Of a DNA stretch of 64,000 nucleotides, positions 1 through 64,000 are shown one piece after another. The notes beneath the pieces were generated by a model. It saw nothing but the letters and a program-made list of their open reading frames with translations, was not told where the DNA came from and did no database searches. Where the stretch lies: the NCBI GenBank assembly GCA_009859145.1, contig VRVR01000057.1, positions 62,001-126,000 on the forward strand. The letters are read 5' to 3'. The stretch comes from Andalucia godoyi And28 (taxonomy: Eukaryota > Protista > Jakobida). A program made the position numbers and the translations under genes. Position 1 is the first letter of the stretch. Each line of letters starts with the position of its first letter.

Positions 1-1375
1 CTTTCTCAAGCTCGATGCCATATGGGGAACGACGGAACCTGCTGGCCAAGTCCTGTGCTAGCGCATCCAGAGCAGCTCGCTCGTGGCTCGACTGCGCTTG
101 TACGGAGATTTCCTCTGCAGCACGCTCCGAAGAACTCTGGAATGTTTGGTCGGTGCGATCAGCTAGATCGGCAAGATCTGCTCCAGTGAAAGACGGCCGC
201 CGTGCGTCGGACCTGGATGCCCCAACTGGTCCACTGTTTTCGCGAGTCGGGTGGCCATTCTTTCTGATAGGAGTGTCGACAACGGCGCGGAGAAAATGAT
301 CGGCAGGATTTGCAAACCTTGGAACCGGAAGACCCACGGAGTCGAAGTATGCCGGAGATTCGGACACGGGTCCGAAGTACATGGTTCGACCTTCCGCGAG
401 AATACACAAATCATCAAACAGCTCCAAGAGCTCCCATGCTGGCTGATGGATCGTCATGATGACGGTCACCCGGTCTCGGATGGCGATGGATTTCATAAGA
501 GCCACGAGCTGAATCGCAGTGTACGAGTCGAGACCTGAGGTCGGTTCGTCCAGCATGACAATGCTGACAGAGTCATCGAGGAGCGCTTCGCTGATCGCAA
601 CACGTTTCTTTTGGCCACCAGAGATCTGGCTGATTAACGTTCGCTGTGACTGCAGCAATCCCAGCTCACGCAATACGCGGTCCACTCTCTGCTGCGTCCG
701 ATCTTTAGAGCATGCGTCTTCAATGTTGCGAAGACGCGCGGAGTAACTCAACAACTCTCGGCACGTGAGATTCTCCATCATGAGATCCGCTTGAAGGACA
801 TATGCTCCGCGAGAACGAAGAATGCTCGGCGTCTTGGTGTTTGGATAGTCATTGATGTGGATGTTCCCTGCAAGAAGACCTGCTCTCGCACGCCCTGCAA
901 TGACATTCAAAAGAGTCGTTTTTCCACTGCCGCTTGGTCCCATAATGGCCAAACAGCGGCCGGGCTTTGCATACCCAGATACATTTTTCAGAATGCACTT
1001 CACGTTCTCGGATGACCGGTCCCTATTCGCCTTTCTCGAAGACAAAGAGTGACGGACTCGATCTCGGACTGCGGTCGCCAATTTCCAAGGCAGCGGAGGA
1101 CCTGACGCTCCCGTACTCTTCGTGTGTACGCAAAAGGACACATTGTGCCAGTGAATCGTCAGTTCCTCCTTTGGTGTTGCGGTCAGCACACTTGGCTTCC
1201 ACACATGCTGTGCTTCGCCTTGAGGAGTTTCATGTGTCGGAGGGACGCCAGGAACATGGATCACGACGGAGTCCACTTGTCTAGCTGATACGACTGGATC
1301 ACCACCACCACCACCGGACCGACCAGTCCCTTCGCCTACCGTGCAGGTTGTCCAGCCAACGACTTCCTCTTCCAT
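1..1375 (-). CDS. ABCG-family half transporter, 5' part (runs off the window start; absent from the supplied ORF track)
   Basis: Hand translation of the minus strand from ATG at 1375: MEEEVVGW...LTIHWHNVSFCVHT...AIMGPSGSGKTT (Walker A, about 915-945)...SGGQKKRVAI (signature)...MLDEPTSGLDSY (Walker B, about 520-556)...TIHQPAWELL. It closely parallels the neighbouring 2469-4655 gene. Confidence 0.9.
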   Translation of the reverse strand, partial: MEEEVVGWTTCTVGEGTGRSGGGGGDPVVSARQVDSVVIHVPGVPPTHETPQGEAQHVWKPSVLTATPKEELTIHWHNVSFCVHTKSTGASGPPLPWKLATAVRDRVRHSLSSRKANRDRSSENVKCILKNVSGYAKPGRCLAIMGPSGSGKTTLLNVIAGRARAGLLAGNIHINDYPNTKTPSILRSRGAYVLQADLMMENLTCRELLSYSARLRNIEDACSKDRTQQRVDRVLRELGLLQSQRTLISQISGGQKKRVAISEALLDDSVSIVMLDEPTSGLDSYTAIQLVALMKSIAIRDRVTVIMTIHQPAWELLELFDDLCILAEGRTMYFGPVSESPAYFDSVGLPVPRFANPADHFLRAVVDTPIRKNGHPTRENSGPVGASRSDARRPSFTGADLADLADRTDQTFQSSSERAAEEISVQAQSSHERAALDALAQDLASRFRRSPYGIELEK

Positions 1376-1950
1376 TGCTCCGTATGATGACAAGAGAAGA
1401 AGGAGAACATAAAAAAGAGAGGAGAGGAAATACACACCTCGTTTGTGCATACGAAGTCCAAAACCTCACACACACACACACACACACACCTTGTATGTAT
1501 TGTATGATGAGTTTCCTGCTTGGCTGTTTTTCGGCACAATGAGAAAAAATTACCGAGTTTCCGCACAGTTCACTCGAAGCTTCCACGCGACTGCTGCTTC
1601 GGCCTTTTGCGGTTGTTATTGTGTCTGCGCGGAGCACGGAGTTCTGCTCAGACAAATTCTTCGAGTTCCGAGAGCTCCGTGCGAGCCGCATTGAAACTTG
1701 CAGACAAAAGCGCCCGGGGCCGTTGCCACTTATTGCGATATGATGAAGCAATCTAAAGCGCACGCAAACAGAACCAGTGCCACGCGCCATGCGCATGCGT
1801 TGGTAATCTTAATCAACTCTGTCACACGATGCCCGATTCGATTCGCCCCCATTTTTGACCATAAAATCCCTATAAACACGCCGCCGCGTTGCATTCTCGC
1901 ACAATGACGCTCATTTCATTTCTTTATTTTTATTGTCCGTGCAGCGCACC

Positions 1951-2366
1951 ATGTACGTCGCGCCCGCAACGCTGCGCAAGACCCATGACATCTCCACCGC
2001 CACCGGAACGATCCGCAGCATCCACGCCGGCTCCCATCGCATGCACTGCCTCGCCGACGTCGAACGAGCCATCACCACCTGCTTCGTTGCCCGCGACGTG
2101 CATGACGATGCGCTCCGCAGAGCAGCTGCCGACAAACTGTCTTCGACGATCGCCAAGGTATTTTGCTGCCCGTCGTGCAAATGCACGATCGACCGCGATT
2201 GGAACGGCGCGCGCAATATCTACATCTATCTTAAGAGCGTCTCTCATGCCGAGGGGCGCGTGGGGGCCTACCCCCCTTGCCAATCATGCTGTGCATGTTC
2301 TTGGGTTGCAACATGGATTATGGGTGATCGGCGATGATTACCCGTGGTTAGTGTACAATGTAGGCG
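1951..2366 (+). mobile_element. Internally deleted IS607/Fanzor2 (TnpB) element, copy E1: probable TnpA N-terminal remnant joined to the Fanzor Zn-ribbon/RuvC-III tail, plus a right-end omega-RNA-like module
   Basis: The ORF from ATG 1951 ends in KVFCCPSCKCTIDRDWNGARNIY, the TnpB/Fanzor C-terminal CxxC and DRDxNxAxN motif. It is followed by GGCCTACCCCCC (2265-2276) and GTGTACAATGTAGGCG (2351-2366), motifs shared with E2 and E3. The left boundary is not determined. Confidence 0.8.
2262..2366 (+). ncRNA. Putative Fanzor omega-RNA scaffold (E1)
   Basis: GGGG/CCCC stem around GCCTAC; GCCTAC is complementary to the terminal GTAGGC. A 10-bp hairpin ATGGGTGATC/GATTACCCGT (2320-2345) has two G.U pairs, and there is a CATGTT/AACATG stem (2294-2315). 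It sits directly 3' of the RuvC-III codons, where TnpB/Fanzor omega-RNAs are encoded. Confidence 0.6.
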
Positions 2367-2468
2367 TTCGTTTTCTTGCACGTAAAAAAAAAGGTGAAGA
2401 ATGAGATCGGAGAGAGGGGAGAAGGGCGGAAGCAAAGGAACACAGCATTGGACACTCCAAATATTTCT

Positions 2469-4655
2469 TTACAATGCAAATTCACCTCCGGATGGCGCTG
2501 CAGACAACGACTTGCTCGGATCCTTGGCTGCGGATAGTCTAGCAAACTCGAGTTTCTCATCGTCTTCCATATGTTGTTCGTCATCCTGAATGAGTGCACC
2601 CGAGGTCTTCTTGCCGTCGACGGCGTACCATAGCGCAAAAAATGCAAGGAGTCTGAAGCCGACCACCAACCCAACAAGGATGCCGACGCTTTGGGTGCTG
2701 TCAAACTCAAATTTCAGCCTTGCAACTGCCTGGCTTCCGGTAGTAACCGGACACACCCCCTTCACATACTGGCCAGGATTGCAGTGGAAAGTCATGTCGG
2801 ACATTTCAGCTCGGAACGACCCGTCGAACGCGTACATGACAAAGGAAAAGTATTTGAGCCACACAAACCACGGAGGAATGTCGTCGAGGTTCACGAACAG
2901 ACCACCGAAAATCATCGCAGGAATCATGACGATCGGCAACACTGCATTCGCAACATCGCCATTTGGAGACAGCGCAGAGACACAAAATCCGGTCGCAGTT
3001 GCTGCGAATCCCGCAAGCTCAAAGAAGCCCAAGATTGTGAAGAATATCCACGCCTCGGGTTGAAAACCGATCAGAAAATACGAAACCACTTGGAGGAGCA
3101 GCGGTGACAGGAGCTGGAATGGAATTTCCGCAAGCGTCTTGGACAAAAAGTACGGCAAAGTGTGGACCAAGCCAGCGGCGTGTTCCCTGAGCATGATCGG
3201 TTTCTCTTTGGGAAACGTCATGATGACTGTGGTGATGGAACCAAAGGCAACGTTCGTTACAAGCATGAACATCGCACCTGTCCGATTCTGCACACCGTTC
3301 TGATCGGTCCCAAGCTGGAAGAAGATCAGTCCAATAATCAATCCCATGATAATAAGCTGCGCAACTTTGGCGCGAAACACCATTGGCTCACGTGATCCCA
3401 TCAAGAACGATCGTTTCGTGAGCAATATGGACTCCGCAATAAGAGAGGGACGGTATGCTTTTGCCTCGGCAACAAGTTGATTCGCAGTGGCTTCTTCGCG
3501 TTTCCTGGCCGTTGTGATTTGCAGAGCATTCTCTGATTCTCCTTCGTTCCGGCTCCCATTTTCTTCGCCTTTTCCTTCAGCGTTAGCAGCATATGACGGG
3601 ACTTCCTTTTGCGAAACCTTTTCAAACTCCGGAAACCACTCTGAATCGCCAAACTGCTGCTTCTTCAACAAGGATGCATCCCATGCATCTGCAAGGTCCT
3701 TTGCCGGAACCTGCTTGACAAGCTGCAGCCAATAGTCTGCCGGATTTGCAAAAGGCGGCACTTTGTACCCAATCTCGGTAAAGTAGTTCACAGCATCTGC
3801 AACTTTTCCAAAGTAAATGCACCTTCCCTCGGCGAGAATGCAAACCTTGTCAAAGCTCTTTTCCAAGAGCTCCCATGCAGGCTGGTGGATCGTGCACACA
3901 ACCGGGTGCTTCTTCACCATTGCTCTCTTCTTCAGCAGCAAGCAAAGCTTCATTGCGGCATACGAATCCAGCCCTGATGTTGGTTCATCAAGCATCAGCA
4001 CTCGGACGGATGGTGCCAGAAGCTCCTGTGCGACCGCTACGCGCTTCTTCTGTCCACCGGACAGATTCGACGTAAACGTCGACCTGCACTTTTCCAAGTC
4101 CAGTTCATCAACGACGTCATCGACCTTCTTCCGGATGATTGCCGGGTTATCCGAGATGCCGCGGAGCCTCGCAGTGAATCCGAGTAGCTCATCTACCGTC
4201 AAATTCGCAAGCAGCAGGTCGTGCTGCAGCACATATGCACACAACGCAGACATCAGCTTTGGTGTCTCGGACGGAGAATGGTGCGACAGATTCACGGAGC
4301 CAGAAACCCACGACTTTTGGTTCGCACCCGTCGACATGTTTCGGCTCGACAGCAGGTTCAGCAACGTGGACTTCCCAGCACCAGACGTTCCCAGCAGCGC
4401 GAGCGTCTCTCCTGGTTCGACCACCCCAGACAGCCCTCTTAAGATGTGCTTTCGCGACTCGGACGCGTTCGATCCGCCAGAACCGGCATTCGCAGAAACC
4501 TTCTCAGAGCTCGCGCTCGGGTTCAGCGTTGCGCTCGTCTGCACTGCAAACCGTACATTGTGCCAGTGTAGCGTCAGCCCATCGTCATCGTCATGCGGCA
4601 CTCCACCGCCAGACGAGTGATGGTCCGACTTGTGCTCATCATTTGTAGCAGCCAT
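2469..4655 (-). CDS. ABCG (White-like) half transporter, 728 aa
   Basis: GTSGAGKSTLL, LSGGQKKRV, MLDEPTSGLDS, C-terminal ABC2 membrane domain with about 6 TM segments. Confidence 0.95.
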   Translation of the reverse strand: MAATNDEHKSDHHSSGGGVPHDDDDGLTLHWHNVRFAVQTSATLNPSASSEKVSANAGSGGSNASESRKHILRGLSGVVEPGETLALLGTSGAGKSTLLNLLSSRNMSTGANQKSWVSGSVNLSHHSPSETPKLMSALCAYVLQHDLLLANLTVDELLGFTARLRGISDNPAIIRKKVDDVVDELDLEKCRSTFTSNLSGGQKKRVAVAQELLAPSVRVLMLDEPTSGLDSYAAMKLCLLLKKRAMVKKHPVVCTIHQPAWELLEKSFDKVCILAEGRCIYFGKVADAVNYFTEIGYKVPPFANPADYWLQLVKQVPAKDLADAWDASLLKKQQFGDSEWFPEFEKVSQKEVPSYAANAEGKGEENGSRNEGESENALQITTARKREEATANQLVAEAKAYRPSLIAESILLTKRSFLMGSREPMVFRAKVAQLIIMGLIIGLIFFQLGTDQNGVQNRTGAMFMLVTNVAFGSITTVIMTFPKEKPIMLREHAAGLVHTLPYFLSKTLAEIPFQLLSPLLLQVVSYFLIGFQPEAWIFFTILGFFELAGFAATATGFCVSALSPNGDVANAVLPIVMIPAMIFGGLFVNLDDIPPWFVWLKYFSFVMYAFDGSFRAEMSDMTFHCNPGQYVKGVCPVTTGSQAVARLKFEFDSTQSVGILVGLVVGFRLLAFFALWYAVDGKKTSGALIQDDEQHMEDDEKLEFARLSAAKDPSKSLSAAPSGGEFAL

Positions 4656-4755
4656 TCTCAGTCCTCTCGGATCACTTCACTTCAAACTCTCTCCAGGAAT
4701 CAAATGAATATGAAGAAAATAGAAAGGGAATAGAAAGAGGAAGAAAATAGGAAGC

Positions 4756-4819
4756 ACGAAACGAAACGAAACGAAACGAAACGAAACGAAACGAAACGAA
4801 ACGAAACGAAACGAAACGA
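4756..4819 (+). repeat. (ACGAA)n pentanucleotide microsatellite, about 12 units
   Basis: Directly visible, about 100 bp upstream of the ABCG start codon. Confidence 0.95.
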
Positions 4820-5269
4820 TCAAATTGAAATCGGATCAGAAATGAAAAACAGTATTTTATAGAGAAACGGGTAAAACCGAAAAAGGGCGAGATGCCGTAT
4901 ACCGTAGATAATGCCGCGTCCTGCGTCTTATCGGCATTTTCTCCTCGGCGATTTCTTTTTACTTTTTTGATGACCACAAAACCAGACATCAACTTGTGCG
5001 GCAGAATGTTTCTGTGTGTACAGACGGCAGAGCAGCAAGGTTTTTTAATAAAAAATTAATATGGTAACGAATGATGATGCTGAAACGACACAGAGAGTGT
5101 CACCGGTATCCTATGTAAGAACTCATATTCTTTCAATTTATTTATTTATTTATTTATTTTTGTAGGGGGGGGGGGGACAGTAGAACAGAGGCGGGCGACG
5201 GCTATGGTTGAGAGAGAGTGTGTGTGCGTCAAGGTCTGGAAAATCCAATCGATCGTCCGCAGTCAGTGA

Positions 5270-8200
5270 TCACTTGCGGCAGGAGACTCCAAACCGGGAA
5301 ATACACATGTTTGAAGAGGTCTCGAAATCAGAGTCGTGGCACAGGATTGACCGGCAATGTGGGCAAAACTCCACATCGGAGCGCAAAAGCGCGCTTGAAA
5401 TTCGTACTGGCCGTGTAAAGATCTCCCATCGATCCAGGCGCACAAGATACAGCAAGGGCTCTTCTTCTGAGCAAGATGGAGACGCAATACGGTCGGTCGA
5501 TCTGGTGGTGCTTTGCAGATCCGATAGCGTCGTTCGAGCAGCAAGCCTGGGAGGAGGTATGACACCGTTCATCAGCGCTGTGTAGTATGCAACTGGAAGG
5601 AAAAATCGCAGTGACCAGTCAGGTAACACTTGAACACAGCTCAGCAGCTGATCATGCGAGCCGTTGGCAGCCAAAACGGACATGAATTCATCTCGGGATT
5701 CTGAAAATTGCAGTTTTGAAGCGGTAGAAGAGCCCGACCTGACAATGACTAAGCCCAGTCTGCAGTTTTCGGGCTCAAATAAACGAATATTCGTGAAAAA
5801 CTCAGCATTTAAACGGTTGTCACCCGTCAGAAAGAGTTCCACAAGTTGTTCTCGACGCCTGCACATAACAGAATCTGCAAACACAACAGCGACTTGAAGG
5901 TCGATTGAGGAATACGGGATGGCAAAAGGTGTTTTCTTCCGGGCGGTGCGCACTGCAGCAGCATTCGAATACGACTTCACATCAGGACACGTTCGCACCA
6001 TCCAGCTGGACCCGCCGTCTTCACACAAGCCGTCCAAGAGGCAGGCGACGACGTGGATGGGAAATCTCTGCAACATCCCCACATGGTCGAAAACTCGAAC
6101 AAGCCCGACAGCGTTCCCTGTAGAGGCCATCCGATGTCGAAGCAGCGCAGGGTCTCTCATAACTGCAGTATCATCGTCTCTGTGGCGCTCTGGAGGATAC
6201 AAATAGGCAAAAACAATGTCTCGAATCCATTCTGAAAACCGCGAGCGAATCGCTTCAGTTATATCCGATTTGGAATACGAGGCTGCTGAAAACGAAGAGG
6301 CTGCAGAAGAAGCGGCGGAGATCGTGGTCGGGGCAGGGCCAGGAAGTTTGCGATACACAAGAGACGTCGAAGTTGCAAAAGGAAGTCGGTCACCGCCAGT
6401 CTCCAGAATTTGGTAATTGAGAAACGCTTTCACCTCCTGAATGGAAGTACACCTAAGATACGCCCACAAATAGCGTTTGTTAACGTCAGAAATAGATGAA
6501 GTATCCATGGAGCGGACGTCGCAAGAATGTACAAAAAAACTTTCCGAGAAGCATGGAACAGTAGAAACAACACCGCCAGTGCGCAGCAGTCGATATGATT
6601 CAACAAGGGGACTGAGAAGTCCATAACGGTCTGCCTCAAAGCCAAAACAGATTAGATCCATCTGTGAGTCGGAGGTCGTGGGAAACTGCGAAAAATGCAA
6701 AGCCCAATCGCCGAGAAAAAAGGAAAATGTCGCTACGGTCTTGAATTTTCGTCCGCTTTCAATTATCTCTGGATTGATGGACAACTTTGGACATAAGCTA
6801 ATGCAGTGCAGAGGAATGAAAGAATCCGGAACAAATTTAAACCGTTTTTGCTTGTCGATAGCGGCGCACAAAAAGAAGATTGCTTCTGCCAGAGTAGTGA
6901 CTTGCATGTCAAATGCAACTTCATCGGGAGGGCTGAAAGGATGCCCAGTATCTCCATAGTGAGCAGCATAATCATCGATATCTTCATCCGCTTCGCCTTC
7001 TTCGTCCTCATCAGCATCGCTGCCTTCGTCACTGAACGCATCATCACTGTCCTCCTCGTCTGTCGAGTCTTCGGTTGCTTCTTCAGAATTCAAATCGTCC
7101 CTCGGTTCAGAGCCATTCTGAGCATTGGCAGAATCGCTGGTATTCCCACCAACAGGATTTGCAAACGACTGGGGCGAAGGACGGATTCCAGAAAATCCTG
7201 AAACTTCAAGGTTGAAGAGGTCGCCATAGGGCTTGCAAAAACTGAAAGGAGAGAATACATGTTGTTCCTCTTCCAGCTCGACAGGAGATCGCAATCGATC
7301 GAACTTGATGGAAAAAGAAGAAGGCCCAAAGTGGCAGAATGGGTCATAAGACCGATACCTATGGAGAGGATTCCTCACAAACCTCAGGTCTGAGACATTT
7401 CGTGGAGTAGCCGATCGCTCCGCGAACGTCCATAACGGAAACAAGTACGTTCTCTTAAAAAAATGCTCAATGGACTCCATTCCTTGCCTGCGGCAGTCAA
7501 TCTTCTTGATTGTCTTTGACGAGAAATCCGGCAACAGCGTTCGGACGGGAAAGTTGGCAGTGATGTGTCCCGCTTGAAACGACGAACAGCAAGAAGAGAG
7601 ATCGCTGCGCACACTATCGTCTCCTGGCAACAGCGAGAACTTTGGAAGATCACCATTGTTAATCCAACTTTGGAACAACAGCTTCATTGCCTCCTTCGTC
7701 TTGGAGTCCAGAAACGAGATCGCGTCTGCGTACGCATCTGAATTTTGAACAAATTTCTGTGCCACGGTCCTCGCTAGTTCGAAGGTGTCTGTTGGAACAT
7801 GCGATGCATACCAAAATGTCAGAATTGTGTGAGCAAAGCGCATTAAGCGCGGAGAGTGTGCAGAACTGAAGAACTGCCGATGTTCACTCGGAGACAGTGT
7901 GTCCGGAACAACGTTCAGCCATTCTTGGGCAGCACAGACAATGAACAGCGATCTAGCAAGCACGACCGGATGCTCATGACTAATGAACATTTCCAGTTTT
8001 CCTCCCTGCGGAAAGTCTTCGTCCAGCACGCAGAATAACAAGTTTGAGAGGACTTCTTTCAGATCTTGGCAGTTCACAAAAGCCATTCTCACGTGCCTGG
8101 GCTTCACACTGCCCCTGCTTGCCGACGACGATCTGCTTTTTGAAGACGACTTTTTGGCAACATGTCGCATACTCTCTCTAGAAGCATAGTCTATTGTGGA

Positions 8201-8653
8201 CGACGCGGAGTGCAATAGAACAGGATCAATCCGCGGCAACGGGAGCACCGATGGCCGTTTCTGAAATTCCGGAAACTGGCACGCGCTTCCAGAGCCTGTA
8301 GACGCGGAAAGGACCCGCGTTTGAGAAACACGGACTATTTCTAATCGATTTTGCAGTCTCTTGAACATCTCGCGTTTCCCATCGTCCCATTGAAGCGATC
8401 CCGGATATCTCTTCATATGCTGGTCCAACACGGAAAGTTCCGTTTCGCACTGTGTGTACTCTGCGGTCTCGAACAGAAGCCGTGCTCCTTTGAGCTTCAG
8501 ATGAACAAACTTGTCCGGATTCAATTTGGACGCTAAAATGAACTTTTCTGCTGCAAGATGCATCGAATGAGGCTTCTTCAACAGCTCTTCAGCTTGCAGT
8601 TCCAGCCTTTCACCTTCCTGAGACAACTCCGAGGCAGACAAGAACTGCGCCAT
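5270..8653 (-). CDS. Uncharacterised 1127-aa protein: N-terminal TPR-like helices, DUF4470-like segment, acidic tract
   Basis: Long ORF with ATG. AEKFILASKLNP and KGARLLFETAEYTQC are TPR-like; HPVVLARSLFIVC resembles DUF4470; central D/E-rich stretch; C-terminal CPHC. Domain calls are from memory of motifs. Confidence 0.7.
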   Translation of the reverse strand: MAQFLSASELSQEGERLELQAEELLKKPHSMHLAAEKFILASKLNPDKFVHLKLKGARLLFETAEYTQCETELSVLDQHMKRYPGSLQWDDGKREMFKRLQNRLEIVRVSQTRVLSASTGSGSACQFPEFQKRPSVLPLPRIDPVLLHSASSTIDYASRESMRHVAKKSSSKSRSSSASRGSVKPRHVRMAFVNCQDLKEVLSNLLFCVLDEDFPQGGKLEMFISHEHPVVLARSLFIVCAAQEWLNVVPDTLSPSEHRQFFSSAHSPRLMRFAHTILTFWYASHVPTDTFELARTVAQKFVQNSDAYADAISFLDSKTKEAMKLLFQSWINNGDLPKFSLLPGDDSVRSDLSSCCSSFQAGHITANFPVRTLLPDFSSKTIKKIDCRRQGMESIEHFFKRTYLFPLWTFAERSATPRNVSDLRFVRNPLHRYRSYDPFCHFGPSSFSIKFDRLRSPVELEEEQHVFSPFSFCKPYGDLFNLEVSGFSGIRPSPQSFANPVGGNTSDSANAQNGSEPRDDLNSEEATEDSTDEEDSDDAFSDEGSDADEDEEGEADEDIDDYAAHYGDTGHPFSPPDEVAFDMQVTTLAEAIFFLCAAIDKQKRFKFVPDSFIPLHCISLCPKLSINPEIIESGRKFKTVATFSFFLGDWALHFSQFPTTSDSQMDLICFGFEADRYGLLSPLVESYRLLRTGGVVSTVPCFSESFFVHSCDVRSMDTSSISDVNKRYLWAYLRCTSIQEVKAFLNYQILETGGDRLPFATSTSLVYRKLPGPAPTTISAASSAASSFSAASYSKSDITEAIRSRFSEWIRDIVFAYLYPPERHRDDDTAVMRDPALLRHRMASTGNAVGLVRVFDHVGMLQRFPIHVVACLLDGLCEDGGSSWMVRTCPDVKSYSNAAAVRTARKKTPFAIPYSSIDLQVAVVFADSVMCRRREQLVELFLTGDNRLNAEFFTNIRLFEPENCRLGLVIVRSGSSTASKLQFSESRDEFMSVLAANGSHDQLLSCVQVLPDWSLRFFLPVAYYTALMNGVIPPPRLAARTTLSDLQSTTRSTDRIASPSCSEEEPLLYLVRLDRWEIFTRPVRISSALLRSDVEFCPHCRSILCHDSDFETSSNMCISRFGVSCRK

Positions 8654-9258
8654 CTCTTCGCACTGATTAAAAACCTGAAAAGGCCGGGGGACACTAAACA
8701 GATGTAAAATAAATAACGTAATATTTCAACGTAAAAATATATTGCTTTGTAATCAGCACTAGCCAATGCTGTGCTTAGAAAAGCGCAAGTGTGAACTTTT
8801 TATCACTCGTGACTCCAATGTCAGTGAAGGAAAATTCCCTTGGCTCCCGCGAGCGCCTTGTCTGCCGTACGGCTGCTCGGTACTACAGTAATTATTTCTC
8901 ATCCGCTCGCCACAACATGAATCATTGTTGGTTATTGGATAAGCTGTCCCTGAAGACAGATCCAAGCCGCTTGTTTTTTGTCTTTTTGCTTTTATGATTT
9001 GAAGCGAGCACCACCTCTTCAGTGCACATTGCTGTGCATCAAAGGGGCATCGCGCGACCAACATATTCCCGAATCTTCAAAAATGAACGTTGGAGGAAAC
9101 AGCAAGTGGTCGGCGGCGTTGCACATCGCATGCGCAATTCCAAAGTGAAGAATAAAAAGAAACTCTGGACTTGACTTCGGTAAGAACATCGCGTCCCCAT
9201 AGGGTTAGATAAACAAACTTCTTGTATGATGTTCAAGCACAAAACGGTCATCCGTCTG

Positions 9259-9263
<5 letters not shown>

Positions 9264-9350
<87 letters not shown>
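9264..9350 (+). repeat. (CT)n microsatellite, about 43 units
   Basis: Directly visible; it explains the poly-RE and poly-SL spurious ORFs. Confidence 0.97.
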
Positions 9351-9352
<2 letters not shown>

Positions 9353-9663
9353 GCAAATCCTCACATTCTGCTCGGATGGCGGGTACCACGGATTGTGGAT
9401 GTCCATCACCGTGGCAGCCTTGTCCTTCAGAATGTCCCGGACGGACCTCCTCAGTGTCCACCGCCTTTGCAAGAAACCAGCAAAAGCATTTTTCGATATG
9501 TTGCCTCTCTCGTTGCGTTTCGCTAACGATCTTCGTACTTGCTCCTGTTTATTTTTGGAGATACAGCGCTCGTTCTCAATGAGAGCAGTTACTGTCTGCA
9601 CTAGTGTACGCTGCGGGTAACAACATGTTTGGTTCTTATGCCGAACGGAATGCACATGGTTCT

Positions 9664-12600
9664 ATGCTTCTGTTCTTAATCCTTTCGTTTCTTGCACCGG
9701 TTGCTGTCCGTGCTGCAGGTACTAATTTCCTCACAAATCCTTCTTTTGAAAGTGCATCTACGTCCTATTTCTCCGTTCAAACCGTCACAGTCCGCACAAA
9801 CAGCAGGGCGTTTGCTGGGACGTGGTCAATGTCCGTCACCATTTCAAACAGTGCAGACAACAACGTTGGCGCTTGGCCGTCTCCAGCTATCACATCTCCT
9901 GGTGCATATATAATGTATGGGCACTTCTCTGCAGCTGCTAGCTCATCACTCATCGGCAAGACTGTGCAAATAGGGCCAGAAGGAGGAAACAGTTATACTT
10001 CCGGGGCGGTGGTTAGCCCGACAATTCAAGCAAACCAGTGGGTTCTTGCATCGAGAGTAATCGTGTACACATCCATAACAAATCTTGCATACTTGGTCTC
10101 GCGACTTGGTTATGACTTTGCAACGGACAGCGGAGAAGTTTTGTTCACAGATTCGTTTGGTTTTGAAGGTGCGTGTAACACAGGGTCTTATTTCGACACC
10201 GGTTTGTCGTCGTGCGTGAGTTGTCCTGCCGGGACGTACAGCACTACAAACACTGCGACGTCGTGTATTCCATGCGCGGCAGGTACGTATTCATCAGTAG
10301 TAGGTGCTTCTTCGTCAGCAGTGTGCACAACTTGCCCTGCAGGGACGTACGCAAATGGAGGGGCTGGATCGTGCACACAATGTTCAGCGGGAACGTATTC
10401 TGCAGCAACCGGCGCAACGTCCTCGGCGACGTGCACGTCCTGTCCAGCTGGAACGTATTCTGCAACAACCGGCGCAACATCCTCAGCGACCTGCGCGTCC
10501 TGTCCAGCCGGGACGTGGTCTTCAACGCCAGGCCTGGGCTCATTGTCGCTTTGCACGTCCTGTGCAGCTGGAACGTACTCTTCTGCAGCCGGCGCAACGT
10601 CCTCGGCGACGTGCACGTCCTGTCCAGCTGGAACGTATTCTGCAACAACCGGCGCAACATCCTCGGCGACGTGCACGTCCTGTCCAGCCGGGACGTGGTC
10701 TTCAACGCCAGGCCTGGGCTCATTGTCGCTTTGCACGTCCTGTGCAGCTGGAACGTACTCTTCTGCATTAGGGGCAACGTCCTCGGCGACGTGCACGTCC
10801 TGTGCAGCTGGAACGTATTCTGCAACAACCGGCGCAACATCCTCGGCGACGTGCACGTCCTGTCCAGCTGGAACGTGGTCTTCAACGCCAGGCCTGGGCT
10901 CATTGTCGCTTTGCACGTCCTGTGCAGCTGGAACGTATTCTGCAGCAACCGGCGCAACGTCCTCGGCGACGTGCACGTCCTGTCCAGCTGGAACGTGGTC
11001 GAGTTTTCCCAATGCCACTGGTTTCGAGACTTGCATTCCTTGTCCAGCTGGCTCATTTTCCTCGATTTCCGCTGCTACTTCATCTGCAAACTGCTCTCTC
11101 TGTCCTGCTGGAACATGGTCAGATGTACTTGGGGCAACCCTGCCGTCCGCGTGCATTCCGTGTCCTGCAGGACGATGGTCTTCGATCCTCGGAGCTGCAA
11201 ATGCTTCCGTTTGTAATTACTGCGCCCCCGGAACCTTCTCTTCGACAACTGCAGCTCTTTCTCCAGATTTCTGTTTGTTGTGCATCTCTGGTACGTTTTC
11301 CTCGGTCTGGGGTGCGAATTCTAGCGAGATGTGCGTTGCATGTCCTGCAGGGTCGTTTTCCGAAACTCCAGGTGCATCTTCTTCCTCCGCATGCGTGTCT
11401 TGCTCCATGGGACAATACTCTTCTTCTGTTGGGGCTAATTCATCTTCATCTTGCGTGAGCTGTCCAGCGGGGAGCTTTTCCAATACCTCGGGGGCAACAC
11501 AAGTGTCGGACTGTACTCTTTGTCCAAGGGGGACATTTTCGAACGTCACTGGGGGACAGTTTTTGTCAGTTTGCACCCCGTGTCGTAGGGGTACCTTCTC
11601 AAATCATACCGGGGCATTTGACTCGCATTTCTGTGTTCCATGTCCTGTCGGTTCCTTTTCGGAGACCGAGGGAGCGACAAACAGCAGTGCTTGCCTTCCT
11701 TGTGCAATCGGCTACTATTCGAGTGTCCTCGGCGCAGAATCCCGTGCTTCTTGCACACCATGCCCCTCAGGCACGTACTCAACAGTCCTCGCAGCGACCT
11801 CGACTGAATTCTGCACCGCGTGTCCAGCGGGGACGTTCTCAAATGTTTCTGGGTCGTCTAATCTTTCTGCATGCATCCCCTGTCCTCGAGGATCGTATTC
11901 CGTCGCTTTCGGGGCAAATGATTCACGCTCCTGCATCTCATGTCCGGCAGGGTCGTACACGACAGATGTTGGGTCAAGTTCTGCGTCCTCTTGTGTCCAC
12001 TGTCCTCCCGGACATGTTCTGGAATTTGAACTTGGTTCGGATTCGGCAACGTGCGTTCCTTGTCCTCTCGGCCACGAATCCAATGGCACGCACTGCTTCG
12101 CTTGCAGAGCCGGGCATTTCTCCAATGCTACAACGAATTTCATATGCACTCCGTGTCTGGCGGGGTCTGGACGAAGCCCAGCGGCAGACCGTTGTTTGGA
12201 CTGCGATGGTAGTCGGTACTCGAACAATGAAACGAGTAGTGTCTGTTCGTTTTGCCCGGCTGGCTATGAACCAACAATCTACAGAAACTCCTGCGCTCCG
12301 TGCTCTCCTGGGTACTACTCGAATTCGTCAACGAATTACCGTTGCGAACTCTGTGGTATTGGATTTGAATCGTCTCCAAATCTCCACAATTGTATCCGGT
12401 GCTCCGCTGGGCACTACTCAAATGCAACTACTGGGTTCGTTTGCGAGACATGCCTCCCAGGATACAGCTCTGTTGACGGAGTTGGACTTTGCAATATGTG
12501 TCCAGTTGGACAATTCAGCAATTCGTCGACAGGGTTCCGCTGCTTACCATGTCGCAATGGAACAGCACCGACTGAAAATCGATCTGAATGCAGCGTCTGC

Positions 12601-14613
12601 TTGGGTGGACAGTATTCTAGTGACGCGAGTTCGAACTTATGCGTTGATTGTCCAACTGGTACAACTCCTTTGAGTTCTCATTCTGCTTGTGCGCCCTGCG
12701 CGGTTGGCCATTTCTCAAACTCTTCGACAGGATACAACTGCCAACGCTGCGCCGATGGATATGAGCCTGTTGTGGATAAAAGTAGTTGCGTGCCATGCGG
12801 TGTGTCTCTTGTGTCTTCCAATCAGACTAACGGTGTCTGCACGCCGTGTCCCACTGGTTTCACGACAACAGGGTATGGACAGCGTGACTGCTCAACCTGC
12901 CTCCCTGGATATTACGGGAGCTCTTGTATTCGTTGCTTGCCCTGCGACCGTGGAATATGTGCTGATGGTCGGATGGGGAACGGATCTTGCATCTGCTCAG
13001 GAAACTTCAACGCAAGCTCTCGGTGCACGAATTGTAGCACCAACTTTTATCCAAAATCGAACTGCAGCGTGTATTGCGAGTCCTCGCAGACTTGCAGCAA
13101 CTCCGGATCTTGCAGCTGGGAAGGACTGTGCGTGTGCAATGCTGGTTATTCGTCGACAGACTGCTCTGTGAAGGTTGCTCCGGACGCATCCACTGTGGAT
13201 CCTCCTCCTGGTGCGGGTGCCATTATCGAACCGGTTGCGGTGGATACTGTAGGGAGGTATGGAGTCGTATCTGCAGCGCTATCAGGCCCTGCCATGGTGT
13301 TTCTCATCGGTAACATGGAACTGATCACCAGAATGTCTTATTTGAATCTGAAGTATCCAGTTTGGTATGTGCGATTTGCTGAGGGAATGATGATGCCTTT
13401 AGCGTCGTGGAGTTTTCCTTTTCTCAATGATGACATGCAACTTCCAATGGTGCTTGGATTTCCAGAAGAGTCTCTGGACCTCGAAGAGGACCCGAACGTG
13501 AAGATTGCGGCGATTGACCAACTGGGGACTTACAGAGCACTCGCCGCGGAAACCGCAATTATTTTCCTCTTCACTCTTACTGTCTTTGGCCTGGGCGATG
13601 TCGTGTCAAACACTCTCATTCGTCTTGTAGCGGAAGTCTTAGACAGAACGATGTGGAAGTTGCCAAAATCAGAAGCGGAAGATCGAAAGCTTCGAGCTCT
13701 GCTTTTGCACAAATGCGTGTTTACATCTTTTTACTTTATGCTTTGCTCGTCTTTCGTATTCCCTCTTTCTGTCGCAGTGATCAACCAGTTTTCATTGTTT
13801 TCGAAGAGCCGGCCGGTTGTGGAGCACGTGTTTGTTGGAGTATTTTACTTGGTCTTCATGGGATCATTTGTGGCGCTTTGGATTCCCGTTGCGAGATGGG
13901 TGCACGGACTTACTGGTGCGCCTTTGCAGAGTGCTTTTGCATTTTCCGCGTTTCAGCAGTGCAGATGGTGGTTTCCGTTCTTTATGTTGACCCTGTCTAT
14001 TCTGGATGCAATTCTAGTGGCCCCTGGCACCCTCCTTTCTGCGAATGTTCAGTTTTTTCTGGTGATGACGCTGTCTTGCGTTCGATTCACCGCACTTGCA
14101 CTGCTACGTCCACAGCACGACAAGAAAGACCTGGTCGTTGATATGCTGGCTTGCTTGTCGGATCTAGTGCAACTTGTGCTGCTCTCTTTTGGGAGAAATG
14201 CAACGGAAAGATCGGATTCGACATTGCTTGGCGAACGAATGGTCATGATTGCGACGTGGCAGATGATTACTGTTTTAATAATTGCGCTTGCAGCGATACT
14301 GCAGGTTCTCAGCGCTGTCATGCGCTTTGTTCTCCGAGTAATACTCCTGTTGTTCTCCAGTCGTCGTCGCTCCGCAAACCGGGAGGGCCGCAAAGATGGT
14401 CCCGCAGTCAGAGCCACCCAGCGGACATCGCTCAACCATCTCCCATCTCTTTTCCCCCCCGGAGAAGATGTGCTCCGGGCCGGTGCGATAAATCCTCTCT
14501 CGCGTTTTGCCCGTTCTCTCACGCGGATGCCCAAGCCCTCTTTGTTGCCCTCTTCTTCTTCTTCTTCTTCTTCTTCTTCTTCTTCTTCTTCTTCTTCTTC
14601 TTCTTCTTCTTCT

Positions 14614-14648
<35 letters not shown>

Positions 14649-14814
14649 GTCCTTTGACCAACCTTACATGCCAGTGGATCATCGCCGGATGTTACCCACT
14701 CTGAGGCCGATTCAGCCTCGAGCTCAGCATCCGCTGGATCGCTTTCTTCTCAACATTCGGCAACCATTTCGATCGGAAACCGAAAGTCATCCGCCCGCAC
14801 ATCCCGAAGTGTAG
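9664..14814 (+). CDS. Large Cys-rich cell-surface/membrane protein: signal peptide, CBM4/9-like domain, GCC2/GCC3 (ephrin-receptor-like) CxxCPAGTYS repeats, EGF-like domains, multi-pass TM region
   Basis: MLLFLILSFLAPVAVRA is a signal peptide (ATG 9664; the track starts at GTG 9604). It is followed by NFLTNPSFE, more than 40 CxxC repeats, CVCNAGYSSTDC (EGF) and about 8 or more hydrophobic segments, with poly-Ser/poly-Ala near the C-terminus. Confidence 0.85.
10381..11000 (+). repeat. Coding tandem repeat, 60-bp monomer organised as a 180-bp higher-order unit
   Basis: The 60-nt lines at 10501, 10681 and 10861 are near-identical, as are those at 10441, 10621 and 10801. Confidence 0.9.
14551..14646 (+). 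repeat. (TCT)23(GCT)9 coding trinucleotide tracts (poly-Ser, poly-Ala)
   Basis: Directly visible in frame in the 9664-14814 CDS. Confidence 0.9.
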
Positions 14815-15174
14815 TTGGTTGCCGTCCATCAAGAGCAAGAAAAGAGCATTAATGTCGCGTATATAAATGTACATACGTATCTTTTTATATTTTTCAGTAC
14901 TCACTGTTGTTGCCCGTTTTGTCTGCGATGTCCTTTCGATCCTCCAGATTCCAGTAAATTCAGTGCTGTTTGTCGTCGGCACTGTCCTAGTCGCCTGGAC
15001 CATGAGACTTTGGAGACTGATCTTCTCTCTCCACACTGCCTGTAGGCTGTGTTGTCTGCTGCAGCATCCAAGAATCGGAAAACCTGGTATCTAAGCGGGT
15101 TTTCTCCCTCCTTTTTTTTTTTTCTTTTTTTGCGAGTTTGTGGCAGAGCGTCAACACTGACGTCGCTGCAGTAC

Positions 15175-17130
15175 ATGACGAGCATTCTTGACGCGCTGTC
15201 TCCCCGCCTGCGTGAGACACTAGCTGCTTCGTCCGTGCTAGTGATTGGAACCGGGGGAATTGGCTGTGAGCTCTTGAAAAACCTTGTGAAATCAGGTTTT
15301 GGTCACATAGAGGCACTCGATCTGGATGTCATCGATGTGTCGAATCTGAACAGACAATTCCTGTTTCGGCGGTCTCATGTCGGAATGCCAAAATCACGCG
15401 TCGCCTGTGAGGCTGCTCGGAACATGGCGGCATCCAACACCAGCATTGTCGTGAAGTCTCATGTCGGTCCGTTGCAGAATCCCACATTCTCAGATCCAAC
15501 GTTTTTGCTGAAGTATGACATGGTGCTCAATGCTCTGGATAACATTGAGGCTCGAAAACATGCAAATCGCCTCTGTGCAGCCCTTGGAATTCCAGTTATC
15601 GAGTCCGGAACAGCTGGGTTTCTTGGCCAGACGCAGCCAATGATATATCCGCGATCAAAGGCACAACTGCTGTCAGGCGAGCCGTACACGCCTGCTCCTG
15701 GGTTTGAGTGCTTTGAATGCGTCCCAAAAGGCGCAGCGCAGAAATCATTTCCGGTGTGCGTTTTGAAGGCAAATCCGTCAAAAATGGTTCATTGTGCACA
15801 TTGGGCATTGGCGACTTTGAACGGATTTTTCTCGACGCCAAACAACCCAGTCCTCAAAGCACTTGCTGATCCTGAATTCAGCGCGGGAAATTCGTCCAAG
15901 GTGTCTAGTGACGTTGGAGGGAATGCAGAGAACGAGGACGAATGGGTCACATGGAGACCGCCGTTGATCAACACATCTTCCGATGAGGAACTGGCCATGG
16001 ATCTCGGACGTCAGCTGTTTGATCGGGATATCCGCAAACTGGTGGAACTGACGGAAATACAGGCGAAGAAAGATCCAGGAAAAGAAACTCGCTGGGCACA
16101 GGGCTTGCCTCCGCGGCCGCTCTTCGTGGATGGGTTCGGCAACTTCCCATCCGATGTTGCGAAGAGAGAGTGGCAGTCCTTTGTCAGAGCCTGTTCTCGA
16201 CTACTTTCTGTAGCCAGAACCGGGTCTCTGTCCTTTTTTGATAAGGATGACGAGACTTCAATGGAATGGGTGGCCGCTGCCTCCAACTTGCGCGCTATCG
16301 TTTTTCATTTGCCGCCCGAGTCCCACTTTGCGATCAAAGGAATTGCAGGAAACATCATTCCTGCGGTTGCCTCTGCAAACGCCATTGTGGCTGGTGCCAT
16401 GGTCATGGAAGCTTTGAAAATGCTTGCGAGTCAAACGCTGCAAAGTACAGGGATAACGACGAGCAGACTTGTCGCTTGTGTTCGTACGCCGGCTACGTTC
16501 AAACGCAAGCCGTGCGTGCTTGTTCCCTCGCGTCCTGGTCCGGTGAACAAAAGCTGCGTTGTTTGCCAAAGAGGATCTGTTGTCTTGATGGCAGATCTAG
16601 GCAAGATGACTTTGGGGGCGTTTGTGGAAAAGGTGTGCAAACAGACTTGTGGCTTCAATGTTCCAATGGTATCCACCGAAAGATCGATTATTTATGACGC
16701 ATTCGACGTTGAAGATGACGAGGACAGCGAAACGGCACAGCGCAAGTCGCTCTTGTCCTGGGGAATTCACGCAGGCTCGTTTATGGTGATTGAAGACGGC
16801 GATGCACCCGAAAAGGTACTCCAGGTACTCTGCGGCCACACAACCGATCCTTGCGACGGTGAATTCCGCATCGTTGGAAATGTAACCTGCGAGCTTGCTC
16901 GTTCTGCAGATTGGAGACAAGCTGTTCTGCAGTGTCGCAAAAATGAACTGCTGAAACAGGAGCGGGAAGCAGAGGCCAGACGACGCAGAATCGCCGATGC
17001 TTCTTCCGTGGATTTGACGCTCGACCAGTCCACAGTCAACGGATCGTGTCTTGATCTCTCCGATGACGTTGCAATGACTGCTTCAGCCTCGGGTCCGAGT
17101 CGAAAACGAGATCGCGCGGATGTAGAGTAA
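15175..17130 (+). CDS. UBA2: SUMO-activating enzyme subunit 2 (E1)
   Basis: VLVIGTGGIGCELLKNL, DLDVIDVSNLNRQFLFR, ALDNIEARKHANRLC, catalytic region SFPVC...MVHC, IAGNIIPAVASANAIVAG, Zn CVVC. Likely ATG at 15175 (the track extends to 15049). Confidence 0.93.
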   Translation: MTSILDALSPRLRETLAASSVLVIGTGGIGCELLKNLVKSGFGHIEALDLDVIDVSNLNRQFLFRRSHVGMPKSRVACEAARNMAASNTSIVVKSHVGPLQNPTFSDPTFLLKYDMVLNALDNIEARKHANRLCAALGIPVIESGTAGFLGQTQPMIYPRSKAQLLSGEPYTPAPGFECFECVPKGAAQKSFPVCVLKANPSKMVHCAHWALATLNGFFSTPNNPVLKALADPEFSAGNSSKVSSDVGGNAENEDEWVTWRPPLINTSSDEELAMDLGRQLFDRDIRKLVELTEIQAKKDPGKETRWAQGLPPRPLFVDGFGNFPSDVAKREWQSFVRACSRLLSVARTGSLSFFDKDDETSMEWVAAASNLRAIVFHLPPESHFAIKGIAGNIIPAVASANAIVAGAMVMEALKMLASQTLQSTGITTSRLVACVRTPATFKRKPCVLVPSRPGPVNKSCVVCQRGSVVLMADLGKMTLGAFVEKVCKQTCGFNVPMVSTERSIIYDAFDVEDDEDSETAQRKSLLSWGIHAGSFMVIEDGDAPEKVLQVLCGHTTDPCDGEFRIVGNVTCELARSADWRQAVLQCRKNELLKQEREAEARRRRIADASSVDLTLDQSTVNGSCLDLSDDVAMTASASGPSRKRDRADVE

Positions 17131-17210
17131 GTACTGCCTGTTGATGCTGATGATAATTGAAAACGCGTGTGATACCGGTGAGATTGGTCATGCTTTGCTT
17201 ATCGAAACCG

Positions 17211-17687
17211 TCACGAATGCTTTGCGCGTTTGATTGTAAAATATTGCCTAAGAAGTGCCGCTGATTCGTCGCTGCATATACCCCCTGAAATCTCCTTGAC
17301 ATGCGAATATACTCCGTGAGGTGCCAGAGAAGCTTGCGCCGCAGAAAAGAACCCAAACTTTGTGTTTGCGCAGCCATACACAATGCGAGAAACCCGAGCA
17401 AGCTGTGCAGCGCCAACGCACATTACGCACGGTTCCACCGACACATATAGCGTGCATCCGCTCAGACGACCACAGAGGGATCGCACAGCAAGAGCCCTCC
17501 TAATGGATTCGATCTCTGCGTGGCCAAGAGGATCAGCTTGGTTTTGCCCCGTAGAAATTACGCGGTGATTCGAATCTACAACCAATGCGCCAATAGGAAC
17601 GTTGCCCCGACACAAGCTTCTGTGCGCAAGTGCGAGGCACGCACCGATAAAGTGCGTGTCTATCGCGCGCAGCCCTTCGTCAAGCAA
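17211..17687 (-). CDS. ADAT2: tRNA-specific adenosine deaminase catalytic subunit (TadA/ADAT2-like); start uncertain
   Basis: VPIGALVV, HAEI, LYVSVEPCVMC, RIVYGCAN.KFG. There is no in-frame ATG before the catalytic motifs (the track start is TTG). Confidence 0.8.
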   Translation of the reverse strand: MLDEGLRAIDTHFIGACLALAHRSLCRGNVPIGALVVDSNHRVISTGQNQADPLGHAEIESIRRALAVRSLCGRLSGCTLYVSVEPCVMCVGAAQLARVSRIVYGCANTKFGFFSAAQASLAPHGVYSHVKEISGGICSDESAALLRQYFTIKRAKHS

Positions 17688-18055
17688 CGTTTTTTGTTCG
17701 TTTTGTTTTGTTTTTGTTTTTGTTTTTGTTTTTTGGCCAAAGGATCCCCTTGTGCTGATGCGGGATGTCAGCGATCAGAAAAGAGACACGGAAACCCGTT
17801 TCCTGTTTTCCTTTTTCTCTTTTGCTCGGATGGGTTTTTTTCCTTTCGACTGTATAGCGAGAGCAACCTCAAACGCTGTCTTTTGAGTCTTCCGCATTGC
17901 TTAGTCTGCGATGTGATGATGAGTGACGATGGCTGGTGTGTGAGAAGCTGTCTGCAAAACAAAAAAACAAAACAGAAAGCAAGGCAGCAGGGAAAGTGCC
18001 GAAGAAAGGGAAAGAGCCGAAGAAGAGAAACGAAAGCAAAAGCAAGGTCGGTTGA

Positions 18056-19156
18056 ATGCGTGTTGCGGTGATTGGTTGTGTTCATGGTCAGTGGAGCGAT
18101 ATATCGTGTTCTTTGACCGAGTATGAGCGCACTGCATCTGCAAAGATTGATCTGGTTTTACTCTGTGGTGATTTGCAGTCAGTTCGAAACGACCGTGACT
18201 TGGCGTCCGTGCATGTAAAGCCAAAGTACCGAACTCCGGGGTCATTCTCCAACGTTGTCTCAGGGGTGCTTCCGTGGCCGTGGTTCACAGTTGCGATCGG
18301 TGGGAATCACGAGGCATCAGCATTTTTGTCACAGCTTCCTTTTGGCGGCTGGATTGCAGAACATGTGTGGTACTTGGGCCATGGGTCCGCCATTCGTCTT
18401 TCCAACGGCCTCGTCATTGCTGGAATTTCGGGAATAGAGTCAATTCACACGCGACATGCGCTGCAGAGCCGCTCGTTGCAGCCGCAGGATCAGTCTGATG
18501 TTGCGGCGACGGCCACAGAAGCCGCATCGGAAGCACGGCTGCTTCCGTATCACATTCGTTATGGAACCGTCCAATGTGTGGCTGCCTGTGGTCCGGGGAT
18601 AGTTGATGTTTGCTTGTCGCATGATTGGCCGCGATGCATGATCCCTCATTGTCCAAAGTCTTATCTACGTGAGGACCCCGATGCCGGTTCTACTTTGCTT
18701 GATGCTGCGTTCGCCGCGCTGCAGTCAAAGTACTGGTTCTGCGCACACCATCATGTGAAATGCGCCGTGGTTCATGAACACGTTCCAAACGAAGGAGCCG
18801 ACCGGAAATCGCCATTCACGCGATTCCTTGCGCTCGACAAGATCTTACCTGGGCGTCAGTTCATGCAAGTACTGGACTTTCCAGATTTCTCATTTCCGGA
18901 AAATGTAAATGATGTTTCTGTTAGCTTGTTCGGTCCGTGGGTGCAGGCCGTTAAGAATCGGGTTGCAGGTCGAATGAAGGGCTTGCAAGATGTGGACATG
19001 TCGCGCGAGGACTGGGCTCAGACCTCTTCTGTGCTCACGGACATTTCTCTGGCGTCTGTGCTGCATACCTGGTCACCTCGTGATCAAACGTCTTTTATTC
19101 GGGATTTGTTGGGAGTACCCTCATTTCCAGCTCCACTGCCCGTTCCCAGCCTCTAG
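18056..19156 (+). CDS. DBR1: RNA lariat debranching enzyme
   Basis: MRVAVIGCVHG, LLCGDLQSVRN, IGGNHEAS, SHDWP, WFCAHHH, TRFLALDK. Confidence 0.92.
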   Translation: MRVAVIGCVHGQWSDISCSLTEYERTASAKIDLVLLCGDLQSVRNDRDLASVHVKPKYRTPGSFSNVVSGVLPWPWFTVAIGGNHEASAFLSQLPFGGWIAEHVWYLGHGSAIRLSNGLVIAGISGIESIHTRHALQSRSLQPQDQSDVAATATEAASEARLLPYHIRYGTVQCVAACGPGIVDVCLSHDWPRCMIPHCPKSYLREDPDAGSTLLDAAFAALQSKYWFCAHHHVKCAVVHEHVPNEGADRKSPFTRFLALDKILPGRQFMQVLDFPDFSFPENVNDVSVSLFGPWVQAVKNRVAGRMKGLQDVDMSREDWAQTSSVLTDISLASVLHTWSPRDQTSFIRDLLGVPSFPAPLPVPSL

Positions 19157-19372
19157 CGTTGTGATCCACCAACATCCGTTCTTTCCGGTCTGCGAGTTTC
19201 CTTTCCCTTTTGCCGCAGGATTGTACTTTATGAATGCTAATTCGTACAAAATGTGTTTATATGTTGAAGTATCCGGTTTTTTCCTTCCATCCCTCCTCCC
19301 ACGGCTTGAGCGCGTTCTCTATCTTTATGCTTGTTGCTGTCTCGGTGGAATTGCTGCGACTTCCAAGGTCGA

Positions 19373-19486
19373 CACCTACACTGTACACGCACAGCATGGG
19401 CGAATCTTTGCTGACCATCCTCCATACGCGGTCTTGCATCGGAAACCCAGTGTGAAATCATTTCAACTCAGAAAGGGGGGTAGGCC
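19373..19486 (-). ncRNA. Putative Fanzor omega-RNA scaffold (E2)
   Basis: Starts GGCCTACCCCCCTT immediately after the ORF stop and ends GTGTACAGTGTAGGTG. GCCTAC can pair with GTAGGT. Internal TGAAA/TTTCA stem. Confidence 0.55.
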
Positions 19487-19980
19487 TCAGTGCGTCGAAG
19501 CGTTCTTCCAATAGATACCTACTGCGCGCGCAACATTCCAATCTCGCTCCAGAGGTGCCGGACAACACAACCCACGCGCTTCGCAGGCTGCAAACACTTT
19601 GCTTCCGCCTCGACGTGCATGGATCTCACCGCAGCGCCCGCACGGTTTTGACGTGTACTCCGCACCGAGCCACTTTCTCAGCGTGACACGTGGTCTCTTA
19701 GTAGGGCTGCGGGACCTAGGAGGCCCTGCATCGAGCGGCGTAGGCGTAGGCGTAGGCGAATGCGTCATCCCAGCGCACTCACGCCCATATTTGAATTAAA
19801 AAAGTGAAACCAACAAATGATCGAATAGATGGCTACGGATGTCGCGTTAAAGAGCGTCGAAAATGCGGAGCGTGTGTCACCGGGTGAATTTTGGTCGAGC
19901 GTGCGTAAGCACGAATTCTTGTGAAGCAAACGTGCTAGTGTCGGCCAGTATCGACCGTGTCTGTTTATGCATCATACTTC
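19373..19980 (-). mobile_element. Internally deleted Fanzor2/TnpB element, copy E2
   Basis: ORF 19487-19768 reads ...TLRKWLGAEYTSKPCGRCGEIHARRGGSKVF...ERDWNVAR. The 94-nt core is about 96% identical to E3 (4 mismatches). The 5' block 19910-19980 matches 52633-52700. The 3' module is GGCCTACCCCCC...GTGTACAGTGTAGGTG, as in E1. Confidence 0.85.
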
Positions 19981-20195
19981 GACGGTTGCATTGCGTGGTT
20001 TTGTCTCCATGGATCCAATCCATACCCGTTTCTCATTTCATCATTTCTGCACTCGGATGGCTTATTATTCTTCTTCTCCTTCTTTTTCTTTTCTTTTCTT
20101 TTTCTTTTCCCCCAATTTTTTTTTGGCAGTTTTATTATTTTTTTTCTTATTTTTTCTTCTGTTATACGTGTGTTGTCGTTTGGTCCTTCAGCAGC

Positions 20196-23100
20196 ATGTC
20201 ACAGCTTCTTTCCCACTGGCTCTTGCACGATGCCCAAGTTCCTGTGCCTCACGGCTCGTCATTGGAGGTCGTGTTTTCGAACGGCTACTTGTTTGCGCTT
20301 CTTCTGGATCGGTACCGTGTCCTGACTCAATGCACAGAACCCATGTCTGCTTTTCGGGCTCATGCATCAACAGCAGCGGACAAGCTCCATAATTTTCGGC
20401 TCTTGCTGCCGTGCTTTATGCATCTTGGAATTCCACTTGATCCAAGATGTGTCAATGAAGTCATGATCCAGAAGCCTGGATCTGCCCAAAAGGTGCTTGT
20501 GCAGCTCCGTGCAGTACTGGAAGGAATTGAAAGCTCTGCGATGTTCAAGAACGAGATGAATAAGCCGTTGATTGGATTTGCAGCACAGGTGTCGCGGTCA
20601 ATTCCGTCACAGACCGTGAAGGAATCGTCGGGGCACTTTGACGCAACGCTGCGTAAAATCACATCGAATCGCGATGCTACGGCACGGGAGGAGATTCTTC
20701 TTCAGAGGTTCAGAGATCGCGGCGAGAACTTTGCAGAGTGGCATAGAACTCAGCTCGATTCCGAGGAAAAGAACCATTTGGCTTCACTCGATCGGTTTCG
20801 AAATGAGGAGCGGACTCTGGAATACACGCGCAAGAAGCAGAGAAACCAACAGGAAAAGGACTGGATTGATCGGCATGCAGAATCGTTGAAAGTGAAGGAA
20901 GACCGGGAGCGCACGGAGACCCGATTCGAGCTCTCCAAACAAGAGAAGGCGCGCAGACGAGAGGATGTCGCTAGAAAAGCTGAGCAGACAGACTACCAGT
21001 TGTCTGTGGATGGATTCGAAAGAAATCTGGTTTCCTTGGGAATTGGGGCGAATGTTCACTCTTCTTCTTCTTCTTCGAATCCTACTGGGTCGTCTGCTGT
21101 TTCGAAAAAGGCTGAAACCTCGGTGGAATTTTCGAAGCTTCTTTCCTCGCAGTTCTTGTCATCCGAGGCAGTTACAAAGCAGCTGGCAGCGGATGCAGCT
21201 GTGTATTCGGATGCGATTGCACAAAAGAAGCGTCTTGAGGATGATGCACGACGGGAGCGTGCGCAACGACGACGCAAATTTGCAGTGGAGCAACAGCATC
21301 TGGCGGCAGAAATGGACACGCAGCGAGCACAAGCAGCGTTGGTTTCTCGCTTGAGAAGGAAGTCTGCAGAAGAGTCTCGCGTAGCACAGGTCATGGAGAA
21401 CGTTCGACGAGAGAAGATCGTACTGATTGAAAACAGAAAGAGCCGCGAAGCGGATTATGAACGAGTGCGCCAAGAAGAATTCCGCGTTGAAGAACTGCGC
21501 AAAAGTGAGGAGAACGAATTTCTTGAACAGCGACGTAACGCTGTCAGGAAGGAAGAGAGATTGCGGTTTGATGCTTTGCAGAGAAAAGCCAAAAGTGCAA
21601 AGACTCGTGCATTGTCAGAGTGGTTTAGATCAGATCTGGAAGCATTGGTGCAGACAGTTGTCATCCCGGTAGGCGAGTATCGTCTCAACACGCTGTCGAC
21701 GGGCCCCGTTGTCGGGCAAGACTCAGAGAAACCCCTCGTGCCAACCGCTGTGTATCGCGGATCTCTCGAACTGTGGCGAAGCACCGTCTCCGCTTCGTCC
21801 AAGACAGATCGCGATGCCTGGACATCGAGAATCGATTCTTGTGCGGTTCAAGCGCTTGTTTCGGAACACATGGACGCTGTTTCCACCTGCGTGGTGTCTG
21901 GCATTGACTCCGAAAAGGAAAAATCCATTGTTGCCCAGTTGTCTCACCTGGCATTTCCTCCTCCTTCAACGGCTTTGCCAGCATCTGATCTGTTGTATTT
22001 TTCTCAGCTTCTTTCGAGACAGAACAGCGAGCAAGCAGCACGAAGACTGTGGTTTGCCAGGGGCGCATCAGAACTTCCCGCGCCGTTGGCTCGCTACAGA
22101 ATTGCCATTACCGGTCCACCATTGTCTGGAAAATCCGAGTTGGCAAAAAAGCTTGCAAATACATACTCTCTTCTCCTTGTCCCCGTGTCCAATGATTTGC
22201 TCAATGGTCAGGACCTGGCTCCGCATGCTCGCGACCGAGTTGAAAAGGTCGTACTGCGTTATGTAGAAGACTACTTTGTCCCTGAGGTACATACCGGTGG
22301 TGTAGTGATCGATGGTTTCTGGTCCGAGACGCTTGAAGAGCTGCTGACGTGCTCTCGGGAATACCTGGCGGATCAGAGTCTTGCGATCCAACTTCGATCT
22401 GCCTTTTCGCAAGTCATATGCACTTCAGCGGACGTTGACCACATTGTACGTCGGGTGGGAAACGAGGCCGTGGACACCGATCGAACGGACTGGTGGTCAG
22501 TGCAGCAGCGCCTTTCTCGCTGGATGAGCATCACTGAACCTGCTATCCGCCAACTATATGACTCGCCTTCTTCTGGCCAGTCACCCAAGATGCGCACTCA
22601 ACTGACGTGGCTGGATACGTCGAATGAATCTGCCGTTGCAATGTTGAAGTCTTGGTTGTCGAGCGATGCCCCCGGGGAAGTCATTCCTGAACCGCCTTCT
22701 TTGCATCAACCAACTGCAGATGACGTGGCGCAAAGGGCGATTGCGCAACAGCTGCTTTCGGAACGAAATGTCATCGAACGGAAGTATCGCGATGCTGTCC
22801 ATATGGCAGTTTCTACATTGTCTTCTGCTCTTTCGCACTCTCGGGCCTTGCTAGCAAAATCTGTGGCAGTATTCAACAAGACCTTCCACTTACCGCCGCA
22901 AGCGTTTCAAGAGGTTCCCGATGACTCTGTAGGACAGTCATTGCTGGACGCTTTTCTGTACGATTTCACTTCTCCGCAACACGAACCCCTTCGCCAAGAC
23001 AGTGACTGGAAGGCCGAGTACTCTCTCAAGCTTGCCGAAACCACAGAGTCTCTTGTCAAGCGTGTGAATGAAGATGAAAAGTCTCGCTGTGAGTGTATTG

Positions 23101-24767
23101 ACCAGGCCGTCGCCTCGTCTTTAGATCCTGCGCGCTTGAAAGTGCTTGCCCGTGTGGCGGTTTCTCTCGTACAAGCTGAGATTGACTACTCTCTGTTTGC
23201 TAGCAATTGGTTCTCCCGAAGTGCGAGATTCTTTGAAATGGGTGTACGCGAGTATGTTTCTGCCCTCGGATCCCCGCTTCCCGAGCTCATAGTTGAGTTT
23301 TCTGCGGACGACATCAAGAAGAAGAAGATTCCTCAAGAGGAAGTTGAAAAACAGAAGGCCCTCGCGGATGCCTCCAGAGCTGCGCGAGAATCTCGGTCGT
23401 GGTTATCTCCTGTCCTGCTGGGCCCTCGGTTGTGGGATCTTATCAAGGACCGAGTAGAAGAAGGGAAAGATAAGGCTAAGCTTGTCAAGGAGAAGGACTG
23501 GGAGGAACACCCATCCAAGCTGATGTCGAGGATTCATGAAAAATGTGCTGGGCCCCTTGCTGAGTTTGTCAAGGCTTCTGGCCGCATTGCCGCCGCTCTC
23601 CAGTTTGTTGTTCGATTGGACGAGGAATTGACTGCCGAAGTGAAGGCTACGGTCGAAGAGCTCAAGGCATGGTCAACTGAATTGCATTCGTGTGAATCCC
23701 GCGCAGTCTCTGCCGTTCAGTGGCTTGTTTCTGAAGCAATTCTTCACGAGACCACCGTTTCTAGCGTCATTACGTCAGTGTCCGATACCCAGAACCACAC
23801 AAAGCAGAAGCTACAAGGCACGAATACAACTCCTCTGGTACGATTCATTCAGAAGCTTCAAGTCGATGAAGTTAAGAAGCGACGAACTGTGCAGCGCGGA
23901 ATTCAAGTTTCGTTCAAAGAGTCTTATCAGTTCCCCTTGCCAGTTACACGTGTCTATGACTTGGAACTTCGTACACCGTTTCTTGAGCTTCAGGTTTGCA
24001 ACGCTGAGGGCGTTACCGTTCGAAAGGTTCTGTCTGTTCTGAGCAGTGTTGGTCGAAGAAACGCTATTTATGATGGCGCAAGTATCTTGCGGTCTTTGTC
24101 GCCCTTGCTTTTGGAAGATTCGTTTGTTGCTTCGTTGGTGTCGTCTCCGATTCGCAGGCCACTCAATGCACTGTTGTACGGCGCACTGTTTGCGTCTCCT
24201 CTGTCCCTGCTGCCTGTGCCTGGAATCGCACAACTGCAGGATGTGCGCAGACAGTGTTCTGCATTGGATTTCACGGGATCCGGATACATGTCCAAGCATT
24301 CGCTGATTGAGAATGTGGTAATGTGGTTCCACGGTGCAAACGCATCTCCCAAGGATCGTGAACAATGGCTTGCTGTCTTGCGTGTGCTGTGCACAATGTT
24401 TGAGGCCGAGTTGGCCAGTGTTCCGACGCGCAATGCTGAAAACAGTCCTTCTGAGTCATATGTAGACTGGGTCTCGATGCTGCTGACGATGTCCATCCAT
24501 CCAGCTTCCTACATGGAAGGCTGCAAACGGGCATTGTCTCTCGTGGGAGATTTCGACGGTTCGTTCGGCGCGGAAGAGACCTTTTCGGGATTCTTCGATG
24601 CGGGCCGGACTCCATTCGTTTCTTCTCAGTTGATCAGCAAAGACCAGTGGCTGGCGTCTTGGGAGCGCGATGCACCTGCCTCAAAATTGAAATGGGATTC
24701 GTGGGTTGCTTGTCCTTGGGGCTCTCAGGTAGTGCGATCCACTGCTCGCCCTTATCAATGGGTGTAG
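20196..24767 (+). CDS. SPEF2: Sperm flagellar protein 2-like (central-pair CPC1/SPEF2): CH domain, coiled coil, adenylate-kinase-like P-loop
   Basis: VFSNGYLFALLL...KLHNF CH domain, long coiled coil, ITGPPLSGKSELAKKLA. Likely ATG at 20196; the track extension to 19863 is T-rich non-coding sequence and overlaps E2. Confidence 0.75.
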   Translation: MSQLLSHWLLHDAQVPVPHGSSLEVVFSNGYLFALLLDRYRVLTQCTEPMSAFRAHASTAADKLHNFRLLLPCFMHLGIPLDPRCVNEVMIQKPGSAQKVLVQLRAVLEGIESSAMFKNEMNKPLIGFAAQVSRSIPSQTVKESSGHFDATLRKITSNRDATAREEILLQRFRDRGENFAEWHRTQLDSEEKNHLASLDRFRNEERTLEYTRKKQRNQQEKDWIDRHAESLKVKEDRERTETRFELSKQEKARRREDVARKAEQTDYQLSVDGFERNLVSLGIGANVHSSSSSSNPTGSSAVSKKAETSVEFSKLLSSQFLSSEAVTKQLAADAAVYSDAIAQKKRLEDDARRERAQRRRKFAVEQQHLAAEMDTQRAQAALVSRLRRKSAEESRVAQVMENVRREKIVLIENRKSREADYERVRQEEFRVEELRKSEENEFLEQRRNAVRKEERLRFDALQRKAKSAKTRALSEWFRSDLEALVQTVVIPVGEYRLNTLSTGPVVGQDSEKPLVPTAVYRGSLELWRSTVSASSKTDRDAWTSRIDSCAVQALVSEHMDAVSTCVVSGIDSEKEKSIVAQLSHLAFPPPSTALPASDLLYFSQLLSRQNSEQAARRLWFARGASELPAPLARYRIAITGPPLSGKSELAKKLANTYSLLLVPVSNDLLNGQDLAPHARDRVEKVVLRYVEDYFVPEVHTGGVVIDGFWSETLEELLTCSREYLADQSLAIQLRSAFSQVICTSADVDHIVRRVGNEAVDTDRTDWWSVQQRLSRWMSITEPAIRQLYDSPSSGQSPKMRTQLTWLDTSNESAVAMLKSWLSSDAPGEVIPEPPSLHQPTADDVAQRAIAQQLLSERNVIERKYRDAVHMAVSTLSSALSHSRALLAKSVAVFNKTFHLPPQAFQEVPDDSVGQSLLDAFLYDFTSPQHEPLRQDSDWKAEYSLKLAETTESLVKRVNEDEKSRCECIDQAVASSLDPARLKVLARVAVSLVQAEIDYSLFASNWFSRSARFFEMGVREYVSALGSPLPELIVEFSADDIKKKKIPQEEVEKQKALADASRAARESRSWLSPVLLGPRLWDLIKDRVEEGKDKAKLVKEKDWEEHPSKLMSRIHEKCAGPLAEFVKASGRIAAALQFVVRLDEELTAEVKATVEELKAWSTELHSCESRAVSAVQWLVSEAILHETTVSSVITSVSDTQNHTKQKLQGTNTTPLVRFIQKLQVDEVKKRRTVQRGIQVSFKESYQFPLPVTRVYDLELRTPFLELQVCNAEGVTVRKVLSVLSSVGRRNAIYDGASILRSLSPLLLEDSFVASLVSSPIRRPLNALLYGALFASPLSLLPVPGIAQLQDVRRQCSALDFTGSGYMSKHSLIENVVMWFHGANASPKDREQWLAVLRVLCTMFEAELASVPTRNAENSPSESYVDWVSMLLTMSIHPASYMEGCKRALSLVGDFDGSFGAEETFSGFFDAGRTPFVSSQLISKDQWLASWERDAPASKLKWDSWVACPWGSQVVRSTARPYQWV

Positions 24768-24923
24768 CGCGTTGTGCTGCCGTTGATTGCTCCATTCGCC
24801 ATGCATAAACAGTAATAAAGGATACGTTGTTTTTTAAATCCAACATGAGAGCAGTCTGCGTTGTTTGTTTTTTTTGAAGGTGAGCGCAACACAAGAAGAG
24901 CAAAAAAGAAAATAAAGCGACGC

Positions 24924-26336
24924 TTACGTAGAGAATATCTTCCCGGGATTCATAATTCCGAGAGGATCAATTGCATTCTTCACGGCACGCATCACGTCAA
25001 CGGCGACTGGACCAAGTTCTTCGATTAAATACTTTTGCTTGCCAATGCCAATCCCGTGCTCTCCGGTTATGGTACCATCCAGTGAAATGGCTCGACGGAC
25101 CATTCTCTCATTCACAATCTTGGCTCGATCAAGTTCAGAAGGATCGTTCTTGGAAATAATAAAAAAGCAGTGAAAGTTACCATCGCCTACATGACCAACA
25201 ATTGGGGCCAGCAACTTGGCGTTTTCAATATCCTTCTTTGTTTCGCTGACACATTCCGCCAATTTGGATATCGGGACACAGACATCTGATGACCACGCCA
25301 ACGCATCGGGCTTCAATGCAGTACATGCATGCCACGCATGATGTCGTGCCTTCCACAGACGCGTTCGGTCTTCTGGAGCGAACGTCATGTGAAACTCTTC
25401 TCCTCCGAAATCCAGAGCCATCTGCTGAACCATGTCCACTTGCTCTTTTAGTGCGCTTTCAGACGCCCCATGGAACTCAAGAAACAGCGTGGGCACCTCG
25501 CGTTGTCCCAAATGCGAGTCCTTGTTGACTGCTTTTACGCATTCCTCGTCCAGAAACTCGCAGCGTGCAATGGGAATTCCGGCCTGGATGATGAGCTGCG
25601 AACACATCACTGCGGATTCCAGATTTGGAAATGCACATGACGCGGCACACACCGCAGCAGGAACGCCTTGTAAACGAAGGGTGGCCTCCGTTACGACGCC
25701 TAGAGTTCCTTCAGCACCAACCATTAACGATGTCAAATTGTACCCAGCAGATGTCTTTCGAGAACGCTTGGTTGTCTGAATTACTTCGCCCGATGGGAGT
25801 ACAACTTCGAGATTCACAGTCACATCTCGCATTGTTCCATATCGAACAGCCGTGGTTCCTGAAGCACGAGTCGAAACCATCCCCCCTAACGTCGCATCAG
25901 CGCCTGGATCCACCGAGAAAAACAAGCCAGTGTCCTTCAAATGCGCATTCAACTGGTTGCGAGTGACTCCAGCCTGCACAGTGCAATCCAAATCCTCGAC
26001 CCTTACGTTCTTGATCTGCGTCATGTTTCTGGACAGATCAAGCGACACACCACCAAACGGCGCTGTGATATGACCTTCGAGAGACGTTCCTGCTCCAAAA
26101 GGCACAATGGGAACGCGATCCTCCGCACACGCTTTCACAACTTTCGACACCTCGTCAGTGGTCCCAGGAAAGCAGACAATGTCCGGAGCCATTACCGGAT
26201 GGTACGTCAAGTCTTTCCCGTGCTGCTCAAGGACGGCACGAGCAGTCGAAACCTTGGATTCTCCCAGAATCCCAACGAGTCGAGAATGTAGTTTGTTCAG
26301 CGTGTTTGCAGTGGGCCGCGCGATTTTCGATGCCAT
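24924..26336 (-). CDS. LDHD: D-lactate dehydrogenase (cytochrome), FAD-linked oxidase family
   Basis: PFGAGTSLEGH, FSVDPGADATLGGM, GTTAVRYGTMR, GHVGDGNFH, TGEHGIGIGK. Confidence 0.92.
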   Translation of the reverse strand: MASKIARPTANTLNKLHSRLVGILGESKVSTARAVLEQHGKDLTYHPVMAPDIVCFPGTTDEVSKVVKACAEDRVPIVPFGAGTSLEGHITAPFGGVSLDLSRNMTQIKNVRVEDLDCTVQAGVTRNQLNAHLKDTGLFFSVDPGADATLGGMVSTRASGTTAVRYGTMRDVTVNLEVVLPSGEVIQTTKRSRKTSAGYNLTSLMVGAEGTLGVVTEATLRLQGVPAAVCAASCAFPNLESAVMCSQLIIQAGIPIARCEFLDEECVKAVNKDSHLGQREVPTLFLEFHGASESALKEQVDMVQQMALDFGGEEFHMTFAPEDRTRLWKARHHAWHACTALKPDALAWSSDVCVPISKLAECVSETKKDIENAKLLAPIVGHVGDGNFHCFFIISKNDPSELDRAKIVNERMVRRAISLDGTITGEHGIGIGKQKYLIEELGPVAVDVMRAVKNAIDPLGIMNPGKIFST

Positions 26337-26969
26337 CTGTGTTCACTGCTCTCTGGACTGCTTAGACCACGTCAAAATAAGAATTTTTATGTTGCCGAAC
26401 GCGTTTCTTTAAGATTCCTGCAGTGAAAACCAGCTCACGTTGGTGGCCGTGGATTGCGTCCCCTTCAGCAAAGCCGACACAGCAGCGGTCGCAGCAGTTC
26501 AAGTTTTTTCAGAATTCCCAGCTTCGGACCTTCGCCTGCGATAAGCTGCATCAATGCTAATTGGTTCTAATTGGTGTTATTGCAATACTTGCATGACAAT
26601 CGATCCTACGAATCAATCGTCAGCGAACACAACCGTGCGTTCGCACCGTGTTCTTCAACAACACCAACAACGACAGCAACAACAACAACCGGTAGCAGCA
26701 ATCTGCAGGGGGGAAAGGTCGGCCTTCATTCAACAGCTGCGTCGACGGCTGCCAACTCATCCATACTATCCGTTGATATTCACAGCAGTCTACCAGACGT
26801 TTGCGTTGGTGGAAAATACTGGATACACCGAGATAAACAGGAATTTATCGACACAAAATGATCGAATATATACGCACACGTAACATTACATATTAAGCAT
26901 CATAAACAATCAACAAACTAGGGGCTGGAATATCTGATCCTCACCGTTGGAGAAAGATCGAGAAGGCGA

Positions 26970-29267
26970 TCAACCAGTTGATTTCCGCTTTTCCGTGGAG
27001 CGCGATGCTACTGCTGCAACGGAGAGCTTCTCGGCAATTGTTCCAGAAAGTGCTTTCAGATTGCGGTCCGTTCGATCCATGCGACTCGAAATGCTCTCAA
27101 GGCGAACATTCAGATTGTTGAGCCCGGAAATGATGGTAGCAATGGCAAGAGCCTGCGACGTGGTAGAACCGCCGCCTCCACGGGCGGACATGGGACGATC
27201 TCCCAAAACTCCCATACGAGACCCAGTGCGAGAGAGAGCGGCAGCCGACGCGGCTTGGTCTGCGATCAATTCTTCTTCTCGTCGCCGAACATCTTCCTGA
27301 ATTCTCTGCACTTCTTTCAGATCTAAAGATCCATTGTCATCAACGTCATAATAATTCAAAATGATCTGTGCAACTTCGTCACCGACAAGATCAATCAGTT
27401 CTTTTCGCGAAATTCGCTGATCATTGTCGATGTCTGCCTTTTTCATGTCCAACGCAGATCCAATCTTGTGCAGCTCCTCCAAGTCCTCCTCATCCGCTGC
27501 AAGTCGTTTCTTGAGATTGAGCTTCAAGAAGTCGAAAATCTGGACACCCAAAGACTCCTGCTCTTCTTCCTTGATCTTGGTCGACATTTCCTCGTAAGAA
27601 TTACTGATAATGGCAATAAACATGTTTGCCAGAATGTAGAAAACGAGCAACATGTACATCACGAACAAGATCGGTCCCAGGATGCGATTGGCCTGTGCAA
27701 TTTCGTCGTAGTCAAAAGCACCGACAGCCGCCTGAAACAGCGTCTGCATGGAACGCGGAACTGTGGAGTAGTTGAAAAGGTCGCGACCCATTGAGATGAA
27801 GAACGCAATGGAAAACCCGAGGAAAATGATGAAAAACATGAAGAAGAACGATAACAAATCGATGGCAGCATTGGAAATTGTCTCGGACAACACGGCCATT
27901 CTTGGAAAAATCGACAAGTACTTGAACAGTTTGAAAAACATGATGAAACCGTTGATTGCATTAACGTTGGATTCCTGTGTGGACAGGTACGCCACATACT
28001 CGTAGGAGACATACGAAGAAGATCCTGCAACAACCGTCTGATCAGCCATTTTGGCGTAAACAGTAATACGAAGGGCAATTGTGACTCCGAAAAATATCAA
28101 ATTGATCCAGTCAAAGTAATTCCAGAACTTCGTGAAATACGAAGGTCCCTCGGAGAATATTTCAATGAGTTCCTCAACCATGTAGTACACAATCATCATC
28201 ACAAACAAAATTTCCAAAGCAAGAATGATGTAGTCTGTCGTGGAAACATAGGGGAACAACAGAATGGTCCGCGTGGATGCCGAGTTTACAGCACCTCCGG
28301 ACGCCGGGAATTCATTCACCATCTTCATCTGCGTGAAAAGATTCAAATTTGGATTGTAAAATGTCATGGAAGTCATCACAGCTCTCGTTGAGCGATCCAG
28401 CCACAGGCCCGAGTACAGCGTATCCAGAGTCTGCTGGGTATAAGTGGAATTATTGTTCGGGAAAATTGCAACGTACCCCGATGCCGGATACGTCGAAACA
28501 CGGGCCCAGAAGGCGATGTCTCCCGTATCGGCTGCCGATCTCCACTGGAGATAAGGTGACGAGGAAGTAAATACGGAGTTTGTCGGCTGCAGGTTACTCT
28601 TCTGCTGGTACTCATCGGAAAACTCGGGATAACAGGTAGGGACAATGGAGCGAATGCGATTGGACACATCGCAGCGCTGCGGAGCAACGCGTACCTGTCT
28701 CATTTCAATTCCTCCAATGATCATGTTCTGGTAAAGGAAGAGAAACTGCTCGTTTTCTCCCGAGAATGCATCTCCATTGTACCAATTGTCTGCATACATC
28801 TGGTTCACAAACACGGTTCGGTAGTACTCCCAAAACTCTGCAATCTCTCCGACGTCGAAGAACGTCTTCAGGACGTTTGCCTTTGGAAACTCTTCATTCA
28901 GCAGATGGTCGCGGATGTTATTCGACAGCAAATAGGAGCTCTGGCCAGACCGCACTCCAATGATAATGGTACAAAACAGGATCAAAAACAATAAATACAC
29001 TGCCGTTTCTCTGAAGAACTCCTTTGTTTTCTCCAGAATGTCGTAATCAAATCGACTCTTTGGCTGTTCAAAGTGCGGGCTTTCAAGGACGTCGTCAATC
29101 CGCACGTGTCTGCGGGCAGTCAATGCCGACGTGCCGTCTCTCGCCGATCCCGGCCTGGAAGGATTCGACCGCACGGCATCCGCAAGCGACACTCGGGACA
29201 GATCAAGAGGCGGTGCGGCACCCGTTGGCGAAGGAGACGCCACCTGCGGCTCTTTCATATCTGACAT
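26970..29267 (-). CDS. PKD2: Polycystin-2 (TRPP) cation channel
   Basis: TOP domain (RQVRV, YPASGY, LWLDRSTRAV, YNPNLNLF), 6 TM segments, WNYFDW, KLFKYL, LANMFIAII, EF-hand-like and coiled-coil tail. Confidence 0.92.
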   Translation of the reverse strand: MSDMKEPQVASPSPTGAAPPLDLSRVSLADAVRSNPSRPGSARDGTSALTARRHVRIDDVLESPHFEQPKSRFDYDILEKTKEFFRETAVYLLFLILFCTIIIGVRSGQSSYLLSNNIRDHLLNEEFPKANVLKTFFDVGEIAEFWEYYRTVFVNQMYADNWYNGDAFSGENEQFLFLYQNMIIGGIEMRQVRVAPQRCDVSNRIRSIVPTCYPEFSDEYQQKSNLQPTNSVFTSSSPYLQWRSAADTGDIAFWARVSTYPASGYVAIFPNNNSTYTQQTLDTLYSGLWLDRSTRAVMTSMTFYNPNLNLFTQMKMVNEFPASGGAVNSASTRTILLFPYVSTTDYIILALEILFVMMIVYYMVEELIEIFSEGPSYFTKFWNYFDWINLIFFGVTIALRITVYAKMADQTVVAGSSSYVSYEYVAYLSTQESNVNAINGFIMFFKLFKYLSIFPRMAVLSETISNAAIDLLSFFFMFFIIFLGFSIAFFISMGRDLFNYSTVPRSMQTLFQAAVGAFDYDEIAQANRILGPILFVMYMLLVFYILANMFIAIISNSYEEMSTKIKEEEQESLGVQIFDFLKLNLKKRLAADEEDLEELHKIGSALDMKKADIDNDQRISRKELIDLVGDEVAQIILNYYDVDDNGSLDLKEVQRIQEDVRRREEELIADQAASAAALSRTGSRMGVLGDRPMSARGGGGSTTSQALAIATIISGLNNLNVRLESISSRMDRTDRNLKALSGTIAEKLSVAAVASRSTEKRKSTG

Positions 29268-29486
29268 CTTCTCGGAACTTGCCAGCAGACAGAGAAATAT
29301 GTATTACTCCTATTGTTGCTGCTGATGTTACTGTTACTGCTAATATGCAGGCAAAGACGGAACGACACGGAGAGAGAAAGACGTACAAAAAGATACAAAA
29401 AACAAAACTATAATATAATATACAGTGATATCGGCAGCGAGAAGACGCAAGAGAAGAGAAATGGGGAGAAAAGGAGAAAAAGGAGA

Positions 29487-29545
29487 AAAGAAAACGGGGA
29501 AAAGAAACGGGGAAAAGAAACGGGGAAAAGAAACGGGGAAAAGAA
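29487..29545 (+). repeat. 13-bp minisatellite AAAGAAACGGGGA, about 4 units
   Basis: Directly visible between PKD2 and the complex I subunit gene. Confidence 0.85.
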
Positions 29546-29815
29546 GACGAAGAGACGACGAGACAAACGGAAAAAAACAGAGTGGGCGTTTGCACTGTTT
29601 GCATCCTGATTCCCTCCCCGAATCCCCCGAATTTCCGATCCCCATCCTCTTCAGTGCAACCCTCGCACAATACAAATGACCAAACCCTATCTATTTCTTT
29701 GAGCAAGAAGGACACAGAGCATCAAATTCCTTTTGGGTTTCTTTCTTTCACTGTTCTGCATTCTGTGTGGTCTTTTGTTTGAGTTGCTGTTCGTTTTGCA
29801 GTGTCGCAGAGGATT

Positions 29816-30103
29816 ATGGAGAAGCCCTCGTACCCAGTGATTAATCCGGCGCCTACAGTTGGGCAAACTGTGTCGAATTTTTCGTTTTCAGACTGGACAA
29901 TTGCAGTCACGTGTCCTGCCGCCGCCGGGGTTTATGGATATCTTGCAGGAAAGCCTCTTCCGAAGCAGTCAGCAGTTGTCGCAGCCCTCATTGGAGGCCT
30001 CGGCGGTTACTTTCTTGCATATCAGTATTCGAGCGCACGCTTGATGGGTCTCAAGGAGAACTCGAGAGAACAGTCCAAGTTTGGAATTCCAAATCCGCAG
30101 TGA
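29816..30103 (+). CDS. NADH:ubiquinone oxidoreductase 20.9/21-kDa subunit (NUXM-like)
   Basis: YPVINPAP...VSNF...DW, two TM segments, AYQYSSARLMG..EN are typical of this family. ATG at 29816. Confidence 0.8.
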   Translation: MEKPSYPVINPAPTVGQTVSNFSFSDWTIAVTCPAAAGVYGYLAGKPLPKQSAVVAALIGGLGGYFLAYQYSSARLMGLKENSREQSKFGIPNPQ

Positions 30104-30534
30104 CGAGAGTGTTGATCAATCCAACTCCCACTCGTACACATCCAAATACATATATACACACACGCATACACATACATGCAGATTGCATTTTCTTCTCGTT
30201 TGCCCTTGTGAACTCCTCGGTTGTTGTGTTTCCACACTCGCGTGAAGTTTCGACTGATTTTTCATGTACAATTGATAAATATGCCTTTTCTTTCTTTCCC
30301 ATTTTGACTTTTTGGTTCCTTTTAAGCCTCACTGGCTGTAGCTGTTTTGTATGAGTTGGCTCTGTCTCTCCGCAGTGTCTGATGTGAGTGTTTTCACCTT
30401 ATTTCGTCGTCTTTGCAGTATAGGATCACTGTCTGGGATGACGGTCGGACAGCAGGGAGGTATTCGAATGTGAGAATCCAAGCGTCTGACGATCTCTGTT
30501 TTCCACCATTGCTGTTGCTGTTGCTGCTGCTGCG

Positions 30535-32052
30535 ATGCTCAAGTTCTTGAAAAAACCAAAAAGAACAGAATCGGATCAATCTGCGACACAATCGAGCTCA
30601 GGACCCGGTGACGTTCCGGACGTCGTTCGATGTCCGATTTGCGATGCACATGTGTTTTCGTTGTTTCTGAACGACCACATTGATTCAGGATGCACGCTGC
30701 ACTGCTCTGCACACTCCAATGCGTCTAAGAAGCGAGATGCGCCCTCCGTCTCCTCGGCGAAGTCCGCTCCGTCTCCAAGTGTTGAAGCGTTGTCCGATCC
30801 AATTGCGTGCGGTGGTTCGTGTTCTAGCCCTTCTGTGTTCGATGTTTTATCTCCTAAAACAAGCGACTCTTTTGTTAGGAAACGTCGCCGTGCTCAGGCA
30901 GATGTCCCGTATATGCAGGGACATTTCGTGCTGACGCGGACTGCGGAGCTCGGATACCGCGTGGTGTTCTTTAAATCGTTCGACGAAGCGAAACGAGACT
31001 TCCGCGATGAGACCATTTCATCTTTTGGAAAATCAGGGGACTGCCACTTCTATTCTTGCTTCCCCAATCCTGGTCCCACTGGAGCGGGAAACTCTCGCGA
31101 GGCATCGGAACTCGTGCACCCGTCAGTTGTGGGACCTTCTCCTCCGTTGCCCTTGTTGAAGTCGGTGCTTCAAAAGGCCATTCGAAGAGGAAAAGCTGCT
31201 GTCGCAATGCGCATTGCAATGCACATGATGCGCAGTCACTGTGTTGATTTCTTGCGGAGGCTGTGCATCATTATTGTGGAGGATGTGATGCTGCACCCTT
31301 CCTACGACGTGCTTGTTTGGATGATGTGTGCTTCTACAATTGCACAAACCCTCAAAGGAGATTGCGTGTGGAGTCCTTTGCCGTATGACTTTGAGTTTGT
31401 TTGTCGAGTTGTGTTTCAATTGTGTGCTGTGGAACAAAGAGATCCGATTCCATGGGGCGTTGAAAGCGCCAATGTGCACCCATTCACGAATGACGATTTG
31501 GTTTCTCTGGAGCCCTCAGCGTCGATTCTCATACAGAGTCTGTTGATTCGCAGCGAATTCGGAGGTATGGGTGGAGATATAGTGCTCTTGAGGAACGCTG
31601 CCAAAAAGTGGTTTGCTCGCTTCAAGACGCAGAGCGGAATGAAACGATTGCTCGAAATTTTCGCTGAGGTTGGCGTACGTCACTTGAAGCCGGAGAGGTT
31701 TTCCGTTTTGACAGTTGCGAATATCGGAGACGACATTGAGGTGTGGAAGGTCGGGGTCGATCATCACGTTTCTAGAGTCGCAGAGGTTGTCGTGGAGCAT
31801 CTTCGAAGCGACGTTGCGTTTTGTTCGTTATGTGCTGGCGCAGACATGCTGTCCATCGTTGGGTCTGCAATTTGGGAATTCCGTTCTTCTGTGAATTTCA
31901 GATCGAAGAGTTTCGAAAATGAGCCGCTGGATACGAAGACGTCGGATGCTGCAGCACCAACGTTGGAGCGGATCTGGGCGCTCATAGAAGCAGAAGTGGA
32001 TCGTTTCGCTCATCAATATGTTATGAAAAAGACACCAGGAACGACCTCTTAA
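30535..32052 (+). CDS. UBZ4 (RAD18-type) zinc-finger protein with a C-terminal MgsA/RarA-like helical region
   Basis: VRCPICDAHV...LNDHIDSGC; KSVLQKAIRRG and FLRRLCIIIVED; no Walker A motif seen. Confidence 0.75.
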   Translation: MLKFLKKPKRTESDQSATQSSSGPGDVPDVVRCPICDAHVFSLFLNDHIDSGCTLHCSAHSNASKKRDAPSVSSAKSAPSPSVEALSDPIACGGSCSSPSVFDVLSPKTSDSFVRKRRRAQADVPYMQGHFVLTRTAELGYRVVFFKSFDEAKRDFRDETISSFGKSGDCHFYSCFPNPGPTGAGNSREASELVHPSVVGPSPPLPLLKSVLQKAIRRGKAAVAMRIAMHMMRSHCVDFLRRLCIIIVEDVMLHPSYDVLVWMMCASTIAQTLKGDCVWSPLPYDFEFVCRVVFQLCAVEQRDPIPWGVESANVHPFTNDDLVSLEPSASILIQSLLIRSEFGGMGGDIVLLRNAAKKWFARFKTQSGMKRLLEIFAEVGVRHLKPERFSVLTVANIGDDIEVWKVGVDHHVSRVAEVVVEHLRSDVAFCSLCAGADMLSIVGSAIWEFRSSVNFRSKSFENEPLDTKTSDAAAPTLERIWALIEAEVDRFAHQYVMKKTPGTTS

Positions 32053-32368
32053 TTCTCTGCTATTTCCGTTTCACATCACTCTGCAGTGTGTCGCGTGGTT
32101 GTTTTTCCTGGAAAATGAATGAAACGACAAATACTCTCTCCAACTTCCCGACTTCCCGACTTCCCGACTCGGTCTCTGCGGGGCCCATACGAAAATACCC
32201 CCGATTCTCAAGCAAGCTTTGTTGCTTGCTGGCTGTTTTCATTCCCCCCAGTTTTTCGTTTTTCGGTGTCATTCTGCAGTCTGCAAGGCACATTTCTGTT
32301 GATAAATTTCCGATTCGATTCTTGTTTATTTTTTTGTTATAAATAACAAAACACAGGTGACGATTGGC

Positions 32369-33505
32369 ATGCATTTATCGACTGTTGCCGTCACTGGCGG
32401 AACTGGCTTCATTGCCTCACATCTGATCAAAGCTCTTCTGGAATCCGGATTGACTGTTCATGCGACAGTCAGATCCCTCCACTGTGCACAGGACACAATG
32501 GAATCTTCGGACACGTCCAGTCGAGTTTCTGTCCTTCAAAGTTTGTTTTCGAATTACTTGCAAACGCAGAAGCTCGTGCTGTTTGAAGCTCCTTTAATTG
32601 GGCCTTCTTCTGAAGAATGTGTTCGGCGATTTCGCATGGCATTTGAAGGATGCGACGGCGTGTTTCACACAGCGTCGCCTTTCTTCACTGGAAAAGACGG
32701 GCTGAAAGTCAATCTTGATCCAGAGGTGGCTCAAAAGGAGCTGATTGATCCTGCTGTGATGGGTACTCGCCATGTGCTGCAAGCGTGCTGCGATGTTCGG
32801 TGCCGTCGAGTTGTGCTTACGTCTTCGAATGCTGCCATTCAGGGCCGAGAGGCACCGTCGCAAATTTCAGATTCTATCTTGGAAGAAAAAGACTTGTCAT
32901 CGGAAGAAATCAAGTATCTGAACTCGAGCTTTTCCGAGAAAGATTGGTCTGATCCGGTGCTTCTGAAAGAAAAGAAACTCTGGTATGCCCTGTCGAAGAC
33001 GTTGGCGGAGCGGACAGCTCTCGATGAATTTTCCGATCATCTTGATATTCGGGTTGTTAACCCTACATTGGTTCTCGGTCCCTTGCTGACAAAGCATCTG
33101 AATCAGTCTCATAAGAGAATTCTGGAAATTTTTGATGGTACCTGGAAAGAGGTTGCCAACGCTACGTTTGGAGTGGTACACATTGCTGATGTCGTGGAGG
33201 CCCATGTTCTGTGCATGACGACGGAGTCGGCCGACGCGAGAGGAAGACATCTCTGTCTTGGCTGCGCGCTGCATTGGAAAGATATCTGCGATGCTCTTGC
33301 AGAGGTTTTGAAAGAACTAGGTTATGCGGATTTCGTCTCCATGCCTCCGAACCTGACGCCCGCCCAAAACCTGGAAAAGCCAAAGCAATTTGATGTGCGG
33401 AAAACAGAGCGTTTGCTAGGACATCCTTTCAAGGGCCTTAAAGAAACTCTGAAGGATTCTGTGCAGGCCATGGTAGAACAAGGATTGTGGAAGCCAACAA
33501 AGTAA
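32369..33505 (+). CDS. NAD(P)-dependent epimerase/dehydratase (cinnamoyl-CoA reductase/dihydroflavonol reductase-like extended SDR)
   Basis: VTGGTGFIA, FHTASPF, PAVMGT, LTSS, WYALSKTLAE, NPTLVLGP. Confidence 0.9.
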   Translation: MHLSTVAVTGGTGFIASHLIKALLESGLTVHATVRSLHCAQDTMESSDTSSRVSVLQSLFSNYLQTQKLVLFEAPLIGPSSEECVRRFRMAFEGCDGVFHTASPFFTGKDGLKVNLDPEVAQKELIDPAVMGTRHVLQACCDVRCRRVVLTSSNAAIQGREAPSQISDSILEEKDLSSEEIKYLNSSFSEKDWSDPVLLKEKKLWYALSKTLAERTALDEFSDHLDIRVVNPTLVLGPLLTKHLNQSHKRILEIFDGTWKEVANATFGVVHIADVVEAHVLCMTTESADARGRHLCLGCALHWKDICDALAEVLKELGYADFVSMPPNLTPAQNLEKPKQFDVRKTERLLGHPFKGLKETLKDSVQAMVEQGLWKPTK

Positions 33506-33531
33506 ATGGAGGGGCGAGTTTTATCAAAATA

Positions 33532-36500
33532 CTATGCGGGAAGCAACTTCAGCTTGCTCATCAGCAAGGCGTGGAACTTCTTGGACTCACTTGGATACTG
33601 CTGCTTCCATGGATAGACACCATAGCCTTCTAGAGCGGCAACTGCCAGAATGTCGACAAATTGTTGGAACGAGATCTTTGCGGCGTACTCGGCGGTCTGG
33701 GGTACCTTGGTAACAGCGGCTGCAATTCTTGAAAGTCTGGCTCGGGAAATAAGGTCTGGAACAACTGCAAAGTCTTGCAGGATCTTGTCAAGAACGATAC
33801 GCGATAACGACGGAGACGCAGAGGATGCAGAAGACGCAGAAGACGCAGAAGACGCAGAACGCGGTCTCGTCAGCGGATGGGGACTGATGACCGTTGACTG
33901 CGGAGGTTGCGCGAGGTCAGAAACCCGTTGCTGACGATCCTTTTCCCGCTCAAGATACCGAAGGAAGAGATTGAGCAAACTCTTCTCGAATTTCTGAAAT
34001 GTCTGTGACAGATCGGGATACTGCATACGAGGTGAAACAAAGTCCGTGGACGACGCCGCGATTTGGACAGACCCGCTGACATCCGGCACGGATCCAGGCG
34101 CAGTACTGATCGGAGACACTGCAGGTGCCACTTTCTGACCTCCAGATGATGATCGTGGACGAGAGACAACGGGGACAATCGATTCACCCGCCCGTCGGCC
34201 GAACGGAAAAACATGCCTATCCAACAGTCTGAGGAGAGCTTCCACGGGCAACTTTTCCGTACCATAACCCATATGAATCGAAATGCGCAATAAAATTCTC
34301 TTGAACAACTTATAATCAACTCCTTTTCGGGTGCTCAATTCGCTATCAAACTGCTTGAGGCATTGATGCGAAGCACCATCTTCAATGCGAACGTTTCGGC
34401 AGAACTTGAGAAACGATGCCTGCGAGAGCGTGCACGAAGAAATATCGAATCCAATCTCATCCAGGGATTCAATTCCGCAGTAGTGAATAAAAATGGATCG
34501 AAGATCCGCCTCTTTCTCAGGCGAAAGAAGATGCAAATCTTCGTCGTCAACGCAGACAACAGTCAACGCTGTTGGAGGTACAAGTTGATAATTCCAAGTT
34601 GCAATGACTCCCAATCTATAGCCCCGCTTCTCCAAAAAGTTTCGGATGTAGTTTGAATCGTCGAAATGCAGATGCTGAAACAAAAATTCGGTGCGATCTA
34701 CAATCGACAACAATTTTTCGGAGTAAGGGTGCTTGGAGTATGCCACCTCGGCAATCCTGGCTAGGCACTTTCCAAAGTCGAAGGCATCATCAATAACACC
34801 GATACTCTCTCCGTTCTTGGACGAGTATGAAACGCCGGTTTCCTTGGCGTTCAACTTGCGCGACAAAACCGTCGACCGAAAGACACGAAACAACTGCGAT
34901 TTGTTGATAACAGAAGGCAGGATATCGAAATCGACCGCAAAGACGGACAATTCGTGAAGAGAAAGGGACTTGTTGGATGCAGCCACGTCGTCCCATCTAG
35001 CTGCTTCGATAGATTCCATTGTGCAGTATGTACCAAAAATCACTCGTAGTGAGTGTTTGTACTTTGCAGAATTCAGCAAAGAATCTAACTCGGGAGTGTC
35101 AATGTCATCCGGAGTGTATACTGAATCGATACGAGAGGCACGAGGAAGAATATACTCTTCCAACAAACGAGAAAAACTCTCATCGCGAAGGGAATGAGTA
35201 AAACTCCCAGACTGAAATAAATCTGGATGGAATCGAAAAACGGAAACGTCTCGCAGCAAATCCATGCATTCATCAAAATCAATTCGCTTTTCAGCCTTCG
35301 GCTTGACGAACTTGGCGAAGAGGGCATCTGCTTGCAAAGGCAAAAATGGGATCGTTCTATCAAACACACCGATATCCCTGAGCAACTTTGAAAACTTAGA
35401 TTGCGAAAGCCGAAGATCCGACGACTTGTGGTCGCTAAAACTCGAATAGAAGAGGTAGATGCGATGCAATTCTTCCTTCAAAAGACCAGCATCTTGCAAA
35501 AAGCGATCAAAACTTCTCTCAGAACGTGTCGACACCGAGTAGCTTGATCCATCCACAGACTCTGCACCATCCGGAACGACGGACATGTCCTCAAGAGACG
35601 GTTCCAGAGGGTTGGCGCGGAGCCACAGAGATGCGCGCAGACCAGATCGTCTAAGATGAATCACAAATCTGGACGCATCTCCAAACCCAATGTCAGAAAG
35701 AAAACTTTCCAGGCGGCTCGCAGCCTGTCCGTCTTTGTCAAAAAAAGACGAACGCGGCATAGCACCAGAAAGAGATCCCACAAATTCCGATGAACGACTT
35801 AAAAACTCCAAGAACTCAGGATACGTGAAGTTAGCAGAGCTGGCGGATCCATTAGACTGCGGAATATGAACGCCGTGCACGGACTGCGGACCTAGTCTTG
35901 ATGAAACCACAAAGCGATGCATCAGATGCGGAACGATATCAAAATGCGTAACAAAGATCATAATCTCTGCAAGCGTCAACATGGCATGGTGTTTCACAAT
36001 TTCTTCCCATGTCGGTGCAAAGCTGGCATGAATGTCAATCGTCGAATACAACATGAATGCTACTTTCAAATGGCGCGAAAACCTTTGGTGCACATGCACG
36101 AGCGAAGGAGAAAATACACGACTCAATTCCTCTCTGTCTTTTGATATGTCTTCCCACGGATTCTCATGGTCCAGATAGGTCCTCAGCAAAGCAGAAACTG
36201 TGAAAATGTGCTTCTTTGTTTCGAGTACTTTCGAGAAAATATCACAAAATTCGTCATATTCTATGATTTCCGCTCCGCTTAAAACAGAATTGAATCCCAA
36301 GATACTCCGCATTATTGATTCTAGGTGCTCTAGATGAAATTCATCGTCAAAACAGCTGCAGTAGCGAAGAAGGATGCACACATCAAGGGTCTGCACACAC
36401 CCAAACCACGAATGTATGTCGCTGTATATGGAAAACAACAGATTCATGGATGCCTGATCCTCTCGAACGGAATAAAATGACGAAGAAGTAATGAATCGTC

Positions 36501-37623
36501 GAGAGCCAATTACATGAGCCGAGTCCATGCGATTAATCTGGGAAAAGTCAGACACGGGACTTGATGAAAGAAAACGAACCGAGGAGAGATCCACTTTCAC
36601 GGCAAACTCTTCAAAAGAAGAACTGGTAGGCGTGCCGCCATTCACTTGAAGATTCGCCGGACTCCCATTCTCTTCTTCATGCAATCGCAGTTCGAACACA
36701 TCCGTGTATTCTGCATGTTCGCCAAGCCCTCCGATTACATAGGTCGCTTCCCCGCAGGTCGCCATGTAAGCATTATACCGCGCAGACGGAACAGAAACTG
36801 ATTCCATAGCAGCAGTCACTTTTTTCCAGGTTCCACTGGACAGCGAAAACATCATACACGTTGACAAGACTGTTTTCGAAACGTCCGAAGCTCGACCACC
36901 ATAAATGAGCAATCCGCTGAGAGCAGGAATAAACGACATGGATAAGTAAGCGCGAGGAATGGGAACCTCAGTTCGTGCAGGAGGCGCAAAATACTTCCAA
37001 TTTCGAGATGATGTGGAAAACTGCCAGAGATCCGACACGAACACCCCGTCTTTGACATCGCCGCCGCAGACGAAAAACGAATCTGTGTGGACAGCCATTG
37101 CATGATTTTTGCGTGCCTGCGGTAAGGAACCGGAAACATGACATAAGCTCCAAGTGCGAGCCGGAAACGTGAATTCAAACACATCCGGAGACAATGAACC
37201 ATCGACACGACTGCCTCCAAAAAGAAAAGCAGAAGATCCAATGCAGCACAGTGAAAACCCACTGAGCGATTGTGGCCACGCAGATTGGTTGACGCTGGAT
37301 ACGCCAGTGAACAGATTCTTGTAAATGTCAAAGAAGGCGCACTGTGGCGGTTTGGAAGTGTCTAGATCACTAAACACGAACAAGCACAGCTTGAACGAAT
37401 CCGAATACGCAACTCGGGCGTAAGCAGCATGCTTTGGAATGTCTCCAGTAAGCCGGACCTCGGAAAATGACTGTGTATAGACGTCATAAACAAAGCAAGA
37501 CAAAAATGGGGAATGAGATGAGCTGGTAAACACGAAGACGGCGCTATTGACGAGAACCGAGCAGAGAATCTTGGAACTGTGTAGATCAAAACTCTGCAGT
37601 TTCTTCCATGACACCGTACTCAT
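33532..37623 (-). CDS. Kelch-repeat protein with C-terminal EF-hand/p25alpha (TPPP)-like repeats
   Basis: FLFGG, FVCGG, LIYGG and YVIGG Kelch blades; RLSQSKFSKLLRD...ADALFAKFVKPKAEKRIDFDE resembles p25alpha. Likely ATG at 37623. Confidence 0.75.
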   Translation of the reverse strand: MSTVSWKKLQSFDLHSSKILCSVLVNSAVFVFTSSSHSPFLSCFVYDVYTQSFSEVRLTGDIPKHAAYARVAYSDSFKLCLFVFSDLDTSKPPQCAFFDIYKNLFTGVSSVNQSAWPQSLSGFSLCCIGSSAFLFGGSRVDGSLSPDVFEFTFPARTWSLCHVSGSLPQARKNHAMAVHTDSFFVCGGDVKDGVFVSDLWQFSTSSRNWKYFAPPARTEVPIPRAYLSMSFIPALSGLLIYGGRASDVSKTVLSTCMMFSLSSGTWKKVTAAMESVSVPSARYNAYMATCGEATYVIGGLGEHAEYTDVFELRLHEEENGSPANLQVNGGTPTSSSFEEFAVKVDLSSVRFLSSSPVSDFSQINRMDSAHVIGSRRFITSSSFYSVREDQASMNLLFSIYSDIHSWFGCVQTLDVCILLRYCSCFDDEFHLEHLESIMRSILGFNSVLSGAEIIEYDEFCDIFSKVLETKKHIFTVSALLRTYLDHENPWEDISKDREELSRVFSPSLVHVHQRFSRHLKVAFMLYSTIDIHASFAPTWEEIVKHHAMLTLAEIMIFVTHFDIVPHLMHRFVVSSRLGPQSVHGVHIPQSNGSASSANFTYPEFLEFLSRSSEFVGSLSGAMPRSSFFDKDGQAASRLESFLSDIGFGDASRFVIHLRRSGLRASLWLRANPLEPSLEDMSVVPDGAESVDGSSYSVSTRSERSFDRFLQDAGLLKEELHRIYLFYSSFSDHKSSDLRLSQSKFSKLLRDIGVFDRTIPFLPLQADALFAKFVKPKAEKRIDFDECMDLLRDVSVFRFHPDLFQSGSFTHSLRDESFSRLLEEYILPRASRIDSVYTPDDIDTPELDSLLNSAKYKHSLRVIFGTYCTMESIEAARWDDVAASNKSLSLHELSVFAVDFDILPSVINKSQLFRVFRSTVLSRKLNAKETGVSYSSKNGESIGVIDDAFDFGKCLARIAEVAYSKHPYSEKLLSIVDRTEFLFQHLHFDDSNYIRNFLEKRGYRLGVIATWNYQLVPPTALTVVCVDDEDLHLLSPEKEADLRSIFIHYCGIESLDEIGFDISSCTLSQASFLKFCRNVRIEDGASHQCLKQFDSELSTRKGVDYKLFKRILLRISIHMGYGTEKLPVEALLRLLDRHVFPFGRRAGESIVPVVSRPRSSSGGQKVAPAVSPISTAPGSVPDVSGSVQIAASSTDFVSPRMQYPDLSQTFQKFEKSLLNLFLRYLEREKDRQQRVSDLAQPPQSTVISPHPLTRPRSASSASSASSASSASPSLSRIVLDKILQDFAVVPDLISRARLSRIAAAVTKVPQTAEYAAKISFQQFVDILAVAALEGYGVYPWKQQYPSESKKFHALLMSKLKLLPA

Positions 37624-38155
37624 CTCGAAACAGAGAACGGAAGATTTCAAATCAACCACAGTATGGTTCAAACAGAAAACACCTCAAGGAACGACAAGCG
37701 AAATACTCGGCAATTGCAGGGGGAGGGGAGAAGGGAGGATAACGACGACAATGAAGAAGAAGAAGAAGAAGAAGAAGGCAGCCAAGAAGAAGATACCAAT
37801 TGACGAAACACAACAACGGCGGGTGCAAGTGGTTGTTGGGGAAATTCCAGCAAATTTGCTGATTCAACGCCGAACAAAGATGACCGCCAGTGAAGGGGCC
37901 GACAAGAGTCGAATCGGAAACGACCACACTTTGAGAAAATTACGTGCGGGCAGTCCCGAAGGACCGTTGCGGATAATAACGCATCAACAGGCATCAACCA
38001 GTCAGCACGAAAAGTCCGTCCGTCGTCATTCGAAGGGGGGCTTCTGCACTGCTGGTTTTCAGATGATTTGCTTTTTTATTCTGGATGCTGTCTTTTTGTT
38101 TGGCGTTCTGTTAAATCGACGTGTCGGACTCGTGGACGCGGACTCTCTAATAACA

Positions 38156-38770
38156 ATGTCCCAAATTGCGGGTTCGAGCTGGAGCAATCGTGAGGTGCAG
38201 CGGTTTTTCAAGGCGCTGAACCGATATTCCAGGCATCTTCCCGACTCGATCGCTCGCGAAGTGCGGACAAAAAACGTGCAGCAGGTTTGCAAGTACATTC
38301 GTAGACTTGAGGCAGTTGTTGCCCAATCTTCGATCCAGACGAGAATGTTTCGGCGTGCTGCTGGAGTTTCCGAGGAACCAGAGGAAGCTCCTCATCCTCA
38401 AACTATGTCGGACATTGCTGCTGAGCGTGGGTCAGCGCTGAGCATTCCACACCGCGATGAACCGAACAGACTGCTTGTTCGACCCTCTGGATTGGATTAT
38501 ATTTCACAGATAATTTTCAATAATCCACAGTCTGCGGCTTCTGAAGAAATTGCAGAAACGTTGGCAAAAGGGTTAAAGTTGTTTCTCGAACGCCTGGTAC
38601 ACTTGTCAGTGGCTTTTGCAGCTGCAAGAAGCCGGTCACTGGTCTCCATTTTGGTTCCTCACAAGAGCTCTCTGGATTTGGAGGTATCAAAATCGGATGT
38701 TCACGCGGCTTGCATTTCAATGGGATTTGAAGATCTGACTGCAGAAAAGGAAAATTCACACAGTACATGA
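38156..38770 (+). CDS. SANT/Myb-domain protein with a C-terminal histone-fold-like helix set, RRN5-like; start uncertain
   Basis: SSWSNREVQRFFKALNRYSRHLPDSIAREVRTKNVQQVCKYI and LFLERLVHLSV...VSKSDVHAACISMG. The track ORF from 37547 overlaps the Kelch gene and low-complexity DNA. Confidence 0.6.
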   Translation: MSQIAGSSWSNREVQRFFKALNRYSRHLPDSIAREVRTKNVQQVCKYIRRLEAVVAQSSIQTRMFRRAAGVSEEPEEAPHPQTMSDIAAERGSALSIPHRDEPNRLLVRPSGLDYISQIIFNNPQSAASEEIAETLAKGLKLFLERLVHLSVAFAAARSRSLVSILVPHKSSLDLEVSKSDVHAACISMGFEDLTAEKENSHST

Positions 38771-41398
38771 AGGAATGCCCTTCTGCACAGCCTTTTCTTA
38801 TTCTGTTGTACTGTCAGCCAGACTGCTGGATTCTTTGGGGGATTGCCGTTGCGATTCAGCTACCACAAAGAAGCACCTATCGCGTTGTTCGGGGCACCGA
38901 CGTCCGACGTAAGCAGAATGGGGCCGTGTTTGCATTGATGACTGCGAAGTTGTGTGCGGTACTGTCCATTCGACATCCTTTCTTGGAAGATTCCAGAAAC
39001 CACTCCAGGAGCGACCGTCGATTGTCTTCAGTACTCGGGACATATCCGTGTTTGTGGGAAAAGAACGGAGCAGAACGCAGCTGTCGCATGTATGCCAACA
39101 GAAATTTATGTAATTTGTTCATATTGCAACAGATTTTCCAGCTGAAAGCGAGTAATTGCTTGTTTTGCTTCTGAATGCAATAAGAGTGGCTTCGCGGTCC
39201 ATTGCTTCCTCGATTTTCCAAAAAATCTGGATTGGAAAGAAAACCTTCTAAAAGAGATACCTGCCGGAGGACAACCGCCGGCAGCAGGTAAAGACAAGTT
39301 CGGTTAGTCCACTTTGCCATGATAAATTCATTCGGAACGTCATCCCCCGGCAAATCTGTACCAAATGGAACGACATGCATGCATGAACAGAATAATGTGC
39401 TGCCGGAAGACCGCGGTGAATCGCACTGTTCTCCATGGAGGCCATACAGAACTTCGGAGTTTTCAAGGAGGTCCGTGGGGTGCAGAAACACCCATGGGTG
39501 CGAAAGCGTATATCAGCAACACTGAAAGGATCCAAAAGGAAATGGTGTATCGAAGTTCCATATCTGAACAGTCCAGCACATGGAACAAGACACATATTGG
39601 AACTGCAAGCTCGGCAGTTTGCAAATGGAGCGGGACAAGAGAGGAAGCGCATCGGGGAACGGAAAAATCAGTAAAAAACAAGAACTGCGGATGGAAATAT
39701 CATCTCGTAATTATGAGATACTTGCAAACGAGCTGGTGGGTGCACCATTGGACGTCTCTGACAGCACACCGAATCCGCAGTATTGGCAAGCCATAGGCGA
39801 AGCTTGCGGTTCGAGACGTACGGTGACTGGCCAGTCCAGGAACGGCCATGCAAAATCCCGTTTATCCACTCATGAAATGTCAAGATCTTCCTTTGCAACA
39901 CGAAGGAAATAATGTGCAAAAGATCTGTCGTTGTCAAATATTGAAGAAACCACAAAAACATAAAGAAGGCCACTGGATATCCAAGGAATTCAGGTGGCAA
40001 TTTCTAATGGTCCCCGAAGGACAGACACACCAAAGGATTATGGTAACCCGAATAAAATGCAGTGAGATGTAAGCCAATCTGATAACCTGCCGTGCCACCA
40101 TCGATCACATGAGAACACACTGATAACTGTCGAGTAATCGGCTCCAAAAATTCGTGCTGGAGCTTTTGTCCGAGCAATGGTTCTGAACATTTAACCACCT
40201 ACTTGTGGAATGCCCCTGCAGGAAGAATTCCTGCATTTGGAAACGTTATAAAAGTAAAATGCGCAGTTGTGTTTGAAGTCGACTTACCCCAGTTTCGTGC
40301 TGAGGATTCTGCGAGCAATTACAATCTCCCGGTTCGTGATGTGGCGCTGAACCTGCATGGTAAATGAAAGCCTGCATATGCAATTGTAATAACTCTGATA
40401 TGCAAATATGTGCTCTGCCAGTGATCTGCCTTTCGTTTAACACCAGGACCACTTTTCCGATTTAAACAAGAAACCTAACGTGTGCAAAGTATACAGTTGG
40501 CATAGTCAACAGCATATTATGAAGAACGCGCCATAGATTTGTGCATTTGGGTGTGGGAGCCTTTCTTCAGTTTTGCCGTGTTCCGTTGTCCACCGTCGGC
40601 TCTGTCACTCATCGTCGGAATGAGCCTTATTAAATGAAAAACACGCAGACTTTACACCGTCGTGCAGTACAGTCCTGTTTCCGAAAGATACTGTGCTGCT
40701 GTTGCGCAGGGCGCACGAAGTCATTCCTCTGCCGTTTTCTGACGCCGCACTGATCTGCATTCGATTCCTCTGCAGTCGAATTGTTTTAAACGCCAGTTGA
40801 GGCGAAAGCCGTGACATACTGTCATATCGATAGAAGTGCAGTGATTTTGGTGAGTATTCTTTGTTGCGCAGTTGTGCTGGATTTCTGGTTTTTGACGGCA
40901 GTGGATTCATGGAATCATTCCGACACAACGCAATACGTAACTTTTCTCTCTGTTTGATCTTCGGCGAGTTATCATTCGCATTTTTATTTGACTGGTTTCG
41001 CGACGCTTCTTGTCTTAGCAAGCTTTTCCACCTAATTGGTTGAATTTCGGTTTGCCATCAGAATTCGGGAATGGACTTCTTGTCCTTTCGCTTCTCATCA
41101 TGAGAACGTTTCTGGGACTTTTCTCTTTCGCACATTGCTGATTCTGCCCTGCTGTTCCACGCCTGCATCAGTATCTGCATTGTTGTTTTCTCGTTTTCAA
41201 CTTACACTGGCGACTGATAGTATTTGACGTATTTTCCCAGCTTCGAGTTCGTTCGGTGCACACAACGTCATGTAAATGCTGGAGGATGGAGGTTTGGTGG
41301 CCTCTTTGTACAACCGACTGACGCAAATCAACGACCAAGTAAAGAGTTTCCCACAATGACTTTTTTTAATTATTGAAACGAAAGGAAGCCAATAGATC

Positions 41399-42706
41399 TT
41401 AAATGCGGTTCTGGTACGACCCAGCTTTCGTGATGTAGCGAACCCACTTGACTGTCTGGTAGTTGGACTTCTCGAATACCTTCAAGAAACGGACATGCAA
41501 TCCGGACGAAGTAAACATCGGCACCTGGAAATCAAATCCAATGGGGGGTCGGGACCACGCATTCTTACCAGAAGTTGTTGCTATCAGATTAACTTCACCG
41601 CCGAGGGAATACTCTGCACCGCCAGGAAAACGGCGAATCTTCCAAATGATGCAAGAAGTCTCCGGATCGTACTTCGCCTTTCCAGCAGACATTGTTAAAG
41701 TGGTGTTTGCCGTGTTCGGTGGGCAGGGAATCTTGATAGCAACATTGGTCGCGAACAGCCGGGGAGAGAATGTGGCCTTAACCGTGATTTGGACCTCAAG
41801 ACGAGTTCTTCCAAGCTCACGAATGATAGGCGGCATCATCTTGAACGGCAAGATGATGTTGTCGGTGATACGATAACGCATGAGTTCGAATTCGCCATCT
41901 GGGGGAACGAACGAGATCGTTCGATCTGCATCGAATCGACCAAGCTTCACACACTGATGGAAAGTAATATCGTCGATTTCGATTCCAGACCCTCTTTTGG
42001 AAGAGGCAGATGATGCATGGCCCGCGTGTGTCGAGTCGGACACCATCTTGTCGTTCAAACCGAACTTGCATTCAGGCATGCCAGAAAGGAAACACTTCAT
42101 TGCAACCTGTCCAGAAACGTTGGCGTTCAGAACAGAACCTGAATTGGAGATCAGAGCATTCACTTGCTCAATAACATCCAAGAACACCTCATTGCGTTTG
42201 TACCGAATATTGTCGCGACGCCAAGTAATTGCACCAGTTGCCTGAATTGCAATCTTCGAGGAGTCCTCAAGAGAAACGTCTTGACTGTCTCCTTCGGGGG
42301 ACACGTACATCTTGAGCACATCGATCTCCATCGTTTGCGGGAATCCAAAGTCCATCACCTCGTCGAGAAGCTCATAGATCAAAACGTAGTTGGCACGAAC
42401 CGTGTCTTCGGAATAAACTCCTCCGAAGTACGCCTTGAAGATGTTCATCAGACGGTGCAAAAACGCGAAAACAGTCGTGGCATTCGCATTCCTACGCGTA
42501 ACCGCAACCATGTAGAGGTTGTTCTGCAAGACGTGCAAGAAAGTCAGCGAGCCCAGGGGACGGATAGGCGAGCGGTCGCCAAGCTTGGCAGAAATAATCT
42601 GCGTCTTGAACGCATCCGCCGCAGCACGGATGACAACGTCTTCGCGATAAGAGCGCGAGATCAATACCTCTCCGCGAGAGTTCAGAATCAGCAATGCAGA
42701 AAGCAT
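41399..42706 (-). CDS. AP2M1: AP-2 complex mu subunit, 435 aa
   Basis: MLSALLILNSRGEVLISRSYR, LIYELLDEVMDFGFPQ, NEVFLDVIE, FLSGMPECKFGLND, FHQCVKL, SFVPPDGEFELMRYR, FQVPMFTSSGLHVRFLKVFEK. ATG at 42706. Confidence 0.97.
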   Translation of the reverse strand: MLSALLILNSRGEVLISRSYREDVVIRAAADAFKTQIISAKLGDRSPIRPLGSLTFLHVLQNNLYMVAVTRRNANATTVFAFLHRLMNIFKAYFGGVYSEDTVRANYVLIYELLDEVMDFGFPQTMEIDVLKMYVSPEGDSQDVSLEDSSKIAIQATGAITWRRDNIRYKRNEVFLDVIEQVNALISNSGSVLNANVSGQVAMKCFLSGMPECKFGLNDKMVSDSTHAGHASSASSKRGSGIEIDDITFHQCVKLGRFDADRTISFVPPDGEFELMRYRITDNIILPFKMMPPIIRELGRTRLEVQITVKATFSPRLFATNVAIKIPCPPNTANTTLTMSAGKAKYDPETSCIIWKIRRFPGGAEYSLGGEVNLIATTSGKNAWSRPPIGFDFQVPMFTSSGLHVRFLKVFEKSNYQTVKWVRYITKAGSYQNRI

Positions 42707-43374
42707 ATTTAGATGTCTTGAGCTGAGCAAACGGAAGAAAACACAAACAGGAAACCGATAAAAAAAACTAAAACTACAACAAAACAATGTAACAAACAAA
42801 AACAAGAAAGAGCAGAAGACGAGCTGCTGCTGGATCGAGGAAAAGTGGAACTCGGAGCTTTGGGAAAGCTTTGGGAGGCCACTTGCCCAATGGCAGCAAC
42901 AAACGAGGCTTTTTTCTCGAAGATTTGTTTTGTGTACTCTCTCTACAGCAGGACGGCAGCAGGTTTTTTTTCGTATGGTTTTTTTACGACGGTTTGTAAC
43001 ATTTCCCTTTTTCCCGCTTTGTTCCGTTCCGCCTTGCCGAACTGCTTTCCGCAGGGTGTAGGGCCGTAGCCGGAGATGGGGCTCTCCCCCTTCTGCCAAA
43101 GAACACTCAGGTCTGCATTCTGGCATTCTCGCAGGTTCTGTGGAGGTCGTGGTGCCCACCGCCCTCCCCTCTCCTCTCTGCCCCGTGGTGTATTTGAAGT
43201 GCACTTGAACATGACAGGAAATAGCTTAGCGGTGCAAAACTGAGGTGTTCAGCAACAAGTTTACGAGTGGAGACAAAGGCACAGAAAGGAAACTCACCTG
43301 CGAATCAAAAATCACGTTTCCTCAGCGGGAGGCTATCAGTCAGACCATCCAGGCTCGTGCTGCACCGAATCAGA

Positions 43375-43917
43375 CTAGACACGAGAACCAACGGTACCCA
43401 ACTCGCCGGCCGGCATGGTGTTTGCAGTCGTCGTCGGGCCCATGGTAGTGGGGAGCGTGGACGGCTGAGAGACGTTCTTCGTTGCAATCTTGTAGGCTGG
43501 TACGCCGTCCAACACATGATCCTTGAGAGAAGTCTGCAGGAAGAAATATCCCAGCAAAGCAGGGAAGAGAATTGATGCAAACACTGTTGTGGCGACCAGG
43601 GATCCTTCGTCCGTGATGTTGTCCGCAACCCAGCCAGTAACGACAGCAGTGATCAACATTGTCTGCGACCACGCCAGCGCGAATCCAGCGAGAATACCAA
43701 AGGAGTACGCAGTCAAGAAACGAGAATAAATTACTGGAACGGCTGCCGTGTACAAGAGGGTAACAATGGCGGACCAGACCCACCAAAACCGAAGTCTGCT
43801 GGAGTCAACATCATCCACCGAAGCTGCAACGAACGCCGAGATCGCATAGGCGACTCCGAGTCCGGCAAGAATGAGCCATCCCAAAAACAGGGTAGATCGA
43901 GAGTTCAAAGCGGGCAT
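43375..43917 (-). CDS. Small uncharacterised four-TM membrane protein
   Basis: 180-aa ATG ORF with four hydrophobic segments and a polar C-terminal tail. Confidence 0.7.
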   Translation of the reverse strand: MPALNSRSTLFLGWLILAGLGVAYAISAFVAASVDDVDSSRLRFWWVWSAIVTLLYTAAVPVIYSRFLTAYSFGILAGFALAWSQTMLITAVVTGWVADNITDEGSLVATTVFASILFPALLGYFFLQTSLKDHVLDGVPAYKIATKNVSQPSTLPTTMGPTTTANTMPAGELGTVGSRV

Positions 43918-44322
43918 TCTGTTCGTCAGTCCTTTTTAAATTATCACAGAAGAAGAAGAGGAGGAAGTGAGAAAGAAAAAGGAGGGAAAATTGCTTTGTC
44001 CCGAAAATGCCCAAAACGGTGCTTTAAATAAGCACAAGGGTCGGCATTGGTCAGAATCGTTGATGTAAAGTCGATGGAAATGCAAGTGCAAGAACTGCTA
44101 CACGAACACTCCCACGAACTTCTACCGACGAAGAGGAAGCGAGAAAACAAACAAACAAACAACGCAATCTGCACGAACTTGACGTGCAGTTGACTCTCAT
44201 CACAACCCCCCCGCCAAACATGGGGAACGTTAAAAGATGCACGAGACAGAAACACACATGCATATCGACTTCAAGTCGAGTGTGATGGCGGCGGTTGGGA
44301 ACCATTGTGCAAATCCAGTGCA

Positions 44323-45267
44323 TCATCGATCCGTTTTCGGGTTTCTGAAAAAGGTCTGAGCATGCGAGAAGGCCGATTTGATATACGATGCCGTTTCACT
44401 CGTGTCAATACGAGTGGAAACATGGTCGACCAAGAAGAGCTTGCAGATGTTTAACACCGACGGAATCACCAGAAACGAAGAGCCCATCAATCCACCAAGA
44501 ATGCTCAGAGCAGGGACTGCCGTGACAGACGTGGCGAATTGATATTCCAAGGGAACATGCTCGAACCCATGCGCTTGCCGAATCATGAAATCAGTGCAAC
44601 TAATTGTCAGAGCACCAGCAAATGACGACAGCGTTCTTTTCGGAATACTCCGAATCATGAAGAGATCGAGAAGAGGCAATCGGGAAGCATATCGGATCGT
44701 AGGCCAGACCATGGCGGAGACGAGATAAATGCCATACGAACTGAAGAAGCGCTCAATTGCGTCTCGAAACACGAAATCCTTCAAGGCCGCTTCCGGCTTC
44801 TTATTTTGGTTCAGGATTTCCATGCCAAGCGTAGAATAAAATGACGGGGTGCGATCGTGCATGGTTCGCAGTACAAAAGAGATGGGTGACTGTCGCATCC
44901 GGTGTGCATTCCCGACGTCAATGGTCAGCGCAGTCAATAGCTTTTGGAGTACACGTCCTTCTCCCGGATCTGAGACCGTAACCAGATCATGAATGTCCTT
45001 CAATGCTGCGCCTCGCTGCACCAACAGAGTTCGAGCTGCTTTTGCGCTCTCTGTAGAGACAGACGGAGAGCACACGATATCCAACAGCGCAGAAAGTGCG
45101 AGCCTCGGATGCCGCGCACAGCAAGACAGAACCGCGGAGACAATCTCTGGAGAGATTGGCGTTGATGAAAAGCAGGAACTATTTACGAGATTTCGAATCA
45201 TTGCCAGTGTATCCTGTCGGACAGAGACGTCGCGATGACAACATAGAACGGATAGAGCAGCAGACAT
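44323..45267 (-). CDS. Uncharacterised protein (helical N-terminus, hydrophobic C-terminus)
   Basis: ORF of more than 300 aa filling the gap between genes. First ATG at 45267; the track start at 45396 is TTG. Confidence 0.6.
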   Translation of the reverse strand: MSAALSVLCCHRDVSVRQDTLAMIRNLVNSSCFSSTPISPEIVSAVLSCCARHPRLALSALLDIVCSPSVSTESAKAARTLLVQRGAALKDIHDLVTVSDPGEGRVLQKLLTALTIDVGNAHRMRQSPISFVLRTMHDRTPSFYSTLGMEILNQNKKPEAALKDFVFRDAIERFFSSYGIYLVSAMVWPTIRYASRLPLLDLFMIRSIPKRTLSSFAGALTISCTDFMIRQAHGFEHVPLEYQFATSVTAVPALSILGGLMGSSFLVIPSVLNICKLFLVDHVSTRIDTSETASYIKSAFSHAQTFFRNPKTDR

Positions 45268-46195
45268 TGACGGCACTGCCAAAAAAGAAGAGCAAAACGA
45301 CGGGGAAACGCTGAGCAACCACGATTTCCTGATACTGCACTTCAGGTCATCAGAAGAGGAATGTTTGAATGCCTCTGTCTGCACAATACGACCCAACTCC
45401 GATCCTCTCCCTATTTGTGAAAAGTTTTCGTCAGTAAAAGATGGTCATCATATCCTTTTTTTTTTTTTTTTTTTGATTCTTGATGTTCAGAAACACTCCA
45501 GTCACATACTTTTCCCATATCTTTCAAGTTGATAAAGGCCAAAGAACAGACCACCACAAGATAAACAAAGCGCCAAATTAGTAGCGAGTGGAGGACGATG
45601 AACTACATTAATGCATGCACATAACAAACAAAACAGCCAAACCCAATAAAAAACACACACAGTCAGATTCGTGGTTACCAGTGTCATCCAAATGTACAAA
45701 ACAGAACCAAAAAAATGTGGTAAAAATAAAAAATCACGGAGAGATGCAAACCTTGGAAAATTCTTGGAACTCTGTTACGTTCGCCATTTTTTCTGGCGAA
45801 AGCTGACATCAAGACCCGCTTACTATTCGCCATACGGTTCATGGAGTACGCAGCATATGCTCTGTCCAAAAAGGGGACTGTGACGTTTAATTTCTGTATG
45901 AACCCCCCCTTGTCCAAAAGAAAAAGACACGAAGCTCTGCACGAGTTTCGGTGGAGTCGTGATGGTCGCAGCCAGTCGACGTTTCCACTTCACGGAAAAA
46001 TTCCCGAAAGCCTCCTCAATTTCGCCCGAAGAAAGAATCAACAACTGCGCGTTGCAAGCAGGCGCCCCACGTTATAAGCACAATGCACTGCGGCAAAGAA
46101 CCATGAATGTTGCTGGCATGACCACAGCTTGAGGGGCTTCGTATTTTTCCATCTGTGCATGCGACTTTTGTTGTTGTGGTTGTGTTGAGTAAGAC

Positions 46196-46975
46196 ATGTC
46201 ACGCGGATTCTCTGTTTTTGTGCTTGGAGCGTCTTCATGCACTGCGAAAAGCCTGTATCCCTTGCTGCTGAAGAAGAGTCATCTGCATCCCCTGACCTTG
46301 TCTCTGGTTGCACGGGATGCGAAAGAGCTTGAAAACGCCGAGCTGTTCATTCGGCAACTGGACCCGAGCGTCCGTGTGATTAAGTCCGTAGCGGCCGCAA
46401 ATGAGGATGGAGCGATCGGCGAAGCCGTGCAGCGCACGGTCACCGAGTTCGGATCTGTAGATGCGTCTGTGAACTTAATCGGGTCTATTCTTTTAAAGCC
46501 TGCTCATTTAACGTCTATAGAGGACTTTCGCACGGTTTGGGAAACGAACGTACAATCTTCTTTCAGCATGTTGCGCCACGTGACGAAGCACATGATGAGA
46601 CAGCCGCAAGGAGGTTCCGTCGTTCTCATGAGTTCTGCAGTTTCCAGACACGGGTTTGCAAATCACGAAGCCGTGTCTGCTGCAAAAGGCGCCATCAATA
46701 GTTTGACGTTGTCGGCTGCTTCCTCATATGCCAAGCATAAGATCCGAGTCAACGCAGTTCTTCCCGGCCTGACGTTCGCGAAAATGTCGGAACGCCTCAC
46801 ATCGAATTCCCAGGCTCTCCAGGCATCGATTGCAATGCATGCATTGGGTAAGATTGGAACCACAGAAGATGTTGCTCGATCGGTGTCCTTTTTCTTGGAC
46901 CCAGTGGAGTCTGGGCACGTTACTGGGCAATTGCTCGCGGTGGACGGAGGTCTCGGATCCGTCAAGGCGTCCTGA
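46196..46975 (+). CDS. Short-chain dehydrogenase/reductase (atypical, catalytic Tyr absent)
   Basis: Rossmann N-terminus, VNLIGSILLKPAH, N..SSF, LMSS, NHEAVSAAKG, IRVNAVLPG, VTGQLLAVDGG. Confidence 0.85.
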   Translation: MSRGFSVFVLGASSCTAKSLYPLLLKKSHLHPLTLSLVARDAKELENAELFIRQLDPSVRVIKSVAAANEDGAIGEAVQRTVTEFGSVDASVNLIGSILLKPAHLTSIEDFRTVWETNVQSSFSMLRHVTKHMMRQPQGGSVVLMSSAVSRHGFANHEAVSAAKGAINSLTLSAASSYAKHKIRVNAVLPGLTFAKMSERLTSNSQALQASIAMHALGKIGTTEDVARSVSFFLDPVESGHVTGQLLAVDGGLGSVKAS

Positions 46976-47082
46976 CAACAGGAAATGACAATTTAATTAA
47001 AACCACGATCTTCTTCTGGCAAGACTGTTTTTACGAGACGCATGTCGCATTGTCGATCCTACTGCAGGGCGAGAGGCCATCG

Positions 47083-48405
47083 CTACTCATCACTCGCAAC
47101 ACCCAGGTTCTTGTCCGACCACATCAATTGTGCAGAATCACATATTTGATAATGTTCTCTAGTGGCTTGCAACTCATGAAGAAGGTCGATCCAAGCACCC
47201 TGGCCCCACGAATTAATCAGAAAACTCTTTGTGTCGTTGTCTGTTGCGTTTTCGAAGCTTGGGACATTGCACAAAACCACAGCCGCTGGTTCACGGTTCG
47301 AAACCTTGAGAGATAAACTGCAACAGAATCCAAGATCCTCCCCCGAAATAACCATCCAGTTTCTTCCACACTGCGTCTGCCCATTGCCTTCCGCACGGTG
47401 GACATCCTCAGAGTCCTCCTCCTCAGTGGGCCGTGTGAATGGTGGACAATCGTAGGATACGTGGACCGCGCCCGCTTTGTCAGTCTGTTCAATCCATTCA
47501 TACTCTACGTCTGTACAATGCCGTGTCTCGAGCCACTTTCTTGCAGCTCGAATCAGCCCCATGCATATCCGATTCCAGGTCCAGGGAAGATGCGCCTTTT
47601 CCTCAGAGGGAACAAGCAGCTTATCAACACAGTGAACGGAGAGCTCTGCCTCGTATACGGCAATCTGACACGCTCGCAACTGCGACTTCCAAGCGGCCTC
47701 AATTGCATTAACGGATGTCCAAAAGTCACCCTTTGTTGGAGAGACTGCCAAACGGAATCGGATGAATTCCAACGCATAGTACTGCCACTGGGACCGCAGA
47801 CGGGACAGAGTGGCAATGAACCGCTTTCTGCGCCACTTCAGATATGGGTCCAGTATGACAGAGTCTTCGTCAAACAAACATCTCATCGCCGGATCTGCGA
47901 GCAGCGAGGCGTACACGCAAGCAGTGAACGTATTTTCGTTGAGGAACTGAGAGTAGTAATCGACAAGCGAGAATTTTTGAAATGGAACCAGAGTCACAAC
48001 CTGCCATTTGGCCAAATCACCAGAAACGCGGATCAAACCAACCCCAAACCCTCGATCCATCAGGCATTGAAACCAAAACGTGAGTGCGCTGCTTGTCAGG
48101 TTGAACAGAGAATCCACGACAACAGAAACCTGGTTGTACCATTTCTCAAGTAACAAGCCGTGCAGCATGTCCGCATAGGTGAACCACTTCATGTTATCGT
48201 CATAGCTCATCACAACGTCGTGTACCCGCTGACCGTCATCCATTCTCGTAAAGGACTCTACAATGTCCGACTGCGGGCAGGAGCTCAACGCAGCGAAATA
48301 CTGCTGTGAAACACCAGACAGAATCAAGTACATCTGACCATCGCGGAAGGCCAAAGAAACATTGTCCGATATCCCTTTGAAGTACGCGTAGGAGTCGATG
48401 GACAT
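47083..48405 (-). CDS. Uncharacterised protein
   Basis: ORF of about 440-470 aa (ATG at 48405 or 48504); no family recognised. Confidence 0.6.
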   Translation of the reverse strand: MSIDSYAYFKGISDNVSLAFRDGQMYLILSGVSQQYFAALSSCPQSDIVESFTRMDDGQRVHDVVMSYDDNMKWFTYADMLHGLLLEKWYNQVSVVVDSLFNLTSSALTFWFQCLMDRGFGVGLIRVSGDLAKWQVVTLVPFQKFSLVDYYSQFLNENTFTACVYASLLADPAMRCLFDEDSVILDPYLKWRRKRFIATLSRLRSQWQYYALEFIRFRLAVSPTKGDFWTSVNAIEAAWKSQLRACQIAVYEAELSVHCVDKLLVPSEEKAHLPWTWNRICMGLIRAARKWLETRHCTDVEYEWIEQTDKAGAVHVSYDCPPFTRPTEEEDSEDVHRAEGNGQTQCGRNWMVISGEDLGFCCSLSLKVSNREPAAVVLCNVPSFENATDNDTKSFLINSWGQGAWIDLLHELQATREHYQICDSAQLMWSDKNLGVASDE

Positions 48406-48891
48406 TGCTGAGGGGTGTCTGTATTCCGTTTTGCAAAACTCGGTGTTGGTGGAGGAAAAAGAAGGCAAGATTTTTATTTTTCTCCAGGCGTTGCCATTTG
48501 GCATATTCGGGTGATGGTGGAGAAACCATGGCGTTTGCCGGCGTCAGTTTGCAAGCGCACGCCATGTCTATCAAACGGTCCCTGCGCGAGCAGTTGAATG
48601 AAAGTTTCTTCGGCAGTCGTGCTGTCACCATCCATCATCGGGTGCAAGCAGCACCTTCCACGGCGGCATTTGTGTGCTGGCTAGGCTCAAGCATCACTTG
48701 CTTGCTGTTGCAGTTTTCGACTCAGTTGAAGGGCGCTTTGGGCTAAGTTCCATGCTTCTATTTCCTCTTTCCTCTCTCCTCTTTGTCTTTGTCTTTGTCT
48801 TCGTCTTTGTCTTCCTCATTGTCTTTGTCTTCCTTTCGGTGTGTCACATCCTTCGCTGTTGGTGCAAGGCTGTTTGTTGTCGCTGTCCCTC

Positions 48892-50097
48892 ATGCGTCCA
48901 CCTAGTCCTTCAGTCCGAGTTGCGATAGGCGGTCCGTTTTCTGGCGTTTCGTACAACGACTATGACGTCACGATTGGAAAATGGTTCTCGGAAGGATTCC
49001 GTCTCTATCGCCGCCATTTCATCCTGTACACGGTGATCTATCTGTTCTGGGCAGCTCTGTTCATGACGCTCACTTATCTGACTGCCTCGATTCTGCGGAC
49101 ACAGGACTCAAACAAGGCGAATCTGGTTGCCCTGTTCCTTTCGTCGCTCGTTTCGCTTGCACTTCACACATTTTGGCACGCTGGGTTCTACATGTTTTCG
49201 TTCAAGACATTCTTTTCCTTGCACCACACTTCTCTCGACCCGTCGCAGACGTCGTCTTGGGTGTATGCTCTGATGGACTTCTTTCCGTTTCGTTTGCTGT
49301 GCATCTCCTCTCGCAGTAGCTCAAATTCTGGAAACAACTCTGCCAGCACCGCCTCCGACCAGAAACCTCTCGGAATGTGGATGCTGATGGCCGAGCAAGC
49401 GCTTGAACAGTTGCTCATTTTGATCGGGTTCCTTCTGCTTGTGCTTCCGGGAATTTATCTCCTTTTCGCACTGTCTTTCGCACTACCTCTTGTCTTGCAC
49501 CATTCCACAAAGGGTTTGATGGCATGCATGGGCCACTCAATCAAGCAGCAGAACAAACACTTGTTTGGCATGATCGCTTTTCATGTGCTTGCATTCGGAC
49601 TTATTCTTCTTACTGTCTTGATTCCTTCTGGAATCTGGGGTATCTCGATCTGGAACGAGTTCTTTCCTGTTCACCAGGTGGATGACTCCGTGTCGAAGAA
49701 CGGAGACGGGATGCCTGTGCTGGAACCACTGCAATTGGCTGCACAGTCCTTGTCCAAAATTGCTTTTGCCTTGTTCAATTCCGACACTGTCACATCCGAT
49801 GCCTCGACTGCTTCTCGTGCCTCTGACCAGGATCCCAGCTCTCTTTGGGAAGAACTGGATGCTTCTATCGCAGGCCGTTATTCGGTCGGATTCATCCTCT
49901 GTTACTATCTGTTGTCTGCGGTTCTTCGACCTATCTACTATGCTGTGATGACAGCGTGTTACTCGGATGTATTTGGAATTGAATTTTCTGAACTCCTCAA
50001 CCCATCTGCTGCCGCGTTGCGCGATATCAATGCCAGCTTCGAAGATGACGACGACGTTGATTCTCCTGTACCGCGCCGTGGCATGTCCCCTCCTTGA
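48892..50097 (+). CDS. Uncharacterised multi-pass membrane protein
   Basis: About 6 TM segments with the pattern LIGFLLLVLPGIYL...FALPLVL. Likely ATG at 48892. Confidence 0.7.
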   Translation: MRPPSPSVRVAIGGPFSGVSYNDYDVTIGKWFSEGFRLYRRHFILYTVIYLFWAALFMTLTYLTASILRTQDSNKANLVALFLSSLVSLALHTFWHAGFYMFSFKTFFSLHHTSLDPSQTSSWVYALMDFFPFRLLCISSRSSSNSGNNSASTASDQKPLGMWMLMAEQALEQLLILIGFLLLVLPGIYLLFALSFALPLVLHHSTKGLMACMGHSIKQQNKHLFGMIAFHVLAFGLILLTVLIPSGIWGISIWNEFFPVHQVDDSVSKNGDGMPVLEPLQLAAQSLSKIAFALFNSDTVTSDASTASRASDQDPSSLWEELDASIAGRYSVGFILCYYLLSAVLRPIYYAVMTACYSDVFGIEFSELLNPSAAALRDINASFEDDDDVDSPVPRRGMSPP

Positions 50098-50306
50098 TTG
50101 ATGACAGGACAGTCATTATTGTGAATCGATACCGTAAATTGAAAGTTTTCTGTCAGTTTCTTTATGGATTTCCCCCCTCTTTTTTCCCATTCCAAACACG
50201 CAACGCCCCCGCATCTCTTTCTCCCCTTGCTTGAGCATTAAAATAATAATAAAAAAATAATAAAAAAAGAGAAAAAGAAAAAGAGGAGATCAATGCACAC
50301 CGAAGA

Positions 50307-52445
50307 CTACACAGATGGAGGAGCCAAAAGCTTGGCAACAAACAGCCAGCCAAACTTTTCCGCAGTGGGCTTGCTCAGTGAATGATCCGAGTCTGAGAAA
50401 AACAGCATGTCCACGTTGGCAAAGCCCAATTCACGGAGATTGTGGTACGCCTCTACAGACTGAGAAGGCGGGACACGCTTATCTTGGTTGCCAACAAGAA
50501 ACACAAATCGTGTTTTCCGATCAATCTCTGGAAAATTGCGGATCGGGGAAACTTTCCACATTTCTTCGAATGAAAAACGATTCGAGAAGTCGTATGGGAG
50601 GCCGATTTCACCTGTGCACCAGTCTGGAATATCTGTTGACCCAATCATACTCACGACGTTAACAACTGGATTGCGGCCTACCACAAGAGAAACAGACAGA
50701 CGGGGAACCATCTTCGGCAAATGGTATGCAAGATGGAGAACAGCGAAACCGCCATGGGAGCCGCCACACAAAACAACGTTCTTATCGTACACGCCATCAT
50801 CCTTGCAGACGTGACTGATGGCATCAACACAATCTTGCACGTCCAATTCCCCAATACGGCCCAGAAGAACATCGTTGAAATCTTGGCCATAGTTGCAAGA
50901 TCCACGGTAGTTGATAAGAAGGACGTCGTATCCGAGAAGTGCAAAGAACGCGTGGGTCCCCACAAATTCCAAGGAAAACGCGGAGTGGGGGCCTCCATGC
51001 GGGATGGCCATCAATCTTCGAACGGTACCTGCCGCCAGCGGAGCTCTGAGCAGCAAACATTCAAAAGGCAGCTGCGGTTCTTGGGAGGGGCTGATTGTTA
51101 ACAGGGAGAATGTGATCGGAGACAACAGGTCCTTGTATCTCTTTGAATCCGCTAACGAGAACACTCGGGCTTCCGCTCCGGTACGAAAAGTCCTTTGGAG
51201 CACGGACGGAGGTTGCGCAGGAGTTGATTCCTGGAACAACAGACAGCCGCTCGTGGGGCACACATCGAGAAGGGAGGCCCCGTCTCTTTCTTGTTGCACA
51301 TCAAGCGATTCCAAATCAACTGACATGATACGGGGTGTCATCCCGTGTGGAGAATCGAAAAAAAACCTAGACCCAAATACACAGCGCTTTGCGGCGAAAT
51401 AGTGGCTCCAGAAATTCTTAGTGGACGCATCCGAGTCTATGGAGAGAATTCTGCGCAGCACCCGCAAGACAATGTTGGCACCATCGCTGAAAACAACAGA
51501 AGAATTCCATTCTGCTGACCACAATGCACACGATGTGTTATGCGAATATTTGCAAGACTCCGTCGAAGAAAACAAAAGACTTTTGCCATTGAGAACGAAC
51601 AACGGAGACCGAGCATTCCAAGTCGTTGAAAACTCGGAATGTTCAAACAGTACTCTCCACCACTTCTGTTTGCCGATATCAAAACAGGCCAGAAAAGACT
51701 TGCGTTGGAAACAGAACTTCGTGCCGAACTTGCGCGGCGCATGCGGAATGCATGTACAAATGAGGATCGATGAGCCAGATGCTTCGCTCTCTGGCGGAGC
51801 CCATTTTGCTTGCGCAATCGAGCAGTTCCATTCAGGTGGAGGGGCTATCGTGCCGCCCCCAAGAACTTTTGGTTCCTTCTTTTCCTCCTTTTCAGACTCG
51901 GGAGGATGAGTCGTGCCGTCGGCGATATCGACAGTGTATGCAAACTCCAAATCAAGGTAACCGGCCACCCCGACTGTGAATCCCGCAACTTGTTCGCCCC
52001 ACTCCTCCTGGAAGACATAGTCTGTTTCCGTCTTTGTGGATTCCGGTTTCTTGTTTCCGACAAAAAGCAGTCTCTTCTCTGCAGCGTCGAAATCGAATGA
52101 CGAAAACCAATCATCCCCATACACCTTGGAAAACACAGGGGACACGTCGAAACGGAAGATCGTGGATGTATGCGAATCAAAGACTTCAAACGACGTTTCA
52201 TACACTCGCACATGCCACTTTCCAGAATTTGAAGTGAGCGATGTCACGAGACCGTCCGGATTCCGCGCAGGCGCCTGAATGACTGCTCCCGAGGCTGAAA
52301 CCATAAGGCTGAAGCCCGGTTTCTTGTTCCCCTCGAAATCCCTGGTAGCATACTGCACATGCGCATAGTCCGAGTTAACAATGCGGCATGCACCTAGCGT
52401 AGGAATGTCGAGGATGGCAGAATACAGCTTCTCAACTTTTGACAT
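50307..52445 (-). CDS. APEH: Acylamino-acid-releasing enzyme (prolyl oligopeptidase family S9C)
   Basis: PHGGPHS, INYRGS..YGQ, GGSHGGF (Ser), DKRVPP (Asp), SDHSL (His), N-terminal beta-propeller region. Confidence 0.9.
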   Translation of the reverse strand: MSKVEKLYSAILDIPTLGACRIVNSDYAHVQYATRDFEGNKKPGFSLMVSASGAVIQAPARNPDGLVTSLTSNSGKWHVRVYETSFEVFDSHTSTIFRFDVSPVFSKVYGDDWFSSFDFDAAEKRLLFVGNKKPESTKTETDYVFQEEWGEQVAGFTVGVAGYLDLEFAYTVDIADGTTHPPESEKEEKKEPKVLGGGTIAPPPEWNCSIAQAKWAPPESEASGSSILICTCIPHAPRKFGTKFCFQRKSFLACFDIGKQKWWRVLFEHSEFSTTWNARSPLFVLNGKSLLFSSTESCKYSHNTSCALWSAEWNSSVVFSDGANIVLRVLRRILSIDSDASTKNFWSHYFAAKRCVFGSRFFFDSPHGMTPRIMSVDLESLDVQQERDGASLLDVCPTSGCLLFQESTPAQPPSVLQRTFRTGAEARVFSLADSKRYKDLLSPITFSLLTISPSQEPQLPFECLLLRAPLAAGTVRRLMAIPHGGPHSAFSLEFVGTHAFFALLGYDVLLINYRGSCNYGQDFNDVLLGRIGELDVQDCVDAISHVCKDDGVYDKNVVLCGGSHGGFAVLHLAYHLPKMVPRLSVSLVVGRNPVVNVVSMIGSTDIPDWCTGEIGLPYDFSNRFSFEEMWKVSPIRNFPEIDRKTRFVFLVGNQDKRVPPSQSVEAYHNLRELGFANVDMLFFSDSDHSLSKPTAEKFGWLFVAKLLAPPSV

Positions 52446-52632
52446 GGCGAAACACACAACCGAACAAAATTTCTACAATATTCAAGCACGTTGTTTCGGC
52501 TGAATTAAAAGCACAGTTTCAGCTATGGGAAACAACTTGCCAGGTTGCTTTTTGTGAAGCACTCCAGACAAACGAGACTCGTACAGCTGGAGAGACCGTT
52601 GAAAATAATAACACGTCGTTGTCGTGCATACG

Positions 52633-53132
52633 GAAGTATACATAAACGGACACGGTCAATACTGGCCGACACCAGCACGTTTGTTTCACAGGAATTCGTG
52701 ATACACGGCCTCCTAGGTCCCGCAAAGACCACGTGTCACTACGCCTACCGCCTCTTCCTCTCGTATCTCCTCTCCAGGTGCATCAATCGCTGCAACTGAG
52801 GACACGAAAGCGCCTGCTGCCAGGGCCGTCAGCATCAAAATGCACCCTTCTCAGGAACAACGTGCCACGCTGAGAAAGTGGCTCGGTGCGGAGTACACGT
52901 CCAAAACGTGCGGGCGCTGCGGTGAGATCCATGCACGCCTAGGCGGAAGCAAAGTGTTTGCATGTCCCGCGTGTAGCTCACAGATTGATCGAGATTGGGA
53001 ACGGAGCGCGGAACATTTATCTGAAGAACGCCGTGAGGCGTGTTGGGGCCTGTTCCCTTCCAGGCAACAGAATGCAAGATTGAATATGCATGTCCATTCG
53101 TAGATATGCATGTTCAGTGAATAATGTAGGCG
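52633..53132 (+). mobile_element. Internally deleted Fanzor2/TnpB element, copy E3 (most complete)
   Basis: RAVSIKMHPSQEQRATLRKWLGA (TnpB N-terminal HTH motif) is joined directly to EYTSKTCGRCGEIHARLGGSKVFACPACSSQIDRDW. Removing one G from GATTGGGAAC restores NGARNIYLKN. The 3' module is GGCCTG...AATGTAGGCG. Confidence 0.88.
53047..53132 (+). ncRNA. Putative Fanzor omega-RNA scaffold (E3)
   Basis: 14-bp hairpin TGAATATGCATGTC/GATATGCATGTTCA (53081-53116) whose only two non-Watson-Crick pairs are G.U. GCCTGT can pair with the terminal GTAGGC. Confidence 0.6.
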
Positions 53133-53826
53133 AAGAACAAAAAAAAAACACGAAAGTAGTGGCACGGCGTCTCAACCTCGGGGACCGGGGGGAGGGCGCA
53201 CAAGCCCCTCGCAACGCATCGCTGCGTACTCAGCCCATCTTCATTCTCACTTATTTCTGGTGCTGGCAGAACTGGGATGATGGCGACCCTTGAGCTGTTT
53301 CCCTCTGCGCAGCAGTACAGATCCGTTTCGGTACGGAACTCGTAAATGCGACGGTTGCGTTGGTCCCGCCGGTTTTTTCCCGCTCTGCGTTCGCCCTGAG
53401 TTGCGAGGTACCATTGGTTCAGCGTCTCGCTGCGCACGCTTGCTCCGTCGAACGTCAGTGGGATGTTGGGTCTCCCCTTCAGGATGGAGTCTTCCTGGTG
53501 GGGGACACTCGGTCGTGCAAGTAGCGCTGCGACCGTGATTAATCCTGGCGATTGGGCCTCTCACTGGGAATTCTCGGTGTCCAGCAACAATGCATCTTGG
53601 GTCGTGTACTTCAAGATAGTCTCCAGAGATGCTGATGGATCCGAAAAACGGACTCGATGGATCCGTTCGCGGGCGCTGTGCTGGACGAAGTATGGTCTTG
53701 TATTCGCGCACATGGACGCGAAGGGAAATGCAAATGGAACACGATCCGGTTTAAAATATCACTCTTCTTTATGTCTGTTAACGACGACAAAAAGGACTCT
53801 CGTTTTTTGTTTTGTTTTTTGAATAT

Positions 53827-54465
53827 TTAGACTGCGCTGTAGGTCTCCTGCTTGGCCTGGAATCCGAGAAGACCAGCGATGCCAACAAGGAAGAACGACG
53901 AGACGAACGCAAGAACCCAGGACGGGCCGTATCCGATGTAGATCTCGACAGGTCCGATCTCAGCTCCCTTGTTTGCGTCGTCACGCAGTCTGTCCTCGAC
54001 GTCGCTCTCCTTAGGCTTCAGCTCGCCCTGAAGCAAGCAGCCCAGCAGGCAAAGAAACGCTGCAAAGCCAACGAGAGCTGCACCGAGCTTGAGGAACGAT
54101 ACCTTGCGTTCCGGGTTCTTCGATCCAAGAGCAATTGTTGCAGCAAGCCCAATAATAGTAATCACAATTCCCAATGAAATGCACGCAGCCGCAGCATTCC
54201 CAGCCTTCTGAGCCATCTTGCACGTATCTCTATCCTGGCACTTTGAGTCGGTGTATGAAAACGTGTCATCGTCGTTCACATAGCAGTTGACAAGATGAAC
54301 TTCCGTCTTCTGGATGCCGTACACGATCTTCGCCTCGCAGTTGTTGAATTGCTTGAACTTGATCATTTCGAGACCCCATGGCATCGTGCCGAGCGCAGCA
54401 ATCAGCATGATGATCGTCGAGATCGTCAGCACTGAAATAACAGCCAAAGGTCGGTCTATCTTCAT
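53827..54465 (-). CDS. Claudin/PMP22-like four-TM protein
   Basis: TM1 followed by PW...YG...C...C in the first loop, then three more TM segments. ATG at 54465. Confidence 0.7.
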   Translation of the reverse strand: MKIDRPLAVISVLTISTIIMLIAALGTMPWGLEMIKFKQFNNCEAKIVYGIQKTEVHLVNCYVNDDDTFSYTDSKCQDRDTCKMAQKAGNAAAACISLGIVITIIGLAATIALGSKNPERKVSFLKLGAALVGFAAFLCLLGCLLQGELKPKESDVEDRLRDDANKGAEIGPVEIYIGYGPSWVLAFVSSFFLVGIAGLLGFQAKQETYSAV

Positions 54466-55075
54466 CTTTCGGCAACCGCACGAGCCAATGTTTTCAAGAA
54501 TGAAAAGGAAAAAAGAAAAGAAAAGAAAAGAAAAGAAAAAAGAAGATGAAACCCCCCTCAACAAAAACGAACGGCGACGAAATAAAAGACGCAAAGGAGA
54601 AGAGAAAATCGGCAGGCGGAGGAACCGAGAATCAAAAGGGTAAGTGGAAATTCGGCGGCGGTCATCGCTGGTGCATGGCAAGTGCAAAATGGAGTGAGAG
54701 AGAGTCAAGCATCAAGCATGAAGCATCACGTGGCGTGGTTGAAGGGGGAGAGAGCAAAAAAAAACTACTGTAAAAAAAAAGAAAAAAGTAATGTCCCGCC
54801 CGCTGTATGAGCACTCTTTTCCGCCGATGTTGATTGGCAGGCTTTTTGTTTTTTCCTCCGCCACTCTTCGAAAGAAGCCGTTTCCCAATCGTTTTCCTCC
54901 TCCTACCGAACACTCAATCTATCAGGCATTTTATCAAATTATAATATTCGTATTACTTTTCTTTTTCTTTTTTTCTCTCTCTCTCCTTTCTATTTTTACT
55001 TCTTCTTTTCATTTTCTGTTGGTGTTCTCGTTGGTTACTGCCTTTTTTCTTTCTATTCCTTCTTTTCTTACTCTG

Positions 55076-55076
<1 letters not shown>

Positions 55077-55111
<35 letters not shown>

Positions 55112-55122
55112 GCGCGCGCACA
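55077..55122 (+). repeat. (CA)n(CG)n alternating purine-pyrimidine tract
   Basis: Directly visible in the divergent intergenic region about 135 bp upstream of the megasynthase ATG. Confidence 0.9.
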
Positions 55123-55256
55123 AACTACCGCAGCTGCTTGACCTCTTTTTTCCCCCCTTTTCTCTTTTACTTTCCTTTTCTTTTCAAGTACACGCTTTAT
55201 TCTAGTAGGGTTTTCCCCACCCCATTTCGAATTTCGGGTCCTTTGAAAATCTCGAA

Positions 55257-58200
55257 ATGTCGAATCCTTTTGAACACATGTTCTTTCCGTTGAGCGAGCC
55301 GAGCACGGCCTCGAGCTCGAACACGCTAGCGTCGGTTCTTCATGCACGGGCAAGTGACGATCTGTTTCGCGATAAGCTTTTGTACACGTTTCTGGACAGC
55401 ACTGGACGCGAAGAAGCGAATCTCTCATTTTCGACATTACTTGCGTATGCGTCTTTGCTGGCGGAGGAGCTTGCACGAACGTACTCGGTGAAAGAGACGG
55501 ACCGCGTCCTCATCTTGACTCCGACACACGCTGCATTTCCAGTGTCTTTCTTGGCTTGCTTGTTGGGCAAGTTTGTCGCAGTTCCTGTTGCAGTCCCTTT
55601 CGATGAGCGTGGCATTGAGCGCCTGCTGGCCATTCAAAAGGACTCGGACTCGAAGGTGGTTCTTGTAACCTCCATGATGCGACCGTTTGAAGACATGTTT
55701 GAGAACCTCACCATGGTGTATGTCGATCAGTGGATGTCGAAAATAGAGAGTGCAAAAGGAAAGGCAGTCGCCCCGGAGGAAAATGTGTTGCGTTCGCAGA
55801 TTGCGCATCAGAAGATGGAGGATCTGGCGTTTTTGCAGTACTCCTCCGGCTCCACAGGAATGCCAAAGGGCGTTATGGTCGACAATTCCAATCTGACTGC
55901 AAATCACGAGATGATCAGACGTCGCTTGAACGCTACAGCGAGCGACACAATTGTTTCTTGGTGTCCTGCATATCATGATATGGGTCTCATTGGAAATGTG
56001 CTGTTTGCTGCGTACGTTGGTGCGAGACTGATTTTGCTTTCTCCCGTGGATTTCATCAGGAGACCACAGCTTTGGCCCCTGACGATCTCAAAATATAAGG
56101 GAACTATTTCTGGCGGTCCTAATTTTGGCTATGAATTGCTTGTCAGAAAGGTATCCGATGCGGACTGGGCCAAGCTGGATTTCTCTTCTTGGAGGGCTGC
56201 ATTTTCTGGAGCCGAAATGGTGAGAGCATCCACAATCCGTTCGTTCGCTGAGCGATTCGGACCCAGGGGTTTCCGCAATTCTGTGTGGTGGCCGTGCTAC
56301 GGACTCGCGGAAGCGACACTCATGGTAACGGCACCAAAGCAGTTGGTGGATCCCAGGATTCTCAAGTTTTCCGATCATCCTGACCTTGGAAAAAAGAACC
56401 CATGGATTGTGGCTGCTGACAAGGAATTTGTTTCCGTCGGAGAGATGGCAGACGGCCTTGACATTCGAATTGTGAATCCGGAGTCGTGTGTTGCCAAGGG
56501 CCCGCAAGAAGAAGGCGAAATATGGGTTTCTGGCCCGAACGTTTGCCGTGGGTATTGGAAAAAGGAGGAGCTCAATGGCGGCTTGTTCTTTGCGCAGATC
56601 GCAGGGGAAGCCTCTGGAAAGAGATACCTTCGTACCGGTGACATGGGCTTTTTCTTTGAAGACCAACTGTACATCACTGGCCGCATCAAGGACATTCTCA
56701 AGATTAATGGTGTTAACATTTTCCCAACAGATATCGAACAGGCTGCTGAGCTATCCTTCTCAGACATTCGTCCCGGTTGTTCCGCTTGCTTCGGCTATGC
56801 GCCTCCAGGACAAGGAGAACAAGCCGTCATTTTTGTGGAGCAGGCCAAGGGCGTTGCAGGGCAGTATGACGATGTCTGGTTTTCTCGTTTCCAGGCACTC
56901 ATTTCTTCCAAGTTTCGTCTGCAAATGTATGCTGTAGTGGTTCTGACGGAAAGAGTGGTTCCGAAGACGTCATCGGGGAAAATTCAACGTTATGCTTGCC
57001 GGAGAATGTTTGAGGATAATATATCGCAAAACCCTGCGGTTGTTGCCATGAAGGTTTTCGCGTCAGATTCGACGAGCCGAACCGCCGTTGACAATGAAGC
57101 TTCTTCGGAGCAACCTGCGGAGAGCACGTCGTTGATCACAAATGACGATTCAGATCTTCAATCCTTCGGCCAGCGCCTGCGATCTTCGTCGTCCATTGCA
57201 GCGTTCAAAAGCGTTTTGCGCGACTGGATTGCAGCAGAATTCGCAGTCAAGCCGAATGATATCCGTGATCGGGATAATTTTGCAACTTACGGCTTGAATT
57301 CGGCAACCGCTGTGTCCACGGCAGAGCGCTTAGGTCAGAGTCTGCAGGTGAAGCTGGGTCCGGACACGCTGTTCCAGCACTCGACGATGGACGCATTAAC
57401 GTCCCATCTTGCCGCCAAATTGAGTTTGTTCGGAAAAGGTGTTCCCACAACGAGTACAGACGATGCCTCAGTGACCAAGACCGTTCTGGAGCAATCTGCA
57501 GCGCCGTCGTCTGTCGTTCAAAAGGAAATCGCAGTGGTGGGAATCAGTTTGCGACTCCCATGCGTGTCTTCTGTCTCAGACCTTTGGAAAGCCTTAATGG
57601 AAGGAAAGGAATGCCGCAATGCGGTGAAGAGGTCTCGGTTTATTGATTCAGATCCGTCGGAGGGCGACGAGTCTGTGGAAGGTTACTTCTTGGATAATAT
57701 TTCAGAATTTGACCACAAGTTCTGGAAGATATCTCACGCGGAAGCCGCAATGATGGATCCCCAGCACCGTATTCTTCTCGAACTGGCAGTGGAATGTTTG
57801 CATGACAGTGGGGCTGCAATATCGGACGTCAAGGGGCTGGACATCGGAGTGTATGTCGGGCTGTCTGGACACGAGTACTCGATCTTGACTTCTGGCTTGA
57901 AGGCACAGTCCTCAGCGCAAGCGTCCTATGTTGCAACTGGCGGATCTGGTGCCATGGCAGCCAATCGCATTTCATATTTGCTGGATCTGCACGGACCATC
58001 CATGTCTGTTGATACTGCTTGTTCATCGTCTCTGGTGGCACTGGATTTGGCTTTCCAAGACTTGCGCCAGGGGAAGACGACGTCGGCATTGGTTGCTGCC
58101 TCGAACCTCATTCTTACTCAAGGATTGTGCACCTCGTTGGAAAAGGCAGGATTTCTTGCTCCCGATGGTCGTTGCAAGACCTTTGATGCGTCCGCAGATG

Positions 58201-61200
58201 GGTATGGTCGTGCAGAGGGCGCATGCATGGTGTTGTTGAAGCCTCTTGAAGATGCCATCCGTGAGGGAAATAGAATTTATTCTGTCGTCCTGGGAACACA
58301 CTCCAATTCCAATGGTCGATCAATGAGCCAAACAGCTCCGTCGTTTGACGCACAGGTTCGCTTGATGAAGTCTGCCTACGAATCCTACGGCTTGAATCCC
58401 GCGGACGTATTTTACGTTGAAGCTCACGGCACGGGAACCAGTGCTGGCGATCCCATTGAAAGCAAAGCACTGGGCGACGTCATTGGACAAGGGAAAAATC
58501 GTCTGAGTCCGTGCATGGTTGGCTCCATCAAGTCAAACATTGGACACACGGAAGCTGCTGCAGGTCTTGCTGGTTTCATCAAGGCTTCGTTGATCGCATT
58601 CCATGGAGTAATTCCGCCCACGCTCCACGTGAAGCAGCTGAATCCTTCGATTGATTTCGGAGGGATGAATTTGAAGGTAGCTCTGCAGGTCATGCAATGC
58701 CCTGAAAATGGGCTGATCGGAATCAATTCTCTTGGTTTCGGGGGAACGAACGCGCATGCCATTTTGCGCAGAGTCAAACCATCTGAGAGGGAGAACATAG
58801 AGAAGATTCTGTCAGAATCCTTGAAGTCTCTGTCGGTGAAAGATGCTTCTGAACCGCAAGTCATGAAGTGGCGCAAAAAGTATGCGCAGGAACCGGTCCC
58901 ATTGCCGATTTCCGGAATGACATCCGAAGGACTTGCTAAGTATGCAAAGAAACTGGAAGATTGGGCGACCGAGTCAGGTGTTGACTTGTTGGACGTTGCC
59001 GCTGCCTTGGCTGTCGCAGAACATTACGAGAAGCGATTTGCCCCGTTAGTCGGGTCCGTTCAAGAAATTGCAAAGGCTCGCGACGGTGTTTCTCGCAGCA
59101 CCAACAACAATCAAGCCTCCCAGCTGGCTTTCGTCTTCTCAGGACAGGGTTCCGAGTGGATCGGGATGGGAAAAGCGCTCTATTTGCGGTCTCCCGTCTT
59201 CCAAAAAGCCGTGGACAATGTGGACAGCTTGCTGTCTGCAGAATTTGACATTTCCATTGCCGAAGAGCTTCTGCGTGAGCGTCCTGATGATGAGAATGAG
59301 AAATGGAATACCGACTATGCTCAGCCCCTGTTGTTTTCTGTTCAGTGGGCTCTGACGGTCCTGCTGAAAAGTCTAGAAATCACACCAACAGTCTGCGTCG
59401 GCCACTCTGCGGGAGAAATAGCGGCGGCGGCAGCTGCCGGCATTCTGGACTGGAAGCTGGCGGCCCGTCTTGCGGCTCTTCGTGGACGGTACATGAACGA
59501 ATGCACTGGCAACGGAGGCATGCTTGCTGTGGAGCTGTCGGAGGAAGATGTCTCTGACAGCGTTGGTGGAGACATGATGGCGCGTTCCGTTGTTCTTGCC
59601 ACTGTCAATTCCTCCAGTTCTTGCGTGTTGTCCGGTCCGATCAAGGAACTCCAGGACATTGAACAGGATCTTCGTTCCAAGAAAGTGCGTGTGAAATTCA
59701 TTACGAAATCCTATGCGTTTCATCATCCGTCGCTGTCTTCTGCGGCTTCAAAGCTAAAGGAGCGCCTTGAGAAGGACTGCATTCTTGTTTCTGGAGTCGC
59801 GACTGCAGGATTTGTCTCAACATCGGAATTGTTCTCTGTTCAGGCTGGCGAGCGGTGTGTGCGCCTTGCTGAGCCGGCCTATTGGGCATGCCAGATCACG
59901 AATCCTGTCCGATTCCGCGACGCTGCTGTGAATTCTTTTAGTCAATTTGGCATGGATGCGTTTGTGGAGATTTCTCCGCATCCAGTGCTGCTCCCTCGTC
60001 TTGCGGAGATTGTGGAGGTGCTCTCCAATCTTCTATCTGGTACTCGTTCGATACTGGTCCTCGAAAGTCTCAAACGAGGTGGTAACGATCGAAGCAGTTT
60101 TCTGCGCGTCGTTGGGGATCTTTGGGCCGCCGGATATCCCGTGGCATGGCATCGGTTGTTTGGAGTTCCCGCGTCAAAGGTCGATAAGGTTCGCCTACCT
60201 GCGTATTCGTGGGATCGCGTCCCTTGTTGGGTAGACGGAAAGATTCAAAACGCCGTCTCAGTCGCCGGAAACGGAGGCACACATGCGTTGGGAGCGTCCT
60301 CAGTCCCTGGCGCTGACGATGTGGATCTGTCCAACACGGATGTGTCCTATTTGGCACCGATCATTGCGAGTTTGTTTGCGGAATTCATGGATATCAAGAC
60401 GGATGAAATCAAGTTCGAACGTCCGCTGCAGGATTATGGCATGGATTCCCTTGCGAAGGCTCGTTTCAGGAATGTGGTTTTTGATGTGTTTGGAGTTCGT
60501 TTCCCAATGCACATTCCCCAGGAATTGATCACCATCGACTTCTTGGCAAACAACGTATCGGAGCAATTGGGGGAGGTTGCAAAACGCGACTCTGTGCAGG
60601 TTGCACACTCCACCTCTCATGACTCCGGTTCTGCCACGTCAGCGCCAGCACAGAGTGCGGTGACTGGTCCAGTTCAAGCCAACCGCGGTCGAATTCGAAT
60701 CGAAGCCGATCTGTCAGAGGATATCAAGGAATTCCAGGAGCGAATGAAGGTAATTGACAAGTACAAGATCGAGAATCCGTTTTACCGAGTTCAAGATTCG
60801 GTTTCGGAGAACATTGCGATCATTAATGGCCGTCGTCTCGTCAATTTTTCGTGCTACAACTACTTGGGTCTCAGCGGATCAGCGACGCTGAACGAAGCCG
60901 CAAAACAGTCCATTGATAAGTTTGGAACGTCCGTTTCGGGCTCTCGCATCCTGTCTGGAGAAAAGACGGTGCATCGTGAACTGGAGGCGGAGCTGGCGAG
61001 CTTCCTCGGATGCGAGGATGCTCTAGTTATGCTTGGTGGCCATTCGTGCAATGAATCGACAATTGGACATATTGTTGACGCGGATTACGACCTGATTATT
61101 GCTGACGAGGCCGTCCACAATTCCATCGCAAAGGGAATGCAGTTATCAAAGTGCACGTATGTGATGTTTGCGCATAACGACATGGAAGATCTGGAGGCGA

Positions 61201-62327
61201 AGCTCACTTTGCATCGGTATGCATACCGTCGGTGTTTGCTGGTGGTTGAAGGACTGTACAGCATGGATGCTGACTTCCCCAACCTTTTCCAACTGGTCCG
61301 CATCAAAGACAAGTACAAGTGCATTTTGTACATTGATGAAGCTCATTCTTGTGGAGTCATGGGCGATACGGGGCGTGGAATCACGGAGCTCTTTCCGATC
61401 AACAAGGACGATCCGTCCATTATTTTGATGGGAACGCTCAGCAAAGCACTTGGATCCTGTGGTGGATATTTAGCTGGAAAGCGAGAGGTCATCAATTATC
61501 TTCGTTACACGATTCCGGGCTTCATCTTTTCAGCGGGTATTACCCCGCCGAATACAGCGTCTGCTCTTGCAGCCGTCCGTGAATTAAAGCGCACAAACGT
61601 ACGCGTTCGGAATCTGCAGTTTAATGCGCAGCGATTCGCATCTCGTGCTCTTGAGCGCAAACTGGATGTCCGATTCCGGTTCCCTTCTGGTATTGTCATG
61701 GTGCTGTTGTATGACTCGGATCGCTGTGTGGCTGTTTCGGCGATGATGTACGAGCTGGGGTATTTTGTCAATCCGGCAATATACCCTGCTGTTCCGATGG
61801 GCCAGGCTCGTTTACGGTTCTTTTTGTCGTCGCTGCATACTGAAGAGCAGATTGATCAGTGTGTCGACACTCTGGCAGAGGTGGTTCAACAAGTCTTCCA
61901 AGGATCGGAGGATGACATTCGGGAGCTTGCTGCCGGTGCACGCTCCCACCGGATGTCGCTGCGTGGCGATATGGAATCCATTTCGGCCATTGCGGTTCCT
62001 GGGGTGATTCGCCAAGGATGGCTCGTGAAGCGTGGACATCTTCGGAAGAATTGGCTGATGCGATGGTTCCGTCTCACTCCAAAGTACTTCAGCTATGGCC
62101 CTTCTGAGCACGACCGTGCGAAGAGATCGATCCCGCTTTCTTCCATCCAGTCCGTGACCATGCTGGACCAAGCGGTCCTTGGGCAAAAGAACTGCTTCAT
62201 GGTTAATGGCGGTGGGTTTGTGTTGTACGTGTATGCATCAACCGAGCGGAGTGCCCAGGAGTGGGTCAATTCGCTGATCAAGGCAAAGCGCGAAGCGAAT
62301 CTAACAGAATCCAGATGCGATCAATAG
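55257..62327 (+). CDS. Hybrid megasynthase FAAL-ACP-KS-AT-ACP-alpha-oxoamine synthase-PH (RedL-like type I PKS)
   Basis: FAAL: LQYSSGSTGMPKG, CYGLAEATL, YLRTGDMGF, PKTSSGKIQR. ACP1: YGLNSA. KS: DTACSSS, EAHGTGT, KSNIGHTEAAAG. AT: VGHSAGE, YAFHH. ACP2: YGMDSL. PLP oxoamine synthase: FSCYNYLGL, VEGLYSMD, DEAHS, GTLSKALG. PH: RQGWLVKRGHLRKNWLMRWFRL...AQEWVNSL. Confidence 0.93.
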   Translation: MSNPFEHMFFPLSEPSTASSSNTLASVLHARASDDLFRDKLLYTFLDSTGREEANLSFSTLLAYASLLAEELARTYSVKETDRVLILTPTHAAFPVSFLACLLGKFVAVPVAVPFDERGIERLLAIQKDSDSKVVLVTSMMRPFEDMFENLTMVYVDQWMSKIESAKGKAVAPEENVLRSQIAHQKMEDLAFLQYSSGSTGMPKGVMVDNSNLTANHEMIRRRLNATASDTIVSWCPAYHDMGLIGNVLFAAYVGARLILLSPVDFIRRPQLWPLTISKYKGTISGGPNFGYELLVRKVSDADWAKLDFSSWRAAFSGAEMVRASTIRSFAERFGPRGFRNSVWWPCYGLAEATLMVTAPKQLVDPRILKFSDHPDLGKKNPWIVAADKEFVSVGEMADGLDIRIVNPESCVAKGPQEEGEIWVSGPNVCRGYWKKEELNGGLFFAQIAGEASGKRYLRTGDMGFFFEDQLYITGRIKDILKINGVNIFPTDIEQAAELSFSDIRPGCSACFGYAPPGQGEQAVIFVEQAKGVAGQYDDVWFSRFQALISSKFRLQMYAVVVLTERVVPKTSSGKIQRYACRRMFEDNISQNPAVVAMKVFASDSTSRTAVDNEASSEQPAESTSLITNDDSDLQSFGQRLRSSSSIAAFKSVLRDWIAAEFAVKPNDIRDRDNFATYGLNSATAVSTAERLGQSLQVKLGPDTLFQHSTMDALTSHLAAKLSLFGKGVPTTSTDDASVTKTVLEQSAAPSSVVQKEIAVVGISLRLPCVSSVSDLWKALMEGKECRNAVKRSRFIDSDPSEGDESVEGYFLDNISEFDHKFWKISHAEAAMMDPQHRILLELAVECLHDSGAAISDVKGLDIGVYVGLSGHEYSILTSGLKAQSSAQASYVATGGSGAMAANRISYLLDLHGPSMSVDTACSSSLVALDLAFQDLRQGKTTSALVAASNLILTQGLCTSLEKAGFLAPDGRCKTFDASADGYGRAEGACMVLLKPLEDAIREGNRIYSVVLGTHSNSNGRSMSQTAPSFDAQVRLMKSAYESYGLNPADVFYVEAHGTGTSAGDPIESKALGDVIGQGKNRLSPCMVGSIKSNIGHTEAAAGLAGFIKASLIAFHGVIPPTLHVKQLNPSIDFGGMNLKVALQVMQCPENGLIGINSLGFGGTNAHAILRRVKPSERENIEKILSESLKSLSVKDASEPQVMKWRKKYAQEPVPLPISGMTSEGLAKYAKKLEDWATESGVDLLDVAAALAVAEHYEKRFAPLVGSVQEIAKARDGVSRSTNNNQASQLAFVFSGQGSEWIGMGKALYLRSPVFQKAVDNVDSLLSAEFDISIAEELLRERPDDENEKWNTDYAQPLLFSVQWALTVLLKSLEITPTVCVGHSAGEIAAAAAAGILDWKLAARLAALRGRYMNECTGNGGMLAVELSEEDVSDSVGGDMMARSVVLATVNSSSSCVLSGPIKELQDIEQDLRSKKVRVKFITKSYAFHHPSLSSAASKLKERLEKDCILVSGVATAGFVSTSELFSVQAGERCVRLAEPAYWACQITNPVRFRDAAVNSFSQFGMDAFVEISPHPVLLPRLAEIVEVLSNLLSGTRSILVLESLKRGGNDRSSFLRVVGDLWAAGYPVAWHRLFGVPASKVDKVRLPAYSWDRVPCWVDGKIQNAVSVAGNGGTHALGASSVPGADDVDLSNTDVSYLAPIIASLFAEFMDIKTDEIKFERPLQDYGMDSLAKARFRNVVFDVFGVRFPMHIPQELITIDFLANNVSEQLGEVAKRDSVQVAHSTSHDSGSATSAPAQSAVTGPVQANRGRIRIEADLSEDIKEFQERMKVIDKYKIENPFYRVQDSVSENIAIINGRRLVNFSCYNYLGLSGSATLNEAAKQSIDKFGTSVSGSRILSGEKTVHRELEAELASFLGCEDALVMLGGHSCNESTIGHIVDADYDLIIADEAVHNSIAKGMQLSKCTYVMFAHNDMEDLEAKLTLHRYAYRRCLLVVEGLYSMDADFPNLFQLVRIKDKYKCILYIDEAHSCGVMGDTGRGITELFPINKDDPSIILMGTLSKALGSCGGYLAGKREVINYLRYTIPGFIFSAGITPPNTASALAAVRELKRTNVRVRNLQFNAQRFASRALERKLDVRFRFPSGIVMVLLYDSDRCVAVSAMMYELGYFVNPAIYPAVPMGQARLRFFLSSLHTEEQIDQCVDTLAEVVQQVFQGSEDDIRELAAGARSHRMSLRGDMESISAIAVPGVIRQGWLVKRGHLRKNWLMRWFRLTPKYFSYGPSEHDRAKRSIPLSSIQSVTMLDQAVLGQKNCFMVNGGGFVLYVYASTERSAQEWVNSLIKAKREANLTESRCDQ

Positions 62328-62469
62328 CGCATTAGAAGAGTCCCCAACGCAGCCTTTCCCCTTTCTTCTTGTTCCTCTTTTTTCTTTTTTCTTTTTTCGT
62401 TTTGTTCTTTTGTAGTCATAAACAATTCTGTGTGTGTGTGTGTGTGAGTGAGTGATGTACAATAGAGAG

Positions 62470-64000
62470 TTAGATACTGCTGCTACCAGATTCTACAGCC
62501 TCTTCCGATTGGGGTTTGACTGCAGGGCCCGGAGTTGAAGAAGCGGCAGCGCCCAGCAGCCCTGGGATTCCGATATTCTCAGGCGCAAGTGTCTTGATTT
62601 CCTTGATGAGCAGACCCTTTTCGTCTCTGAATTGGTCATCCTCCTTTTCGACCAAGAATCCCTCAAGAAAAGCAACCAGCCTCGTCTGATTCTTCCAAAG
62701 AATCGCCTTGATTTCTGGGGGCTTATTCGGGTTCGCAACGAAGATCTTGAACACATGGAAAGCTTCAAACTGAATATTCCTCGATTTGTCCTTGAGCAAC
62801 GTCATCATGCGCTTCAGATGGTCCGGAACCGCAATGTACTTTGTCATGACCTTGAAGTTTGTTCTGTCCAACAACAGCTCTCCCAAAAGCTTGAGAGACT
62901 GTCTGCGCGTCACGTAGTTTTCACTCGAGAGCAGAGCGTTGTACCGGGTAAAGAACGTTTCGAACCGGCTAAGCATGTATTCCGCAGCTGGAGCTTTGTG
63001 TTTCGTCAATGCCTCCTTGAACGTCGCAAGCGCATCGGACTGAACGTCAAAGTTGGATGAATCCAAGTATGGGAAAAAGAGTTCGATCCGGCCAGCCTCT
63101 GGATCCAATGGAGCCGTAAGCACGATTGTAGACAGCGAAGCAGACGATCCAGTCGATGAAAACGGGGCGCTCGGAGTCGGGGAAGAAGAAGAGGACGTCG
63201 GTGTTGAGGCAAACAGGTTCGTAGCTGACAGCTGCGACGAGAGGGACATGAGAGAATTTGACGATGGGATCGAGGACAGGTCTGCGGATTGCGACGATGA
63301 AGTGACCAGCGTAGCAAGCACAGACGGCGAGTCCATCGACGTTCCCGAGAGTGAATGTGAGAGCAGCAGCGAATGCGAGTGGGAAAGAGTTGGAGTTGAG
63401 TTTGTGGAGCTGGATGACCCAGAGCCCGAATTCGACGAGCTCAGAGATGCAAGCTGAATATTCTTTGAGGCCTGTCCATAGATGAGGACACGCGTTTCCT
63501 CGAACAGAGGAGCGCAGGCAGTCGTTATCGGAGAAGGGGTGGTCTTGATACTAGCAAAGAACAGACGCGCGACGGAGTCCAACCGCAGAGCTTCCCGGAG
63601 CATGAGCCCGCAGTTCAGCGCGATTTCAGGGACCCGGTATCCAAGAAGCAGCAGTTCGAGGATTTCAGGATCGGCAACCTTTGACGGATTTCGCTTGGCA
63701 ACAAGCGAAAACGCCTGCACAATGTCCTTGCGAGCCTCAAAAGACAGCCGAACCATGCACTTGCACAACAGGACCAACGTGCAGCCATGCATCAATGCCT
63801 CGCCCAGCGCATCTGGGTCTTCCGTAAGCAACCCCTTGAATAGCCCAAGGTACTTGACCAGGTCTTCCTGCGCCTTCCGCACGATCTTTGAATCTCCTGC
63901 ATCCGATGACATCGTATGCACAACAGTCGTAGTCGTACTTTCGAAATTCGACACTACAACCAGAGTTGACAGCGCGCTGCATAGCCGGTTGCACACTTCC
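62470..64000 (-). CDS. CAB39: MO25/CAB39 (Hym1) scaffold protein, 5' end beyond the window, with a long Ser/Thr-rich insertion
   Basis: [76 protein letters not shown]. The frame is open to the window edge. Confidence 0.93.

What the first reader, a model, noticed from the sequence alone, without database searches (positions are those of the whole stretch)
61990..62327. Pleckstrin-homology domain fused to the end of a polyketide synthase
Seen: after the oxoamine synthase comes VIRQGWLVKRGHLRKNWLMRWFRL...KRSIPLS...NCFMV...LYVYAS...AQEWVNSL, a canonical PH fold with a basic beta1-beta2 loop. Established: this kind of PH domain binds phosphoinositides and targets lipid-handling proteins such as CERT and FAPP to membranes. 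Inference: a eukaryotic targeting module was grafted onto a bacterial-type enzyme, possibly placing lipid synthesis under phosphoinositide control. I do not know of this architecture elsewhere.
Basis: partly seen in the sequence, partly recalled or inferred. Interest (0 to 1): 0.7.

Follow-up and report, generated by a model that had tools for sequence, protein, structure and literature searches.

The report
PH domain on a RedL-type polyketide synthase
A protist gene for a bacterial-style fatty-acid-to-aminoketone synthase ends in a genuine, evolutionarily conserved eukaryotic membrane-binding (PH) domain, a combination found in only one other sequence, which suggests the enzyme is tethered to a phosphoinositide-bearing membrane.

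Summary
Window 55257-62327 (+) is one uninterrupted 2356-codon ORF with the domain order FAAL-ACP-KS-AT-ACP-alpha-oxoamine synthase (AONS)-PH. The PH domain (aa 2248-2346, nt 61998-62294) scores 52-58 bits against Pfam PH (cut-off 25). Its model is a seven-strand sandwich with a C-terminal helix, closest to the TAPP1, DAPP1, ARAP3 and Akt PH domains. The gene lies in an intron-poor eukaryotic genome (neighbours include Mo25, AP-2 mu, SPEF2 and a polycystin channel). One orthologue, on a metagenome contig from a related organism, carries the same in-frame fusion. Its PH is 71% identical, with saturated synonymous and few non-synonymous changes, so the domain is under selection. Among the best 150 hits of an exhaustive search of 1.84 billion representative proteins, no other protein joins AONS to PH. 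Without the PH, the enzyme has the RedL architecture. A full-length bacterial homologue sits in a prodiginine-like cluster with a RedH-like ligase, and a jakobid homologue lacks the PH. The likely mechanism has two parts: RedL-like synthesis of a 2-alkyl-4-oxopyrroline or amino-diketone lipid, and membrane tethering by the basic PH domain. Lipid binding, its specificity and any regulatory role are untested. This is a new variant of a known kind, of moderate interest.

The parts
55257..62327 (+). Whole gene: an uninterrupted ORF of 2356 codons plus a TAG stop (258 kDa, pI 5.9). Domain order is FAAL-ACP-KS-AT-ACP-AONS-PH.
   Evidence: ORF list and translation; Pfam domains; physical parameters.
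55320..57014 (+). N-terminal fatty acyl-AMP ligase (FAAL)-type adenylation domain, aa 22-586, with the SSGSTG motif at aa 196.
   Evidence: Pfam AMP-binding aa 51-434, E 3.8e-56. The best NCBIfam N-terminal matches are fatty-acid--AMP ligase models (PRK05850 339.9 bits, PRK09192, FadD21/32/28), against 148 bits for amino-acid adenylation. All are below the curated cut-offs.
57216..57410 (+). First carrier domain (ACP1), aa 654-718. The phosphopantetheine serine lies in YGLNSA (S682).
   Evidence: Pfam PP-binding; motif position.
57522..58631 (+). Ketosynthase, aa 756-1125, with an intact Cys-His-His triad (DTACSS C922, EAHGTG H1057, NIGHT H1097).
   Evidence: Pfam ketoacyl-synt E 2.1e-70 and Ketoacyl-synt_C E 8e-39; motifs.
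59130..60107 (+). Acyltransferase, aa 1292-1617. It has GHSAGE (S1384) and a YAFH motif at 1486, the xAFH type that suggests malonyl-CoA.
   Evidence: Pfam Acyl_transf_1 E 1.3e-54; motifs. The substrate reading rests on published AT motif rules recalled from my own knowledge.
60363..60557 (+). Second carrier domain (ACP2), aa 1703-1767, with GMDSL (S1731).
   Evidence: Pfam PP-binding, two stretches, and ACP_SdgA_C; motif.
60837..61871 (+). PLP-dependent alpha-oxoamine synthase (AONS) chain-release domain, aa 1861-2205, with DEAH at 2027 and the PLP lysine K2063 in GTLSKA.
   Evidence: Pfam Aminotran_1_2 E 7.9e-42. The nearest solved structures are bacterial serine palmitoyltransferase 3a2b/8guh (221 bits), Thermus AOS 7poa and KBL. 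It is 77% identical to the orthologue, pN 0.18.
61872..61997 (+). Linker, aa 2206-2247. It is acidic (pI 4.7), predicted disordered and poorly conserved.
   Evidence: 39% identity to P0001 with an in-frame 9-residue indel and no stop in either species. AF2 pLDDT is below 50 over the part modelled, aa 2215-2246.
61998..62294 (+). PH domain, aa 2248-2346 (Pfam 2250-2344 = nt 62004-62288). Candidate ligand-contact residues are K2258 (beta1), R2263/K2264 (loop), R2269 (beta2), Y2280 (beta3) and R2290 (beta4). W2336 lies in the C-terminal helix.
   Evidence: It is 71% identical to the orthologue's PH, with pN 0.20 against pS 0.72.
62295..62327 (+). Ten-residue C-terminal tail (ANLTESRCDQ) and the TAG stop. 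The stop of the convergent Mo25 gene lies 143 nt downstream.

Best explanation
The finding is the 3' end of a single intronless eukaryotic gene for a one-module, non-reducing type I polyketide synthase with the RedL architecture (FAAL-ACP-KS-AT-ACP-AONS). A canonical eukaryotic PH domain has been added to it through a disordered linker of about 40 residues.

Inferred chemistry, by analogy with RedL:
- The FAAL domain adenylates a free fatty acid and loads it on ACP1.
- KS and AT add one malonyl unit, giving a beta-ketoacyl thioester on ACP2. There is no KR, DH or ER domain, so the keto group stays.
- The PLP-dependent AONS domain releases the chain by decarboxylative Claisen condensation with an amino acid (glycine in RedL).
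- The resulting 2-amino-3,5-diketone can cyclise spontaneously to a 2-alkyl-4-oxopyrroline.

Inferred role of the PH domain: it is strongly basic and attaches this large, otherwise acidic and soluble enzyme to an anionic, phosphoinositide-containing membrane. The hydrophobic substrate would then be taken from that membrane, the amphiphilic product delivered to it, or both. A phosphoinositide signal could gate this recruitment.

Shown here: the domain content and order, intact catalytic motifs, the PH fold, the eukaryotic host, conservation of the fusion and purifying selection on the PH. Inferred: the product, the amino-acid substrate, lipid binding by the PH, its specificity and any regulatory consequence.
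For: - One ORF with all seven domains and intact catalytic motifs.
- PH identity by Pfam, PDB sequence search, AF2 and Foldseek.
- The same AONS-linker-PH fusion in frame in P0001/L001, from a different organism. Identity is 60% over AT-ACP-AONS-PH, downstream genes are not syntenic, and the AP-2 mu protein of a relative (88% identical) comes from the same sample.
- PH pN 0.20 against a saturated pS of 0.72, similar to the catalytic AONS domain.
- The neighbours are eukaryotic housekeeping and flagellar genes.
- RedL-type assignment. P0155 aligns over aa 31-2208 at 32.5% identity with the same Pfam order. It is followed by two Rieske proteins, a KASIII, an O-methyltransferase and an 890-aa protein whose best NCBIfam matches are RedH (835.8 bits, full length) and PigC.
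- RedL chemistry as described in PMC11188435.
- Four of the five usual phosphoinositide-contact positions align with those of TAPP1 (K2258, R2269, Y2280, R2290). The domain has pI 10.4.
Against: - No experiment or transcript data were available.
- The first basic residue of the (K/R)-x-R beta2 motif is Leu2267 in both orthologues, so high-affinity 3-phosphoinositide binding is not assured. Many PH domains bind lipids weakly or bind proteins instead.
- The window holds no prodiginine-type partner genes (no RedH/PigC or Rieske oxygenase), so the end product differs from that of RedL pathways.
- The amino-acid substrate could not be assigned. SPT, AOS and KBL structures match about equally well.
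- RedL itself was not compared directly. The link goes through domain architecture and the gene context of P0155. The RedH match of that neighbour is below NCBIfam's curated cut-off (835.8 against 1350 bits).
- Only two sequences carry the fusion.
Confidence: 0.55

Rival explanations
1. The PH domain is real and part of the protein, but it does not target phosphoinositides. It might bind a protein partner such as a small GTPase, a scaffold or a PPTase. It might act as an intramolecular (auto)regulatory module, as in Akt. It might also bind the enzyme's own amphiphilic substrate or product.
For: The (K/R)-x-R motif is incomplete (L2267). Only a minority of PH domains bind phosphoinositides with high affinity and specificity (established knowledge). 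The flexible linker would allow the PH to fold back on the AONS or ACP domains.
Against: The domain is strongly basic (pI 10.4, net about +10). K2258, R2269, Y2280 and R2290 are kept at the canonical contact positions and are identical in the orthologue. The nearest sequence and fold relatives include several PH domains solved with inositol phosphates or described as phosphoinositide-binding: TAPP1, DAPP1, ARAP3, PLEKHA7 and Akt.
Confidence: 0.25
2. The enzyme is functionally a sphingoid-base-type synthase. It would be an SPT-like condensation of serine or alanine with an acyl chain, giving a long-chain amino-ketone lipid. The PH would couple it to membrane lipid homeostasis, much as PH domains do for CERT, FAPP and OSBP.
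For: The closest solved structures to the AONS domain are bacterial serine palmitoyltransferases (3a2b/8guh, 221 bits). NCBIfam SPT models match at 267-294 bits.
Against: A condensation-competent KS-AT pair with no ketoreductase precedes the AONS. The chain reaching AONS is therefore a beta-ketoacyl thioester, as in RedL and PigH, not a plain fatty acyl group. All SPT model scores are well below their cut-offs (500-670 bits). The PH is not of the CERT/FAPP type.
Confidence: 0.12
3. The fusion is an artefact. The PH region would be a separate gene or exon, a read-through of an annotation gap, or an assembly chimera joining bacterial and eukaryotic DNA.
For: No transcript evidence was available. 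Met codons lie shortly upstream of the PH in both species (M2233 and M2239 in the window). The window's own PKS protein was not found in the protein collections, although its AP-2 mu protein was.
Against: There is no stop codon between AONS and PH. The same junction occurs in an independently assembled contig from another organism, with a 27-nt (in-frame) indel in the linker. The gene is flanked on both sides by eukaryotic genes on one contig. GC and GC3 of the PKS domains resemble each other (GC3 0.53-0.59), and GC3 of the PH is 0.66. The PH is under purifying selection.
Confidence: 0.04

Closest known systems
RedL of the Streptomyces coelicolor undecylprodiginine pathway, and RedL-like synthases of prodiginine-type clusters
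   Same: The domain order is identical apart from the PH: acyl-adenylating domain, ACP, KS, AT, ACP, then a PLP-dependent oxoamine synthase. There are no reducing domains. The full-length bacterial homologue P0155 (32.5% identity over aa 31-2208) sits next to RedH-, RedG-, RedP- and RedI-like genes. The expected chemistry is fatty acyl + malonyl + amino acid giving a 4-keto-2-alkylpyrroline (PMC11188435).
   Different: The window gene is eukaryotic and stands alone, with no prodiginine partner genes nearby. It carries a C-terminal PH domain that no bacterial homologue examined has. RedL itself was not aligned here.
ANDGO_02935 of the jakobid Andalucia godoyi (P0139, 2358 aa; named '6-deoxyerythronolide-B synthase EryA1' by its source)
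   Same: It is the best-scoring full-length homologue (1194 bits, about 35% identity over aa 44-2213) and the only named eukaryotic one. It has the same FAAL-ACP-KS-AT-ACP-AONS order.
   Different: It ends 14 residues after the AONS domain and has no PH. In the C-terminal half of AONS it is no closer (45%) than many proteins from unnamed sources (50-52%). A common eukaryotic origin is therefore not established.
3-phosphoinositide-binding PH domains: TAPP1 C-terminal PH (1eaz), DAPP1 (1fao), SWAP-70 (2dn6), ARAP3, Akt
   Same: These are the best sequence and fold matches. The window PH shares the beta1 Lys, beta2 Arg, beta3 Tyr, beta4 Arg and the helix Trp. Its HLRKNW loop and L-M-R-W-F strand resemble HRRKNW and T-E-R-W-F of SWAP-70.
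   Different: Identity is only 24-32%. The first basic residue of (K/R)-x-R is Leu. No binding data exist. Those proteins are adaptors and kinases, not biosynthetic enzymes.
   Same: The general logic is the same: a PH domain places a lipid-processing activity on a particular membrane.
   Different: FAPP1 PH matches only at E 0.56-1.2 by sequence, and CERT PH is rank 36 by fold. Those proteins transfer lipids rather than synthesise them.
PigH/RedN (ACP-ACP-AONS) of prodigiosin MBC biosynthesis, and Fum8-type AONS release in fungal sphinganine-analogue pathways
   Same: An oxoamine synthase releases a carrier-bound (beta-keto)acyl chain by condensation with an amino acid. In PigH this is followed by cyclisation to a pyrrole ring (one search lists PMC7376913).
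   Different: Those are separate proteins or have different architectures. None has a PH domain.

Membership tests
PH domain (Pfam PF00169) | Sequence match to the family profile above the curated threshold | tested here: met
   51.8 bits in the whole protein and 57.8 bits in the tail alone, against a cut-off of 25.1. The orthologue P0001 also carries PF00169.
PH domain (Pfam PF00169) | Seven-stranded beta-sandwich closed by a C-terminal alpha-helix that contains the conserved Trp | tested here: met
   The AF2 model has strands at tail residues 37-44, 52-59, 63-67, 76-79, 83-89, 99-104 and 107-112, and a helix at 116-140, with pLDDT about 80-86. All of the 50 best Foldseek matches listed are PH domains or PH-containing proteins. 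W2336 lies in AQEWV. This is a prediction, not a solved structure.
Phosphoinositide-binding PH subclass (K-x-Sm-x6-11-(K/R)-x-R-Hyd-Hyd motif) | Basic residues of the beta1-beta2 motif, plus the beta3 Tyr and beta4 Arg contacts | tested here: inconclusive
   K2258-R-G, six residues, then L2267-M-R2269-W-F. The beta1 Lys, the small residue, the spacing, the final Arg and the two hydrophobic residues are present. The first (K/R) is Leu in both orthologues. Y2280 and R2290 align with the TAPP1 Tyr and Arg. The motif definition is from my own knowledge (Isakoff 1998; Dowler 2000).
Phosphoinositide-binding PH subclass | Measured binding to a phosphoinositide or membrane | not testable with these tools
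   Needs a lipid overlay or liposome assay and localisation experiments.
CERT/FAPP/OSBP-type (PI4P) PH domains | Closest similarity to that subgroup | tested here: not met
   FAPP1 (2kcj, 3rcp, 2mdx) matches at E 0.56-1.2. CERT 4hhv is Foldseek rank 36. TAPP1, DAPP1, ARAP3, Akt and SWAP70 rank first.
RedL-type synthase | Domain order: acyl-AMP-forming domain, ACP, KS, AT, ACP, AONS, with no reducing domains | tested here: met
   Pfam order and coordinates. The same order occurs in P0139, P0155, P0159 and P0156, which align over nearly the full length.
RedL-type synthase | Intact catalytic residues in every domain | tested here: met
   C922/H1057/H1097 (KS), S1384 (AT), S682 and S1731 (ACPs), K2063 and DEAH 2027 (AONS), SSGSTG at aa 196 (FAAL).
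RedL-type synthase | Located in a prodiginine-type gene cluster (RedH/PigC ligase, Rieske oxygenase, MBC genes) | tested here: not met
   No such genes occur in the 64-kb window. The bacterial homologue P0155 does have them.
RedL-type synthase | Product is a 4-keto-2-alkylpyrroline made from fatty acyl, malonyl and glycine units | not testable with these tools
   Needs heterologous expression and LC-MS or NMR.
Alpha-oxoamine synthase family (BioF/KBL/SPT/ALAS) | Fold-type I PLP enzyme with the conserved Lys, His and Asp and similarity to solved members | tested here: met
   Aminotran_1_2 E 7.9e-42. Matches to solved SPT, AOS, KBL and ALAS structures reach 221 bits, E 1.8e-64. K2063 and DEAH are present.
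Fatty acyl-AMP ligase (FAAL) | Closer to FAAL profiles than to acyl-CoA ligase or amino-acid adenylation profiles | tested here: inconclusive
   FAAL models score 340 and 318 bits, against 279 for an acyl-CoA ligase model and 148 for amino-acid adenylation. All are below their curated cut-offs. The FAAL-specific insertion was not examined.

The most novel reading that the evidence does not exclude
The PH domain makes this synthase a direct effector of phosphoinositide signalling. A PI 3-kinase-type (or other PIP) signal would recruit the enzyme to a specific membrane and switch on local production of an alkyl-pyrroline or aminoketone lipid mediator. This would be a eukaryotic secondary-metabolite or signal synthase gated by a second-messenger lipid, an arrangement not described for any polyketide synthase.
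Probability: 0.15. Interest if true: 0.75.

Novelty: new variant of a known kind. Interest (0 to 1): 0.52.

Why it matters
Polyketide synthases are usually treated as soluble assembly lines, and where they work in the cell is rarely encoded in the polypeptide. Here a bacterial-type, RedL-like synthase living in a protist genome has acquired the most typical eukaryotic membrane-address module and kept it under selection. This is a clear example of how a probably horizontally acquired biosynthetic enzyme is adapted to eukaryotic cell biology. It also gives a testable handle: a small, separable domain that should determine where the product is made. If the PH binds a signalling phosphoinositide, it would link lipid second messengers to small-molecule biosynthesis. 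For engineering, it suggests a natural design for tethering PKSs to membranes that supply fatty-acid substrates or accept hydrophobic products. PH domains are, however, among the most promiscuously shuffled eukaryotic domains, so a single new fusion partner is interesting rather than revolutionary.

Tried and rejected
- A word-index protein search with the PH tail alone found only 15 candidates and no hits, not even P0001. It was uninformative and cost one search.
- The metagenome scan with PH-specific peptide patterns (KNWLMRW, GQ[KQ]NCFM) gave 459 pattern matches, none confirmed.
- A second scan with AONS patterns gave only two remote loci at 28% identity. No further fused orthologues turned up. 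The collection evidently lacks the sample that holds L001.
- An exact look-up of the window's PKS protein found nothing on record.
- tblastn against plasmids found no record covering 80% or more of the query, only FAAL-ACP-KS-AT segments at about 30-35% identity.
- Literature searches for PKS + oxoamine synthase + PH, for FAAL + oxoamine synthase + PKS, and for PH domain + type I PKS returned no paper describing such a fusion. The thraustochytrid guess gave nothing relevant.
- Taxon identification through AP-2 mu failed. Apart from one 88%-identical metagenome protein and two oversized gene models (Malus, Pleurotus; 41-47% identity), most full-length relatives are only about 53-61% identical across many supergroups, with Naegleria the highest-scoring ordinary named hit. 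I first suspected a thraustochytrid and dropped that idea. A jakobid or Discoba affinity is only hinted at by the Andalucia PKS homologue and by Andalucia's similar genome style.
- Synteny downstream of the gene is absent between the window and L001.
- No second PH domain exists in the window that could be the donor.
- The amino-acid specificity of AONS could not be read from database matches.
- I considered modelling AONS+PH together and left it out, because the tool returns no inter-domain confidence.
Full report
**1. What is in the sequence.** The interval 61990-62327 is the end of a single open reading frame, 55257..62327 on the + strand, with 2356 codons and a TAG stop. Pfam finds seven domains in this order:
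- AMP-binding, aa 51-434
- PP-binding, aa 654-718
- ketoacyl synthase N- and C-terminal parts, aa 756-1125, followed by the KS-AT linker
- acyltransferase, aa 1292-1617
- a second PP-binding/ACP, aa 1703-1767
- aminotransferase class I/II, aa 1861-2205
- PH, aa 2250-2344

The PH match scores 51.8 bits in the whole protein and 57.8 bits in the isolated 142-residue tail, against a curated cut-off of 25.1. A sequence search of the PDB returns PH domains at every significant rank. The best is SWAP-70/KIAA0640 (2dn6, E 2.6e-12), followed by TAPP1 (1eaz), pleckstrin, cytohesins/GRP1, DAPP1 and Akt.

**2. Fold.** I made an AlphaFold2 model of the tail from the two-sequence alignment A1. It gives seven beta-strands followed by a long C-terminal helix, with pLDDT about 80-86 inside the domain and below 50 for the preceding 32 residues. 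Foldseek against the PDB gives 185 matches at E<=0.001. The top ones are TAPP1, DAPP1 with Ins(1,3,4,5)P4, ARAP2/3, GRK2, pleckstrin C-PH, Akt, PEPP1 and PLEKHA7. CERT PH appears only at rank 36. FAPP1 PH matched by sequence only at E 0.56-1.2.

**3. Ligand-site residues.** The domain has pI 10.4 (16 K+R against 6 D+E), whereas the whole protein has pI 5.9.
- In the HMMER alignment to TAPP1, K2258 (beta1), R2269 (beta2), Y2280 (beta3) and R2290 (beta4) coincide with the TAPP1 Lys, Arg, Tyr and Arg.
- The beta1-beta2 loop adds R2263 and K2264.
- The usual motif is K-x-small-x6-11-(K/R)-x-R-Hyd-Hyd (my own knowledge of Isakoff 1998 and Dowler 2000). The window reads K2258-R-G ... L2267-M-R2269-W-F, so the first (K/R) is Leu.
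- SWAP-70, the best sequence match, likewise has T-E-R-W-F and an HRRKNW loop.
- All of these residues are identical in the orthologue.

Lipid binding is plausible, but its specificity cannot be read from the sequence.

**4. One polypeptide or an artefact?** There is no stop codon between the AONS and PH domains. A protein search with AONS+PH found exactly one protein that also carries PF00155 and PF00169. This is P0001, a 912-residue product truncated by the end of a 5-kb JGI metagenome contig (L001).
- It aligns with the window protein from the AT domain to the end at 60% identity. The PH is 71% identical.
- The linker is only 39% identical and has a nine-residue (27-nt, in-frame) indel.
- Nei-Gojobori counts give pS 0.72 (saturated) and pN 0.20 for the PH. 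This is essentially the same as for the catalytic AONS domain (pN 0.18) and lower than for the AT (pN 0.35).
- The gene downstream differs between the two contigs: Mo25 in the window, an unrelated 389-residue ORF in L001.
- The same metagenome sample also holds an AP-2 mu protein 88% identical to the window's.

The second sequence therefore comes from a related but distinct organism, and the fusion has been kept by selection. An assembly chimera or annotation read-through is very unlikely.

**5. Host.** The large ORFs of the window encode eukaryotic proteins:
- Mo25, AP-2 mu, a polycystin-type channel with EF hands and SPEF2 (a flagellar protein)
- a kelch/p25-alpha protein, a SUMO-E1-like ThiF protein and lariat debranching enzyme
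- an ABCG-type transporter and a protein rich in ephrin-receptor-like repeats

Genes are long, uninterrupted, closely packed and on alternating strands. Flanks carry polypyrimidine tracts and (CA)n/(TG)n microsatellites. The organism is thus an intron-poor, flagellated eukaryote. I could not place it. AP-2 mu is about equally distant (mostly 53-61% identity) from Naegleria, fungi, amoebozoans and haptophytes. The compact, intron-poor style resembles what is described for the jakobid Andalucia godoyi (PMC7050145). That species' own homologue is only about 35% identical, however.

**6. What the enzyme is.** All catalytic motifs are intact:
- SSGSTG at aa 196 in the adenylating domain
- carrier serines S682 and S1731
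- KS Cys922/His1057/His1097
- AT GHSAGE (S1384) with a YAFH motif
- AONS DEAH 2027 and the PLP lysine K2063

The N-terminal domain matches fatty-acid--AMP ligase profiles better than acyl-CoA ligase or amino-acid adenylation profiles, though below curated cut-offs. The AONS domain is closest to solved bacterial serine palmitoyltransferases, Thermus AOS and KBL. There is no KR, DH or ER domain.

An exhaustive HMMER search of 1.84 billion representatives used the C-terminal half of AONS plus the PH. Among its hits, BLAST then singled out several proteins that align with the window protein over almost its full length. Pfam shows that four of them share the same FAAL-ACP-KS-AT-ACP-AONS order:
- P0139, 2358 aa, about 35% identity
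- P0155, 2273 aa, 32.5% identity
- P0159
- P0156

P0139 is ANDGO_02935 of Andalucia godoyi. P0156 and P0159 lie in bacterial contexts, next to a two-component system and a PapA-like acyltransferase respectively.

P0155 is followed by two Rieske proteins, a KASIII, an O-methyltransferase, an FMN oxidoreductase and an 890-residue protein. The best NCBIfam matches of that last protein, over its full length, are undecylprodigiosin ligase RedH (835.8 bits) and prodigiosin ligase PigC (791.6 bits), about twice the score of any PEP synthase model but below the curated cut-offs. This is the gene set of a prodiginine-type cluster, in which the synthase of this architecture is RedL.

According to PMC11188435, RedL receives a dodecanoyl group on one ACP and makes beta-ketomyristoyl thioester on the other. 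Its PLP-dependent step condenses this with glycine and releases CO2, and the product cyclises to 4-keto-2-undecylpyrroline. The window enzyme should perform the analogous sequence. The chain length, the amino acid and the fate of the product are unknown. No prodiginine partner genes lie in the window.

**7. How rare is the fusion?**
- In the word-indexed search of 5.8 billion clusters, only P0001 combined PF00155 with PF00169 among the 120 listed.
- In the exhaustive search, only P0001 matched through both parts (query 2-295). Every other listed AONS match ended at query position 149-191, where AONS ends, usually at the very C-terminus of the hit.
- The three hits with two matched stretches have no PH.
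- The only other hit matching the PH part is a myosin with four PH domains.
- Two metagenome DNA scans found no further orthologue.
- No paper in the library combines the terms.

Limits: only the best 150 representatives were visible, so a fusion with a much more divergent AONS could have been missed. Fusions of PH to PKSs that lack an AONS were not searched for.

**8. Interpretation.** A eukaryotic targeting module has been added to a bacterial-type enzyme, but inside a eukaryote. It was most likely added after, or independently of, the lineage leading to the Andalucia homologue, which lacks it.

The most economical function is membrane tethering. A basic PH on a flexible acidic linker would hold a 258-kDa acidic synthase at an anionic, phosphoinositide-bearing membrane. 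That is where a free fatty-acid substrate and an amphiphilic product partition. Regulation by a phosphoinositide signal is possible but unsupported. The main rival is that the PH serves protein-protein or intramolecular regulation.

I rate the PH domain and the fusion as essentially certain. The RedL-type assignment is likely (about 0.8). Membrane or phosphoinositide targeting is moderately likely (about 0.55-0.6).

**9. Verdict.** This is a new variant of a known kind: a RedL-type PKS with an appended PH domain that has not been described, conserved in two organisms. Interest is moderate. The fusion is unusual and experimentally tractable. On the other hand, PH domains are highly mobile in eukaryotic proteomes, and no functional consequence has been shown.

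Noticed in passing
P0139 (EukProt EP00762_Andalucia_godoyi_P006500, ANDGO_02935): The jakobid Andalucia godoyi encodes a 2358-aa FAAL-ACP-KS-AT-ACP-AONS synthase, the RedL architecture without a PH. Its source names it '6-deoxyerythronolide-B synthase EryA1', which looks like a misnomer. RedL-type synthases thus occur in at least two eukaryotic lineages.
   Followed up: partly
L010 (Logan SRR23126149_50828) 217-17038: A bacterial contig carries a prodiginine-like cluster. It holds a RedL-like PKS (P0155), two Rieske proteins, a KASIII, an O-methyltransferase, an Acg-family FMN oxidoreductase, a RedH/PigC-like ligase (835.8/791.6 bits) and an ABC1/aminotransferase-III protein.
   Followed up: partly
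window 61947-61958 (aa 2231-2234; R2232 and S2234): The linker is otherwise poorly conserved, but an R-x-S-hydrophobic motif is shared: HRMSL in the window and KRTSV in P0001. It could be a basophilic-kinase phospho-acceptor site between AONS and PH. With only two sequences this may be chance.
   Followed up: no
window 55077-55109 and 62429-62454: A perfect (CA)16.5 microsatellite lies 150 nt upstream of the start codon, and a (TG)13 array lies about 100 nt after the stop. Both flanks are rich in polypyrimidine and polypurine tracts (54509-54546, 54957-55017, 62356-62411).
   Followed up: partly
window 62470-63996 (-): A convergent Mo25-like gene has its stop only 143 nt from the PKS stop. The Pfam match spans 441 residues against a 332-position model, which implies a Ser/Thr-rich insert. 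The ORF probably continues beyond the window end.
   Followed up: no
window 33532-37671 (-): A 1379-aa ORF combines an N-terminal kelch beta-propeller with a p25-alpha (TPPP) domain. This is an unusual pairing of a propeller with a tubulin-polymerisation-promoting module.
   Followed up: no
window 9604-14814 (+): A 1736-aa ORF has at least eight ephrin-receptor-like cysteine-rich repeats, plus NCD3G and TNFR-like cysteine-rich matches. It is probably a large secreted or surface protein.
   Followed up: no
window 41399-43204 (-): The AP-2 mu ORF as listed (601 aa from a GTG) is longer than the 435-aa protein on record for this very sequence (P0284, 100% identical over 73% of the ORF). The true start is probably an internal ATG. 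That protein is in the collection, whereas the PKS of the same window is not.
   Followed up: partly
P0241 (ENA, 1476 aa): The closest non-orthologous relative of the PH domain among the proteins fetched is the fourth PH (35% identity) of a myosin with a motor domain and four tandem PH domains, from an unnamed eukaryote.
   Followed up: no
window 53827-54708 (-) and 46196-46975 (+): The divergent upstream neighbour is a 293-aa ORF whose only Pfam match is a weak holin-like one below the cut-off (25.9 against 28.4 bits). A short-chain dehydrogenase (adh_short_C2, E 8.6e-41) lies 8 kb upstream. Neither is evidently linked to the synthase, but a reductase acting on the oxopyrroline (as RedK does) would be of this general type.
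   Followed up: no
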